A stretch of DNA of 57,539 nt from Candidatus Scalinduaceae bacterium (GCA_046759445.1 JBHICG010000015.1:1-57539); one strand, 5' to 3'. Positions 1 to 57,539 are shown, counted from the first letter of the stretch. The notes: generated by a model not told the origin, from the letters alone. Numbers and translations: made by a program.

Positions 1-56
1 CCATTTTTGAGAAAAAGGTTGTTATTATACATGTTGTTTATGAATTCCAAGCCATG

Positions 57-232
57 ATTAGTTTCTGTTGCGGAAACGTTATTTTGTCACCCTGAATCCT
101 GTGCTGAACTCGTTTCAGTATCGTTTCAGGGTCTCTGATCCTGAACTTGATTCAGGATTGATTTATATAGATTCTGAAAATATTACAGAATGACATCTTT
201 AGGAATTCCAGTCTTCCGCAACAGAAGCTAAT
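57..232. repeat. MITE-like element with 19-bp terminal inverted repeats and internal TGTCAYCCTGAA/TTCAGG palindromes
   Basis: attagtttctgttgcggaa (57-75) vs ttccgcaacagaagctaat (214-232), 1 mismatch; related ends at 4843-4861 and 41517-41600. Confidence 0.7.
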
Positions 233-416
233 TAAGACAATCTATTGTTAACAAGCAAACCTACAACAAACAAAAACTCATAATTTAATCTTATTCTTAT
301 TTCTTAATAAATCAATTGATATTAAGAAAAACTCATTTACGATAGCCCCATCATCTGATATATTTAACAAAAATGTTTATTACAATTTGCTTGTTTAAAC
401 AAATATGGAATAAATT

Positions 417-2423
417 ATGGACAAATCATTGGTAGATATCTTTTGGGTATTGATATGTGCGGGCCTGGTGTTTTTAATGCAGGCAGGTTTTACTTGCCTG
501 GAATCCGGACTGACACGGTCAAAGAACAGCATAAACGTTGCCATAAAGAATATAACCGACTTTGGAATCTCTACCATCTTATTCTGGGCTTTTGGCTTCG
601 CACTGATGTTCGGAACATCCCGTGGTGCCTGGATTGGATCAACGGGATTTTTTTTACCCCTTGACGAAGGAACATGGCCGACTGCATTTTTCCTGTTTGA
701 GGTTATGTTCTGTGCCACAGCAGTGACGATTGTTTCAGGGGCTACAGCGGAACGAATGCGGTTCAGGAGTTACATCATCATTTCAATTATACTCTCCGGC
801 CTGATATACCCGATATTTGGACATTGGGCCTGGAACGGTTCCCAAAATGGAACATCCTCTGGTTGGCTTGGAATGTTGGGTTTTGTAGATTTTGCCGGTG
901 CAACCGTGGTTCACAGTGTCGGGGGATGGGTTGCCCTGGCAGCATTGCTGGTTATAGGCCCACGTGAAGGTCGCTTTCCACCGGTTGGTACTCACATAAA
1001 GATTCACGGTAGTAATCTTCCCTTATCGGTACTAGGCGTATTACTTCTGTGGATCGGTTGGTTTGGGTTCAATGGTGGTAGTACTCTTGCCTTGAATGAC
1101 CGAATTGCCGTAATCATTACAAATACATTTTTGGCTGGTGCCGCAGGTTCTATGGTTACACTTGCTATAGGATGGTTACTTCGGCGGCGCGCCGATGTAG
1201 AACTACTGATCTTCGGGTCTATAGCAGGTCTTGTGGCTATCACTGCCACGGCACATGCAGTAAATGCAATATGGGCCATAGCTATCGGAGGGATTGGCGG
1301 AATTGTGATGCTTGGTGTTGAATATCTTTTAGAATATTTCCACATTGATGATGCGGTCGGCGCTGTCCCCGTTCATCTGGGTGCTGGTGTCTGGGGCACA
1401 CTTGCTGTTGCAATCTTTGGTGAAACTGAACTCCTGAACACAGGACTCAACCGTTGGGCTCAACTCTTGACTCAAGTCACAGGCATTGCAACATGTTTTC
1501 TATGGGTTTTCGGAACGTCATATATATTCTTTAAAATCATAAATCGCTTCTTTCCCTTACGTGTTACTCCTGAAGACGAATATATCGGTCTTAATGTCTC
1601 TGAACATGGAGCCACTACAGAACTCCTGGATATGTTCAGAACTATGGATAGCCAGGCAAAGACTGGAGATATGAGCCTCCGTGTGCCGGTAGAACCCTTC
1701 ACTGAGGTTGGGCAGATTGCTACACACTACAACAGTGTGATGGATGCCCTTCAGAAAGCTACAGCCAGGACTGAGGCTTCTCTTGAAGAAAAGGAAGTGC
1801 TTCTACGAGAGATTCATCATCGCGTTAAGAACAATATGCAGGTCATTTCCAGTCTACTTAAGCTTCAGTCTAGAAATGTTAAAGATGAACATCAAATCGA
1901 AATGCTCAAAGAAAGCCAGAACCGGATAAAAGCGATGGCCCTTATTCACGAGAAACTTTACAGGTCCAAAGACCTGGCAAAAATTGATTTCAATGACTAC
2001 ATTAAAAACCTTGTAAATGACTTGTTTTTGTCTTATAAAGTGAGTACTGGCAAGGTTGCACTAAAGATGAATATCGAAACTGTTTCCTTTGGAATTGATA
2101 CTGCTATACCCTGTGGATTAATCGTCAATGAACTGGTATCAAATTCACTGAAATATGCATTTCCAAAAGGAAAAGACGGTGAAATTAAGATATCCCTGCG
2201 TAGAATTGAAGATTCAAAAACCGAAATGTTTGAACTAATAGTCAGCGACAACGGTGATGGCATACCAGAAGATTTGGATATCAGAAAGACCGAATCTCTA
2301 GGTTTACGGCTGATAACCAATTTAGCTGAGAACCAGCTTCAGGGCAAAGTTGAAATAAACAGAAATGAAGGGACAGAATTCCAAATTAAATTCAAGAAAG
2401 CAAAATACAAAGAAAGGATATAA
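417..2423 (+). CDS. amt: Ammonium transporter (Amt) fused to HisKA_2-type histidine kinase (ammonium sensor kinase)
   Basis: Amt motifs FLMQAGF, DFAGATVVHSVGG, GWFGFNGGS, DDAVGAVPVH (twin His); C-terminal EIHHRVKNN H-box, NELVSNSLKYAF N-box, VSDNGDG G1 box. Confidence 0.93.
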   Translation: MDKSLVDIFWVLICAGLVFLMQAGFTCLESGLTRSKNSINVAIKNITDFGISTILFWAFGFALMFGTSRGAWIGSTGFFLPLDEGTWPTAFFLFEVMFCATAVTIVSGATAERMRFRSYIIISIILSGLIYPIFGHWAWNGSQNGTSSGWLGMLGFVDFAGATVVHSVGGWVALAALLVIGPREGRFPPVGTHIKIHGSNLPLSVLGVLLLWIGWFGFNGGSTLALNDRIAVIITNTFLAGAAGSMVTLAIGWLLRRRADVELLIFGSIAGLVAITATAHAVNAIWAIAIGGIGGIVMLGVEYLLEYFHIDDAVGAVPVHLGAGVWGTLAVAIFGETELLNTGLNRWAQLLTQVTGIATCFLWVFGTSYIFFKIINRFFPLRVTPEDEYIGLNVSEHGATTELLDMFRTMDSQAKTGDMSLRVPVEPFTEVGQIATHYNSVMDALQKATARTEASLEEKEVLLREIHHRVKNNMQVISSLLKLQSRNVKDEHQIEMLKESQNRIKAMALIHEKLYRSKDLAKIDFNDYIKNLVNDLFLSYKVSTGKVALKMNIETVSFGIDTAIPCGLIVNELVSNSLKYAFPKGKDGEIKISLRRIEDSKTEMFELIVSDNGDGIPEDLDIRKTESLGLRLITNLAENQLQGKVEINRNEGTEFQIKFKKAKYKERI

Positions 2424-2426
2424 GAC

Positions 2427-2930
2427 ATGGCAAAGTCAAAGATAATGATCGTAGAAGATGAATGGATTACGGCTGACGATATAAAAATGAGTTTGCAGAG
2501 CTTAGGATATACTGTAACATCCATGTCGTCTTCTGGAGAAGAAGCAATTCAAAATGCAGAGAAGGATAGGCCTGATTTAGTGCTAATGGACATTATGTTA
2601 AAGGGTGAAATGGATGGAATTGAAGCGGCGGGTCAAATCCGCTCTTGCTATAATATTCCCATTATCTATCTCACCGCTTATGCCGATGAAAAGATACTGG
2701 AACGGGCAAGAATAACAGAACCGTTTGGGTATATTTTAAAACCTTTCGTAAACGAGGACTTAAAAATAGCAATCGAGATAGCTCTTTACAAGCATAGAGT
2801 AGAAAAAGAAAGAAAGAGGCTCATTGAAGAACTCCAGGGTGCCCTCCCCAAGATTACAACATTATCCGGCTTACTTCCCATCTGTCCTTCCTGCAAAAAG
2901 ATACGAGATGCCGAGGGGAATTGGAAATAA
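2427..2930 (+). CDS. Response regulator (REC domain + coiled coil + short LPICxxCKKIRD tail)
   Basis: IMIVEDE, DLVLMDIML (phospho-Asp), YLTAYAD, YILKPF; starts 3 nt after the kinase stop. Confidence 0.9.
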   Translation: MAKSKIMIVEDEWITADDIKMSLQSLGYTVTSMSSSGEEAIQNAEKDRPDLVLMDIMLKGEMDGIEAAGQIRSCYNIPIIYLTAYADEKILERARITEPFGYILKPFVNEDLKIAIEIALYKHRVEKERKRLIEELQGALPKITTLSGLLPICPSCKKIRDAEGNWK

Positions 2931-2991
2931 TTATACATGTGAGTTTCTTAAAAATTGTGACTTAAGGTGGATACTCTATTGGAAACGGAGT

Positions 2992-4350
2992 TCAATTTTT
3001 AATTGGTGTGGTCAGATCGACGCTGTCTTTAGCAACCACGGCCTCATATCTAGCAATGAGAGCGTTTGCATATTCAATATGAGACCACATAAGAGGAGTA
3101 GCAAAATGAATGACCTCTTTCTTATCTTCGGTAATCTCCTTTCTAATCTCATCATATGCTTTTTTCATGAAGAAGATTTCATCTGCAATTAAGTCATAGG
3201 AAAGCTTCGGTATCAGGATTTCTGAGTGGAATTCTTTTCTTACATCAAGCCCAACCTCCCATTCTCGACGAATAAATTCTTCAAATCTTCTTTTTGTACT
3301 CAGATGCTCTGGAATATATCCCTCTTCAGACCGGTATTTATCAATATGGTTTAGAATACTATCTCCCCTCTCAATATATCCTTTTTTGTAATAATATTGA
3401 GCCAGCATAGAAGTGTATTGAATCCAGGGACCATTCCCGGCATGAAGATGAGTCTCAATATCTTCGGTAAAGGGAAGGTACCTTTGTAACATCCCAAGCT
3501 CAGGATCCCAGAGATTCTCTACCATAAAATTGACAGAATTGTCAATAATATCAGGATGGTCATTTAAAACACAAGACATACATTGATCTTCTTTACATTG
3601 GAAGTAATTTGGGCTAATCAATGTGACGTCCGGGCGTAAGTCAAATGTTCCATTCGGAGTTATACGTCTGACAAACCTATCGTTGAGGACAAAATGCTGA
3701 TGCACTGAGTGGCAAAAACTTTTTTTGAATGAAAGTTCGTCGGCAAAAAAGTCTTTCAGGAGAATTTTTCCAGACAACTGAGAAATAAGATTAAAGATGA
3801 GTATATAAACGTGATTCACCCAGATACTATATCCCTTTTCAATTGCCGACTCATGTATACCAGTTGTTGAGAAAAAAAGGAAAATCTCCTGTCGATAAAA
3901 ATTCTTAATTGCAAACTGTATTCCTTTTTTAATCTTCTGAAGGTAATCCTCCAATTCAGCTGGCTGCTCCTTACGGTGGAAAGATGCCAGCAAGTAATTG
4001 GCTAAGATAATAGCTCCATAGGCAGTATTATCCTCCTGAACGTAGATGGCCTTATTTTGACCACTTAATCCATAACGCTGCACCCATTCTCCCTCTTCAT
4101 CCTGAACAGCAGCCATAAACTTAGCTATACCCTTTAAGAGGTTAAAAGCGTCTTCATTTGGCCCAAGGTCTTTTTCCACCATCTGTCTGAAGAGCATAGA
4201 GGCACACGCATTATCTCTTGGGTAAGCATACGGATAACGTGACTCTAGAAAGGTTGCTAAAAGAACAGCTCCTTGTTTGGAAGGAATAGTACATTTAGAA
4301 ATTACGCTGAGATGTTCAGATAATTTCTCGTTAAGGTCATTCTTGTCCAT
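2992..4350 (-). CDS. Glycoside hydrolase family 15-like (glucoamylase-like) protein
   Basis: YAYPRDNA, QEDNTAY, GYIPEH and C-terminal TPLMWSHIEY resemble GH15 (alpha/alpha)6 motifs. Confidence 0.65.
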   Translation of the reverse strand: MDKNDLNEKLSEHLSVISKCTIPSKQGAVLLATFLESRYPYAYPRDNACASMLFRQMVEKDLGPNEDAFNLLKGIAKFMAAVQDEEGEWVQRYGLSGQNKAIYVQEDNTAYGAIILANYLLASFHRKEQPAELEDYLQKIKKGIQFAIKNFYRQEIFLFFSTTGIHESAIEKGYSIWVNHVYILIFNLISQLSGKILLKDFFADELSFKKSFCHSVHQHFVLNDRFVRRITPNGTFDLRPDVTLISPNYFQCKEDQCMSCVLNDHPDIIDNSVNFMVENLWDPELGMLQRYLPFTEDIETHLHAGNGPWIQYTSMLAQYYYKKGYIERGDSILNHIDKYRSEEGYIPEHLSTKRRFEEFIRREWEVGLDVRKEFHSEILIPKLSYDLIADEIFFMKKAYDEIRKEITEDKKEVIHFATPLMWSHIEYANALIARYEAVVAKDSVDLTTPIKN

Positions 4351-4390
4351 AACTTGAATCTTTTCATACTTAAGAAGAGAATCGATTATA

Positions 4391-4618
4391 TCACTTCTGT
4401 TTCTGCACTACCAATGCCTGATAGCACCAAGTACATAGAATGCGGGGAACCGGCAAAGGTAAGGTAACCTTCTCTTCCCCCATACCCCATTTGTAAGTTT
4501 CAGTTACAGGTATTTGCTCGCGAACTGAATGTTCCTTGCAAACGGCAATTCCGCAAACAATGCATATTGCTATGGCCTCGGTTTCTTTTCCGTCATTGTT
4601 ACAAATATAGCACTTCAA
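4391..4618 (-). CDS. Small Cys-rich zinc-binding protein (DUF2180-like)
   Basis: MKCYIC...AICIVCGIAVCKEH...RILCTWC; GGAGGAG RBS before TTG start. Confidence 0.7.
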   Translation of the reverse strand: MKCYICNNDGKETEAIAICIVCGIAVCKEHSVREQIPVTETYKWGMGEEKVTLPLPVPRILCTWCYQALVVQKQK

Positions 4619-5440
4619 AGCTCTCCTCCTTATTTAAAAAATTTGCATCAATATCAGAAGCTTAAAGATAATCTATAATTATGTCAAATTAATCTAAAAA
4701 AATCAAGCTTAGTAGTTTCTGGTTGTCAGAAAAAAAAAGAAGCTATTTTAGTCCGTGCCACACCAGGCAAGGATGAAATACTCCCTGCTTAAGACGATTC
4801 AGAGAATTGCGGGGAATCCAATTTTATTTTTAATTTCCACTAATTAGTATCTGTTGCGGAATTACCAATGACATTTATGAGCATTTACAACAGGAACTAG
4901 TGAAAAAATCAAATATTATTGTGATGGGATTTACGATTACGACAGTCCTAACTTTAGCATCCACGGCATAGGCTTTACCATGGACGGAGGTTGGTAACAT
5001 GGAAAACTGCCTTCTACGGCACAGTTCCAAATAGGAAAGTTGACATTACTGTTCATGGGCCTGGTGGATCTGATAGGACTGATAGTGGGCAGACAATTAG
5101 CTCGCATTCCTCGCCGGGCAAGTTTCACTAAAATTCACCTATAACATTCGAAATTTTTTATCTACGTTGCATTTTTCCTCTTGTATTCGTAGACTTTATA
5201 ATAGTATAATAGTCAAAGTAGTTGGAATTGTAGGAACATTAGATATTTTAAAAATAGTCGATAGTATGAAAAATATCAGAGATGAAATGAAACAGAAATT
5301 AGATACTGCTTTGAGTACAATCCAAGATTTAAGAGAAAAGATAACAGCATAGATTCCTGCTCGTCTGAAACATAAGTCGTTCAAAATTAGCTTCAATAAT
5401 CAGAGCATAGTTGGTGTTTTTACCATAAGATACGTATTAG

Positions 5441-7234
5441 CTAATTTGTCCTTAATTTTTTTAATTTTAGTATTTCATTCCTAATAATTTTGCTATCATG
5501 TGAATCTGGAACTATCTCTAGAAACGATTCGAAATCTTCTATTGCTTTTTTAAACAGACCTTTTTTCTTAAATAACTCCCCCCTGTATCTATAAGCAATA
5601 GGGTTTTTGGGAAACAGTTCAAGTGATTTGTCAAAATCAGTTATAGCTTCATCCAATCTGCCAGCTTGAAATAAAATAATTCCTCTATCTACATATAATC
5701 CTGCATAATAAGGTCTGATAGTTATCGCTTTATTAAAATCTTGAATGGCCTTATCTATTTTGCCTATTTCTTTATATGCCTTTCCTCTCAAATAATACGC
5801 AAAAGTTTTATCTGGAGACAATTCGATACATTTTCCAAAGTCTTCAATTGCTTTTTTAAGCTCTTTTATGTCAGCAAAGAATATTGCCCTGGCAAAATAT
5901 GCATCGCTATGGTTAGGGTTCAATTCTATTGCCTTATTAAAGTCATTAATCGCATCATCAAATCTTCCTGTTTCTGCAAAGGTAACACCTCTATTACAAT
6001 ATGCTTGTGCAAAGTCAGGATCAATATCAATTACCTTGTTGTAATCTTGTATTGCCTTTTCTGTTTGGCCAATCCTCTTAAAAGCTATTGCCCTGTTATA
6101 ATAGGAAAGTTTGAATTCCGGATTAATAGAAATAGCCTTGTTGAAATCTTCAATGGCCTTGTCTATCTCGTCCACTACTCCGAATGCAGAGCCTCTATTA
6201 TAATATGCTGATGCATATTTATGGTTAAGGGTTATTGCCCTTCCATAATCATTTATTGCTTCCGTGATCATTCCCATTTTTTCATATATTACACCTCTAT
6301 TACAGTACGTGCCTGGGTCTTCAGGCTTTAACAAAATGGAAATATTGCAATCATTTAACGCCTCCTTAAGATTTCCACTTGTTCTACTTATTTTAGAACG
6401 ATTTAAAAATATATTGGCAATTACTTCCGTTTTGCTTAAGTTCCTTAAATAACAACCATTTTCTATACTCGTCTTATCAAATCGTTCCATACTATGTGTT
6501 ATGTAAAAAGAATCATTTAGATTAATCCCTTTATGTCCGGTCTCTATATTTATCTTTGTTTCACCATCATCATATCTGATAAAAATGTGTTCAGGAACAT
6601 TTACACCAAATAACGGCAACTGCAACCTCTCCACTATGGAGAGATAAAGGATAGACATCCCTACACAATTCCCTTTTCTTCTATCTATTACGTCATTCAA
6701 ATACAAATCTTCTAAATTACCCGTTTTAACATAGGTAAATCCAAGTTCATTAAATAGAAAATCATTTATAATATTAACTATCGTTTCCGGCCCATCATTA
6801 TCCTGTATTCTTGATTTTATCATTCTTGCATACCAATCAATGCATTCCAAATAGTCTTTTACATTGATTTCTGCATTTACTTCCTTTGCAATAAGCAGTG
6901 ATGACTTAGCAATATCCAAACATTCATCGTCAGCCTGCACTAACTCTTGAAATAATTTGTTATCTAGATTTTGTGCATGACTAAATTGAATATCCTGTGG
7001 ATTTCTGAATATATCATTATTTGAAAAGATTCTTCCTGAATTGAGAGAAATTAACAGGATATATATTACAATCTTTACCAACCAACCAAATTTTATTTCC
7101 TTACGTACAATCTTCTGAATTATTTTCAAGGCAAAAACCTCATTAAGTTTTATTAAGTAAAAACACAAAGATATAAACTTCTTGACTCGAAAGCAAATTT
7201 TAAATAGCATTAAATTAACTTGCTTACTGCCCAA
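5441..7234 (-). CDS. SirB1/transglutaminase-like domain + TPR repeat protein (start uncertain)
   Basis: LNDVIDRRKGNCVGMSILY...GVNVPEHIFIRY, followed by multiple YxNRG...AIxDFxKAI TPR units. Confidence 0.85.
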   Translation of the reverse strand: MGSKQVNLMLFKICFRVKKFISLCFYLIKLNEVFALKIIQKIVRKEIKFGWLVKIVIYILLISLNSGRIFSNNDIFRNPQDIQFSHAQNLDNKLFQELVQADDECLDIAKSSLLIAKEVNAEINVKDYLECIDWYARMIKSRIQDNDGPETIVNIINDFLFNELGFTYVKTGNLEDLYLNDVIDRRKGNCVGMSILYLSIVERLQLPLFGVNVPEHIFIRYDDGETKINIETGHKGINLNDSFYITHSMERFDKTSIENGCYLRNLSKTEVIANIFLNRSKISRTSGNLKEALNDCNISILLKPEDPGTYCNRGVIYEKMGMITEAINDYGRAITLNHKYASAYYNRGSAFGVVDEIDKAIEDFNKAISINPEFKLSYYNRAIAFKRIGQTEKAIQDYNKVIDIDPDFAQAYCNRGVTFAETGRFDDAINDFNKAIELNPNHSDAYFARAIFFADIKELKKAIEDFGKCIELSPDKTFAYYLRGKAYKEIGKIDKAIQDFNKAITIRPYYAGLYVDRGIILFQAGRLDEAITDFDKSLELFPKNPIAYRYRGELFKKKGLFKKAIEDFESFLEIVPDSHDSKIIRNEILKLKKLRTN

Positions 7235-7371
7235 CAGCAGGCAGACGTTTGCTAATCCTGACCTGTCGTCAGGACAGATTTATGCCATTTTGCTATGCAA
7301 AACATTATATAAAGAAGCCTTTTTTATTCTGAACCTTTTATTGCAAATCAAAACAATAAATTGGTGACGGG

Positions 7372-8955
7372 ATGGAGCTAATTTACATGCGACATAAAAA
7401 GTTTATGATATTAGCAGGACTTTTAGCTTCAATTTTCATCTTATCAACCTTAACTTCGGCTGAGGATGAATCTCCCTTTTTGTTTAAGGGATTTGATTTC
7501 ACAAGTGAAGCGCCATCAAAGGAGTTCATAAATGAGTCATTTGATGATTTGTTTAATATTTTCGGCAAGGATAGCACCTTTACAGACTTACGAAAAGAAG
7601 AAACATGGTTTGACTATAAAGGAAAGTACGTGAGATGGCAAGGGATTGTTACCTATAAGGGTATAGCTGTAGCTGAAGACGAACGCATAAGGATTGGCAT
7701 CAGTCACACATTGGGTACAAATGTCGAACTAATATTCGACGACGACAAAAAAGATATAGTTAAAATGGTAAGCAGAGGAGATAGTATCGTTTACACAGGT
7801 AAATTATCAATTTTTTTTAAGAGAAACCTTATATTCGGGCTTGAAGATGCTAATGTCGAGATAATTAATGGTGAATTAGTTGATGTATTAAAAGGAAATC
7901 AAAAGGACGATGCCACACTATCTTCACAACCCTCTCACATTAAGCCTGCCCAAATACGTTCAGGTAAAAATATATCTGTAGAGTCTGAATTAAAAAAATC
8001 ACTTGAAGTTAAAGAAGATTACGCCTTTGACGATTTAGACAGGATTTTTGGTGAAAAAAGCAACTTAACATATGTGCAGAAAGAAGAGTTGTGGAGTAAT
8101 TACAAAGGAAAGAATATAAAATGGCAAGGTAATGTTACTTACAAAGGTGTGGGTAAAAACGATTGGAAAAGGGTTGGCATCAGTCATAAACTGGGTACAA
8201 ATGTCGAATTAATATTTGATGACGACAAGAAAGATATAGTTAAGATGGTAAACAAAGGAGACAGTATTACCTATACAGGAAAACTGTCAAAACTAATTGG
8301 GAGAAAACTTCTGTGCAGTATTGTGAAAGTAGATATAGAGAAAATTGGTGGTAAGGCAATTGGTGAAAAAGGAGAAACAGTATCGAAGACATCAGATACA
8401 AATATCGAGAATAAAGTAGTAAATGAAACTGAAATTATAATGAAAGAATCAATGGCGCCAAAGATTATTAAAGAGGATGATATAAAAATTATAGAAACTC
8501 CAGAAGGATTCGTGGACATCTCCTTTGAAGAACTGGATAAAATATTTGGTAAAGAAAATAGAATGACTGAATCGCAGAAAGACAAATTGTGGAAAGAATA
8601 CAAAGGCAAATACGTTAGATGGACAGGGGAGGTTACGAATAGAGGGTTGGGAAGAACTAGCGGTCTCAGGATGGGAATAAAGCATAAAGAAGGTACGGAT
8701 GTTGAGCTATATTTTGATATTGACAAGAAAGATAAGGTGTTACAAACAAAAGCCGGTGATACCATTATTTATACGGGTAAGCTGGTTACCAGGCGCGGAT
8801 ATATCTTGCCGTACAAATTGGAAGATGGAAAAATAGAAAAAATTATAGCTTCTATTAATAAAAACAGTAAACATTATTATTCATCAAATATGGAAAGATA
8901 TACTGGTATAATTACTAAAACTTTAATGACTCTTAACTTCAACAATTTAATTTAA
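7372..8955 (+). CDS. Secreted protein with three tandem ~110-aa OB-fold-like repeats
   Basis: Signal peptide; three copies of FDDLxxIFG...WxxYKGKxxxWxGxV...GTxVELxFD.DKKD...GDxIxYTGKL. Confidence 0.7.
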   Translation: MELIYMRHKKFMILAGLLASIFILSTLTSAEDESPFLFKGFDFTSEAPSKEFINESFDDLFNIFGKDSTFTDLRKEETWFDYKGKYVRWQGIVTYKGIAVAEDERIRIGISHTLGTNVELIFDDDKKDIVKMVSRGDSIVYTGKLSIFFKRNLIFGLEDANVEIINGELVDVLKGNQKDDATLSSQPSHIKPAQIRSGKNISVESELKKSLEVKEDYAFDDLDRIFGEKSNLTYVQKEELWSNYKGKNIKWQGNVTYKGVGKNDWKRVGISHKLGTNVELIFDDDKKDIVKMVNKGDSITYTGKLSKLIGRKLLCSIVKVDIEKIGGKAIGEKGETVSKTSDTNIENKVVNETEIIMKESMAPKIIKEDDIKIIETPEGFVDISFEELDKIFGKENRMTESQKDKLWKEYKGKYVRWTGEVTNRGLGRTSGLRMGIKHKEGTDVELYFDIDKKDKVLQTKAGDTIIYTGKLVTRRGYILPYKLEDGKIEKIIASINKNSKHYYSSNMERYTGIITKTLMTLNFNNLI

Positions 8956-8960
8956 AGAAA

Positions 8961-10838
8961 GTGAGGTATTCCATGCTCAAGAGAATTTCCTCCTCATTCC
9001 TAATCTTATTTGTGTTGTCTTTTTTTGACAGTATTATAGTCACAGTTTCAGCCCAACACAGTCTTTCTGGCAGGGAGGGTGTTTCGAAACACGATGAAAT
9101 GATCATTAAGGGAAATAGATTGATTATCAAGAAAAAGTACAATGAAGCACTTGCCGCCTATAATGAGGCAATAACGTTAAAATCTAATTCATTCAAAGGA
9201 TGGTATAATAAAGGCATAACCCTTGACTTACTTGGTAGATATGAAGAGGCAGTAGAAGCGCTGGACCAGGCAGTTAAGATACAACCAAATAATCATGAAG
9301 CCTGGTTTGTAAAGGGTAATGCATTAGACAACAATACAAAATATGAAGAATCAATTTCTGCCATTGAAAAGGCGTTACAGATTAAACCAGATTTTATCGA
9401 AGCTCTTTTTAAAAAAGGAAATGTACTTGACCACGTTGGTAGATATGAAAAGGCAATAGATACATACGACAGGATTATTGAATTGAAACCAGATTCACAC
9501 GAAGCCTGGAATAATAAGGCTCTTACTCTTGCGCGAATACCAGAGAGAAGGGTGGAGGCAATAAATGTATACGATAAGGCAATAGAGCTAAAACCAGATT
9601 ATTATGAAGCTTGGATTAATAAAGGCAATGCCTACGTTCGTATAAGAAATTATGAGGATGCTATCAAGTCCTATGATAGGGCTATATCCATAAAGCCGGG
9701 AGAACATGCTGCATGGGCGGACAAAGGCTTCACTCTTGCTGATCTCGGAGAAAATGAGAAGGCCGTAGAGGCATTTAAAAAGGCCGTGGAGCTAAAGCCC
9801 GATTCCTACGCTGCATGGAACGGTGTAGGCTTATCACTCGATAAGCTCGGTAGATATGAAGAGTCAATAGAAGCTTATAAAAAAGCCTCAGAGATAGATC
9901 CTGGTTCCTATGGTTCATGGACTAATTTAGGGCTTGCTTATTCCCGTACCAATAAAAGTATGGAAGCCATAAATGCTTATGAACGTGCCATCAAGATTCA
10001 ACCAGATTCATACGAGACGATAACGAACAAATCACTTGAGTTGATAAAACTAGCAAAGTATACAGAGGCATTTACAACAATCGAAAAAGCCATAAAACTT
10101 AAACCAGATTACCCGCAGGCATGGAATACCAAAGGTGAGGTGCTTATAAATCTGGGAAAACTTAAGGGGGCAATCGAAGCCTATGACATGACAATTCAAA
10201 TAATTTCTGATGGAGAGGCATACGAAATTCCACGTCTGGGAAAGATTAAATATCAGGCTCTTAACAAAAAAGGTCTTGCCTTCGTTCGACTTCAACAATT
10301 TAAGGAAGCGGCAGCAGAATTCGATAAAGCTATCAAGATAGATCCAAACTCCTATGCAACCTGGATGAATAAAGGACTTGCTGTTGTACGAACGGGTGAG
10401 TTACAGGAGGCCCTAAAGGCATTTGACAGGGCAACGAAACTTAATTCCGGTTCTTATGAGGTGTGGAATTATAAGGGCTTTGTTTTCGAAGACCTCGGGA
10501 GATTAGAAAAGGCAATATTAGCCTTTGATAAGGCCGTAAAGGTCAACCCAGATTTTTTCGCAGCCCTTAATAATAAAGGGCTTATACTTGATAAACTTGG
10601 AAGGCACAAGGAAGCAATTGAGGCTTACGATAAGGCATTAAGTATCAATTCAACATTTGATGCTGCATGGTTTAATAAAGCCTGTACATATTCCCTTCTG
10701 AATGAGAAGGATAAGATGTTGAAAGCACTTAAAAAGGCATTGGAATTAAACCCTCAATATAAAATGGTCATACAACAAGTACCTGACTTCGAAAGTTACA
10801 GAAACGATCCTGACTTTATAAGATTGGTAGGGAGATGA
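8961..10838 (+). CDS. Secreted TPR-repeat protein (probable start ATG 8973)
   Basis: Signal peptide then a long run of AWxNKG...A.EAYDKAI.IKPD TPR units; AWFNKACTYS terminal unit. Confidence 0.9.
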   Translation: MRYSMLKRISSSFLILFVLSFFDSIIVTVSAQHSLSGREGVSKHDEMIIKGNRLIIKKKYNEALAAYNEAITLKSNSFKGWYNKGITLDLLGRYEEAVEALDQAVKIQPNNHEAWFVKGNALDNNTKYEESISAIEKALQIKPDFIEALFKKGNVLDHVGRYEKAIDTYDRIIELKPDSHEAWNNKALTLARIPERRVEAINVYDKAIELKPDYYEAWINKGNAYVRIRNYEDAIKSYDRAISIKPGEHAAWADKGFTLADLGENEKAVEAFKKAVELKPDSYAAWNGVGLSLDKLGRYEESIEAYKKASEIDPGSYGSWTNLGLAYSRTNKSMEAINAYERAIKIQPDSYETITNKSLELIKLAKYTEAFTTIEKAIKLKPDYPQAWNTKGEVLINLGKLKGAIEAYDMTIQIISDGEAYEIPRLGKIKYQALNKKGLAFVRLQQFKEAAAEFDKAIKIDPNSYATWMNKGLAVVRTGELQEALKAFDRATKLNSGSYEVWNYKGFVFEDLGRLEKAILAFDKAVKVNPDFFAALNNKGLILDKLGRHKEAIEAYDKALSINSTFDAAWFNKACTYSLLNEKDKMLKALKKALELNPQYKMVIQQVPDFESYRNDPDFIRLVGR

Positions 10839-10853
10839 TTAAGAAAACGTAGC

Positions 10854-10871
10854 GGAACCCTTCAGGTTTCC
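10854..10871. repeat. Short palindromic intergenic repeat GGAAACCT-TC-AGGTTTCC (second copy 16269-16286)
   Basis: Near-identical hairpins directly after stop codons at 10838 and 16260. Confidence 0.55.
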
Positions 10872-11050
10872 ATGACTTATTCTTTCGAATCCTGTACTTC
10901 TCCTTATGTTAATAATGTGGTATAATATTTTGTTATATGTAGACTCTGTAAATAATTTTTACACCAACGTATGATTCTGTTTTGACAAAAAAGCATATAA
11001 TTGTTTAAATTACTTATTAATTTTTCTTATCTTTTAAGAGGTAGCAGTAA

Positions 11051-11905
11051 ATGAAGAACATAGATGAAAGAAAATCTATCACCTGGGAATTGATAGAGAC
11101 TATCAAAGACTCTGATGTAATAAATAAACTTGGAATTACTCCAAAAGATATCCGTATAGGGGTGTTTTACACAGGAATTGTCTTAAGCACTGGTCATGCG
11201 GGAATGTCATATACGCCCGTTCAGGAGATTCCGGAGGCGGTATGTTGTCCACGTTCACACGCTAAGATGCCTTCGGCAGGAACCTTGCTCGACTTTCAAC
11301 TTACAGACCTCATGAACTATGCCCTTGACGACAATGCCCTTAAAGCGGCCGTTGGCATCGCAACAATAAATGCGCTTTCAGCAATATTGCTTGAAGATGA
11401 GACTTGTCAGTATAAACCCTCAGCATATGGTAATGCATTAGACCTGGTTAAGATTACGAGCGAAGATTCCGTCGCAATGGTTGGAGCCTTTCCACCATTT
11501 ATAAAAAGTATTCAAGAGATTGCAAAGAAACTTTTTGTGATTGAAAAAAACCCCAGGATTGTTGGCAAAGGTGATATGGTTGCAATAGAACCAGAGGTTC
11601 GTTTGAAGGAAATAATACCTCAAGCGAATATCCTGGTTATAACGGGAGTTACACTCGTCAATCATACGCTTGGTCCTATACTGCAACTTGCCAGAAGAGA
11701 GAGTGAAATTGTCGTTGTAGGGCCAACTGCCAGTGTTTATCCAGAACCTCTCTTCAAAAGAGGTGTAACTGTATTAGGTGGTGTGAGAATTAGTGATGCA
11801 GCAAAGATGATACATCTTATTGGCGAGGCAGGTTCAGGATACGACTTCTTCGGGAATTGCGCAGAGAAGATAGTAATTCGTAACGAGGCAAGCCCCATTA
11901 GATAA
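11051..11905 (+). CDS. DUF364 / Rossmann-like putative heavy-metal-chelation protein
   Basis: AVGIATINALS, VAMVGAFPP, LVITGVTLVNHTL, VVVGPTAS, GVTVLGG. Confidence 0.8.
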   Translation: MKNIDERKSITWELIETIKDSDVINKLGITPKDIRIGVFYTGIVLSTGHAGMSYTPVQEIPEAVCCPRSHAKMPSAGTLLDFQLTDLMNYALDDNALKAAVGIATINALSAILLEDETCQYKPSAYGNALDLVKITSEDSVAMVGAFPPFIKSIQEIAKKLFVIEKNPRIVGKGDMVAIEPEVRLKEIIPQANILVITGVTLVNHTLGPILQLARRESEIVVVGPTASVYPEPLFKRGVTVLGGVRISDAAKMIHLIGEAGSGYDFFGNCAEKIVIRNEASPIR

Positions 11906-11953
11906 TGTGTTTTGCCAACCACAAAAACTGCCAGTCCTCAAAAATATTCATTT

Positions 11954-12826
11954 ATGAAAAAATTACTCTTTGGAACTGCGGGTATTCCGCACTCGTCAAA
12001 AAATAATTCCAGCATTGAAGGGATCAAAAGAGTAAAGAAGCTTGGACTTAAATGCATGGAATTGGAATTTGTGCAAGGTGTCAGAATTAACGAGGAAATG
12101 GCGATGGAAGTGGCAAAGGTGGCGAAAGAGAATAATATTATTCTGAGTGTACATGCGCCATATTTTATTAATTTTAATTCACCGGATAAGAAAAAAATTT
12201 ATGCCAGCAGACATAGACTTATACAATCTGCACGTATAGGTCATTTATGTGGGGCAATAAGTGTGGTATTTCATCCGGGTTTTTATATGGGTAAGAAAAA
12301 GAGTGATGTGTACAAGGTAATGAAGCAGGAGATAATGCAAATAATTAAGGTATTAAAAGATGAAGATAATCCTGTACAGTTAAGGCCAGAGGTAACAGGC
12401 AAGATGTCTTCATTTGGAGATTTGGGTGAGGTCTTAAGGCTGAGTCGGGAGATAGAGAATGTACTTCCCTGTATTGATTTTGCACACCTGCATGCAAGAA
12501 CCGGTAGTTATAATTCATACGATGAATTTTACAACGTCTTAAAGTTTATTGCAGATGAATTGGGTAAGGATGCGCTGCAAGAGATGCACATCCACGTTGC
12601 TGGCATACAGTATGGGCCAAAGGGTGAAAGAAAGCATCTTAATCTCAAAGAATCAGACCTGGATCACGTAGATCTTTTAAAAGCATTGAATGACTTTGAC
12701 GTAAAAGGAACAGTAATATGTGAAAGTCCAAATCTTGAAGAGGATGCCCTTTTGTTACAAAAGAAATTCAAATCACTCTCAAGCCGTAGAAAAGAAGTTA
12801 TCTTAAACGGCCGTCTAAGGGTTTAG
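11954..12826 (+). CDS. nfo: Endonuclease IV-like TIM-barrel (AP endonuclease family 2)
   Basis: FGTAGIP, ELEFVQG, SVHAPYFIN, VFHPG, RPEVTGK, CIDFAHLHAR, HIHVAG, ICESP; start taken at ATG 11954. Confidence 0.8.
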   Translation: MKKLLFGTAGIPHSSKNNSSIEGIKRVKKLGLKCMELEFVQGVRINEEMAMEVAKVAKENNIILSVHAPYFINFNSPDKKKIYASRHRLIQSARIGHLCGAISVVFHPGFYMGKKKSDVYKVMKQEIMQIIKVLKDEDNPVQLRPEVTGKMSSFGDLGEVLRLSREIENVLPCIDFAHLHARTGSYNSYDEFYNVLKFIADELGKDALQEMHIHVAGIQYGPKGERKHLNLKESDLDHVDLLKALNDFDVKGTVICESPNLEEDALLLQKKFKSLSSRRKEVILNGRLRV

Positions 12827-12994
12827 TATCCTTGAGATAAGCGGGCTGAAGTCCGAACTGGCATGTCCATTAATCTCAGGAATTATTTTTACAATCCCCA
12901 TTTTCTTCCCCTCTTTTTTGATAAAAGAAGGGTGTGTACTGGTATAGCAGAGTGGAAGATACATGAAGGTTATTAATTAATTTGAGGAATAAAA

Positions 12995-15547
12995 ATGACA
13001 AATAAAAGCAACAAAGGAATTTCATCCAAGAATAAATGTTTTTCATCAGCAAACTCTCTAAAAGAAGGGATTGAGTACCACTTAAAAAAGACTCTCGGCC
13101 TTGGGTTGAAGGGGATTATATCTGTAGAAGATGCGGTGCAGCAAAAATTATATCTCCATATCTATAAGGCCCTCTCTTTTGCCCTGCGAGACGTAATCAC
13201 GGATAATTGGATAGCCACAAACCAGGAGTATGTAAAGAAAGATGCAAAACAGTTATATTATCTTTCTGCAGAGTACTTGACTGGCAGGTTTCTGGGAAAT
13301 AACCTGATTAATCTGGGTACCCGGAAGGAAGTAAACGGCCTTCTGAATTCCCTGGGATTAAGCCTGAATGAAATTGAAGATATGGAGATGGATGCCGGGC
13401 TTGGTACTGGAGGATTAGGAAGATTGGCCGCCTGCTTTTTAGATTCTGTGGCCACCTTACAATTACCTGGACATGGGTACGGCCTGCGTTACGATTATGG
13501 CATCTTCCGTCAGGAGATACTGGACGGATATCAGGTTGAACATCCAGACCAGTGGCTTCAGCATGGGAACCCCTGGGAAATACAACACGAAGAGGATGCG
13601 GTTATAGTCAAATTTGGAGGTCGCATCAAAAGAGATAATATTTCGAATTGCAAGGAGAAAACTGAAACTGAGGGCTGTGAAATTGTTACGGCCATTCCAT
13701 TCGATACACCCATAGTAGGTTACAGGAACAATACCGTTAACACGTTAAGATTGTGGAGCACGTCCGTACCTGATTACGACCAGTTTGATATAAAGGCCTT
13801 TGATAGAGGAGACTATGAAAATGCCTTAAGGCGTGTCTTAAACCATGACGATCTAACTATGGTATCGATTTTATACCCAAACGATAAACACGATTCAGGA
13901 AAACGGCTGCGGTTGAAACAGCAATATATTCTTGTGTCGGCAAGCATACAAGATGTTATCAGAAAGTACAAAAATAACCACAAAACCTTTGACCTTTTCC
14001 ATAGAAAAGCTGCCGTTCAGATTAATGATACACATCCGTCACTTGCCATTACGGAATTAATGAGATTACTGGTAGACGAAGAGGATGTCGATTGGGATAA
14101 GGCATGGACAATTACGGTGAAAACCTGCGGCTATACCAATCACACGGTGTTGAACGAAGCTCTGGAGCAATGGGACGCTCACATGATGAAAGAACTTCTC
14201 CCCCGAAATTATGAAATTATTGAGACTATCAACCATGACTTTTGCAAATCTATAGAGAAGAAATTTTCCGGTGATATGGACCGTGTCAGTCGCATGTCCA
14301 TCATTGAAAACGGGAAAGTAAGAATGGCCAATCTCGCTATTGTAGGGAGTCACTCAGTTAACGGGGTAGCGCAACTCCACACTAAAATCCTTAAGGAAAA
14401 GGTCCTCAGCGATTTCTACGAGATGTTTCCCAAAAAATTTAATAATAAGACCAATGGGATTACGCCGAGAAGATGGATCCTGAAGCCAAATCCAGAATTA
14501 GCCGATCTGATTACGAGTAAAATAGGAGACGGCTGGATAACTGATTTATCGGAACTGAAAAAACTGGAAAAGTTTGCAAGCAACATAACTTTCCTTAATC
14601 GACTAATGAAAATTAAATGGCAGAACAAAGAAAGGCTGAAGGATTACATATATAAGCATAATCCATTAAAGGATGGGAGTGGGCGAATAATCGGGAGAAT
14701 AGACGTCGATCCTAACTCTATCTTCAACGTGCAGGCAAAGAGATTACATGAATACAAAAGACAGTTGATGAACGCCCTCTATATTTTGATGCTATATAAC
14801 GAATTAAAGAATAATCCGGAAAAAGACATTATACCGAGAACCTTCTTTTTTGCCGCTAAATCAGCGCCCGGGTATGATATGGCCAAAGCGATTATTAAAT
14901 TTATTAACATACTTGCCAGAATTATTAACAATGATCCAGAAATAAAAGGAATGATTAAGATCGTCTTTCTGGAAAATTATAACGTATCCCTCGCCGAAAT
15001 ACTCCTGACGGCAGCCGACGTTAGCGAACAAATATCTACGGCAGGGCTTGAGGCATCCGGTACAGGCAACATGAAGCTCGCCCTGAACGGGGCATTAACG
15101 ATTGGAACCATGGATGGCGCAAACGTAGAAATGTCTGAGGAAATAGGAATAGAAAATATGTTCATATTCGGACTCAGGGCTGAGGAAGTTGAACAACTGA
15201 GGAAGAACAACTATAACCCCATGGAGGTTTATGATAATATTGATATTATTCGAAGGACTATTGATCAATTACGTTCGGAAGAATTGACCAGCATTCCAGA
15301 AGAAAGGGACGTCTTCAACAAAATAGTGGACTCATTGATAGGAGAGGACAGACATTTTATACTTAAGGATGTGCTGCCTTATAAAGAAGCTCAGGAGAAG
15401 GTGTCAGAACTCTACAAGGATAAGACTTCCTGGGCAAAGAAAGTTATACTCAATATCGCCAGGATGGGCAAATTTTCCAGTGATCGGACGATCAAGGAAT
15501 ACAACAAGGAAATCTGGCGTCTCAAGAAGACACCCGTGCATAAATGA
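12995..15547 (+). CDS. glgP: Glycogen/starch phosphorylase
   Basis: GGLGRLAACFLDS, QINDTHP, YTNHTV, KRLHEYKRQ, EASGTGNMK (PLP Lys), FSSDRTIKEY. Confidence 0.97.
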   Translation: MTNKSNKGISSKNKCFSSANSLKEGIEYHLKKTLGLGLKGIISVEDAVQQKLYLHIYKALSFALRDVITDNWIATNQEYVKKDAKQLYYLSAEYLTGRFLGNNLINLGTRKEVNGLLNSLGLSLNEIEDMEMDAGLGTGGLGRLAACFLDSVATLQLPGHGYGLRYDYGIFRQEILDGYQVEHPDQWLQHGNPWEIQHEEDAVIVKFGGRIKRDNISNCKEKTETEGCEIVTAIPFDTPIVGYRNNTVNTLRLWSTSVPDYDQFDIKAFDRGDYENALRRVLNHDDLTMVSILYPNDKHDSGKRLRLKQQYILVSASIQDVIRKYKNNHKTFDLFHRKAAVQINDTHPSLAITELMRLLVDEEDVDWDKAWTITVKTCGYTNHTVLNEALEQWDAHMMKELLPRNYEIIETINHDFCKSIEKKFSGDMDRVSRMSIIENGKVRMANLAIVGSHSVNGVAQLHTKILKEKVLSDFYEMFPKKFNNKTNGITPRRWILKPNPELADLITSKIGDGWITDLSELKKLEKFASNITFLNRLMKIKWQNKERLKDYIYKHNPLKDGSGRIIGRIDVDPNSIFNVQAKRLHEYKRQLMNALYILMLYNELKNNPEKDIIPRTFFFAAKSAPGYDMAKAIIKFINILARIINNDPEIKGMIKIVFLENYNVSLAEILLTAADVSEQISTAGLEASGTGNMKLALNGALTIGTMDGANVEMSEEIGIENMFIFGLRAEEVEQLRKNNYNPMEVYDNIDIIRRTIDQLRSEELTSIPEERDVFNKIVDSLIGEDRHFILKDVLPYKEAQEKVSELYKDKTSWAKKVILNIARMGKFSSDRTIKEYNKEIWRLKKTPVHK

Positions 15548-15552
15548 TAAGC

Positions 15553-15615
15553 GGTCAATAAAAGAAGTAAGATAAATAGAAAAATAAGACAACTATTGGA
15601 TGATGACACGATTGG
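15553..15615. repeat. 63-bp perfect direct repeat, left copy
   Basis: ggtcaataaaagaagtaagataaatagaaaaataagacaactattggatgatgacacgattgg identical to 26250-26312. Confidence 0.92.
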
Positions 15616-15661
15616 TAGTAATTACACTATATCATTAGATAATTTTAAATAGGAGGTAAAA

Positions 15662-15901
15662 ATGATGAAAGGTTTTAAGAGAATAACCTTCAATCCAAAC
15701 ATTATGGGGGGGCAGGCTTGCATCAGAGGCATGCGGATTCCAGTCTCTCTAATTGTAAGCCTTGTAGCCAATGGAATGACAACAGATGAAATAATAAAAG
15801 AATATCCTGATATTGAACTTGAAGATATAAAGGAATCTTTGAGATATGCTTCATGGTTGACTAAAGAAGAGTTACATCTCGCTATCGGAACAAAAAAATG
15901 A
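15662..15901 (+). CDS. DUF433 antitoxin
   Basis: RITFNPNIMGGQACIRGMRIPV...EYPDIELEDI..LRYA. Confidence 0.9.
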   Translation: MMKGFKRITFNPNIMGGQACIRGMRIPVSLIVSLVANGMTTDEIIKEYPDIELEDIKESLRYASWLTKEELHLAIGTKK

Positions 15902-16260
15902 AATTTCTTGCTGATATGGGAATTTCCCAATCTACAGTTAGTTGGTTAAGAGAGAAAGGGCATGATGCTATCCATTTGCGAGAAGAAGGCCTCCACAAGA
16001 TAACTGATATAGAAATAATTGAAAAAGCAAGAAAAGAAGATAGGGTTATACTTACCTGTGATCTTGATTTTGGAGATCTTATGGCTGCCTCAGGTGGGAT
16101 ATGTCCCAGTGTAATAATATTTAGACTCGAAAGTGAAGTGCCAGAAAATGTGAATAAGAGATTAATGAGTGTATTAGATGAATCTTTTGATGCATTAGAA
16201 AAAGGTGCAGTAATAAGCGTGGAGGAAACAAGACATCGTGTACGTTTTTTACCAATTTAA
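15898..16260 (+). CDS. DUF5615 PIN-like toxin
   Basis: MKFLADMGIS...GHDAIHL...ILTCDLDFG; ATGA overlap with the DUF433 gene. Confidence 0.9.
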   Translation: MKFLADMGISQSTVSWLREKGHDAIHLREEGLHKITDIEIIEKARKEDRVILTCDLDFGDLMAASGGICPSVIIFRLESEVPENVNKRLMSVLDESFDALEKGAVISVEETRHRVRFLPI

Positions 16261-16428
16261 AAAGTAACGGAAACCTTCAGGTTTCCACCAACGAATGATT
16301 TGTATCAACGGGTAATATTTATTTTGGTCGCTGCTATGCTGCGCTATGCAATCCAGTGATATTTGGTGAAGGCAATGTTTTTCTTCAGGTTTGAGCCAGT
16401 CGTTGCTGGTTATCATCGACTATTATGC

Positions 16429-16496
16429 TTGACTTTAATAGTTAGCCTTAATATTATAAACCTCAGAATTTCAACAATTCACTAAATTGTCATACC
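16429..16496 (+). promoter_or_regulatory. Sigma70-type promoter plus conserved 5' leader module (homologous copies at 27166 and 29466)
   Basis: TTGACT-17-TATTAT then AAACCTCAGAATTTCAACA...TGTCATACC; other copies TTGATT-17-TAATAT-AAACATCAGAA(T/G)TTCAACA...TGTCAT. Confidence 0.6.
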
Positions 16497-16580
16497 ATAT
16501 TTATTATAGAAAATTTATAACTAAATCAAACATGTATAATGTAAACTATCCTTAATCATACTTCCAAAAGGAGAAATAAT

Positions 16581-17732
16581 ATGAAAAGCAAAAAATTGTT
16601 TTTTATACTTGTTTTACTGATTACGGGATTATTTATTGTCGGAACTACAAACGCTCAGTCTATTGATTCATTAGATGCTGATATTCTAGGGTTTGATATT
16701 CCTGATAATGAATTTGATGAAGATGAAAACGACACCAGAGATACCAAAAAATTAGAGGAAAAGCCTGTCAAAAAAAAGTATGAACCACCGCCATTTCGAA
16801 TACCATACGATCCATATATACCAGCAAAAAGGGTTCTTGTTTCTTCATTTGATATTGCCGTAGCGGGGATTCCATCTGGGCTTAATATTGAAAAGGGATT
16901 AAGAGCTCAGTTAATAACTACTCTTTCAAAGAGCAAAAATTTCATTATTGTAGATAGGGAGACTATTTCTGATTTACAGAATGAGCTTATATTAGCACAG
17001 TCAGGTGCTGTTACAAAAAAGACAGCCGTAAAGGCAGGTAGACTTTTAGGTGCACAGGTTATTATTAAGGGGGTTGTAACAGAGTTTTCTGAAGCAGCTG
17101 AAGGAAAATCTTCTGGGTTTAAGTTTAATCTAGGCACGATGGCAGGAATTGCTGGTGCATTTACCGATTCAAAGGAATTAGATTTAGTAGAAGCCATAAA
17201 TCCTGAAATTGGAAAAGGTAATGAAACAGTAACTGGAAAAGTAGGTTTGGATGTTCGTTTGATTGGTGTAGAAACGGGTATGGTCATTAAGAGCATCGTA
17301 GCAAGGGGAGAAATTACTAAACAAAAAAGCAGTCGAGTCTTTGGCATAGCGGGCTTCAGTACCATATCTAAAGGGTTTGAAAATACAGTTATAGGCCGAG
17401 CTATTCGCATGGCAATTGAGGATGCAGTATGGAAGATATTTGATGGCATGAAGGATATTACCTGGAAGGGGAGAGTTGCAGCAGTTAAACAAGGTAGAAC
17501 AGTAATTATAAACGCTGGAAGCAACAAAAATATTCGTCCGGGACAGTTGATGTATATAGAGTCTGAAATAGAGAAAATAACAGACCCTGAAACAGGTTTA
17601 GTTCTTTATGCTGATATTGAACAGATTGGTGTAATACGCATTATGTCGGTAAAAGAAAATGTCAGTTTTGCAGAAATATTAAGCGGAGAAAATATAAAGA
17701 GGGGAGATATTGTAACTATGAAATATGATTAG
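16581..17732 (+). CDS. CsgG/HfaB-family protein with FlgT-like C-terminal domain
   Basis: Signal peptide; FIIVDRE...EL.L...GRLLGAQVIIKGVVTEF; C-terminal INAGSNKNIRPG...ITDPETGLVL. Confidence 0.8.
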   Translation: MKSKKLFFILVLLITGLFIVGTTNAQSIDSLDADILGFDIPDNEFDEDENDTRDTKKLEEKPVKKKYEPPPFRIPYDPYIPAKRVLVSSFDIAVAGIPSGLNIEKGLRAQLITTLSKSKNFIIVDRETISDLQNELILAQSGAVTKKTAVKAGRLLGAQVIIKGVVTEFSEAAEGKSSGFKFNLGTMAGIAGAFTDSKELDLVEAINPEIGKGNETVTGKVGLDVRLIGVETGMVIKSIVARGEITKQKSSRVFGIAGFSTISKGFENTVIGRAIRMAIEDAVWKIFDGMKDITWKGRVAAVKQGRTVIINAGSNKNIRPGQLMYIESEIEKITDPETGLVLYADIEQIGVIRIMSVKENVSFAEILSGENIKRGDIVTMKYD

Positions 17733-17848
17733 TTTTACAATTTATCATTAAAGTGGTAGGGACTAATTTATAAAAACATCTATTTGTACACTCTATTAAA
17801 AGAAGATAATAATTATGGTTTCATAAAATCCAAAAAAAGTTATTTCTA

Positions 17849-18343
17849 TTAATCCTTTAGTTCTTTTAAGGCATGTTCAAGATCTTCTATAGAATGTTCA
17901 AATTCTTCTTGGCTCACGCTGTCTTTTTGTAGCAATTCTCTTAATGTCTTACTCTTAAAGGCAAAAGGGTCATCATCTTTTTTGATGTAATAACTTCTTT
18001 CTAAAACCTTCTGATAATCTTTCCACAATTGATATTGTACAATTAAGTTAAGTGCACCAACTATCTTGCCAACATCAACTTTTTTTACTGGTTGTTTCTG
18101 TGTAAGTGTTTCTTTGTCTTTTAATTTCAGACTATCTTCAATATCTCCGAGTTGCTTTTTTATGTCCTTCTGAAGCTCTTCAACCTTTTCAAGTTTTTCT
18201 TTAATTGCCAGAAAGTCTTTATCTGATAATTCTTCATCTGTATATGCTAATTTTATAGAAAAGGCTAAAACGCATATAATTATTAATGCAATCTTAATCG
18301 TTTTCATATCCACCACAAAAACTATATAACGCCCTGCCCGCAC
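17849..18343 (-). CDS. Secreted helical hypothetical protein immediately downstream of rhs (probable start ATG 18307)
   Basis: MKTIKIALIIICVLAFSIKLAYT signal peptide, coiled-coil; same strand as rhs and adjacent to it. Confidence 0.65.
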   Translation of the reverse strand: MRAGRYIVFVVDMKTIKIALIIICVLAFSIKLAYTDEELSDKDFLAIKEKLEKVEELQKDIKKQLGDIEDSLKLKDKETLTQKQPVKKVDVGKIVGALNLIVQYQLWKDYQKVLERSYYIKKDDDPFAFKSKTLRELLQKDSVSQEEFEHSIEDLEHALKELKD

Positions 18344-18345
18344 AG

Positions 18346-21300
18346 TTATTTACAGCCCGGTGCTTTAGCGATCCAGTAGATCCCAAAGCTCGTTTCAGCC
18401 TTCCTGCTAGTCATTAGCGGCGGATCCCAAGCTCTGATGAGGTTACGGCAATATGCCTTTTGAGCATCGGATAAAGAAGTAAATGGACCAGCTTTCATTT
18501 GATACTTCACTTGAGGACAACCCCTGGCCAGGTCATCACATGGCCCGCCACCAGTGAAAGTGCCGATAGCCCTGTTCTTCAACTTCCCCTCTTCACCCAC
18601 CCAGAGACTTCCACCAGGAGAAACGTTGGTAAGAACGAAAACCCCATACACCTTACTGGACCCTCCTGTCCCGGCAGTTGAACCGCCGGTTTGAACCGGG
18701 GTTCCGGCAGTTGAGCCGCCGGTTTGAACCGAGGTTACTGTTGTTGTATCCCTTTCAGTACGTTTTCTGGCTGCCTTTGCTCTAATTTTTTTTAAGGCTT
18801 TTTCGGTTACAGGTTTTCTGCTTCTTTGATATTCACTTACTTCGTCTAAAATGTTACTCTCACTTGTGCTTTCAGATGGATTTGGCCGAACATATGGTGG
18901 TTTAGTAGAATCTTGTTCTTGCTTATTACGTTTTACCCGTTCCATTGCTTCGATTGCGTTTGCAATATTGGGTTCTTCATCTTTGTCAGCACGGGACTCT
19001 GTGTTCGCTTGTCTGATTTTTCTGATTAATGCATTAAATCTAGGCCTTGCTTCTGGTGGAAAATTATTTCTGATTGTTGATATCTGTTTGATTATCTCAT
19101 TAATTATATCCTCATTAACTACATCTATTTTGGGCGACAGAGTATTGATTTTTGCTTCTAAACGACTCAACGTTTCATCGAGCTTGCCGAGATTTGCTTG
19201 CTGTTGTTGACGGTCCCTTTCATTTGCTTTAACCATAGGTGCGTTAGCCCACCTATCTCCGGCATGATACCCACCGGCAACAACGGCGGCCGCTGCGACG
19301 AATGGAGCTGCTGGAGCGGCTGCAGCAACTGCAGCGGGGCCGGCAACATATGTAGCACCTGCCAATATGACACCGCTAGCTATAGTGCCTTCTACGGTAC
19401 CCACAACAACCTCTTTTACACATTCAGTATGTGTCTTCCCTTCATCAATGCAGGCTTGATAATTTACACCGGTAACGATTGTGCCACCTAGTACTGCTAC
19501 TCCACCAGCCACGTTTGATGCTGATACCCCACTTGAACTCGATGTACTCATTGAGCTGCTCCCCGAGCCACCGGAAGCAGACCCTTGAGAAGCTCCTCCT
19601 CCCGATCTACTTGGAGTGTGCGAAGTTGCCCCTCCTGGATGCCTCTCCACAATCCAATGCTCCGGCACCTCACCTTCAACAAACCATTCAGCCTCTACTC
19701 CTGGCCCTCCTGAGAAAACCCTGGAATTCAACTCACTATTGGGCACACGCAATTCAATAATCTCTCCGTGTCCTCCTGACCAATATCTTGCAATAGATCG
19801 ATCAGTTGTTAACGAAAGAAGGGGTGAGCCTTGAGATGTCCCTTGATGCAGTGTTATAGCTCTTTGTAATCCGCTCGGTCTTCCTGTCTGTGGATTTATC
19901 TCGTTCACTATCTGAATTAATCTTTCGTAAGATGCTACTCTTCCGCTCGTACGCATTAAGTCACTCTCAATACTTTGAATCCCTCTCATGTTATGTCCAC
20001 GGTAAAATACCGCATATTGATTACCGTTCTGTGTAATAATCTGGGGCTGAAGACCCATAGGGTCTGTTAGATTAACAGGATTGTTTAAGACATAAGTGTA
20101 TGGATTCAACGATTGTGGCTCGTGTATTTTACCAGGAACTAAATCAGGGGTATAGAAGCGCCCAAGATCAGGCTCATAATAACGTGCGCGATAATAATAC
20201 AGTGCTGTACTAGTATCGAGTTCGCGACCTGTATAGGTGAAGGGATTTTCTAAGACAAAGGATTGACTTTTTAGAATACCGAATGCGTCATAATCATAGG
20301 TTGCTGCTGTGACACCTTCTTGATCTGTAAGTCTAGCCACACTCCCCAGATCATCGGTGTGGTAGAAGTAACTTCTTTCATCACGAGTCATCATTAATGG
20401 ATTATCAATTCCCTGCCCATGAAGATAGGTGGCCTTGGGTTTCAAGTTCTCATCTAACTCAGCCAAAAGGTTCACACCGTCGGTCACAAAGTGGGTGAGA
20501 CCATTGGAATCCCTCCGCCAGACCCGTTCTCCCGTAGGGGCATATCCAAAGCTGACCTCTTCTCCATCTGGTAGTAAAACTTTGACCAATTGGTCCTCGG
20601 AATCGTATGAATAGCGGGTTACTCCTTTTGGGCCTTTACGCTCTACGAGGTTGCCGTTGGCATCATATTTGAAAGTCTCATCATCTGTTTCTAAAAGCTG
20701 GTCGGCCTGGTTATATCTAAATTGTATGCTCTTTCCTTCTCTTTTTAGTTTTTCACGATTCCCACCAGGCAGGTAGCTATATTGGACGAGATCGCCAGTT
20801 CCTGAGCTTTCTTCGATAATCTTGTTGTCTGGGTCATACCGGTATCGGGAGATCCGACCGTCAGCCTTAATGGTCTCTATAAGATTTCCAGCAGCATTAT
20901 ACTTATATTGCCACCCAGCAATGGTCTTCCGGTTTGTGTCCGTATACGTTATTCCGATAGGACGACCTGTTACATCATGCTCCCACTTGCCCTTTGTCCC
21001 GTTCGGGTAAGTGGTAGAGACTAAATTACCCCTGGCATTATAAGCAAAGGCAATCTCTTTCCCGCCAGGAAGTTTGATGGTACTTAACCGATTAGAGGAG
21101 TCATACCCATATCGAATGACTTGACCTTCTGAATCAATGAACTTCGAAAGGAGACCCGCTTTATCATATTCGTACTTTAAAACCCGCTTGATTGAAGGGT
21201 ATTTGATTTGATTCAAGCGGCCTCTATCATTGTAGGTGTAACGGACAGGAAAAGTCCCGTCGTTCGCTTCAATAAGATTGCCGATTGAATCATATCTATA

Positions 21301-23871
21301 ACGGACGACCTTCCCGTCTGCAAGCCGTTTCTGGACTAAACGGCCAGCGTGGTCATAGCTGAAGGTGGTGGTTTGCCCCTTTGCGTCGGTCGTGTTGACA
21401 AGTCTACCTGCCTTGTTGTAGTAATGACTTACGTGATGATCGAGCGGGTTCTTGACATTGACGAGATTTCCCATGGCATCGTAGGTAAACCGGCTTACAC
21501 CTTTACCGGGGTGATGGATTACCTTCAAACGACCTGCAGCATCGTATTCATACTTCGCCGTATCGCCAGAAGGCTCAACCACTCTAGCAAGTTCACCAGT
21601 AATAGTGTATTTCCTTCGCTGCACCTGTCCCAATGGGTTGTTGACAGATATGAGGTTGCCAGCAAGGTCGTAGTTGTACTTGGTGGTAGACCCTAAGGAA
21701 TTGGTAATCGCAACGAGGCGGCCCAACTTGTCGTAATTGGCCTTGCTTCCGCCTCCAACATTGTCTTCCCAACTATACAGATTTCCTGTGGCGTCATAGT
21801 GGTAAGAAATTACCAATCCGCTGGCATGAGTCTCTTTAATACGCTGACCCAGACTATCGTATTCATATCGAACAACCATTCCACTGTCGTTGGTCTTACT
21901 GATGAGGTTACCGGCTTTGTCGTAATGATATAATCTTGCACTTGCAACAGGGGGAGTAAGCTTTGCTAACCGGCCATTTGAATCGTACTCGTAATGGGTG
22001 ATTCGGCCAGAAGGATCAATCTCTTTAATAAACTGGTTTTGTGCATCATAGATATATTGCGTGACGCCCCCCAGGGGATCAATCAGCTTGGTGAGAAGCC
22101 CGGATGGCGAGTACTCATAGCGTGTGGTTCCCCCACCTGGATCGGAAAGGCTCGTAATGCGCCCTAATGCGTCATACTTACGCTTGGTAACACCGCCCAA
22201 TGGATTAATTTCCCGAACCAAATTACCGGATGGATCATACTCGAAGCGAGCTGTAGCGCCGGTTACATCTGTAACACTTTTGACACGACCGTTTGGATCG
22301 TATTCATAGCGGGTGGTCCGGCTTGTTGAATCTGTTACTGTAACGAGTCGCCCCCGTGTGTCATAGCTATATTGAATGGTGCCTCCAGCTGGGTCAATCA
22401 GGCGGGCAATGAGCCCAGTCTTGGAGTACTTATAGCGCGTGGTTCTTCCTTCTTGGTCAGTCATACTTGCCACCCGGCCTTGAGCGTCATAGCTCCAGAG
22501 AGTATCATTTCCCAGTGGGTCAATCCGCCGGGTCAATCTCCCGTGGGGGCCGTACTCAAATCTTGTTATCTTCCCAAGGGCATTGGTTATCGACTTGAGT
22601 AGTCCGTTCGGGTGGTATGTAAACGTTTGTTTTGGCTGTCCTAACCCGTTTATGGTCGCAACGCTACCATCTTTATGATAGGTGAAGGCTGATAAAGTCT
22701 CGCCTCCTCTCTTGATTGCGGTAAGGTTTAAATGATTGTCGTACTCAAAGATATGTCTGGTGCCATCGGGGTGGGTAATAGCCTTCACCAGTGAGGTATC
22801 GCCGAGATACTCCGTACGGGTTTTACGCTTTATCGAATCCTCGACCTCTACGGTGCGGTCTTGTGAATCATAGGCAATGCGTGTTGCCAGGCCGGTTGGC
22901 CCGGTGATTTGGACGGGACGACCTTCAACGTCATATTTGATTGAAGTTTTGTGCCCAAGCGGATCGATTACTTTCTGAAGGCGTTTGTCCTTGCTCCACT
23001 GAGTGGTTGTTACTGCTCCGGTTGGATCGATGTGGCGTACCAAGTTTGCTTCATCATCGTACTCGTATAGCTCCTGACTTCCGCCTGTAAAGCTGCGGCT
23101 CAAGACCCGTCCTTTTGAGTCGTACGAAAACACAGTGCCCCCTGCTCTCGGATTATAAATGCGAATCAGCGCTCCGGCACTATTGTAAGTATATTGAAAA
23201 ATGAGTTCCCCGTTAACCCGGACTTCGGTCAGATTATCTTTGACATAGGTGTACTTGACATTGGTGCCTGTCGAGGTCTCTATCTGAAGTATCCGTCCCT
23301 TTTTATCGGTTATGAATTGGAAGAAACTCCCTTTCAGTCCCTCAATCAGTGAGAGTCGACTGTCAGCAACGTAGTTTAGGACAATCTTGTTGCCATTCTG
23401 CAAGTCGCGTTCGACCAACCGTCCCTGCTCGTCGAATGTCTCCCTGGTGCTATCTGGCTTACTGCGAGTCGCTCGTCCATTCTTGTCGAAGACAACCCGC
23501 TCTCCCAAGATAGTCTTGTACACTTGCGTGTCGTCGACCTGCTCAAAAGAGACAGTCCCAAGTTCCTCCTCGATCAGGACGCGGGGGCCTGCATGAATCA
23601 AACGACTCTCCCAGTTCAACCGCCACCTGGTTCCTAGAAGTCCTCCATTGTTTTGTTGATTCTGTAACGATCGTCGAATCTCAAGATTGATCGGACCTGA
23701 TGGTAAGATCAGGTCTGTGGAGGAAACAAACAACTGGCCTGAGCGGGGATCGATAAATTCTTTGGCGTGAATTGGAAAGAACGATAGTAGTGTTATTAGC
23801 GTGAGCGTTAAGCAAATCGTGAGCTGCGTAACAAATAATCGCTTATAGTCAAACTTCAACGCAAAAAACAT
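18346..23871 (-). CDS. rhs: Rhs/YD-repeat polymorphic toxin with Sec signal peptide, DUF6531 and a ~567-aa C-terminal payload starting with an ADP-ribosyltransferase-like domain
   Basis: Many YD repeats; core end YYRARYYEPDLGRF...NPVNLTDPMGL; payload FYRG...SLTT...EAEW. Confidence 0.92.
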   Translation of the reverse strand: MFFALKFDYKRLFVTQLTICLTLTLITLLSFFPIHAKEFIDPRSGQLFVSSTDLILPSGPINLEIRRSLQNQQNNGGLLGTRWRLNWESRLIHAGPRVLIEEELGTVSFEQVDDTQVYKTILGERVVFDKNGRATRSKPDSTRETFDEQGRLVERDLQNGNKIVLNYVADSRLSLIEGLKGSFFQFITDKKGRILQIETSTGTNVKYTYVKDNLTEVRVNGELIFQYTYNSAGALIRIYNPRAGGTVFSYDSKGRVLSRSFTGGSQELYEYDDEANLVRHIDPTGAVTTTQWSKDKRLQKVIDPLGHKTSIKYDVEGRPVQITGPTGLATRIAYDSQDRTVEVEDSIKRKTRTEYLGDTSLVKAITHPDGTRHIFEYDNHLNLTAIKRGGETLSAFTYHKDGSVATINGLGQPKQTFTYHPNGLLKSITNALGKITRFEYGPHGRLTRRIDPLGNDTLWSYDAQGRVASMTDQEGRTTRYKYSKTGLIARLIDPAGGTIQYSYDTRGRLVTVTDSTSRTTRYEYDPNGRVKSVTDVTGATARFEYDPSGNLVREINPLGGVTKRKYDALGRITSLSDPGGGTTRYEYSPSGLLTKLIDPLGGVTQYIYDAQNQFIKEIDPSGRITHYEYDSNGRLAKLTPPVASARLYHYDKAGNLISKTNDSGMVVRYEYDSLGQRIKETHASGLVISYHYDATGNLYSWEDNVGGGSKANYDKLGRLVAITNSLGSTTKYNYDLAGNLISVNNPLGQVQRRKYTITGELARVVEPSGDTAKYEYDAAGRLKVIHHPGKGVSRFTYDAMGNLVNVKNPLDHHVSHYYNKAGRLVNTTDAKGQTTTFSYDHAGRLVQKRLADGKVVRYRYDSIGNLIEANDGTFPVRYTYNDRGRLNQIKYPSIKRVLKYEYDKAGLLSKFIDSEGQVIRYGYDSSNRLSTIKLPGGKEIAFAYNARGNLVSTTYPNGTKGKWEHDVTGRPIGITYTDTNRKTIAGWQYKYNAAGNLIETIKADGRISRYRYDPDNKIIEESSGTGDLVQYSYLPGGNREKLKREGKSIQFRYNQADQLLETDDETFKYDANGNLVERKGPKGVTRYSYDSEDQLVKVLLPDGEEVSFGYAPTGERVWRRDSNGLTHFVTDGVNLLAELDENLKPKATYLHGQGIDNPLMMTRDERSYFYHTDDLGSVARLTDQEGVTAATYDYDAFGILKSQSFVLENPFTYTGRELDTSTALYYYRARYYEPDLGRFYTPDLVPGKIHEPQSLNPYTYVLNNPVNLTDPMGLQPQIITQNGNQYAVFYRGHNMRGIQSIESDLMRTSGRVASYERLIQIVNEINPQTGRPSGLQRAITLHQGTSQGSPLLSLTTDRSIARYWSGGHGEIIELRVPNSELNSRVFSGGPGVEAEWFVEGEVPEHWIVERHPGGATSHTPSRSGGGASQGSASGGSGSSSMSTSSSSGVSASNVAGGVAVLGGTIVTGVNYQACIDEGKTHTECVKEVVVGTVEGTIASGVILAGATYVAGPAAVAAAAPAAPFVAAAAVVAGGYHAGDRWANAPMVKANERDRQQQQANLGKLDETLSRLEAKINTLSPKIDVVNEDIINEIIKQISTIRNNFPPEARPRFNALIRKIRQANTESRADKDEEPNIANAIEAMERVKRNKQEQDSTKPPYVRPNPSESTSESNILDEVSEYQRSRKPVTEKALKKIRAKAARKRTERDTTTVTSVQTGGSTAGTPVQTGGSTAGTGGSSKVYGVFVLTNVSPGGSLWVGEEGKLKNRAIGTFTGGGPCDDLARGCPQVKYQMKAGPFTSLSDAQKAYCRNLIRAWDPPLMTSRKAETSFGIYWIAKAPGCK

Positions 23872-24223
23872 GAGACAAAACCCCCTTTCCTTTCACTGAA
23901 TCAGGAAATTTGTACTAATCATAAACTGTACCAACCAGGGTTTTTTTAACTAACCTTGTTAGTTTCTATTCCTTTTACTTTATGCTTATATTTATACATA
24001 GAATGAGTGTATGTTGTCAAATAAAATATGTATGCATTTTCAGTAATAAAAAACTTTTTTGGAAGTTTTATAACTTGCTTATAAAATACAACTTAGAAAA
24101 CTAAGTAGAAAATAAAAGTTAATGTAATCATCTGCTCTTTTTCAGGATATTTCATGTTGACATAAGAGATCAAGTTATTAGTATTAAGTCGTCTATAATT
24201 GGCATTGGAGAAAGACCTGTCTC

Positions 24224-26002
24224 ATGAATTTTAAAAAGACGTATCTTCTTATTACAATAAGTTGCCTTTTTATGACAACTCTGGCCTTTGCCTCTAGAGG
24301 GTTAGAAGTTGTCTCTGTTAGAGATAGCGCAGGCAAACAAGTAGGTTTGTATAAAGAGAGCCACGCTCTCGTGATAGGAGCAGGTAATTATACAAGCGGC
24401 TGGCCTAAGCTGACAGGGATTAAGAAAGATGTCCGGTTGGTTCACAAGGTTTTGGAAGAACACGGGTTTAATGTGATAACGGTGAATGACCCTGAAAAAG
24501 AACAATTAAGAAATGCATTTGATGATTTTATCAACAAATATGGACAAAAGCTGGAAAACAGGCTTTTGTTCTATTTTGCTGGGCATGGTTATACGAAAAA
24601 AATGTCTTATGGAGAAGAGATGGGTTACATAGTTCCTGTCAATGCACCTAATCCCGAAAATGACCCCAATGGTTTTTTAGCTAAGGCGATGGATATGCAT
24701 ATGATTGAAGTATTTGCCAAACGTATCCAATCCAAACATGTTATATTCTTATTCGATAGTTGTTTTTCCGGTTCTTTATTTGCTCTTTCACGGGCGATTC
24801 CAGGAAACATTTCATATAATACATTAAAACCAATACGTCAGTTTATCACAGCGGGAAATGCAGATGAGGAGATGTCGTCTGATGAGAGTGTATTTACACA
24901 ACAGTTTATAGCTGCGTTAGAGGGAGAGGGGGATGTAAATGAAGATGGTTATGTGACAGGCACAGAGTTAGGTGAATTTCTTCAAGATAAAGCAATTAAT
25001 ACAAAGGGGGAGAAACACCCTCAATATGGCAAAATACGTAATCCTAATTTAGATAAAGGGGATTTTGTATTTGTGATAAGGGATCGCGTTGAGAAATCAC
25101 CTGAACAAGATATTCATCAAGCTCCGGACATAGTAGAGAATAATGATAATTTCGAGAAGATTACCAAGGAAGTGGAGGCCCCAAAGAGGAATTGGAATGA
25201 TTGGCAAGAAACTATGACATTTTGGTATTCCCAAAACAATGAATTGGATAAAGGCACTGCGCTTAAACCATCGGAGAAAGTACAAATGTGGAAAAATTAT
25301 TTGAGTAGATATTCTGCTGATAATCCACTTAGCACAGATGACCAGATGATGCGTAGATATGCAGTGGAGAGAATAGAATATTGGAAACACAATAAGAACC
25401 CCGCTCCTATAAAAAAACAATCTGTAATCATCCAGAATCAAGTAAGAAATGAACAAAAACACATAAAAAAACCTGGCTCAAAACTACGTTTATGGTACAA
25501 GCCTTTATCGGTAGATGAAGTACAGGCTATGCCAAATATTTCAATACGTAAAATGAAAAGATGGGGATTTTATGGCCATAGTACAATCAAACACAACTAT
25601 GAATTGGTAGAAGACGATGGTGACAAAGTAGTAATAGATCATGCTACAGGGCTGATGTGGCACCAATCTGGCTCAAAGGGACTTTTGGATTGGGATGAGG
25701 CAAATGAGTGGATAAAAAGATTAAATCTCAATAATTATGCGGGTTATAGTGACTGGCGACTTCCAACTTTGGAAGAGGCTGTGTCACTATTAGAATCTAG
25801 CAAGGAGAAAGGCAGATATATAGATCCAATTTTTCATGGTAGGCAAAAATATATATGGACAGGTGATGAAATAAATATTAATGCTGCAGCCGCATGGTAC
25901 GTTAACTATAGCAAAGGTCACGCTAACTGGGCACACATGGACGGTACTAACGGGTTCTTTTTTGCTCGCCCGGTCCGCTTATGGAATGATACGGCCCAGT
26001 GA
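24224..26002 (+). CDS. Secreted caspase-family (peptidase C14) protein with C-terminal DUF1566/Lcl domain
   Basis: FYFAGHG and FDSCFSG catalytic His/Cys; VIDHATGLMW...GYSDWRLPTLEE DUF1566 motif. Confidence 0.88.
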   Translation: MNFKKTYLLITISCLFMTTLAFASRGLEVVSVRDSAGKQVGLYKESHALVIGAGNYTSGWPKLTGIKKDVRLVHKVLEEHGFNVITVNDPEKEQLRNAFDDFINKYGQKLENRLLFYFAGHGYTKKMSYGEEMGYIVPVNAPNPENDPNGFLAKAMDMHMIEVFAKRIQSKHVIFLFDSCFSGSLFALSRAIPGNISYNTLKPIRQFITAGNADEEMSSDESVFTQQFIAALEGEGDVNEDGYVTGTELGEFLQDKAINTKGEKHPQYGKIRNPNLDKGDFVFVIRDRVEKSPEQDIHQAPDIVENNDNFEKITKEVEAPKRNWNDWQETMTFWYSQNNELDKGTALKPSEKVQMWKNYLSRYSADNPLSTDDQMMRRYAVERIEYWKHNKNPAPIKKQSVIIQNQVRNEQKHIKKPGSKLRLWYKPLSVDEVQAMPNISIRKMKRWGFYGHSTIKHNYELVEDDGDKVVIDHATGLMWHQSGSKGLLDWDEANEWIKRLNLNNYAGYSDWRLPTLEEAVSLLESSKEKGRYIDPIFHGRQKYIWTGDEININAAAAWYVNYSKGHANWAHMDGTNGFFFARPVRLWNDTAQ

Positions 26003-26249
26003 GTCCTGAATTACAGTTACGTATACATATTACTAATAAGGCACTCTACTTTACACCAAACCAAATCTCACCCGTTATATCTCTGTATCCTGATATTTAT
26101 TCTTCCATCCGCAATATACTAAAACAATTCGCTGTAATTCTCTATAGCAAAGGCAAGAAACTCTGGGCCTTGAATTTCATCGGTGAGTATCTGCTTTTCT
26201 ATCTTATAGGAGGTCTTAGCGGCTATTTCACCTTTATTAAATTTTTCTA

Positions 26250-26312
26250 GGTCAATAAAAGAAGTAAGATAAATAGAAAAATAAGACAACTATTGGATGA
26301 TGACACGATTGG
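26250..26312. repeat. 63-bp perfect direct repeat, right copy
   Basis: Identical to 15553-15615. Confidence 0.92.
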
Positions 26313-26387
26313 CAAGTATGGTGATAAGATATATGGTATAACCTGAATCTTGCACAAAAAGTAACAAATCACCTATTCCCCCTTTCC

Positions 26388-26585
26388 AGGCTGTGTCACA
26401 ATTGTGAAAACACGTAATACGTCGTTGCAATTCTGCAACAGCAGAATTGCTTAGGTGATTCTACTCGTCGAGTAGAATCACACCTGAACCAGATCCTGAA
26501 TTTAATTCAGAATCTAATGATTTCAATAACTTAAAAACCTATAAGATCCCGAAACAAGTTCGGGATGACAATTATGACACAGCCT
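26388..26585. mobile_element. MITE-like element (18-bp TIR) nested inside a TCCCCCTTT/AAAGGGGGA palindrome
   Basis: aggctgtgtcacaattgt ... acaattatgacacagcct (1 mismatch); internal hairpins such as atcccgaaacaagttcgggat. Confidence 0.65.
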
Positions 26586-26722
26586 CTAAAGGGGGATTTG
26601 ATTTTAAACATATTGTTTTTTTAAGCTTGATTTTGCACTTTTATAAATTTACTATTTGATGTGCAGGAAATCGCAAACCGTAACCATGTTCTTTTTTTAT
26701 AACATATTTTTAGGAGATTATT

Positions 26723-27058
26723 ATGAGAATTTCTGTTAAATCCTTTGTAATAGCAATAACTATTCTTTTTTTATTCATAGGATACCAATCACAGCAAAGA
26801 GTGGAAAGCCGTGAATCTCACCAACATGTTTGCGTTGCGTGTGAAAAGGGACAAGCTGGTGAGACGGTTTGGTGTGATAGTTGCAATGCCGGCTATATTG
26901 ATGGAAATATGATAAAATGTAAAAGCTGTTTTGATGGTAAGGCTGGAAAAGTAGTTTGGTGTGACTCTTGTAATGTTGGTTATACAAATAAATCGAAAAT
27001 TACTTGCAAAGATTGCTTTGACAAAGGGACGATTTGCGAAAAATGTCAAAAGAAATAA
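26723..27058 (+). CDS. Secreted small protein with six CxxC motifs (internal duplication)
   Basis: Signal peptide; CVAC, WCDSC x2, CKSC, CKDC, CEKC; AGGAG RBS. Confidence 0.75.
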   Translation: MRISVKSFVIAITILFLFIGYQSQQRVESRESHQHVCVACEKGQAGETVWCDSCNAGYIDGNMIKCKSCFDGKAGKVVWCDSCNVGYTNKSKITCKDCFDKGTICEKCQKK

Positions 27059-27259
27059 CCAGGCTGATATAGGAATCCTTATCGCTTAAAATCCTATTCC
27101 CCTTTTTTACTGTATAAAACCAAAAGGCATTGTTGTGTCAATTAGATGCAACAATGCCTTTTTTGTTGATTTTAGTTTCCAGCCTCACTAATATAAACAT
27201 CAGAATTTCAACAGTCTACGTGTCATACCTTACAGACATATACTCTGTCAAATGATGGA
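27033..27259. repeat. ~225-bp diverged direct repeat, copy 1 (3' end of Cys-rich gene + terminator + promoter)
   Basis: Aligns to 29332-29558 at an offset of about 2300. Confidence 0.88.
27122..27164 (+). terminator. Intrinsic terminator hairpin
   Basis: aaaaggcattgttg-13-caacaatgcctttttt. Confidence 0.75.
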
Positions 27260-27347
27260 AGGGTAAGATTTTTCACATAATTAATGATTTAGATGCGATC
27301 TTGTAAAGCTAAGTCAATTAAATAGATATGGTGCCCCGATTTTCTCG

Positions 27348-27476
27348 GGCGGCGTATTGGGAACTGCGAAATTTGAAGGCAACCTTGGACCATTTATGCA
27401 AATTCTCAAATTGGGTGAATATATCCATTTGGGTAAGGGAACGAGTTTTGGTTTGGGGAAATATGAGATTCTGTAA
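27348..27476 (+). pseudogene. cas6: cas6 3'-end remnant 1
   Basis: GGVLGTAKFEGNLGPFMQILKLGEYIHLGKGTSFGLGKYEIL*; 32/42 identical to the intact Cas6 C-terminus. Confidence 0.88.
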
Positions 27477-27559
27477 ATTGTGTAAAATCTAAGGAATGTA
27501 TTGTTGCCACGAACTAGACTATAAATCGAAACTGTGAAGAAACCTCTATCATACAACTT

Positions 27560-28096
27560 TTGATTTACAGGGATTATGTATGGGAGAAAACATTGCTTAA
27601 ATTTGAACAGTTATTTTCCGCATTAAATAAGAAGAAAGTTAGGTATTTAGTTGTTGGAGGGATTGCGGTAAATCTCTATGGTATAGAAAGGGCAACAGCC
27701 GATATTGACCTTGTGGTGGATTTGGAGGAAAGTAACCTTCAGAAATTTATCAAGGCTATAAAAGATCTCAATTTTAAGCCAAAGATTCCTGTAAGTCTCG
27801 ATGATTTTACTGAAAGAGAGAAGAGAGAAGAATGGATCAGAGAAAAGGGGATGATGGTTTTTAGTCTTTTTGATCCGCGAAATCCATACTTTCTTCTGGA
27901 TGTATTTGTAATAGAGCCATTTGATTTTAACAGGGTATATGAGGCAAAGAGAGAGATGAAGTCTGGAAAAGTAAAAATTCCAGTAATTTCTCTAGGGCAT
28001 CTTGTTGAAATGAAAGAAAAGACCGGCAGGCCACAGGATATCTCTGATGTGTTTTATTTGAAAAAAGTAATGGGGGAATGGCAAAATGAAAAGTGA
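27560..28096 (+). CDS. Nucleotidyltransferase-family protein (DUF6036/AbiEii-like), probable start ~27593
   Basis: YLVVGGIAVNLYGIERATADIDL; C-terminal LVEMKEKTGRPQDISDV. Confidence 0.8.
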   Translation: MIYRDYVWEKTLLKFEQLFSALNKKKVRYLVVGGIAVNLYGIERATADIDLVVDLEESNLQKFIKAIKDLNFKPKIPVSLDDFTEREKREEWIREKGMMVFSLFDPRNPYFLLDVFVIEPFDFNRVYEAKREMKSGKVKIPVISLGHLVEMKEKTGRPQDISDVFYLKKVMGEWQNEK

Positions 28097-28250
28097 TCCT
28101 TTATTGTATTACAAAACTAAAGCTGAAATAGATGCATACAGAAAAAAAACTGTAAGAGAAAAACTCACGTGGCTTGAGGCGCAGATGGAGTTCTTTTACA
28201 AAGCAATGTCAGAAAAGGCTAAGAGGATAAGGGAGAGGCTTTTGTCATGA
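28086..28250 (+). CDS. 54-aa helical partner of the nucleotidyltransferase (putative toxin-antitoxin partner)
   Basis: MKSDPLLYYKTKAEIDAYRKKTVREKLTWLEAQMEFFYKAMSEKAKRIRERLLS; overlaps the upstream gene, GGGGA RBS; below the ORF-track cutoff. Confidence 0.65.
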   Translation: MKSDPLLYYKTKAEIDAYRKKTVREKLTWLEAQMEFFYKAMSEKAKRIRERLLS

Positions 28251-28511
28251 GGCTTGTCCGCTGTTTATGACTGATTACCCTCTAACAAGAGGGGTTTTGG
28301 GATGTGAATTCTTCCTTCTAGAAAGAGGGGCTGTTCTAGGTGGAACAGCTAAGCAATTCAAAAATTGCCGGATTAAGGGGTGTGTGTTTACAGACATCAA
28401 CACCGTTCACTGACACAGACACTGTAAAAACGGAGTTTAAATATGGATGAGAAACAGAAAAAAGAATACCAGACTGTAATTTTAATGGTATTTTTGCATG
28501 ATATTAAAAAT

Positions 28512-28676
28512 TCTGCCAGTCAAAAGCAGAGGGTGACGATGGGAGGATTCATTGGCAAAGCCGTTTTTGAAGGAGATATTGAAGGGTTTATGACCCTGAT
28601 AGCTCTGGGCGAATATGTACATGTGGGTAAAGGAACATCATTTGGGCTTGGGAAATATGTGATTCGTGGTACGTAG
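28512..28676 (+). pseudogene. cas6: cas6 3'-end remnant 2 (C-terminal part of ORF 28443-28676)
   Basis: SASQKQRVTMGGFIG...LGEYVHVGKGTSFGLGKY matches the Cas6 G-rich loop; more diverged than remnant 1. Confidence 0.85.
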
Positions 28677-28727
28677 AGAATGATGAATTAACAAAGTAAG
28701 CATTTCTCACAAAGAAGGTTGAATACA

Positions 28728-29243
28728 ATGAGTAAATTTATTGCGGTAAAAGAGGAAAATATTGCCTTACATATTCACTTTATCAGAGGTGAAAGTGTGA
28801 TGCTTGATTATGATCTTGCAATGATATACGGTGTAGAGACCAGGGCATTGAAACAAGCCGTGAAAAGAAATATGAAAAGATTTCCTGATGATTTCATGTT
28901 TGTTTTAGCAAACGATGAGGTTAATGCGCTGGTGTCACAAAATGTGATACCATCCAAAAGCCATCTCGGCGGTGCATTGCCTATGGCTTTTACCGAACAG
29001 GGAGTTGCCATGCTTTCCGGCATATTGAATAGCGAGAGGGCTATTGAGGCAAATATCGTCATTATGCGAACCTTTGTTCAGATAAGAAGATTGATGAGCA
29101 CGCATAAGGCGCTGGCAAAAAAGATTGAGGCCCTGGAAAAGAAATATGACGAAAGATTTAAGATAGTTTTTGAGGCTATTAAACAACTCATAAAACAGGA
29201 AAAAGAAACGGGCAGTAAAATAGGATTTAAAACTGGAAAGTAG
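28728..29243 (+). CDS. ORF6N (KilA-N-like) DNA-binding domain protein
   Basis: IRGESVMLDYDLAMIYGVETRALKQAVKRNMKRFPDDFMF...AFTEQGVAMLS...KIGF. Confidence 0.88.
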   Translation: MSKFIAVKEENIALHIHFIRGESVMLDYDLAMIYGVETRALKQAVKRNMKRFPDDFMFVLANDEVNALVSQNVIPSKSHLGGALPMAFTEQGVAMLSGILNSERAIEANIVIMRTFVQIRRLMSTHKALAKKIEALEKKYDERFKIVFEAIKQLIKQEKETGSKIGFKTGK

Positions 29244-29265
29244 AGGGGCATAAACCGTCGTGATC

Positions 29266-29326
29266 GTTTAAACCCCTTGATGAATTAGGGACAGAAAAGA
29301 GAATGAGTAATTAACAATGATGAATG
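29266..29326 (+). repeat. Orphan degenerate CRISPR terminal repeat + trailer remnant
   Basis: ccttgatgaattagggacagaaaa...taattaacaatgatgaa resembles the array end cctgattgaaaagggacggaaaa-taattaacaatgatgaa (34763-34802). Confidence 0.55.
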
Positions 29327-29331
29327 AGGAT

Positions 29332-29558
29332 TTTGTGAAACATGTAAAAAGAAATAACCAGGCTGATATAGGAATCCTTATCGCTTAAAATCCTATTTCC
29401 TTTTTTTTACTGTATAAAACCAAAAGGCATTATTGCATCTGATTGACACAATAATGCCTTTTTTGTTGATTTTAGTTTCCAGCCTCACTAATATAAACAT
29501 CAGAAGTTCAACAATCTACGTGTCATGCCATACAAACACAACGCCATCAGATGATGGA
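29332..29558. repeat. ~225-bp diverged direct repeat, copy 2
   Basis: Includes FCETCKKK* remnant of the Cys-rich gene, terminator 29422-29464 and promoter 29466-29494. Confidence 0.88.
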
Positions 29559-29816
29559 TATGCTTTCATAAGATATAAAATTAATTCTACATTGTTATGT
29601 AGAAAATAAAACTATTACTCTCTCTTGTGCAGATCTTTCTGTCTGTCTCAAAGGATTTCTTTTTTTGGGATAGACAACCTAATTTATAAATTACGAATAA
29701 TATTCCTATAATATCTAAAAATTAATTTATGTTTATTTCATGATAACTAGTCGAATTTCAGATTTCATTTTAAGGAATTTACCCTTTACCATGAGAGTAT
29801 GATATAACACTCAACG

Positions 29817-30800
29817 GTGCTGAAGGGTGTAATATTTTTACTGAAAATGCTTAACAATTTCACATTTGCAAAGTTTAGATTTACTTTAAAGGCAATGGAA
29901 GAAATCCTATTCCCCTCTTACAAGGGAGCTGTATTCAGGGGTGGCTTTGGATATACCTTTAAAAAAGTTGTATGCATTCAACGTGGAAAGAAAGAGTGTT
30001 CAGAATGTATTCTGCACAATAAATGCGTTTACAGTTACATCTTTGAGACAGCTCCACCTGAAGATACAAAGGTACTAAAATTGTACAAAACAGTACCACA
30101 TCCTTTTGTCATTGAACCACCATTGAGTGATGACAGGGTAACCAAAAAAGATGAAAGAATCTCATTCAATCTAATCTTAATTGGTAAGGCAGTTGATTAC
30201 CTACCATACTTTATATTTACGTTTACCGAATTGGGTAAACAGGGAATCGGTAAGAATCGAAGTAAATTTACTTTAGAGAAGGTTGAAAGTCTGGATATAA
30301 ATAGTGAGAGTAAGATTATTTATGAGTACAACACCGATATGCTTCAAAACAATTATTCTTTATTGGAGGCTTCACAGTTAAATCATACAGAATCCAAAAA
30401 AGATAGTAGCCAGGTTGAGTTAAGATTTTTAACCCCATTTCGGGTTCGGTTTGATGGGAAGATAACTGATAATATTGAATTTCATGTAATGTTTAGAAAT
30501 CTCCTTCGCAGAGTATCATCGCTATCATATTTTCACTGTGGTAAGGAGTTAGAATGTGACTTCAAATCATATATTGAAGAAGCAAAGAAAATTAAAACTA
30601 TATCTAATGATTTACAGTGGTTTGATTGGGAGCGCTATTCCACCAGACAGAAGCAGAGGATGAATCTAGGCGGAGTTCTAGGAACTACCAAATTTGGAGG
30701 CAACCTAGAACCATTTTTACAGTTTCTTAGATTAGGTGAGCATATTCATGTGGGTAAAGGGACGAGTTTTGGCCTGGGGAGATATAAAATTTTAAATTAG
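29817..30800 (+). CDS. cas6: CRISPR-associated endoribonuclease Cas6 (probable start ATG 29847)
   Basis: YKGAVFRGGFG, CxxC..C.Y.YIFE, PHPFVIEPP, FLTPFR, WFDWERYS, GKGTSFGLG. Confidence 0.95.
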   Translation: MLKGVIFLLKMLNNFTFAKFRFTLKAMEEILFPSYKGAVFRGGFGYTFKKVVCIQRGKKECSECILHNKCVYSYIFETAPPEDTKVLKLYKTVPHPFVIEPPLSDDRVTKKDERISFNLILIGKAVDYLPYFIFTFTELGKQGIGKNRSKFTLEKVESLDINSESKIIYEYNTDMLQNNYSLLEASQLNHTESKKDSSQVELRFLTPFRVRFDGKITDNIEFHVMFRNLLRRVSSLSYFHCGKELECDFKSYIEEAKKIKTISNDLQWFDWERYSTRQKQRMNLGGVLGTTKFGGNLEPFLQFLRLGEHIHVGKGTSFGLGRYKILN

Positions 30801-30830
30801 AATAAAACTTACAAATAGGAAAAATAAAAT

Positions 30831-32663
30831 ATGACAAAGGAATTAATTCCAGAACTACATGATGTTTTGAAGCTCACAACACTAAAACATAACTTTTCTG
30901 ATTTCGACAAGTTTTTATCATATTCACCCAAAACACGAACTTGGGATGGCGTTTTACAACATCACTGTAGTAGTAAAAAAGAAGAATTTCCTGCCTATCC
31001 AACTGATATTGAAACCTTCCTGCTACATTTGGCAGATGGTATGGCGGCAGGTTTTTCAAGACATAATCAAAGTTATGAAGGAGAGTCTTCTTTTATATTA
31101 CATAAATTGTGGAACCCATCTTCTGTAAATAAAGATACGCGCTTGGACAAAGAGGAGGAAATTATTAAATTATTAAGTTTTTATGCAAAAGACCCCACCT
31201 TTAATGAATTAATTGCAAAATACGGTAACGTTATTAGGTCAAGACCAGAGGATGCTCATGCTGGAATGAATATCACAAGTTTACATTCTCACCTGGTGCT
31301 GACAGGGAAATTTTATAGGTTATTTAAAAATTCATCTTTTTGGCCTATTGATGCACGTGAGGTAGAACCTGATGTTAAAAAGATTTCTGCACTAAGAGAT
31401 AACAAGGTAAAGACTTGGCAGATTTATCTAGCACGTTGCAGATTTCACTTTAATCAAAAACCATTTAGAGTGCGAGATATGAATGTTTTCGAACTACTCC
31501 AAGAGAATATGTCAAAGATTCAAAAGGAGTTCTACGACAATATTCTTTTTGCAAGTAGTGATGAGATATTGATTTGTTATGATGACCCCTCTGTTCTGCA
31601 AAGAATATGCTCTATTGCAAGAGATAGTAGTCTATGGACAACAACCATTTGGACAAAAAAGACAATTGAACAAATGAATGGTGAAATCAAACAGAAACGT
31701 AAACCAGACCCAAGGTTGTTAACCTTACATAAAGTGGAACATATTTATGAAAAATTACCTGCTCACATAAAGCCACCAATCTGTGAAATCTGTCAAATGG
31801 CACCTGCAGATAAGGTTTGGCCGACTGATTATCTTTTGCAATACGAAGAGGAGATTGACGATGATGAGGCCGCAATAGAGAATTTGTGCACAACATGTTT
31901 TTCCATCCGCAACCGTCCTTCGAGATTAAAGAAGTTAAAAAGATGGACTGAAACAGAAAATACATCAATTATTTGGATTAAAATAAATCTTGACTATGAA
32001 CTGTTGACGAACACCCTGGAAGAGCTTTATTCAAACTATCTGTCAAAAACTAATCCTAAGGCTGGTGATAGTAGAGCAGAGGTAAGGTTCTCTTTAATAT
32101 TTGAGTTTCAACATGATTATAATGAATTCTTGGTGAATTTTCGAAATAGTTTATTAAAAACATTTAGTGGGGAAAATGTAGAAATAGTTTTGGACGAAAT
32201 GTACTGTTTAAAAGCACAAAAAACAAACGACGTTTTTAAAATTTTGGACTTAATTAATATACATTTAGACAGTTTCTTTCCAGAGTTTAAAAAGTTGATG
32301 GATGGACCAATAAAGTTTTCTATTGTATCATGTAATTCAAAATTTCCTTTTTTTGAAATATGGAAAAATATTGAAGCACAAATATCTAACTTACAGATAT
32401 CACTTATTGGTCGTGGGAAGATAGAAACATCTCTTATGTATCTAGACCAGTTACTTCTTGCCAGTGAGAAGTCATACAGAAAGAGTGCCCTTTTTAAGCT
32501 AGCTCAGATTTCCAAACTATCTGAGAAATTGGCTGAATTAAAATTTAATGATAGCTCAGAAAAAGCGGACTTCAAAAGTTACGAAGTATTAAAAAGAAAT
32601 TTGTTACCTTTGGGTATGGACTTTGAAGGAATTCTAACCTTTGCTAAACTGGTCGAAGATTAA
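30831..32663 (+). CDS. cas10: Compact Cas10 large subunit with N-terminal HD domain and degenerate Palm2 (no GGDD); type III-F-like
   Basis: LHDVLK...QHH...LADGMAAG (HD); TSLHSHL..T; Zn finger CEIC...CTTC; Palm positions read ASSDE and VLDE instead of GGDD. Confidence 0.8.
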   Translation: MTKELIPELHDVLKLTTLKHNFSDFDKFLSYSPKTRTWDGVLQHHCSSKKEEFPAYPTDIETFLLHLADGMAAGFSRHNQSYEGESSFILHKLWNPSSVNKDTRLDKEEEIIKLLSFYAKDPTFNELIAKYGNVIRSRPEDAHAGMNITSLHSHLVLTGKFYRLFKNSSFWPIDAREVEPDVKKISALRDNKVKTWQIYLARCRFHFNQKPFRVRDMNVFELLQENMSKIQKEFYDNILFASSDEILICYDDPSVLQRICSIARDSSLWTTTIWTKKTIEQMNGEIKQKRKPDPRLLTLHKVEHIYEKLPAHIKPPICEICQMAPADKVWPTDYLLQYEEEIDDDEAAIENLCTTCFSIRNRPSRLKKLKRWTETENTSIIWIKINLDYELLTNTLEELYSNYLSKTNPKAGDSRAEVRFSLIFEFQHDYNEFLVNFRNSLLKTFSGENVEIVLDEMYCLKAQKTNDVFKILDLINIHLDSFFPEFKKLMDGPIKFSIVSCNSKFPFFEIWKNIEAQISNLQISLIGRGKIETSLMYLDQLLLASEKSYRKSALFKLAQISKLSEKLAELKFNDSSEKADFKSYEVLKRNLLPLGMDFEGILTFAKLVED

Positions 32664-32665
32664 AA

Positions 32666-33274
32666 ATGCCATTTATTGAATACAAACTTACATCAGATAT
32701 ACTTTACCTGGGAGATAGGTCAAAAGGAGGTATTTTTAAGCCGTGTGTCTACACAATTCCATTTAGTCAGATTAGTGGAGCTCTCAATTCCAAGTTTGGA
32801 TTAAAAGAAGTTAAGGCCGTAGGGTATTTGCTAAACAATTCGGGCTTTAATAGGAGAGATTATTTGATTTACTCGCCACGTGATAGAAACTCTGGTACAA
32901 GTAAAGTACCTCTTCAGGTAGAATTTATAACTAATGTTATGGGAAAAGTCTTTATTCTGAAAAACAATGAGACAAAAAAGTTCCCTGAAAGATTTGAAAT
33001 TTCGATGGGCGGTCTGAGGTCAAAGGGATTTGGCAGATGTTATATGGCAAAGCAACAAATGTTGCAGGAAAGTGAAGTGGCAAAAGGCGAGCTAAATGTT
33101 AGGATTCCATTAGAAGAGCAAAGTACATTTAACATAAGGAAGGTAGAAAGGCCAGTTTATGGATATCTCTTTAAACCTATACCAAATACATTTACAGGTA
33201 ATTATGTCTTGTCAGTTTTTGAAGGAAGTGAGGTTATAGCACCTAAGTTTCTTGTTAAGGATGAGAGGAGATAG
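32666..33274 (+). CDS. cas5: Cas5-group RAMP (Csm4-like)
   Basis: N-terminal strand + IPFSQISGAL helix; G-rich loop MGGLRSKGFG; position between cas10 and the small subunit. Confidence 0.72.
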   Translation: MPFIEYKLTSDILYLGDRSKGGIFKPCVYTIPFSQISGALNSKFGLKEVKAVGYLLNNSGFNRRDYLIYSPRDRNSGTSKVPLQVEFITNVMGKVFILKNNETKKFPERFEISMGGLRSKGFGRCYMAKQQMLQESEVAKGELNVRIPLEEQSTFNIRKVERPVYGYLFKPIPNTFTGNYVLSVFEGSEVIAPKFLVKDERR

Positions 33275-33277
33275 AAG

Positions 33278-33574
33278 ATGGATACTATTCAAAGGTTGAT
33301 GAAAGAAATAAAAGCTGATAGAGAGGTGCAAAACTGCAGATATTTTACTTCAAATTTCTTGAACAATGTTGCTGATGTCTTTGAAAAGCACGGCTTTGGA
33401 GTCACAAAGGTCTTTTTAATAGAAAAGAAAGTCCGCCGTGAACTTAAGTGGCAAGCTACAGCCTTATTGTCAGTTTTAAATATACTCGATGGGAGTGAAG
33501 AAGTAAAACAGAAAAGAAGTATTGGACGCTGTATTATAAAGGCTCTGGAAACTATTAAATCTAAGGAGGTGTAA
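33278..33574 (+). CDS. Putative small subunit (Cas11-like), 98 aa helical
   Basis: Size, basic helical composition and position between cas5 and cas7; translationally coupled. Confidence 0.6.
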   Translation: MDTIQRLMKEIKADREVQNCRYFTSNFLNNVADVFEKHGFGVTKVFLIEKKVRRELKWQATALLSVLNILDGSEEVKQKRSIGRCIIKALETIKSKEV

Positions 33575-33575
33575 T

Positions 33576-34361
33576 ATGTTAAAGGAAAAAACTTTTGAAA
33601 TAACTATTACAGCAAAGGAACCTTTAAGAATAGGAGGTAAAGAAGACCCTCTTTCGGGGGCAGATAACCCTGTAACTCATGTAGGAGGGAAGCTGGTAAT
33701 ACCAGGTTCGTCGCTAAAGGGCGCATTACGGACGGAGATTGAAAGGTTTTTCATTGATTCATATTATTCAAATGGTAAGTGGAAAGAGGGTTTTGAGTAC
33801 TTCAAGCCCTGCATTCCATCTGATAAGTTATCAGCTGATGAAGAACGATTAGTTGAAGCAGGAAAATACCGAGACCAGGGAGGTAATTGCAGATATCCAT
33901 GTAACGACAAAAAATGTGGTAATAACAAAAGCCATTCAATATGTCCTGTTTGTTATTTGTTAGGGTCTATGGGGTTAAATGGATTTGTTAAAGTTCCATT
34001 CTTGTACGCAGAAACTTCTATAAATGAATTGTATTCTTCTAGGATAGATAGGGCTACCAAAACAATTTCTCGTGGAAGTAATAGACCGTATGAGCTTGTA
34101 CCAGATGGTTCTGTTTTTAATGGGACATTGACAGTTTTGTTAGAGGACACAATTCTGAACTGGAAGTTAGGAGAATCAAGAAATCTTGGCGAAGCTAGAA
34201 CACTAGGTGATAAGTGGTTGGAAGACAATAAGGGAAAGGTAAACAACAAAAAACAGGAAGAGTTTATAAGCATGTATATTTTGGAAAGATTAAAGTCAAT
34301 CAATGTACTTGGTGGTTACAAATCAAAAGGGTTTGGTTTGGTACAAATTTCAGCCTCATAA
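33576..34361 (+). CDS. cas7: Cas7-group RAMP (Csm3-like)
   Basis: PLRIGG...GADNPV (catalytic-Asp position), IPGSSLKGALR, CPVCYLLGS, LGGYKSKGFG. Confidence 0.92.
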   Translation: MLKEKTFEITITAKEPLRIGGKEDPLSGADNPVTHVGGKLVIPGSSLKGALRTEIERFFIDSYYSNGKWKEGFEYFKPCIPSDKLSADEERLVEAGKYRDQGGNCRYPCNDKKCGNNKSHSICPVCYLLGSMGLNGFVKVPFLYAETSINELYSSRIDRATKTISRGSNRPYELVPDGSVFNGTLTVLLEDTILNWKLGESRNLGEARTLGDKWLEDNKGKVNNKKQEEFISMYILERLKSINVLGGYKSKGFGLVQISAS

Positions 34362-34367
34362 AACATG

Positions 34368-34785
34368 CGCTAGAACATTGACCTGATTAAAAAGGGATTG
34401 CGACTCACCTGGTTAAATACAGGTGGAGACTTAGACATGGATTTGGGGTTTGAAAACGTGACCTGATTAAAAAGGGATTGCGACAATAGTTGTTTATTGT
34501 ACATGAGCGTTTCCACATCGGCAGTTTGAAAACGTGACCTGATTAAAAAGGGATTGCGACCAATACTCACAAGATTTTATAACTGGAGGCATAATAGGTT
34601 TGAAAACGTGACCTGATTAAAAAGGGATTGCGACGACAATATGACCCTACTGGGACATTTTCCATTCTCATGTTTGAAAACGTGACCTGATTAAAAAGGG
34701 ATTGAAACTTTTGTTATTTGGTATGTTCTTGACATAGTTAGTTGTAACTATGAGAACATCGACCTGATTGAAAAGGGACGGAAAA
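34368..34785 (+). CRISPR. CRISPR mini-array: 6 repeats of 37 nt (GTTTGAAAACGTGACCTGATTAAAAAGGGATTGCGAC) and 5 spacers (43, 39, 37, 37, 40 nt)
   Basis: Repeats at 34368, 34448, 34524, 34598, 34672, 34749; first and last degenerate; 3' ATTG(CG/AA)AC handle implies + orientation. Confidence 0.95.
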
Positions 34786-34913
34786 TAATTAACAATGATG
34801 AAATGATCAATTAAGAATTAAGAACGGAAGTAGTATGAATAGGAATTTTGGGCGAAAACAAGGTCATCCATGATAAGTAATGTCAAAGGGGAAATAGACA
34901 CAGAATTTAATAC

Positions 34914-34993
34914 AAATCAATCCTTGCTTAAGGAGCAAAATAATAAGTTAATTGAGAAACCGAATTATAAGTTAGTCGAAATCACAAAAAACC
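34914..34993. repeat. Intergenic module A, copy 1 (copies at 37336-37415 and partial 38608-38630)
   Basis: aaatcaatccttgcttaagg...aataataagttaattgagaaaccgaattataagttag...aatcacaaaaaacc. Confidence 0.85.
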
Positions 34994-35174
34994 TTCTCAC
35001 TATATTGCAGAAATGGTACAAAAATGTGGGAACGAAGAAAAAGTAAAATTAATCTTACAAGAACACTTGATATCGGGAAAAGCTTTTGAGTATATGAAAG
35101 AAGATGATTTTGATAACTTTATAGTTGAAAGAGAAAATACAATTAAACAACATATAAAAAATATATATTTATAA
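34986..35174 (+). pseudogene. 3'-end remnant resembling the C-terminus of DUF262-family (GmrSD-like) proteins
   Basis: KKPSHYIAEM...LQEHLI...EDDFDNFIVERENTIKQHIKNIYL*, no matching 5' part. Confidence 0.5.
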
Positions 35175-35447
35175 GATTCCAGCGAAATAAATTCCAATAA
35201 ACCAATAGATTATAATAGACACTTATTAAGGTTTGCCACTAACCTTGATTGTATTAAAAATAGAGAAGGTGATCGTTAAAAAAGTATTATGCCCGATCTA
35301 CGGTTTATATAAATAGTGTCCCTAATTATCGCTAATTATTGTCGAAGAAGTCAAAGTCCAAAAATTGCAATGAGCAGAAAACAAAATGAAACTTGATAAA
35401 TATTTTAACAACCTTATCCGAAGAGTATTTACAGGAAGAAATGTACT

Positions 35448-36059
35448 TTGAGATTTGAAGAATTTGAAGAACTGCATTACATAACACCGATTGAGAATAT
35501 GAAATCAATTTGTACCGTTGGAATCTTATCTCATCAAAAAGTCCAAAGAATTCAACATAAATCTGTTGCAATGAATAAAATTCAGCAGAGACGCAAAAAG
35601 ATTATTGTACCCGATAAAAAAGGTAATCGACCGCTTCATCAATATGTAAACCTCTATTTTCATGCAAGAAATCCAATGATGTTCAAAAGAAAGGACAGAC
35701 ATAAAGAATTATGTGTTGTAAGAATAAGTAAAGATATTTTAAAAGCTTCTGGGGTCGTTATTGCAGATGGGAATGCTTCAAGCGACTATGTTCGTTTCGC
35801 ACCTTCACCAAATGGTCTAAGAATGATAGATAAAGAACTCGTTTTTGCAAAATACTGGAACCATGCAGACCCAATAGAGAAATTCAGACATACTTTCATT
35901 AAATGTGCCGAGGTTTTAGTGCCGGACAAAGTACCAAAAGAATATCTACTTGGAGCTTATGTTTCATGTTCGGAAAGCAAAAAACAGCTTTATGATATTA
36001 TTGTTGCTATTAAAATAAATTTTGATATAAAAGTTGACCCTGACTTATTCTTTTTGTGA
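35448..36059 (+). CDS. darT: DarT DNA ADP-ribosyltransferase toxin (DUF4433)
   Basis: LHYITPIENMKSI...GILS, LHQYVNLYFHARNPMMF, ADGNASS, AEVLVP. Confidence 0.88.
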   Translation: MRFEEFEELHYITPIENMKSICTVGILSHQKVQRIQHKSVAMNKIQQRRKKIIVPDKKGNRPLHQYVNLYFHARNPMMFKRKDRHKELCVVRISKDILKASGVVIADGNASSDYVRFAPSPNGLRMIDKELVFAKYWNHADPIEKFRHTFIKCAEVLVPDKVPKEYLLGAYVSCSESKKQLYDIIVAIKINFDIKVDPDLFFL

Positions 36060-36069
36060 GAGGTTTAAA

Positions 36070-37191
36070 ATGATAAAAGTTTTAGTTGGTGATTTATTTC
36101 AATCAAAATGCCAAACCCATGTAAATACAGTTAACACAGTAGGAATAATGGGTAAAGGAGTAGCGCTAGAATTTAAAAAGCGTTTTCCTGAAATGTTTGA
36201 AGATTATAAAAAACGTTGTGACAAGGGATTAGTCAAGCTTGGTGAACCTTATTTGTATAAGAGACTTGTGCCACCTTGGATACTGAACTTTCCTACAAAA
36301 GAACATTGGCGCTCTGTATCTAAATTAACGGACATAATTCAAGGCTTGAAATACCTTGAGCAACATTATCAGGAATGGGGGATAATTTCTATAGCATTGC
36401 CTCCACTTGGATGTGGTCATGGACAACTTGAATGGAGGATTGTCGGGCCAACACTTTATAGACACATGAAGCGTCTTAATATTCCTGTAGAACTCTATGC
36501 CCCGCTTGGAACTTCTGCTGGAGAATTAACAGCAGAAGTTCTTTCTAAAGATGCAACACAATTAGTTGAAGCAGGGACTTTTGTAAACAATAAAATAGAA
36601 CCAGGTTTAATTGCGATTGTAGTAGTACTTTCAAGGATTGAAAGAGAACCTTATCATTGGCCTATTGGACGGACAATGTTCCAAAAGATTGCCTATTTTG
36701 CAACTGAACTTGGTTTGCGCACCGGACTAAAATATGTTCGGAGCAGCTTTGGCCCCTTTGACTCAAATTTAAAATCTAAAATAACTAAACTTGTTAATAA
36801 TGGTCTTATTAGAGAAGAAAAACTTGGAAGGATGTTCAGTGTTAAAATTGGGCCGACTTATAAAGACGCAATCAGAATTTACAAAAAAGAAATTGAAGAT
36901 GTCCAGCCAATCATTGAACAGTTAACAGACCTCTTTCTTAGAATGAATACCACTCATCAAGCTGAACTTGCAGCTACAGTTCATTTTGCAACACAGAACA
37001 TTCAAAAAGAATTTAAGAACAAACCATCAGAAGTAGATGTTCTGAAGGCAGTTATGGATTGGAAACGACGCAGACACCCTCCTCTTGTTAAAGTTGAAGT
37101 TGCACAAACAATCCGAAACCTTGCTTCATTAGGATTACTAGCAGTAAAACCGAGTAAGGACTTGCCTGTACATGATGAAGTTTCAGTTTAA
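36070..37191 (+). CDS. darG: DarG macrodomain antitoxin
   Basis: GDLFQS...VNTVNTVGIMGKGVALEFKKRFP, NFPTKEHWR, SIALPPLGCGHG; C-terminal QKIAYF...FGPF...ELAATVHF. Confidence 0.92.
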   Translation: MIKVLVGDLFQSKCQTHVNTVNTVGIMGKGVALEFKKRFPEMFEDYKKRCDKGLVKLGEPYLYKRLVPPWILNFPTKEHWRSVSKLTDIIQGLKYLEQHYQEWGIISIALPPLGCGHGQLEWRIVGPTLYRHMKRLNIPVELYAPLGTSAGELTAEVLSKDATQLVEAGTFVNNKIEPGLIAIVVVLSRIEREPYHWPIGRTMFQKIAYFATELGLRTGLKYVRSSFGPFDSNLKSKITKLVNNGLIREEKLGRMFSVKIGPTYKDAIRIYKKEIEDVQPIIEQLTDLFLRMNTTHQAELAATVHFATQNIQKEFKNKPSEVDVLKAVMDWKRRRHPPLVKVEVAQTIRNLASLGLLAVKPSKDLPVHDEVSV

Positions 37192-37256
37192 ATATGGATT
37201 CGACAAACACCCATCGGACTTGCAAGACACTCATTGACAAATGATTCAATCTCATC

Positions 37257-37324
37257 AGGCCCGTTTATGGCTGATATACTATCAGCGAGTGATCTTCGAT
37301 CAGGTTGCAGGGGCCATCTTTGAT
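37257..37324. repeat. Intergenic module B, structured 68-bp repeat (second copy 37874-37941)
   Basis: 3 differences in 68 nt; outer stem GGCCC/GGGCC with inner hairpins GCTGATA/TATCAGC and TGATC/GATCA. Confidence 0.85.
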
Positions 37325-37435
37325 AGAGTAAATATAAATCAATCCTTGCTTAAGGCGAAAAATAATAAGTTAATTGAGAAACCGAATTATAAGTTAGGCA
37401 TAATCACAAAAAACCAATAAGGAGAGGATGAAAAA

Positions 37436-37840
37436 ATGTCAGTACTGATTGAAGAACTTAAGAAGGACCATTCCGAAATCGTTGCCGTACTCAACGAAGT
37501 CAAAGAACTTGGTATTCTTTCAAAAGAAGGACAAGCCAAGCTCTTGTCTGCAAAAGAGCATTTGCTTACACATCTCAATAAGGAAGACGAGCAACTTTAT
37601 CCGCTTCTCAGAAAAAAAGCAGAAAAAAATAAGCAACTGAAGAATGCATTAGATTTATGCGCAATCGATATGGAGAATGTCTCAAGAGTTGTGCAAGGAT
37701 TCTTTGATAAATATTCTAGAGGAGTAATTCCAGACACTGAGCTTCAAAAAGAGTTTGAAAACCTTTTCGTAGCTCTTGGTAAAAGGATAAGTAACGAAGA
37801 AGACATTCTCTATGATGAGTATGAATGGGTGAATCAATAA
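37436..37840 (+). CDS. Hemerythrin-like (HHE) protein
   Basis: LKKDH...HLNKED..LYP...RISNEE..LY. Confidence 0.75.
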   Translation: MSVLIEELKKDHSEIVAVLNEVKELGILSKEGQAKLLSAKEHLLTHLNKEDEQLYPLLRKKAEKNKQLKNALDLCAIDMENVSRVVQGFFDKYSRGVIPDTELQKEFENLFVALGKRISNEEDILYDEYEWVNQ

Positions 37841-38029
37841 TATGTTGTGATATTGTCTTGCTTAACACCTATAAGGCCCGTTTATGGCTGATATACTATC
37901 AGCGAGTGATCTTAGATCAGGTTACAGGGGCTATCTTTGATGCGTAAGTATGACAGACCATTAAAAAAACACAGGGAGAAGGAATTGAAAGAAACTAGGA
38001 ATGAAGGGAAGGGTTTGTAGCAAAGATAT

Positions 38030-38560
38030 ATGCGGTATTCTGTAACTGAAGCAAGAGCAGTTATTGAACAATTAAGAAAATGTTCAATCAGCGATCTTGA
38101 TACGTTATTTAATGTAGGAACTTTGCCAATGTTTGAAGAACTTGAAGGTGAAACTGCAGGTGCTATCCTTGCTTTGAATCCAAGAAATCCCTGGTGGTTA
38201 ATGTGTATGATTAAAATTTTATTTAAAAGTCCATTGGGACAATGGACTGGCAAAAAGTTTCTTACTTCATTTGATAAAAGAAAGAATGGTTATGGCATTA
38301 ATTTGTTTAAAAGTAAATTTATACCCTGCCTTTTTAAGTTTGACACCTACATTAAAAATGCATACGTTGACGATAAACCTTGTCTTGCTTTAGATTACAG
38401 AGCGCATCATTCATTGATCTTTGGGTTGGTAGATGATGTAAGGAAAATCAAAGATGGACTAGTATTAGGACAAACGTATTATAAGTTTCCGTGGAGAAAG
38501 CAAATGTGTTTTGTAGGATACTTTGTTCTATGTGCCCTCAACAAAGACAAAATAATGTAA
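38030..38560 (+). CDS. Hypothetical protein
   Basis: 176-aa ORF with plausible composition (WTGKKF, LDY, DDVRKI..GLVLG). Confidence 0.6.
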   Translation: MRYSVTEARAVIEQLRKCSISDLDTLFNVGTLPMFEELEGETAGAILALNPRNPWWLMCMIKILFKSPLGQWTGKKFLTSFDKRKNGYGINLFKSKFIPCLFKFDTYIKNAYVDDKPCLALDYRAHHSLIFGLVDDVRKIKDGLVLGQTYYKFPWRKQMCFVGYFVLCALNKDKIM

Positions 38561-38740
38561 ATAATAAAATAATAGTGACCCGCCAAACTAATCGTTGCGC
38601 TAGTCATAATATAAATCAATCCTTGCTTAAAAAGAAAAGTAGTGGTAAATATAAAAGCAATTAAAAGATTCTAATAAGAAAGAAAGAGGTTACGACTGTG
38701 AGGCGAGTGATGAAGGAGGAGAGACGAGAAAGGAGGGAAG

Positions 38741-39139
38741 ATGGACGAAGGAAAAGAAACGAGGAGGATAAACAGTGTGAGGGATTTAGAGGTGTATAAG
38801 TTGTCGTTTGAATCTGCAATGAAAATATTTGAGATATCGAAAAGTTTCCCTAAGGAGGAGATATATTCCTTAACCGACCAAATACGTAGATCGTCAAGAT
38901 CAGTATGTGTTAATCTTGCAGAAGGCTGGAGAAAACGTAGATATAAGGCTGTATTCGTTAATAAATTAACAGATGCAGAACAAGAAGCGTCAGAAACTCA
39001 AACGTGGTTGGAGTTTGCATTGAAGTGCAAATATATTAACAATGAAACATATAAAATATTGGACGAAAAGTATGAGCATATTTTTGCAAAGCTTATTACG
39101 ATGGAACGAAAAGCAGACTCGTTCTGTAAAGTTAGCTGA
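38741..39139 (+). CDS. Four-helix-bundle protein (23S rRNA IVP family)
   Basis: RDLEVYK...FPKEEIYSLTDQIRRSSRSVCVNLAEG...EASETQTWL; flanked by purine-rich and pyrimidine-rich short repeats. Confidence 0.92.
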   Translation: MDEGKETRRINSVRDLEVYKLSFESAMKIFEISKSFPKEEIYSLTDQIRRSSRSVCVNLAEGWRKRRYKAVFVNKLTDAEQEASETQTWLEFALKCKYINNETYKILDEKYEHIFAKLITMERKADSFCKVS

Positions 39140-39474
39140 TTTCTCATCTATCGTCTGTCGTCTATCGTGTCTGAAGGTACGGTGCAAAAGATGACCCGAA
39201 TGAATAAGGAGCTTTTACAGTGGCCAGTGCCCTGGTGACGGGGGTCAGTGTTAGGGATCAGTGGTCAGTTTCCAGATGACAGTGGATTAAGGTCGAATAA
39301 TTGAATGTGTATGGATTAAAAATGTGGATAAGAAAAAGTAAGATTGCTGATATATGGAAACTGGCAACTGGAATCTGAGAAGGTAGCGATCTAATGTTGA
39401 ATATCGGGATAGGTTTTTAAGAACTTATAGAGAGGTAAAAGAAAGAAGGAGGGGACTGTGGGGAGAAATGATTT

Positions 39475-39672
39475 ATGAAAATAGGCGAGTTCTTTGTTAA
39501 AAATAATTATGTTACACAAGAGGAGGTGAATGAGGCATTGGAATTGCAAAAAAGCAATAAAGGTAAATATATAGGAGAGATTCTTGTTGAGATGAAGGTA
39601 ATTACAAGAGAGCAGTTAATTGAATATGTTTGTGAATATGATGATTATAAGAAGGAAGAAAAGGGGTTGTAG
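39475..39672 (+). CDS. Stand-alone MshEN-like (T2SSE N-terminal) small protein
   Basis: KIGEFFVKNNYVTQEEVNEALELQ + YIGEILVEMKVITREQL. Confidence 0.7.
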   Translation: MKIGEFFVKNNYVTQEEVNEALELQKSNKGKYIGEILVEMKVITREQLIEYVCEYDDYKKEEKGL

Positions 39673-39745
39673 TATATTTATTCTTTAATTATTGTATAGG
39701 TATTACTTCACCAAAACGAGTATTCATTTAAAAAGGAAGGTGTAT

Positions 39746-40231
39746 ATGGCTGGATTTTTAGATAAATTTAGAAAAAATGTAGTTTCATCTGTATGGAAAG
39801 ACAAAGAAGATGTGCCTAAGGTGAAAGATATAGATGATAAAATTGCTTTGGGGGTATTACTATGGATTGTAGCTGAGGCTGATGAGAAGTTTCTAGCGAA
39901 AGAAGATGAGAAAATCAAAGAAATCCTTATTTTATATAGTAAAATTTCAAAGGAAGATATAGCGACTGTTTTGGCTTCAATCAAGGAAGCCGCGAGGGAA
40001 AGAATAGATTTGTATCGTTTTACTCATGAGGTAAGCGAGAATTTGCCTTATAACGTTAAGATATCAATTATAGAAATTCTTTTCCGTGTAGCGTGTTGTG
40101 ATAAAGAGTTGGATCATAAGGAGATCGAAATAATAAGGAAAATATCAGGCTTATTCCACATAGCGCATAAAGATTTTATTGATGCCAAAATAACGATTAA
40201 GAAAGAATTTGGCTTAGATACCTATAATTAA
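39746..40231 (+). CDS. TerB-family protein
   Basis: LLWIVAEAD...E...; DLYRFT; LFRVACCDKELDHKEIEIIRKISGLF; start ATG 39746 with AGGAAGG RBS. Confidence 0.8.
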   Translation: MAGFLDKFRKNVVSSVWKDKEDVPKVKDIDDKIALGVLLWIVAEADEKFLAKEDEKIKEILILYSKISKEDIATVLASIKEAARERIDLYRFTHEVSENLPYNVKISIIEILFRVACCDKELDHKEIEIIRKISGLFHIAHKDFIDAKITIKKEFGLDTYN

Positions 40232-40354
40232 AGAGGAGACATAAAGTTTAAAATTTGGACAGCGACCGTCAAAGGCAATTCCAAATCTTTGATTATGCCT
40301 GATTTATAATCAGGTTGAAATTTTGCTTTGCAAAATTACCTTAAATAGGGACAA

Positions 40355-40678
40355 ATGATTATGAAAAAAATGAAAATAAGCATTAGTTATACATTCTTAA
40401 TCTTACTGTTTTCTTATACTATCAATGCAGAGGAGAAGGATTATTGCAATGACCCTGATGTTAATGCTAAATGGGAGGCTTTAGTTGAACAGTATCCTGA
40501 TGATATGGGGTTGCATGCCTTGCACGCCTTAAGGCTTGGACTGTGTTTGAAAGTAGGACTAGGAGATATAAGCATAGATGAAGCCAAAGAAATATTTGGA
40601 AATGTAAGAAAGGCATTTATAGATAGAAAAGTGGACGACCTATTAGAGGAGTCTAACGAACAGGAAAAGGGGTTGTAG
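40355..40678 (+). CDS. Secreted hypothetical protein
   Basis: Signal peptide; YCND...WEAL...HALHALRLGLC. Confidence 0.65.
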   Translation: MIMKKMKISISYTFLILLFSYTINAEEKDYCNDPDVNAKWEALVEQYPDDMGLHALHALRLGLCLKVGLGDISIDEAKEIFGNVRKAFIDRKVDDLLEESNEQEKGL

Positions 40679-40734
40679 AAATATCAACACAGTTTGATTT
40701 ACCTATGAACTGTTATTCACTTTGGTTACGATTA

Positions 40735-40851
40735 TCATAAGTATCTAAAAAGAACAACCGTTATTCCCATAACGATAAGACCTGCTAGAAGGAAGTATTC
40801 AAAAACGCTAATATCGTTTCTATCTTCCAGGAATTTTATCAACTTCTCCAT
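40735..40851 (-). CDS. Flp/Fap pilin-like small protein (38 aa, degenerate)
   Basis: MEKLIKFLEDRNDISVFEYFLLAGLIVMGITVVLFRYL, AAGGAG RBS; EY followed by hydrophobic helix. Confidence 0.45.
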   Translation of the reverse strand: MEKLIKFLEDRNDISVFEYFLLAGLIVMGITVVLFRYL

Positions 40852-41672
40852 ATCGATTTCTCCTTACAAATATATGAAAGTCAGAATTTAACAACCTTTC
40901 ATTCGCTTTATCCTACATTATTATTAAGGCAGTACAGCAGCGACTGTATTAAATTTAGCTTTTCGTTTTAAGTAAATACTTATCACAGACAGCTATAATT
41001 CCTATAGCAATAGTAACCGTTATCAGACCACATAGAGATGCTATATTCAAAAAGAATTCTGATGATTTTTCCACCTTAATCACCCTCTTTTTAGCTATTT
41101 AAGTTTGTAATTGGTTAATATTACTTTAGTACTCAAGCAGGGAATTCTAGCAAGCTGATTGTACAGAATGTTTACCCGCATATATTACGGCCTATACTTA
41201 TTATCGTCATATTCTCATAAGTCTTAACCCATCAAACATCAAATTATATAGACCATTACACGTAAATATGAAATAAGACATTCCCTTGACGCTTAAAACA
41301 TAAGCTGTCAGTTATGCAGATATTAACAGGTTAAACACGCAGGCAAAAATAAACCCGACCGTATTACATACCTGCTTTTTTTATATCTTATTGGTGATTG
41401 ATGCAGTAGGGGTAAAGCTGTGGGGAGATGTTGGAGAAGTGAAACGAGAGGCAGAGGAAAACATTTCGTTTTAACACAATAAAAATTGATTTTATTTTCT
41501 TTCTATCATTTCTTATTTAGTATCTATTGTGGAGACACTATATTGTCATCCTGAAATCGTTTCAGGATGACAAAACCGCGCTTCCGCAATAACTAATTAT
41601 CGTTTTTATACCCAAGACAACAAATTCCTCAGGCATAATCATTTTGGAGATACTTATTATTATTTTCAAAGG

Positions 41673-43520
41673 TTACGATTTTTTTGTAAGATAATTGGAT
41701 TCTTCTTTACTCTCGGTTTGAGGCTTAAAGCTGAACACCCTTATGCTATTAAGGACGTAATCGGACACATAAATCTTATCATTTGAACTAGCTATCGCTG
41801 TGAGTTGCGGAAAATAGCTGGGACCTTTTCCTGACGAACCAAACTGTATAACGAATTTTCCCTGCGGGTCGAATATCTTGACCGAGTGGTTTCCTCTATC
41901 GGCGACATACAAAAAATCTTTTTCGTCAATATCAATGTCTACGGGTTCAATAAATTGTGTTACACCATGCATACCGCCAATTTCTTTTAAATACTTGCCA
42001 TTTTTTTCAAAAACCTGAATTCTTTTATTTCTATAATCAAGAACATACAGATGCTCCTTGGAATTAAAAACCAGGTCTTTCGGGTTCAGAAAAGTCCCCG
42101 GTTCGGCGCCATGTTCATCAACCTTCTCACTTTTCTTTCCGAAAGATCTTAGATATATCCCGTCAGCGTTAAAGACCTGAATGCGATTATTATTTGTATC
42201 GGACACATAAATATAACCTTGTTTATCTGCGACAACTCCCTGAATCGCATCGAATTCACTGCGATCGTTCCCCTTTCTGCCGAAATGGTAAAAAGGCGAA
42301 CCATCTGGATTTAAAAATGATAATCGGTGATTTCCTGAATCGGCAACGAGAATCCTTCCATCCTCAGACACATAAATGGCCATTGGTTTTTTTAGTTCGG
42401 AACCATTTTTAACTGATTTTCCCAGGAGTTCGCTGTTCTTTCCTTTTAATAGTATCTGTCCTTCATAATCACGGAGGGCATAGAGGCCTTGATTGGGGAC
42501 ATAATTTAAATCTACGACCGTATCTCCCGAATAAATAGCCTTTTCATAATCTATTACTGGTTTTGTATATCCGACTGGTTTCAAACCGTCTTTTTGACTT
42601 CCCGAAATATTTAATACTTGCACCCTTTTATTTTTCGAATCAGCCACATAAATGTTTCCTTGACTATCAGCGGTAATACCTGTTGGTTTGTCAAACTGAC
42701 CTTTTCCGTCACCTTTAGAACCAAACTCTAATAGGACGTTTTTATCTTGGTCAATTTTGATAATACTGTGATTGCCAAGTTCCATAAGATATATGTCCCC
42801 TCGCATGTCTACGGCCAGGCTTGCTGCATTAGAAATAAAATTATGAGTTTTGTCATTTAAAGATATTTCCTTAATTTTGCCGTTATGATGAGGATATTTA
42901 ACAACCTTCCCCGCTTCCGTAAATAGAACATACATATTTTGCTCTACGTCAAAGACAATGTCTGTGGGTCTATGCTCGACTGACCAGACACGAAGAAAAC
43001 ATCCATTAGGGCTAAATTTTGAAATCTTTTTGCTGGCAATATCGGCAACGTATATATTTCCTGAATGATCAACGGCCACACCGGTCGGTGATTCGAATTC
43101 ACCAGGTTCTGTTCCCAGATTCCCTATTTCATAGAAAAAATGGCCGCCAGGTCCATAAACCTGCACACGACTATTGCCGGTATCAGAGACGATGATTTCA
43201 CCCTTAAGGGAAAGTGCTAAAGATTGAGGTTTGTCAAGCTGTCCTAATAATGAACCTTTTTTTCCAAAGCTTAATTTTATATTTCCTTCAGTATCAAAAA
43301 CAAAAACTTTGCATGATTTTTTATCTAATACATATACGTCTCCCGTTTGTGATACAGCGGCGTCGATGGGTTCTTTTAATTCCGATTTTAACTCCCTAAC
43401 AAATTTCACTTCTTCAAAGGCGTATCCAATATGATTGAAACAAAATGAAAAAGTGGATAATGTAACAAAACCTAATAGAATACTTATAATGCCTTTGTTT
43501 GGTTTGGTTGAAGTCTTCAT
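41673..43520 (-). CDS. NHL-repeat beta-propeller protein
   Basis: Repeated G..G.F..P.G.A.D..G.IYVAD..N.R.QVF; signal-like N-terminus from ATG 43520. Confidence 0.9.
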   Translation of the reverse strand: MKTSTKPNKGIISILLGFVTLSTFSFCFNHIGYAFEEVKFVRELKSELKEPIDAAVSQTGDVYVLDKKSCKVFVFDTEGNIKLSFGKKGSLLGQLDKPQSLALSLKGEIIVSDTGNSRVQVYGPGGHFFYEIGNLGTEPGEFESPTGVAVDHSGNIYVADIASKKISKFSPNGCFLRVWSVEHRPTDIVFDVEQNMYVLFTEAGKVVKYPHHNGKIKEISLNDKTHNFISNAASLAVDMRGDIYLMELGNHSIIKIDQDKNVLLEFGSKGDGKGQFDKPTGITADSQGNIYVADSKNKRVQVLNISGSQKDGLKPVGYTKPVIDYEKAIYSGDTVVDLNYVPNQGLYALRDYEGQILLKGKNSELLGKSVKNGSELKKPMAIYVSEDGRILVADSGNHRLSFLNPDGSPFYHFGRKGNDRSEFDAIQGVVADKQGYIYVSDTNNNRIQVFNADGIYLRSFGKKSEKVDEHGAEPGTFLNPKDLVFNSKEHLYVLDYRNKRIQVFEKNGKYLKEIGGMHGVTQFIEPVDIDIDEKDFLYVADRGNHSVKIFDPQGKFVIQFGSSGKGPSYFPQLTAIASSNDKIYVSDYVLNSIRVFSFKPQTESKEESNYLTKKS

Positions 43521-44209
43521 TGCTTTCTCCTTACTCCTCTTAATAAAGGTTACATCCTTCCCATCCTCATACACAATTGCAGATTCGGAAGGAATTAAAG
43601 AATTATAATGTTTTATTAATTCAACCGCATTTCTGATAAAAAAAAAGGCTCTTTAAGTGCCTGTGTAGTATTCTTCAACCTGCTTTTAAATTTAAGTTTA
43701 GGAACTATACAGATTCCCGCTATCAGTTTTTTTTAGTTGATAAAGAATTTTTAAAACACATGCAACAAAGAGCCTTTTATTGTCTTCACTAACGTATATA
43801 TTTATTCACAAACCTTAATTGAGAGAACAATAAATGTGCCAATTTTTGCATATTTTAGTAATTTTCTTTTAGATTGGATTTAAGTGTAGATATTTGAACA
43901 TGATGCGAGAAATAAATTTATTATGGATTAAAAGACATAATAATGGTTTTGATAAAAAAAAGGGGATAATAGTAATTTCCTCCAGTTGTCATCCAAAGGA
44001 TATTGTTTTTTGCACATATCTTTGTACTATTTTGAAACAATATATATTTGATGGAAGCGTAAGTTTGAACATTGCAGACGTTAGCAGAGGCGTTATTGGA
44101 TAGCTCATTAGCTGGCGTAAAAAATGGGTTTTAATCTGGATGACATTATTATCTCATGTGTTGCACTTACTCATTCAAGTTAAGCTGCCTTTGGCAGCGA
44201 CTTTCATGC

Positions 44210-44430
44210 TCCCCTCTAAAAAGAGGGGCTAGGGGTGTGTTAAAGGTATATCTACACACCCCTTAATCCCCTCTTTCTAAAGGGTAAACTATGATTGAAA
44301 TCCCTATACATCAAGTTAAGCCTTCGGCAGCTTTAATATAATTTTACACGGTAGGAGCCAACTCCCGTTAGCGACAGGGGCCTGCACAACATTGTGGGAT
44401 GCTGCTCGCCGTCAGGAGACGGCTCCTACC
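44210..44430. repeat. Cluster of REP-like palindromes (CCCCTCT/AGAGGGG type and GTAGGAGCC...GGCTCCTAC type)
   Basis: 44210-44285 and 44350-44430; related copies near 28278-28390 and 55817-55848. Confidence 0.65.
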
Positions 44431-44672
44431 AAAATAAGGTTGTCATAGAAAGACTGGACTTGAAACTTGGGATGCTTTATAGATGTATTTTAGTTCTGAA
44501 TTGACTTTTAAGTAAATTTTATTAATATCAAGCAAAATGAATTAAAGGTGATAGATCTCGCCTGAAACCGCCGTATGGTTTTCCATATGGCTAAGACTCC
44601 TGTAAATATCAGATGGCTGTATGGCAACATCACAATATCTACACAAAAATATCTCACACGCTAAGATAATTC

Positions 44673-44885
44673 CTCAATTTTAAGGAACGAATTTTCTGTG
44701 TTATATCATATATACCAAAGGCGACCGTTCAGGCTGCGATAGGCGCAGTACCGCTTGAAGCAGGCGTCAGATCGGGTGATATAATTCTAGCCGTATCAGT
44801 GCTATCCATACTTTTTACGGCACCTCTTGGTGCGGTGGGAATAACGATAGCTGGTCGAAGATGGCTTGAAAAGGAATTAGCATGA
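44673..44885 (+). pseudogene. 3'-end remnant of a cation:proton antiporter
   Basis: LNFKERIFCVISYIPKATVQAAIGAVP...ILAVSVLSILFTAPLGA...*; no 5' part. Confidence 0.75.
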
Positions 44886-44918
44886 AGAATGTTACCTGGT
44901 GCAGATCATTAATCTCTT

Positions 44919-46226
44919 TTAATTCACCATATTTTTAGATATCAGGTGTGCTTTACGAGATGTCCTGGTGCTCCTAAACTGTTTGTTAGCCAGGTTTGCA
45001 ATCCAAAGGAGTGTTATGTTTTTTCTCCAGAGTCCTATTCTCCTGAAAATGGATGCTAGCCGATAGAAACGATCGTATGCCCATTCTCTATTTGCGGAGA
45101 GTTCCTCTGGTGAAATCCGCTTTGGTTGAAAGACAACTCCCTGATTATCATAATTGCGCCAATTGCTGGTTAGTATCCTGCCTTCCTTTAGAAGCCTTTC
45201 TCTCAACTCAGTACCAGGGAAGGGCTTTAGGATTGAGAATCGAGCTGTCTCTAGCTTGGCTTTCTCAGCAAAATTGACTGTCTCACTAAAAACTGAGGGA
45301 GTATCCTCGTCCAGTCCAAAAATAAATGCTCCTTCAATGCCAATAGAATACTTCTGGATTATTTTGATGCATCGCAAATAGTTTTCCGGATTTGCCCAGG
45401 ATTTATTGGCACTCTTCATATTTCCGGGATCGACAGACTCCAAACCAATAAAGAGGACCATGCATCCGCTCTTGCTGGCCAACCTCAGCAATTCTTCATC
45501 ATTGGCAATTCTAATCGTTGCCTGTCCTACCCACTTCACCTTGAGTGGAATAAGGGCCTTGAATAGTTCTTTTGCTCGTGCAGGTACGCCGGCTATGTTG
45601 TCATCAACAAAGAATATGCGCCTGGCTCCCATCTTTTTGATTTCTTCCACAACAGATGGTATGGGACGTACCCGATAGCGTTTGCCATAAATAAGGGGTA
45701 CTGTGCAGAAGTGGCAGCTCATGGGACAACCACGAGAGGTTTCCATTGTGTTATTAAAGATATATCCCTTGGGCTTAAGCATATCCCGTCTGGGGAAAGG
45801 GATTGCGCTCGAATCGGGTAGCTCCTTGGCCTTATAAATTCCTTTTAGTCTTCCATTTGCAGCATCTTCGAGCACAGTATTCCAGACTGGTTCGGCCTCT
45901 CCCACTACTACGGCGTCGGCATGCCTGAGCGCCTCGTTTGGGAGAACAGATGCGTGAATGCCGCCAATGACGACCTTTCGACCTCGTCGGCGAAACTCAT
46001 CGGCAATAGCGTAAGCGTGGGTGACTGTCGCTGTCGTAGCTGTTATGCCAACTAAAGCGACTGGCTCATCAAAGTTGAGTGGTTCAATATCCGTGTCAAC
46101 TATCTTTACCGAAATGTCTTTCGGAGTAAGCGCGGCCAGATAGCACAGGTTCAGTGGCGGTACTAAACCTTTCCATCTTAATCGCTTGGTCGGATGAATG
46201 CGAGGGTAGATAAGTTTTATTTTCAT
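44919..46226 (-). CDS. B12-binding domain radical SAM protein
   Basis: VVIGGIHAS, VVGEAE, TSRGCPMSCHFC (CxxxCxxC), FFVDDN, IGLES. Confidence 0.9.
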   Translation of the reverse strand: MKIKLIYPRIHPTKRLRWKGLVPPLNLCYLAALTPKDISVKIVDTDIEPLNFDEPVALVGITATTATVTHAYAIADEFRRRGRKVVIGGIHASVLPNEALRHADAVVVGEAEPVWNTVLEDAANGRLKGIYKAKELPDSSAIPFPRRDMLKPKGYIFNNTMETSRGCPMSCHFCTVPLIYGKRYRVRPIPSVVEEIKKMGARRIFFVDDNIAGVPARAKELFKALIPLKVKWVGQATIRIANDEELLRLASKSGCMVLFIGLESVDPGNMKSANKSWANPENYLRCIKIIQKYSIGIEGAFIFGLDEDTPSVFSETVNFAEKAKLETARFSILKPFPGTELRERLLKEGRILTSNWRNYDNQGVVFQPKRISPEELSANREWAYDRFYRLASIFRRIGLWRKNITLLWIANLANKQFRSTRTSRKAHLISKNMVN

Positions 46227-46435
46227 AATCTGCTCAAATCATTACCTTGTTAAAAAAAAGAAGGTATTCTATGGGAAATTTTAATAAGCTAGCACATGAA
46301 GTGTGGGAATGCAAATACAATTTAGTATAGTGTCAAATAGAACATGAAAAAAGAGAGCAAAGTTGAAAAAGGTATATATTGTGTTATCTTTCATCCGCTC
46401 CAAAAGAATTGTTTTAATCAATGCCATTTTTAATT

Positions 46436-47044
46436 TTATGTTAATTGTGCGCTCCGCGCCTCTTTCGCTTCATTTATTATTTGAACACCACCTCTGATAA
46501 CAACCACAGAAATGATACAGCCAATAGTTAAATCAGGTATGGCTGAACTGAAATAAGCCACTAACACACCAGCAGTAATGACACCTAAATTTGCAATAAC
46601 ATCATTCTTAGAAAAAATCCATGTGGCCCGCATGTGAACTTCCCCTTTTCTATGCTTAGTCAAGAGAACAAGACATATTACATTTGCAACTAGAGCAACC
46701 AAACTGACAGAAATCATGAATACTGAGTCCGGTTCGCTTCCCATGATAGCACGTCGGGATATATCCAGCAGTACACCTATACCTAATGTCATTTGCAAAC
46801 AGCCGCTCAACATTGCGGAATTTGCTTTTATGCGTAAACTTTTGCCAACAGCATATAAACCTACACCATAAACTAATGCATCAGCAAACATGTCTAATGA
46901 ATCTGCTATCAAGCCTGTTGACTCACTTAACCAGCCTAAGGTGAATTCCATAATAAACATAACTGCATTTATCGATAGCAGTATTATTAAAACCCTGCTT
47001 TCTTCTTTACTCTTTATTTCTATTTCACATCCACAATTTGCCAT
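46436..47044 (-). CDS. Cation efflux (CDF-like) transporter, short form
   Basis: MANCGCE; STGLIADSLDMFADALVY; SKNDVIANLGVI. Confidence 0.88.
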   Translation of the reverse strand: MANCGCEIEIKSKEESRVLIILLSINAVMFIMEFTLGWLSESTGLIADSLDMFADALVYGVGLYAVGKSLRIKANSAMLSGCLQMTLGIGVLLDISRRAIMGSEPDSVFMISVSLVALVANVICLVLLTKHRKGEVHMRATWIFSKNDVIANLGVITAGVLVAYFSSAIPDLTIGCIISVVVIRGGVQIINEAKEARSAQLT

Positions 47045-47216
47045 CTAATAAATTTCGACTTTTTAAAAAATTTTAGTGATATTATTCACTTTTTTTATTT
47101 CATTCTTGAAAGGTTTACATTGTATACCCTTTTTGGATGGGTCCGAAGCTTTAGAATCTCTGCTTTGTCTCTTATTTTTGAGCAAATTTATTCGATTTTC
47201 ATATATTATAATATTG

Positions 47217-47695
47217 TTAAGTACATTTATTACTTGACAATTTTTTTGATATCCAAATATAACCAATAGCCACAGAAATAGTTGTTATTACGGCTATAAA
47301 TGGCTTTGCTATGTCTAATGCTTTTGCACCAAAAAAGCTTAGATATACAGGAAGTAACGGAGAACCACAGCAACCAGTAAAGAAGCATTCTACATCATAA
47401 ACAATCGTTAATAAGCTTATGCCACCAGCCAAGCCAACCCCTCCACACCTTCTATTTTCTAACGTTATTATGATTGCATAAGCTGTTAATGCTCCCGCCA
47501 ACGAATATGAATATCCTAAATAAAAATCATGATGTGAAATATATGACTTGAATCCAGATTTTAAATCAGCACTCTGATTTTGCAAACAACCATACTTTGA
47601 GCTATTGGATAAATATATTATGTGAAACAAAAAAATAGAGAAAAAGATTGCTAAAGGTATATAAATGCAAATCTTTTTTTATATATTTTATACAT
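47217..47695 (-). pseudogene. Membrane protein with CFFTGCCGSP motif; 5' end frameshifted in an A7 tract (or sequencing error)
   Basis: ATG at 47695 overlaps the upstream stop (TAATG); one extra A in 47674-47680 joins it to ORF 47217-47630. Confidence 0.55.
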
Positions 47696-48021
47696 TAAAT
47701 TTCCCCTTGCACATAAAGTTCATCCAGATGTTCAGGGTATGTTTCAAATATCGTATGTGCTAAGCAAACCTTACACTCAAAACATTTTTTGGTATCTTCT
47801 GTGAATTTATCGCATACTTCTTGTACTTCTTTTTCAACCTTACTAAAAGATATATTCACCTCTTTTGGAAGTTCAGATATTTGTCTTTCGATTTCCACTA
47901 CTTCCTTTCTCAATATATTGAAGGCATAATAATAGCAAACACACTTTTCAATATTATGGAATTTCTGACATGGCCTCATTATTTTAAGGAATTCTTCTAA
48001 TTTTCTTATCCTTTTTTTCAT
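47695..48021 (-). CDS. Small Cys-rich protein (C..KCVC / CFECKVC)
   Basis: Coupled by an ATGA overlap to the upstream MtrA-like gene. Confidence 0.7.
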   Translation of the reverse strand: MKKRIRKLEEFLKIMRPCQKFHNIEKCVCYYYAFNILRKEVVEIERQISELPKEVNISFSKVEKEVQEVCDKFTEDTKKCFECKVCLAHTIFETYPEHLDELYVQGEI

Positions 48022-48623
48022 GGATTAGATTTTTTAGTTAATTTATCAGTTATCTTTTCAATAATAGGAACTTCAGTAAATGCCCCCTTATCCCATAATT
48101 TATATTCATTATTTCTAAAATTGAGGGTAGAGGGTTTTTCTTGATAACAAGCACATACCACTTGCTCTAAAATTTTTTTATCAAGCGAATTACTTACATC
48201 TAATAGACTTATTTGTTTCCTGAACTGTTCTATTGCTTCTCTAGAAATGTTCTTAAGGATAGCTGTAGGAGCAGGGGTTTCTAATATGCGGAAATGTTCA
48301 TCAATACCATTGCATACAAGGGCTTTTATAGCACTGTCGGCTTTATGGGCAGATTTTCTACCTGTTAGTACGATCCAACGTATATTAGGATTAGAGACAA
48401 TATTTAGAACAATTTTTTCTATTCCTAAATTAGCCGTTTGTAATGTGCCAGAAATAGCTGCTCCTTTTTCCACTCCTACCCTCACAAGGGTTTCAGTCTC
48501 TTCAGGTATCTTGTCATAATCAGCTGTCAAGATTACAACTACTGCAACAGGAGAAAAGAAATTTCCTACTAAATAATGACCCTCCTCAACTGGCCAGTTC
48601 CATGTTATTTTAACCTTTTTCAT
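48018..48623 (-). CDS. MtrA-like (tetrahydromethanopterin S-methyltransferase subunit A-like) protein
   Basis: WPVEEGHYLVGN..SPVAV, GAAISGTLQTANLGIEKIVLNIVSNPNIRWIVLTG, His in KSAHKA; start ATG 48623 overlaps the ArsR stop. Confidence 0.8.
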   Translation of the reverse strand: MKKVKITWNWPVEEGHYLVGNFFSPVAVVVILTADYDKIPEETETLVRVGVEKGAAISGTLQTANLGIEKIVLNIVSNPNIRWIVLTGRKSAHKADSAIKALVCNGIDEHFRILETPAPTAILKNISREAIEQFRKQISLLDVSNSLDKKILEQVVCACYQEKPSTLNFRNNEYKLWDKGAFTEVPIIEKITDKLTKKSNP

Positions 48624-49006
48624 TATTGGATTTTTGCAAAACGTTTGTTTTGAATACCTAAAAGACACTTCCCTTTTACTCGTATATTAAGGCGTTTTGT
48701 TAACCTTTTCTGGTCATTTTTTATTATATCTTCAGGGATACAACCAATAAGCTTATAAAGCGTTTTTTTAAAACTATCTTTTCTATCGGCAACCGAATAA
48801 TATACCCATCTACCTTCTTTTCGATCCTTTATTAAACCAGCATGTTTTAAGACCTTAATATGTCGTGAGATATTGTATTGAGACTCTTCAAGCGAATCTA
48901 CAAACTCACATCCACATATCTCGGTTCCAGAATCTATCAGCAAACACGTTATGCGAAGACGGGTCTTATCGCCAAGCGCCTTAAATATTTCTACATGATT
49001 TTTCAT
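48623..49006 (-). CDS. ArsR/SmtB family transcriptional repressor
   Basis: FKALGDKTRLRI, EICGCEF, SQYNISRHIKVLK.AGLI..RKEGRWVYY. Confidence 0.92.
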   Translation of the reverse strand: MKNHVEIFKALGDKTRLRITCLLIDSGTEICGCEFVDSLEESQYNISRHIKVLKHAGLIKDRKEGRWVYYSVADRKDSFKKTLYKLIGCIPEDIIKNDQKRLTKRLNIRVKGKCLLGIQNKRFAKIQ

Positions 49007-49271
49007 GACAACCTCCTTTATTAGTTGCTTATATGTGCATCTATGAATATTGTAATTAATTTATTTTTTACTGTCAACCTGATTTATTCTAGATATTTAC
49101 TATTTGGCAATTTTAAGTTGCGGGGTAAAAAATCTAGATTTGTTCTATTTTAAATGAAGTGAAGTTTTTATCGTTTATCAAAAATACTGGAATACGGTTT
49201 ATCCAACCTATAAGGCAAAAGGATGCGAAAAAAACAACAATTAGAAATGAGCGAATTTTTTTATATTTAAC

Positions 49272-49835
49272 TCACTTAATCCTGGAAAGGTCTATATTGT
49301 ATTCTCTTTCACGATATGGCCCTTTAACTATTATGATAGTTTCGGCATTTGGATCAAGATTACTGTAAAGAAAACTTGATGTCACGAAATCATGATCATA
49401 TCTATTACCACCATCAAATCTGCATAACTCACAACACGGATCTTCATAATCTGTATTGACTGGCTCAATAATGTTTTCGCCCTGTTTTAGTAAAATAATT
49501 ACATCGTCCTTCGTGCGCACCTCGACCCTAAGATATGGAGAGCTAATGATGTCCTTTATCTCATTATCTGAAATCTTCTGCCCTTCATTAAACCACATGG
49601 CAGCAGTAACTGTAAGATCAACAAACTTACTCCTTACTAACATGCCACCTTGTTTAGGCCAAAAGCTGATGCATGCATTTTTTAGAATGGGACTTTTAAA
49701 GATGTCTTTTCCGTGTTCCACACCATTTTTAATAGCATCTTGAACTTCTTCTTGCTTAAGTTGTATATTAATACCCAAGGCATTTTTAGAAAGTAAAAAT
49801 AAAATAATTGATAAACTAAAAAGCACTTTTACCAA
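49272..49835 (-). CDS. Secreted hypothetical protein with CCxxC
   Basis: Signal peptide; follows the PII gene on the same strand. Confidence 0.6.
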   Translation of the reverse strand: MVKVLFSLSIILFLLSKNALGINIQLKQEEVQDAIKNGVEHGKDIFKSPILKNACISFWPKQGGMLVRSKFVDLTVTAAMWFNEGQKISDNEIKDIISSPYLRVEVRTKDDVIILLKQGENIIEPVNTDYEDPCCELCRFDGGNRYDHDFVTSSFLYSNLDPNAETIIIVKGPYREREYNIDLSRIK

Positions 49836-49876
49836 ACTTATAATCTCTCCTTTTTCTACAAAAAAGTTAAATTATT

Positions 49877-50215
49877 TCAAATTGCCTCATCTCCTGCTTT
49901 TCCTGTTCGGATGCTTATCACCTCTTCGATATTAGAAATGATAATCTTACCGTCTCCTCCTCTTCCTGTATGTGCAGATTCTTTAATGACATTGATAATC
50001 TTTTTAGCGTCTGAATCAGAGCATATGGTTTCAAGCTTTACTTTAGGTGTGAGATCGACAATATAGTCCATAGAGTAGTGTGGGTAACTTTCGTCCTTTT
50101 CTTTTCCAGCCCCTTTTATCTCTGTTATTGACATTCCTTGTATATTTATGCGTCTTAAGGCAGTTATTACCTTTTGCAGCATAAATGGTTGGATATAAGC
50201 CTTTATTTCTTTCAT
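49877..50215 (-). CDS. PII-family signal protein
   Basis: MKEIKAYIQP, PKVKLE, AHTGRGGDGKI, IRTG. Confidence 0.9.
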   Translation of the reverse strand: MKEIKAYIQPFMLQKVITALRRINIQGMSITEIKGAGKEKDESYPHYSMDYIVDLTPKVKLETICSDSDAKKIINVIKESAHTGRGGDGKIIISNIEEVISIRTGKAGDEAI

Positions 50216-53200
50216 CAGTATTGTACCTCCTTTTTTTCAAACCAGCAGTAAAGTGTAGGCAGTACGATTAAGGTTAGAAGTGTTGAAGATAACAAACCTC
50301 CAACTACCACAGTTGCCAGTGGTTTTTGGATCTCAGAACCAGTGCCGTGGCTGAGTAGTATTGGTATTAATCCTAATGCGGTGGTTAATGCAGTCATAAG
50401 GACAGGACGAAGTCTGTGTTCAGCCCCCTTTAGTATAGCCTCGTGTAAACTCATACCTTCCTGCCTGAGTTGATTTAGGTACTGTATCATGATTATGCCA
50501 TTTTCCACTGCTATACCAAAAAGTGCTATAAACCCCACAGAAGCTGGTACACTTAGATTTGCACCAGCTATCCACATAGCAGGAAACCCACCTATTATGG
50601 CAAATGGTATATTCAGGATTATTAAGCCTGCATTTCTAACAGAATTAAAACTGCTAAATAGTAGAAGGAATATGATAAGTATTGTTAATGGTACTATAAT
50701 GGCGAGCCTTTTGTTGGCACGTTGTTGGAGCTCAAATTGCCCTCCCCATGTAAGATAATATCCAGGAGGTAAATCTACGTTTTTTTCAACTTTTTTCTTT
50801 GCCTCGGACACAAATCCACCAATATCTCTGCCTAAAAGATTGCATTCAACTACAATCCTCCGTTGGCTATGTTCTCTGCTTATCTGGGCAGGTCCTTCTT
50901 CTATCGTAATCTTTGCCAGTTGGCTCATGGGAACCCGTTCACCACCCGGTGCATTAATAAGAATGTTTCTTACACTATTAATGTCGTATCTCCTTTCTTG
51001 GGGGTATCTGACAATCAAGTCAAAACGTTTTTGACCTTCTAAAACCTGGGTTGCTGCCTTTCCTCCAATTGCAGTTTCTATTACATCCTGAACATCAGAG
51101 ATGTTAATTCCGTAACGGGAGATTGATTCCCTATCAATCTTTATCTGCAGTACAGGCAGGCCCGCAACCTGTTCCACCTTCGGTTCTACAACACCGCGTA
51201 TCCCGGCAATGATCCTCTGAATCTCTTCTGCCTTCTCCTTAAGGATTGACATGTCTTCGCCGAATACCTTTATTGCAATATCAGATCTCACACCTGATAT
51301 AAGTTCACTCACTCTCATTTCTATTGGTTGTGAAAAACTGTAAGTAACACCGGGAATCTTATTTAATTCTTTATTCATCTTTTCTATCAATTCTTCCTTA
51401 TTTGCTACAGTCCATTCTCTTTTCGGTTTTAATATTATAAAGACATCACTCAATTCTGGTCCCATGGGATCTGTTGCTATCTCTGGCCTTCCTGTCAGTG
51501 ACACTACTGTTTCTACTTCAGAAAAACCTTTGAGGATTTTTTCTATCTTCTCACATATCTCTATGGAACTTGTTAAAGAGATGCTGGGAAGCCTGATGGC
51601 ATGAGCAGCTATTGAACCCTCGTTCAATTGTGGCATAAACTCAGAACCCAACCTGGTCATGATACCAAGACTTATCATTAGAAGGATGATGGCTGAAATT
51701 ATCGTTATTAAACGATGGTGCAGTGCTTTGTTAAGTAAAAAAAGATATGGCTTCTTAATCGAACGAATAATGATGTTTTCTTCTTTTTGTGCCTTAACTT
51801 TTAATATTAGACTGCACAGGGTTGGTGCAAGTGTCAGTGATAAGACAAGAGAACCCAGCATTGCAAAACTAATCGTAAAGGCAAGTGGTTTGAAAGTCTT
51901 GCCTTCTATACCCTGGAGGGTAAAAAGCGGTAGGAATACAACAATTATGATGAAAATTGCAAAGACAATTGGACGAGCAACCTCTTTGGCAGATATCAAG
52001 ACAATTTGTACAATATTCTTGTTCTTATACTCAGTTTCAGACAAATGCCGATAAATATTTTCAACCATTACGATAGAACTATCCACCATCATACCAATTC
52101 CGATAGCCAATCCTCCGAGTGACATCAGGTTTGCGGAGACTCCCTGTACTTTCATTAAGATAAATGCTATTAATACGGCCAGTGGTATATTAATGGCAAC
52201 AATGATGGCACTTCTTAGATTTCCAAGAAAACCAAATAGGACTAGAATGACCAGGATTCCCCCAATCATCAGGGCAGTTGTCACAGTCTTTATACACTTT
52301 TGGATGAGTTCTGACCTGTCGTAAAATGGTTTTATAGTAACTCCTTCCGGCAGTGTAGGTTTTATCTCTTCTATCTTTTTCTTCACTAGATTTACTACCT
52401 CTCGCCCATTTGCCCCCATAAGCATCATAACTATACCTGTAACAACCTCTCCTTCTCCATCCTTTGTTGAAGCCCCATACCTGACTTCAGGGCCAACTAC
52501 TACTTTTGCGACGTCCTTAATACGAACAGGTGTTCCATCACGTGCCTTCAATATAATGTTTTCTATATCCGTTATAGTAGATATAAGACCTATCCCGCGG
52601 ACTATATACTGTTCCGAAGAATGCTCTATGTATGCACCTCCAACATTTGTATTGTTTTCTTCCAGTGATGTAAATATCTGTTGCAAGGTTAAATCATGGG
52701 CTACCAATCTATCCGGATCAACCAATACTTGATATTGTTTTGTAAAACCACCAAAACTATTTACCTCGGTTACACCAGGAATAGTCAGCAACTGGAATCT
52801 GATAATCCAATCCTGAATAGTTCTAAGTTCCAATTGGCTATAACCTTCACCTTCAACCACATATCGATATATTTCTCCCAACCCTGTGCTGATAGGACCC
52901 ATAATGGGAGTGCCAAGTCCCTTCGGTATCTGTTCCTTTGCTACCTGTAAACGTTCCATTACCAGCCTTCGTGCAAAGTAGATATCCACCCAATCCTTAA
53001 AGACCACAGTAACCTGAGATAGCGCTGTCTTGGATAGTGACCTTATCTCATCAATATCAGGAAGTCCCATCATGGATGCTTCAATAGGGAATGTAATTAG
53101 TTTTTCCACCTCGACAGCACCCAAACCGGGGGCTTCTGTGTTAATCTGCACCTGGATGTTAGTGACATCTGGCACAGCATCGACAGGTAGGCGAAGAGTC

Positions 53201-53289
53201 ATATAAACGCCTGCTCCGATGAGAAGGACAGTAAGCGTTATTACCAAAAAACGAAACCTTACCGAGAAATCAACAATTCGTTCAATCAA
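50215..53289 (-). CDS. czcA: CzcA/CusA heavy-metal RND efflux pump
   Basis: PVDAVPDVTNIQVQI, NLMSLGGLAIGIGMMVD, RLRPVLMTA. Confidence 0.95.
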   Translation of the reverse strand: MIERIVDFSVRFRFLVITLTVLLIGAGVYMTLRLPVDAVPDVTNIQVQINTEAPGLGAVEVEKLITFPIEASMMGLPDIDEIRSLSKTALSQVTVVFKDWVDIYFARRLVMERLQVAKEQIPKGLGTPIMGPISTGLGEIYRYVVEGEGYSQLELRTIQDWIIRFQLLTIPGVTEVNSFGGFTKQYQVLVDPDRLVAHDLTLQQIFTSLEENNTNVGGAYIEHSSEQYIVRGIGLISTITDIENIILKARDGTPVRIKDVAKVVVGPEVRYGASTKDGEGEVVTGIVMMLMGANGREVVNLVKKKIEEIKPTLPEGVTIKPFYDRSELIQKCIKTVTTALMIGGILVILVLFGFLGNLRSAIIVAINIPLAVLIAFILMKVQGVSANLMSLGGLAIGIGMMVDSSIVMVENIYRHLSETEYKNKNIVQIVLISAKEVARPIVFAIFIIIVVFLPLFTLQGIEGKTFKPLAFTISFAMLGSLVLSLTLAPTLCSLILKVKAQKEENIIIRSIKKPYLFLLNKALHHRLITIISAIILLMISLGIMTRLGSEFMPQLNEGSIAAHAIRLPSISLTSSIEICEKIEKILKGFSEVETVVSLTGRPEIATDPMGPELSDVFIILKPKREWTVANKEELIEKMNKELNKIPGVTYSFSQPIEMRVSELISGVRSDIAIKVFGEDMSILKEKAEEIQRIIAGIRGVVEPKVEQVAGLPVLQIKIDRESISRYGINISDVQDVIETAIGGKAATQVLEGQKRFDLIVRYPQERRYDINSVRNILINAPGGERVPMSQLAKITIEEGPAQISREHSQRRIVVECNLLGRDIGGFVSEAKKKVEKNVDLPPGYYLTWGGQFELQQRANKRLAIIVPLTILIIFLLLFSSFNSVRNAGLIILNIPFAIIGGFPAMWIAGANLSVPASVGFIALFGIAVENGIIMIQYLNQLRQEGMSLHEAILKGAEHRLRPVLMTALTTALGLIPILLSHGTGSEIQKPLATVVVGGLLSSTLLTLIVLPTLYCWFEKKEVQY

Positions 53290-54500
53290 TGTGAATGCCC
53301 CTCACTGATGGTTTCTTTTAGTAGTTCAGATTTTAGATAGAATGCTCCCTCAGTTACTACCCGTTCTCCTTCCTTGACTCCCTCTAATATCTCTATATCA
53401 GTTTCAAATTCTCTTCCGGTCTTTACTGGACAACATCCAAACAAATTTTTCCCCTTATCGACAAAAACCACTTCTTTATCTTGCAACCTTTGGATTGCAG
53501 ATAATGGGACAGTAAATATTTCCTCTGGTTCACCGGTTACAATCTTTGCTTTGGCAAACATACCTGGTTTCAACATTCTCTTACTATTATCTATCTCAAC
53601 CCTTACCTTAACTGTCCTCGTAGCCTCTTCAACTACACTACTTATATAAGTAATCCGTCCCTTGAATTCATCCTCCGGATAGGCAGATACATATAGCTCC
53701 ACTTCCTGGCCTAAATCTATTCTCGCCAGGTCTTTCTCATAAATATCCAGGATAATCCAGAGAACGTCCAGGTTTGCAATTGTAAAGAGCGGTTTTTCTG
53801 GGTCTGTCATTTCTCCTAATGTAATATGTTTCTCAATGACCGTTCCTTTATAAGGTGAGTGGAGTGGAAAATGCTCGATAGAGTGTAATTGAGAAACGAT
53901 ACTCTGGATTTCATCTTCCGAAAGACCTAAAAGATGGAGCTTATTCTCTGCCGCCTCGAATTCAGCTTTTGCCATGAAATAATTTCCTTTAGCATCGAGC
54001 ATCTCTTTCTCAGAGGATATCCCTTTTTCCCGCAACCCTTTTTCCCTCTCGTAATTTGCTTGTGTAACTTCCATCTTCGTCTTTGCTCTAATGTATATCG
54101 AACGGACTTCACCCAGTTCTATGCTGTCAAGGACAGCGAGCTTCTGACCCTCTGCCACCTCATCACCAAAGTCTGCAAAGATTTCAACAACTCTCCCCTG
54201 GATTCTGGGGCTGACACGGAATAGTTTATTAGCATTAAACTGTATTTCTGCTGTGGCATCTATGTGCTGGCTAACAATCTTCCGTTCCAGTTTCTCTAAC
54301 TTAAGACCTATAATTTCAAGACGTTCTTTAGAAACCTCAACCTCTGAGATTTCTTCATGCTCATCATGTTCGTGTTGATGCTTTTCGTGTATGTGCTCAT
54401 GCTCCTCAATGACTGCTATTTCTGATTTATTTTTTTTGCAAGAAACTTGAACAACTAATAAGAAAAACATTATCAAAAATATAAATAGTCTAAAATTCAT
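53286..54500 (-). CDS. czcB: CzcB-type membrane fusion protein with His-rich N-terminus
   Basis: HEHIHEKHQHEHDEH; TRTVKVRVEIDN..LKPGMF. Confidence 0.92.
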   Translation of the reverse strand: MNFRLFIFLIMFFLLVVQVSCKKNKSEIAVIEEHEHIHEKHQHEHDEHEEISEVEVSKERLEIIGLKLEKLERKIVSQHIDATAEIQFNANKLFRVSPRIQGRVVEIFADFGDEVAEGQKLAVLDSIELGEVRSIYIRAKTKMEVTQANYEREKGLREKGISSEKEMLDAKGNYFMAKAEFEAAENKLHLLGLSEDEIQSIVSQLHSIEHFPLHSPYKGTVIEKHITLGEMTDPEKPLFTIANLDVLWIILDIYEKDLARIDLGQEVELYVSAYPEDEFKGRITYISSVVEEATRTVKVRVEIDNSKRMLKPGMFAKAKIVTGEPEEIFTVPLSAIQRLQDKEVVFVDKGKNLFGCCPVKTGREFETDIEILEGVKEGERVVTEGAFYLKSELLKETISEGHSH

Positions 54501-54523
54501 TCTTTACTCCATTCTGATGAAAA

Positions 54524-55885
54524 TTATGGTTGTAACTTCATACCTGATACAGTTTCAAGGTTTACAACGGCCTTGTTGTAATCGAGCAGTGCGTTTAAAT
54601 ATGCTGCTCGTGTATCTATGAGATCACTTTCCACAGTAAGAAATCCAACAAAATTAATCTTGCCTTCCTTGTATGAAATCTCGTTAAGCCTCAAGCTTTC
54701 ATCCACTTGTGGTATAATTTCATCCTTATATATAGCTATACCATCTTTTGCTGCCATGAAGGAACGATATGCAGCCTCCACTTCCTTCTGAATTTCCAGA
54801 TACTTGTTCTTTATGTTTATGTTAGCTACATCTTTAGCGGTTCGGGCCTTTTTAAGTTCTGATTGTTTCCTATCCCATATTGGTATTGATATGGATATCT
54901 CTCCACCTACAATATCATCTGTTCCTTCTTCCCTTGTAAAGAATCCTGAAAGGTCAGGATTTGGAATAATCTCTGCCTTATGTAGGGATATTTCCTCCAA
55001 TGCCCTTTCTCCCTCAAGCTTTATTGCCTTTAAGTCAGGTCTGGTTTTGTATGCAGATGCCAAAAAGTCTTTGAGGTTTACCTGTAGTGGTTTATAGGCT
55101 AGGTCACCATGGGGGGTTAACGGTTTATCCTTTGGCTTTCCCAGAATGACTTTCAAATTCAAGAGACTGTTTTGATAGTTTTTCTTTGCAACAAGAAGGT
55201 GTTGTTTTGCAAGTCCATACCTTATTTTTATTGAATTGAGTTCTAGAGCGGATATTGCGCCTGCCTTGTGTCTTTCCATTGTTGCACTCCATAGCTTTTC
55301 AAATATTTCTTCAACATAGCTCTGAAGTTTTACAATTTCTAAAGAACTTAAAGCCTCATAAAAACTATTCTTGACATTCGCAATAATATTTCTTTCTACA
55401 TCAACAATTTCATATTTTACCTTCTCTATGTTCTTGTCGGTTACACGTATTCGTTTCCGTCTTTGTCCATAAACCTCAAATTCTTGAGATAATGAAATAC
55501 TGTAGTCTGTATGTCTTTCTTCAGGAGAAGGAGATTCTCTCCTTCCAATTTCAGTTTTCAGTTCAGGATTTGAAGGGAAAATCAATGATGCCTTAATACG
55601 GTCAGCTTTGACTGCTCCTAATTTTTTCCTTGCAGAAGCCAGTTGTAAGTTATTTACAAGAGATATATTAATAGCTTCTTTGAGGGTAACGGGTTTAGTC
55701 TTTAATTCAGCGTGAGCTATTAATGCATCAGAGGATAAAAAGCGTATAGAAACCAGTAATGTTGCAATAAATACATACTTGAAACGGTAAAAGGAAGATA
55801 TACGGCAATTTAATAAAATCCCCTTAACCCTCTTTACTAAAGGGGGGAATAGTGAAATTTGTCCTTCTAATTTGATTTTTTTCAT
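54524..55885 (-). CDS. czcC: CzcC/TolC outer membrane factor
   Basis: Outer-membrane efflux protein repeats (SNPEL, ISIPIWDR, YKEGKI); upstream of czcBA. Confidence 0.9.
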   Translation of the reverse strand: MKKIKLEGQISLFPPLVKRVKGILLNCRISSFYRFKYVFIATLLVSIRFLSSDALIAHAELKTKPVTLKEAINISLVNNLQLASARKKLGAVKADRIKASLIFPSNPELKTEIGRRESPSPEERHTDYSISLSQEFEVYGQRRKRIRVTDKNIEKVKYEIVDVERNIIANVKNSFYEALSSLEIVKLQSYVEEIFEKLWSATMERHKAGAISALELNSIKIRYGLAKQHLLVAKKNYQNSLLNLKVILGKPKDKPLTPHGDLAYKPLQVNLKDFLASAYKTRPDLKAIKLEGERALEEISLHKAEIIPNPDLSGFFTREEGTDDIVGGEISISIPIWDRKQSELKKARTAKDVANINIKNKYLEIQKEVEAAYRSFMAAKDGIAIYKDEIIPQVDESLRLNEISYKEGKINFVGFLTVESDLIDTRAAYLNALLDYNKAVVNLETVSGMKLQP

Positions 55886-56127
55886 GTTATTAAGCTGACA
55901 AAATCTTGCATTGTATGTCGTAAAAGAAATAACACTAACTATTACTATCTAAATTATTATCACACTTGTTAATGCTGGAACAAGTCCATGTTTATTCATA
56001 TCTGTGAGTTCCAGAAATTTAGATAACTAATTACATTATGAGGGCTATTTAGTCCTAATGCCTGCGTGTGAACTTTTGTAAATTCAGTAATAGTTAAATA
56101 TGGAAACGTTTGAGTAATAAAAGATGA

Positions 56128-56493
56128 TTAGCGAATTGATTGAGGAGGGCGAAAGAGGATTTTTGCAAATAGTTCTTTGTAAAGTATGTCTTCAGTCGCC
56201 GAAGAAGGTTGAGATGTATTAATATCAAAAATGATGCTCGCTGATATGTTTTCTACATAATAATGTGAAAATATACAACAGACAGGGCAGTGTTGACAAG
56301 GCCTATTGGGGACAATCGGACAGTGATGTTCATTACAAGAGTTAGTTCCTTCCGAAGAAGCATTAACTATTTCAACTTTGTCGTTAGCATTTCCAAACGA
56401 AAAAACAACTTCTGGAAAGATTGAGAAGGTTAAGACTAATATTAAGCAAACCTTCAATATATGAATTTGTCTTAATCTCATTTTCATAAACAT
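56128..56493 (-). CDS. CzcI-like small secreted Cys/His-rich protein
   Basis: CNEHHCP...CQHCPVCC...FRPPQ C-terminus; upstream of czcC. Confidence 0.6.
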   Translation of the reverse strand: MFMKMRLRQIHILKVCLILVLTFSIFPEVVFSFGNANDKVEIVNASSEGTNSCNEHHCPIVPNRPCQHCPVCCIFSHYYVENISASIIFDINTSQPSSATEDILYKELFAKILFRPPQSIR

Positions 56494-56670
56494 TTAATCA
56501 AAATACCACTTCAAATTGCCAGAGTTAACAAATAACAACTTCACACTAACATAATCTTTATATACATGTCAATTATTTTTGGATGGTAGCATATGTATTT
56601 ATTTCTATACATACCGTTAAAGGATTCATTTTGCAGAGCAAAATGCAAATAAATTAGCAACCAACGGGAG

Positions 56671-57393
56671 CTAATTTATGTCAAGACCATTTATTATTTG
56701 TCCGGGATTGTCTGAGACTAGCGCTCTAGCCTCTTTATCCCCTATAATTTTGGCGGCTTTTTCAACTGCTTTGGATAATATTGGTGGCCTGCCGGTAAGC
56801 GAGTGAGTGTCAGAAGCAATAAAATGTACCATCTTATGTTTTAGAAGCCGTTCGACACATTTCCTTTCTCTCGATCCAAAATTTCCTAACAAGCTCTGTG
56901 CAGTCACCTGAACAAGAGCTCCCGACTTAACTAATTGTTCTACAATTTTTGGATTTCTTTGAAACATTGTTATTCTTTCTGCGTGTGAGATAATTGACAC
57001 AATGCCAAGTAATTTAAGGTCGAATATGAATTTTTCAGTCCCTGGTGGAATAAACATAAACGGAAGTTCAAGCAGGATAAATTTCCCTCCATCGTTAATC
57101 GTGAGCACTTCACCATTTTTTATACTTCCCATTAATCCAAAATTAATGTGTATTTCTGATCCGGGAAGTATTTCCAAATCAATTTGAAGTTCTTTCAACT
57201 TGAGATTAAGTGTCTTAACCTTTTTTAGTATATCATCTTTTTTTGCCTCATATACTCCATCTTTAGAATGAGGTGTTGCAACGATTGTCTTAATTCCATC
57301 ATTTGCCGCAATCTTGCACAGTTCTATCGATTCCTCAATCGTTTCTGCGCCATCGTCTAAAGAGGGAAGTATATGTGCGTGTATGTCTATCAT
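56671..57393 (-). CDS. CpsB/CapC-family PHP tyrosine-protein phosphatase
   Basis: MIDIHAHILP.LDDGA, VATPH, PGSE, SHAER, IASDTH. Confidence 0.92.
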   Translation of the reverse strand: MIDIHAHILPSLDDGAETIEESIELCKIAANDGIKTIVATPHSKDGVYEAKKDDILKKVKTLNLKLKELQIDLEILPGSEIHINFGLMGSIKNGEVLTINDGGKFILLELPFMFIPPGTEKFIFDLKLLGIVSIISHAERITMFQRNPKIVEQLVKSGALVQVTAQSLLGNFGSRERKCVERLLKHKMVHFIASDTHSLTGRPPILSKAVEKAAKIIGDKEARALVSDNPGQIINGLDIN

Positions 57394-57539
57394 AAATAAA
57401 TCCTTTTTAATGGTTTTTATAAGTGTCTGATTTTGTGTCTGTTATACCGCTATCACTTGATTTTACAATAACTTATAAATTTTCTTTTAGGCTTATCCGG
57501 TTGACTGCCGTAGATGCAAGATGTAGTATATTGTGTCTA

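Follow-up and report, generated by a model that had tools for sequence, protein, structure and literature searches.

Subtype III-F of the CRISPR-Cas systems has been catalogued since 2020, and no experimental study of it was found in the literature. In Hoikka et al. (2024, PMC11229360), III-F is described as having the HD domain but neither the cyclase motif nor a cyclic-oligoadenylate (cOA) effector, and one published table marks its target as 'DNA?' (PMC8036902). The subtype is now proposed as the intermediate through which type IV arose from type III (PMC13676074).

The locus described here lies in a 57,539-nt stretch of DNA (the window) from a Candidatus Scalinduaceae bacterium and, judged from its sequence, is supported as a complete and intact III-F system. 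It is a known kind of system and not a new one, by its gene content a small RNA-guided complex that would have kept its nuclease and lost its alarm-signal enzyme. What is new is its setting: a full I-B system elsewhere in the genome, the rarity of Cas10f, and relics of cas6 upstream. Five tightly packed plus-strand genes, for proteins annotated as Cas6, the 610-aa Cas10f and proteins of 202, 98 and 261 aa, are separated by gaps of 30, 2, 3 and 1 nt, and the CRISPR array begins 6 nt 3' of the cas7 stop. The order of reading frames and array is as first described in the original prediction:

29817..30800, + strand: cas6, crRNA-processing endoribonuclease (Pfam CRISPR_Cas6 3.7e-19; PADLOC Cas6 PDLC01477 1.4e-114; 70-77% identity to same-family Cas6)
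30831..32663, + strand: cas10f, large subunit of 610 aa with HD, Zn finger and two GGDD-less Palm-like domains (PADLOC PDLC01558 3.3e-95, residues 3-594; AF2 fold)
32666..33274, + strand: cas5 (III-F; Csm4-like), 202 aa (PADLOC Cas5_IIIf 1.7e-58; conserved place after cas10 in 34/42 related loci)
33278..33574, + strand: cas11f, small subunit, 98 aa (PADLOC Cas11f 4e-27)
33576..34361, + strand: cas7 (III-F; Csm3-like), 261 aa, with D30 and a four-Cys insertion (PADLOC Cas7_IIIf 1.6e-61; Pfam RAMPs 4.4e-12)
34368..34785, + strand: CRISPR array of six repeats (R1 and R6 degenerate) and five spacers (repeat search)

Membership in III-F rests on PADLOC profile hits (Cas10a/Cas10f, Cas5_IIIf, Cas11f and Cas7_IIIf), and all four effector genes match these subtype-specific profiles over their full length, with E values from 3e-95 to 4e-27, in agreement with the predicted resemblance to III-F. 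The gene set, the Cas10 fold, the HD and zinc sites, the lack of GGDD and the Cas7 Asp together correspond to the published definition of III-F, which supports this first reading. The order cas10-cas5-(cas11)-cas7 recurs in related loci, where, among 42 sampled, cas5 was present in 34, cas7 in 32 and cas11 in 18; the cas6 family of the window occurred in 7 of the 42 and an array within the flanks in 15.

In a profile search of solved structures, Cas10f matched Csm1 in the HD region alone (E 0.0098), so a comparison of folds was needed. The AF2 model was confident (pLDDT 89.5, pTM 0.90), and its best 50 Foldseek matches in the PDB, in a copy that runs to April 2026 and might not include a IV-C structure, were all Csm1/Cas10/Cmr2 chains (best E 2e-11; query-normalised TM 0.35-0.57). 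The predicted fold of the large subunit is thus that of Cas10. The claimed HD motif set and zinc finger held up across the family, with H10, D11, H44, H45, D69 and H154 of the HD domain, and C318/C321/C353/C356 of the finger, invariant in 39/39 aligned homologues. GGD[DE] was found in none of the same 39, and the window protein is devoid of any GG dipeptide, the hairpin of Palm2 reading L-D-E-M. At the usual acidic positions of Palm1, R213 and D216 are invariant and E245 is kept in 38/39, from which a residual nucleotide-binding or catalytic role of this domain is conceivable. Cas10f is rare, being found in 1/40 of the host's relatives and 2/400 of a phylum sample, and a metagenome scan for close relatives returned only four loci, with a best Cas10 identity of 54%. 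The suggested new lineage within the host group is borne out only in part: Cas10f has this rarity and a closest match of 62% identity, but the protein belongs to a known family that comprises about 240 clusters at 50% identity.

The window cas7 is the sole RAMP-family match in the genome. As had been predicted, it retains the Asp at the position of the Csm3 RNase site, D30 (GADNPV) being aligned with GIDNPV of Thermococcus onnurineus Csm3 (chains 6iqw_C and 6muu_C), the Asp of which we take to be catalytic. Its PADLOC scores were 1.6e-61 for Cas7_IIIf, 4e-20 for Csm3 models and 3.4e-07 for type IV Cas7. The D30 column is not uniform among the 32 Cas7f sequences, with D or E in 20 and H, N or K in 12; one of the latter, with H, belongs to L012, one of three loci that share the cas6 family and repeat type of the window. 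With the Asp replaced in part of the family, RNA cutting may be dispensable. The cysteines of the insertion (C79, C105, C123 and C126) are conserved in 30-32 of the 32 sequences. Cas11f found no match in Pfam or NCBIfam.

The array was missed by Tandem Repeats Finder and detected by a separate repeat search. Four canonical 37-nt repeats (R2-R5) start at 34448, 34524, 34598 and 34672, and are flanked by R1 (34368-34404), which resembles R6 and differs from R2-R5 in its 5' 12 nt, and by the degenerate last repeat, R6 (34749-34785). Spacers S1-S5 are 43, 39, 37, 37 and 40 nt long. The repeats end in ATTGCGAC in R1-R4 and ATTGAAAC in R5, and their folding is weak (-5.3 kcal/mol, z -1.1). The 3' 25 nt are identical across R1-R4, so that tags could still be made from them. 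Repeats related to those of the window were found downstream of cas7 in three III-F loci (L012, L013 and L019). No terminator-like site was found on the + strand from 29558 to 35500; a promoter scan gave 31 sites against 27.0 +/- 5.2 in shuffles, i.e. no enrichment; Rfam had no hit with E up to 0.1 between 24000 and 42000; and there were no RNA runs among those listed as carrying the locus. G+C varies from 33 to 48% across the window. DNA of the host genome is present in hydrothermal-vent and marine-sediment metagenome runs, and related variants (92-95% identity) from metagenomes of two other studies show no gene indels other than 3 nt inserted in frame at 33776 and a compensated -1/+1 pair at 29916-29918 that is noted as lying upstream of the likely cas6 start. 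An apparently different first spacer in one run (X4) was dropped, as the locus contig of that run reaches no further than R1 and the loose end is part of a different contig.

Two partial cas6 copies and a duplicated flank lie upstream of the operon. The true start of cas6 is probably the ATG at 29847, because homologues mostly align from cas6 residues 10-13, and three features precede it:

27333..27473, + strand: relic 1, the 3' end of another cas6 allele, ~47 codons plus stop (tblastn 76% over 42 aa to the intact Cas6; 88% to Cas6 of same-family genome G017)
28443..28676, + strand: relic 2, a 77-aa ORF with a diverged cas6 C-terminus (Pfam CRISPR_Cas6 1.2e-12; 55% over 51 aa to the intact Cas6; best match 59%, to the III-D-linked Cas6 of G007)
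29332..29558, + strand: the upstream flank of cas6, duplicated at 27033-27259 (88% identity), ahead of relic 1

A DNA alignment hinted at a degenerate cas10 start in relic 1, but tblastn found nothing there. In same-family genomes, among which Cas10f was not detected, Cas6 has 70-77% identity to the window protein, and close homologues of the window Cas6 head III-D (G007), III-B (G457), III-A (G037) and Csm1-like (G005) loci. These homologues and the window Cas6 form a clade (support 100/98) that leaves the III-F-linked Cas6 proteins (37-52% identity) outside. It appears that cas6 and the repeat are native to the host lineage and that a rare III-F effector cassette was swapped in behind them; the two 3' relics suggest such a replacement, with cassettes being traded where cas6 meets cas10. 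The evolutionary point is a modest one: in the host order, one cas6/repeat family serves III-A, III-B, III-D and, here, III-F effector cassettes.

None of cas1, cas2, csm6 or csx1 was found among 44 Pfam-scanned or 6 PADLOC-scanned ORFs of the window, as predicted, and the same two resources gave no CARF, Csm6 or Csx1 there. A genome-wide search found no Csx1, with a control positive in 1/14 control genomes, while genome-wide searches for Csm6 and SAVED were uninformative, their controls being positive nowhere. The description of the system as adaptation-less holds for the locus but not for the genome, in which another contig (C8) bears a complete I-B locus that includes cas1, cas2 and cas4, its Cas1 being the only one in the genome. 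Like the III-F repeats, those of I-B are 37 nt long; the two types share 23/37 positions and have a common ATTG..AC end. Searches for targets gave chance-level matches only when the whole array was compared with 50,697 phage records (best E 0.1), and among 72,556 plasmid records the sole similarity was between the repeats and an array on a Methylocaldum plasmid. In the 18 kb of that plasmid inspected, no gene is annotated with a cas name. Within the host's own genome none of the five spacers had a match longer than 20 nt or with E below 0.086, and across 92 genomes of the host order the array gave repeat-periodic matches only. These searches thus found no protospacer.

We consider it likely that the locus is a complete III-F module for interference, equipped with a cas6 and a mini-array of its own, that works as follows. 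The gene identities, Cas10 fold, HD and zinc sites, missing GGDD, Cas7 Asp and array are findings of the analysis, and the steps are modelled on what is known of type III-A. Operon and array probably share a transcript, and Cas6 would cleave each repeat 8 nt from its 3' end, yielding crRNAs tagged AUUGCGAC, or AUUGAAAC in the final crRNA. The tag would be capped by a single Cas10f and a single Cas5, with multiple Cas7 and Cas11f subunits placed along the guide. Pairing with an invader transcript would lead to RNA cuts by D30 of Cas7 in 6-nt steps, and the same pairing would activate the HD domain of Cas10f, so that ssDNA, and possibly also RNA, is degraded near the transcribing invader. No cOA signal would be produced, because Palm2 is without GGDD and the searches turned up neither a CARF nor a SAVED effector. 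Since the locus is without adaptation genes, new spacers would have to come from Cas1-Cas2-Cas4 of the I-B system or from recombination between arrays.

The chief rival to transcript sensing is an action like that of type IV-C, in which PAM-adjacent dsDNA is bound, an R-loop forms, and the HD domain is switched on for collateral cleavage of ssDNA or RNA, with little or no sensing of transcripts. Pittman et al. (2026, PMC13676074) report that IV-C works so, and propose that type IV arose from III-F, the architecture of Cas10f being like that of Cas10IVc; the 'DNA?' entry for III-F (PMC8036902) and the replacement of the Cas7 Asp in 12/32 family members point the same way. The window Cas7, however, keeps the Asp and scores far better with the III-F and Csm3 profiles than with that of type IV, the best 50 structural matches of the large subunit are all to RNA-sensing Csm/Cmr complexes (in a PDB copy that may lack IV-C), and the spacers yielded no protospacers from which a PAM could be read, so that a IV-C-like action is unlikely. 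A mixed reading, in which III-F would be a dual-mode intermediate between types III and IV, combining RNA cutting by Cas7 D30 with activation of the HD domain by PAM-flanked dsDNA in the manner of IV-C, is distinctly improbable.

It is very unlikely that the locus has ceased to defend the cell and survives as a stranded effector operon beside a frozen, decaying mini-array. Such an end would account for there being only five spacers, the degenerate terminal repeats, the missing leader and adaptation genes, the signs of past breakage at the site (two cas6 relics and a duplicated flank), and the lack of spacer matches in the phage, plasmid, own-genome and relative sequences searched, but all five reading frames are intact, every family-conserved catalytic or metal-binding residue is present, variants at 92-95% identity in other samples keep their frames open, and the repeat ends needed for tags persist. 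Conversely, the array may still be acquiring spacers in trans through the I-B Cas1-Cas2-Cas4, a doubtful possibility that draws on the single Cas1 of the genome, the likeness of the two repeats, and a 95% variant (run X3) with only one S5-like spacer between two repeats, meaning that S1-S4 at the cas7-proximal end differ between lineages. This difference could equally reflect deletion or array exchange, and comes from a single contig at a depth of 5.8. New repeats are copied from the leader-proximal repeat; the array abuts cas7 with no leader before R1, and the 5' 12 nt of R1 deviate from R2-R5, which argues against present-day acquisition.

Being intact and small (~5 kb, cas6 and array included), the locus is a practical choice for reconstitution. 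If the dual-mode reading were true, such a self-contained locus would offer a direct experimental handle on the change from RNA-sensing to DNA-sensing CRISPR systems.

Among the known systems, III-H (Makarova et al. 2025, PMC12669027) is described as a distant relative of III-F, and shares with the window locus an inactivated Palm, a retained HD domain and the lack of an adaptation module. In III-H, however, Cas11 is fused into Cas10 in place of its C-terminal domain and the Cas7 aspartates are not conserved, whereas the window has a separate 98-aa cas11f and D30, and is assigned to III-F rather than III-H for these reasons. The IV-C systems with Cas10IVc, from Pyrococcus abyssi and Thermococcus onnurineus (PMC13676074), have in common with it a Cas10-like subunit with an active HD domain and a Zn finger but no GGDD, together with Cas5, Cas7 and Cas11. 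According to that source, IV-C has lost the RNase activity of Cas7 and senses PAM-flanked dsDNA. The Cas7 of IV-C is of the Csf2 type without the catalytic Asp, unlike the window Cas7. The III-A Csm complexes (PDB 6xn7, 6ifn, 6mur and 9g9a) share the fold of the large subunit, with N-terminal HD, Zn finger and two Palm-like domains, a Csm3-like Cas7 with Asp and a Cys-rich insertion like that of T. onnurineus Csm3, and a Cas6-type repeat with an 8-nt tag end; the window locus differs in having no GGDD, a single Cas7 gene, no Csm5 or Csm6, and a large subunit ~100-190 aa shorter than the matched Csm1 chains. The closest correspondence is to the III-F reference, Tlet_0097-Tlet_0100 of Thermotoga lettingae (PMC8036902), which has the same genes in the same order (cas10f, cas5, cas11f and a single cas7) and likewise the HD domain and no GGDD. 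III-F is described as free of cOA effectors, and none was found in the window. Most III-F loci are drawn without arrays (PMC12669027, legend of Extended Data Fig. 2), whereas the window locus carries both its own cas6 and an array.

The locus comprises five tightly packed ORFs on the + strand, separated by gaps of 30, 2, 3 and 1 nt, and a CRISPR array that begins 6 nt past the cas7 stop codon:

29817-30800, + strand, cas6 ORF, 327 aa
30831-32663, + strand, large subunit (cas10f) ORF, 610 aa
32666-33274, + strand, cas5 ORF, 202 aa
33278-33574, + strand, cas11f ORF, 98 aa
33576-34361, + strand, cas7 ORF, 261 aa
34368-34404, + strand, first array repeat (R1), 3' 25 nt kept and 5' 12 nt different
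34448, 34524, 34598 and 34672 (starts), + strand, four identical 37-nt array repeats (R2-R5)
34749-34785, + strand, degenerate terminal repeat (R6)

The repeat at 34672 (R5) has the 3' end ATTGAAAC, the other three identical repeats end ATTGCGAC, and the spacers (S1-S5, from cas7 outwards) measure 43, 39, 37, 37 and 40 nt. The ORFs and array were correctly laid out in the original prediction, with one small change: since homologues mostly align from residues 10-13 of the window Cas6, the cas6 start is probably the ATG at 29847.

Pfam matched only Cas6 and one RAMP protein, and NCBIfam added little. Decisive for the predicted gene identities were the PADLOC profiles, which gave Cas6 at 1.4e-114, Cas10a/Cas10f at 3.3e-95 across residues 3-594 of the large subunit, Cas5_IIIf at 1.7e-58 for the 202-aa protein, Cas11f at 4e-27 for the 98-aa protein, and Cas7_IIIf at 1.6e-61 for the 261-aa protein. 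For this last protein, the best Csm3 model scored 4e-20 and the type IV Cas7 model 3.4e-07. The III-F reading was thus borne out by subtype profiles for all four effector proteins (4e-27 to 3.3e-95). The large subunit was modelled with AlphaFold2 from a 39-sequence alignment, and the model was confident (pLDDT 89.5, pTM 0.90). The 50 PDB fold matches listed for it consisted entirely of Csm1/Cas10/Cmr2 chains, with a best E of 2e-11 and TM values of 0.35-0.57 normalised to query length, and included no Cas8 or Cas10d chain, in keeping with the Cas10 Palm fold expected for this protein and not with a Cas8 or Cas10d grouping.

The HD motif set and zinc finger originally recognized in the large subunit were invariant in the 39-sequence alignment (HD domain: H10, D11, K14, H20, H44, H45, D69 and H154; zinc finger: C318, C321, C353 and C356). 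The reported lack of GGDD also held, as the window Cas10f has no GG dipeptide and GGD[DE] occurs in 0/39 homologues. In the AlphaFold2 model, the Palm2 hairpin at the GGDD position reads L-D-E-M, and one acidic residue is kept there across the family (D in 29/39, E in 4/39). In Palm1 (residues 213-245; 31467-31565), R213 and D216 are invariant in the alignment, N218 is near-invariant and E245, at the hairpin, is kept in 38/39 sequences. Residues at the presumed Palm metal-binding positions are unexpectedly conserved, even though the Palm2 cyclase motif is lost. In Cas7, the Asp noted at the Csm3 RNase position was confirmed by alignment: D30 (GADNPV) coincides with the Asp of GIDNPV in the T. 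onnurineus Csm3 chains 6iqw_C and 6muu_C, which we take to be the catalytic residue. Among 32 Cas7 sequences (window and related loci), the residue at this position is D in 14 and K in 8, with E in 6, H in 3 and N in 1 of the rest.

A word-index search returned 177 Cas10f homologues with a top identity of 62%; a functional name was lacking for each of the 120 listed. An exhaustive search of 1.84 billion proteins gave 238 representatives at E <=0.001 and 127 at E <=1e-30. Named members of the family are spread over many bacterial and archaeal phyla. Cas10f is rare among the host's relatives (1/40; same-genus 0/2, same-family 0/24) and occurred in 2/400 genomes of a phylum sample. Across 42 loci compared from species genomes, cas5 follows cas10 in 34, Cas7f was found in 32, and the window-type cas6 family lies upstream in seven; the flanks contain at least one adaptation gene in 16 and an array of at least three repeats in 15. 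Three cas6-bearing loci (L012, L013, L019) have an array downstream of cas7 with repeats clearly related to those of the window. In five loci from Methanoperedens, Bathyarchaeota and uncultured archaea (L025, L029, L043, L047, L049), cas5 and cas11f match one open frame of ~310-350 codons and appear to be fused. In the nearest III-F locus obtained from metagenome data, L081, a ~2.6 kb insertion (2349-4967) splits cas10f near residue 305-309, and cas5, cas11 and cas7 are intact.

Within the host order, members of the window's Cas6 family are common, being found in 46/91 other genomes, and the window's repeat type was found in 35/91. The closest Cas6 proteins (77%, 73%, 73% and 70% identical) all come from same-family genomes in which Cas10f was not found. 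Close homologues head modules of subtypes III-D (with CARF proteins; genome G007), III-B (Cmr; G457) and III-A (Csm; G037), and a Csm1-like gene in G005. III-F-linked Cas6 proteins from elsewhere are just 37-52% identical to that of the window. In a maximum-likelihood tree of 15 Cas6 rows (L019 and L036, with split cas6, left out), the window protein fell in a clade of seven (support 100/98) with host-order proteins not linked to III-F, and the III-F-linked rows lay outside it. The region upstream of cas6 is 82% and 70% identical to cas6 surroundings in two same-family genomes. The closest effectors that could be fetched, those of L081, are 54% (Cas10) and 73% (Cas7) identical to the window's, and the 1.4 kb upstream of them contains no cas6. 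Two relics of cas6 3' ends precede the intact gene:

27333-27473, relic 1, identity 76% to the intact protein, 88% to the Cas6 of genome G017
28443-28676, relic 2, 55% identical to the intact protein, best match the III-D-linked Cas6 of G007 (59%)

The flank upstream of cas6 (29332-29558) is copied ahead of relic 1 (27033-27259, 88% identical). Together, the Cas6 similarities, tree, upstream identity, L081, relics and duplicated flank point to type III cassettes having repeatedly replaced one another here, the breakpoints lying close to the junction of cas6 and cas10; we infer that cas6 is lineage-resident and the effector cassette was swapped. Between the relics (27560-28250) lies a DUF6036/AbiEii-type nucleotidyltransferase gene overlapped by a small ORF, and an ORF6N-domain gene (28719-29243) is flanked by 20-nt direct repeats (28675-28694 / 29298-29317, 90% identical). 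Both units look like small cassettes put into a decayed CRISPR locus.

In metagenome run X2, which belongs to the same study as the probable source, the locus was unaltered as far as 34477. Two further studies contributed runs X3 and X4, whose variants have 92-95% identity over the cas genes; their sole indels are an insertion of 3 nt and a compensated -1/+1 pair, the latter upstream of where cas6 probably starts. In X3, a contig of depth 5.8 (record 12) continues from the end of cas7 through 47 nt of other sequence to a repeat, an S5-like spacer and an R6-like repeat, so the X3 lineage is without S1-S4. This difference could reflect cas7-proximal gain, deletion or exchange between arrays. Current spacer acquisition through Cas1-Cas2 is unlikely, because the 5' part of R1 differs from R2-R5 and resembles R6, and the array has no leader. 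A single Cas1 is encoded in the host assembly (3.62 Mb, 97% complete); it belongs to a complete I-B locus on another contig (cas7b, cas5b, cas3, cas6b, cas1, cas2, cas4 and a 29-repeat array), whose repeat matches the III-F repeat at 23/37 positions. The window cas7 was the only RAMP-family match across the host genome, and no Csx1 was found there by a search positive in 1/14 control genomes. Searches of phage records, plasmid records, the host genome and 92 genomes of the order gave no credible protospacer. Among the sequencing runs listed as containing the locus, none was of RNA. An array with repeats ~76% identical to the window's, in 13 places, lies on the 25.7-kb Methylocaldum szegediense plasmid NZ_OX458334.1 (L053:9001-9242), with no cas-named gene annotated within the 18 kb examined.

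Directly after the array, a DarT-like ssDNA ADP-ribosyltransferase gene (Pfam DarT 4.6e-43) overlaps that of a macro-domain protein (6.4e-15), and the two form a predicted DarT/DarG-type toxin-antitoxin pair (35448-37191). The pair lies between 85-nt direct repeats (34909-34993 / 37331-37415, 93% identical), and the stretch with the first copy reached very high depth in metagenome contigs. A hemerythrin-domain gene (37436-37840) within 71-nt direct repeats (37254-37324 / 37871-37941, 94% identical) is a further cassette-like unit of the same variable region, for which same-genus genomes showed no synteny. Just upstream of the defence region are genes for a 1841-aa RHS-repeat protein (18346-23871, - strand) and a 592-aa protein that combines a caspase domain (Peptidase_C14) with a C-terminal Lcl domain (24224-26002). 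A structured element of ~95 nt (26493-26587; -16.6 kcal/mol, z -2.4), without an Rfam match, recurs in dozens of copies, on both strands and many contigs, in the two same-genus genomes; it resembles a dispersed repeat of the MITE or REP kind.

In the model with the most support, Cas6 would produce crRNAs with an 8-nt tag, which would guide a complex of Cas10f, Cas5 and multiple copies each of Cas7 and Cas11f to the transcripts of an invader. The target RNA would be cleaved by Cas7 D30 and the HD domain, once activated, would degrade nearby single-stranded nucleic acid, with no cOA produced. This type III-like model seems likely as a whole; its RNA-sensing part is probable, a little more guardedly so, because the Cas7 Asp is patchily conserved and because of the precedent of IV-C complexes, for which Pittman et al. 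2026 (PMC13676074) describe sensing of PAM-flanked dsDNA followed by HD-dependent collateral cutting of ssDNA as well as RNA.

The III-F classification is near certain, and the locus first read as III-F is real, was correctly read and is ordinary in kind. No experimental work on III-F itself was found in the literature, and the value of the locus is that it is complete, compact and intact in an untested subtype; added to this is the evidence for a cas6 and array front end common to other type III subtypes in the host order. Compared with published descriptions of III-F, III-H and IV-C, it is a regular III-F member, whose only unusual trait is its own cas6 and array; arrays are described as absent from most III-F loci (Makarova et al. 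2025, PMC12669027). An HD domain together with loss of the cyclase motif and lack of a cOA effector has been reported for III-F (Hoikka et al. 2024, PMC11229360). A review table gives the III-F target as 'DNA?' (PMC8036902), and descent of type IV from III-F has been proposed (Pittman et al. 2026, PMC13676074). III-H is described as a distant relative of III-F with Cas11 incorporated into Cas10 and without conserved Cas7 aspartates (PMC12669027), whereas the window has a separate cas11f gene and a Cas7 with D30.
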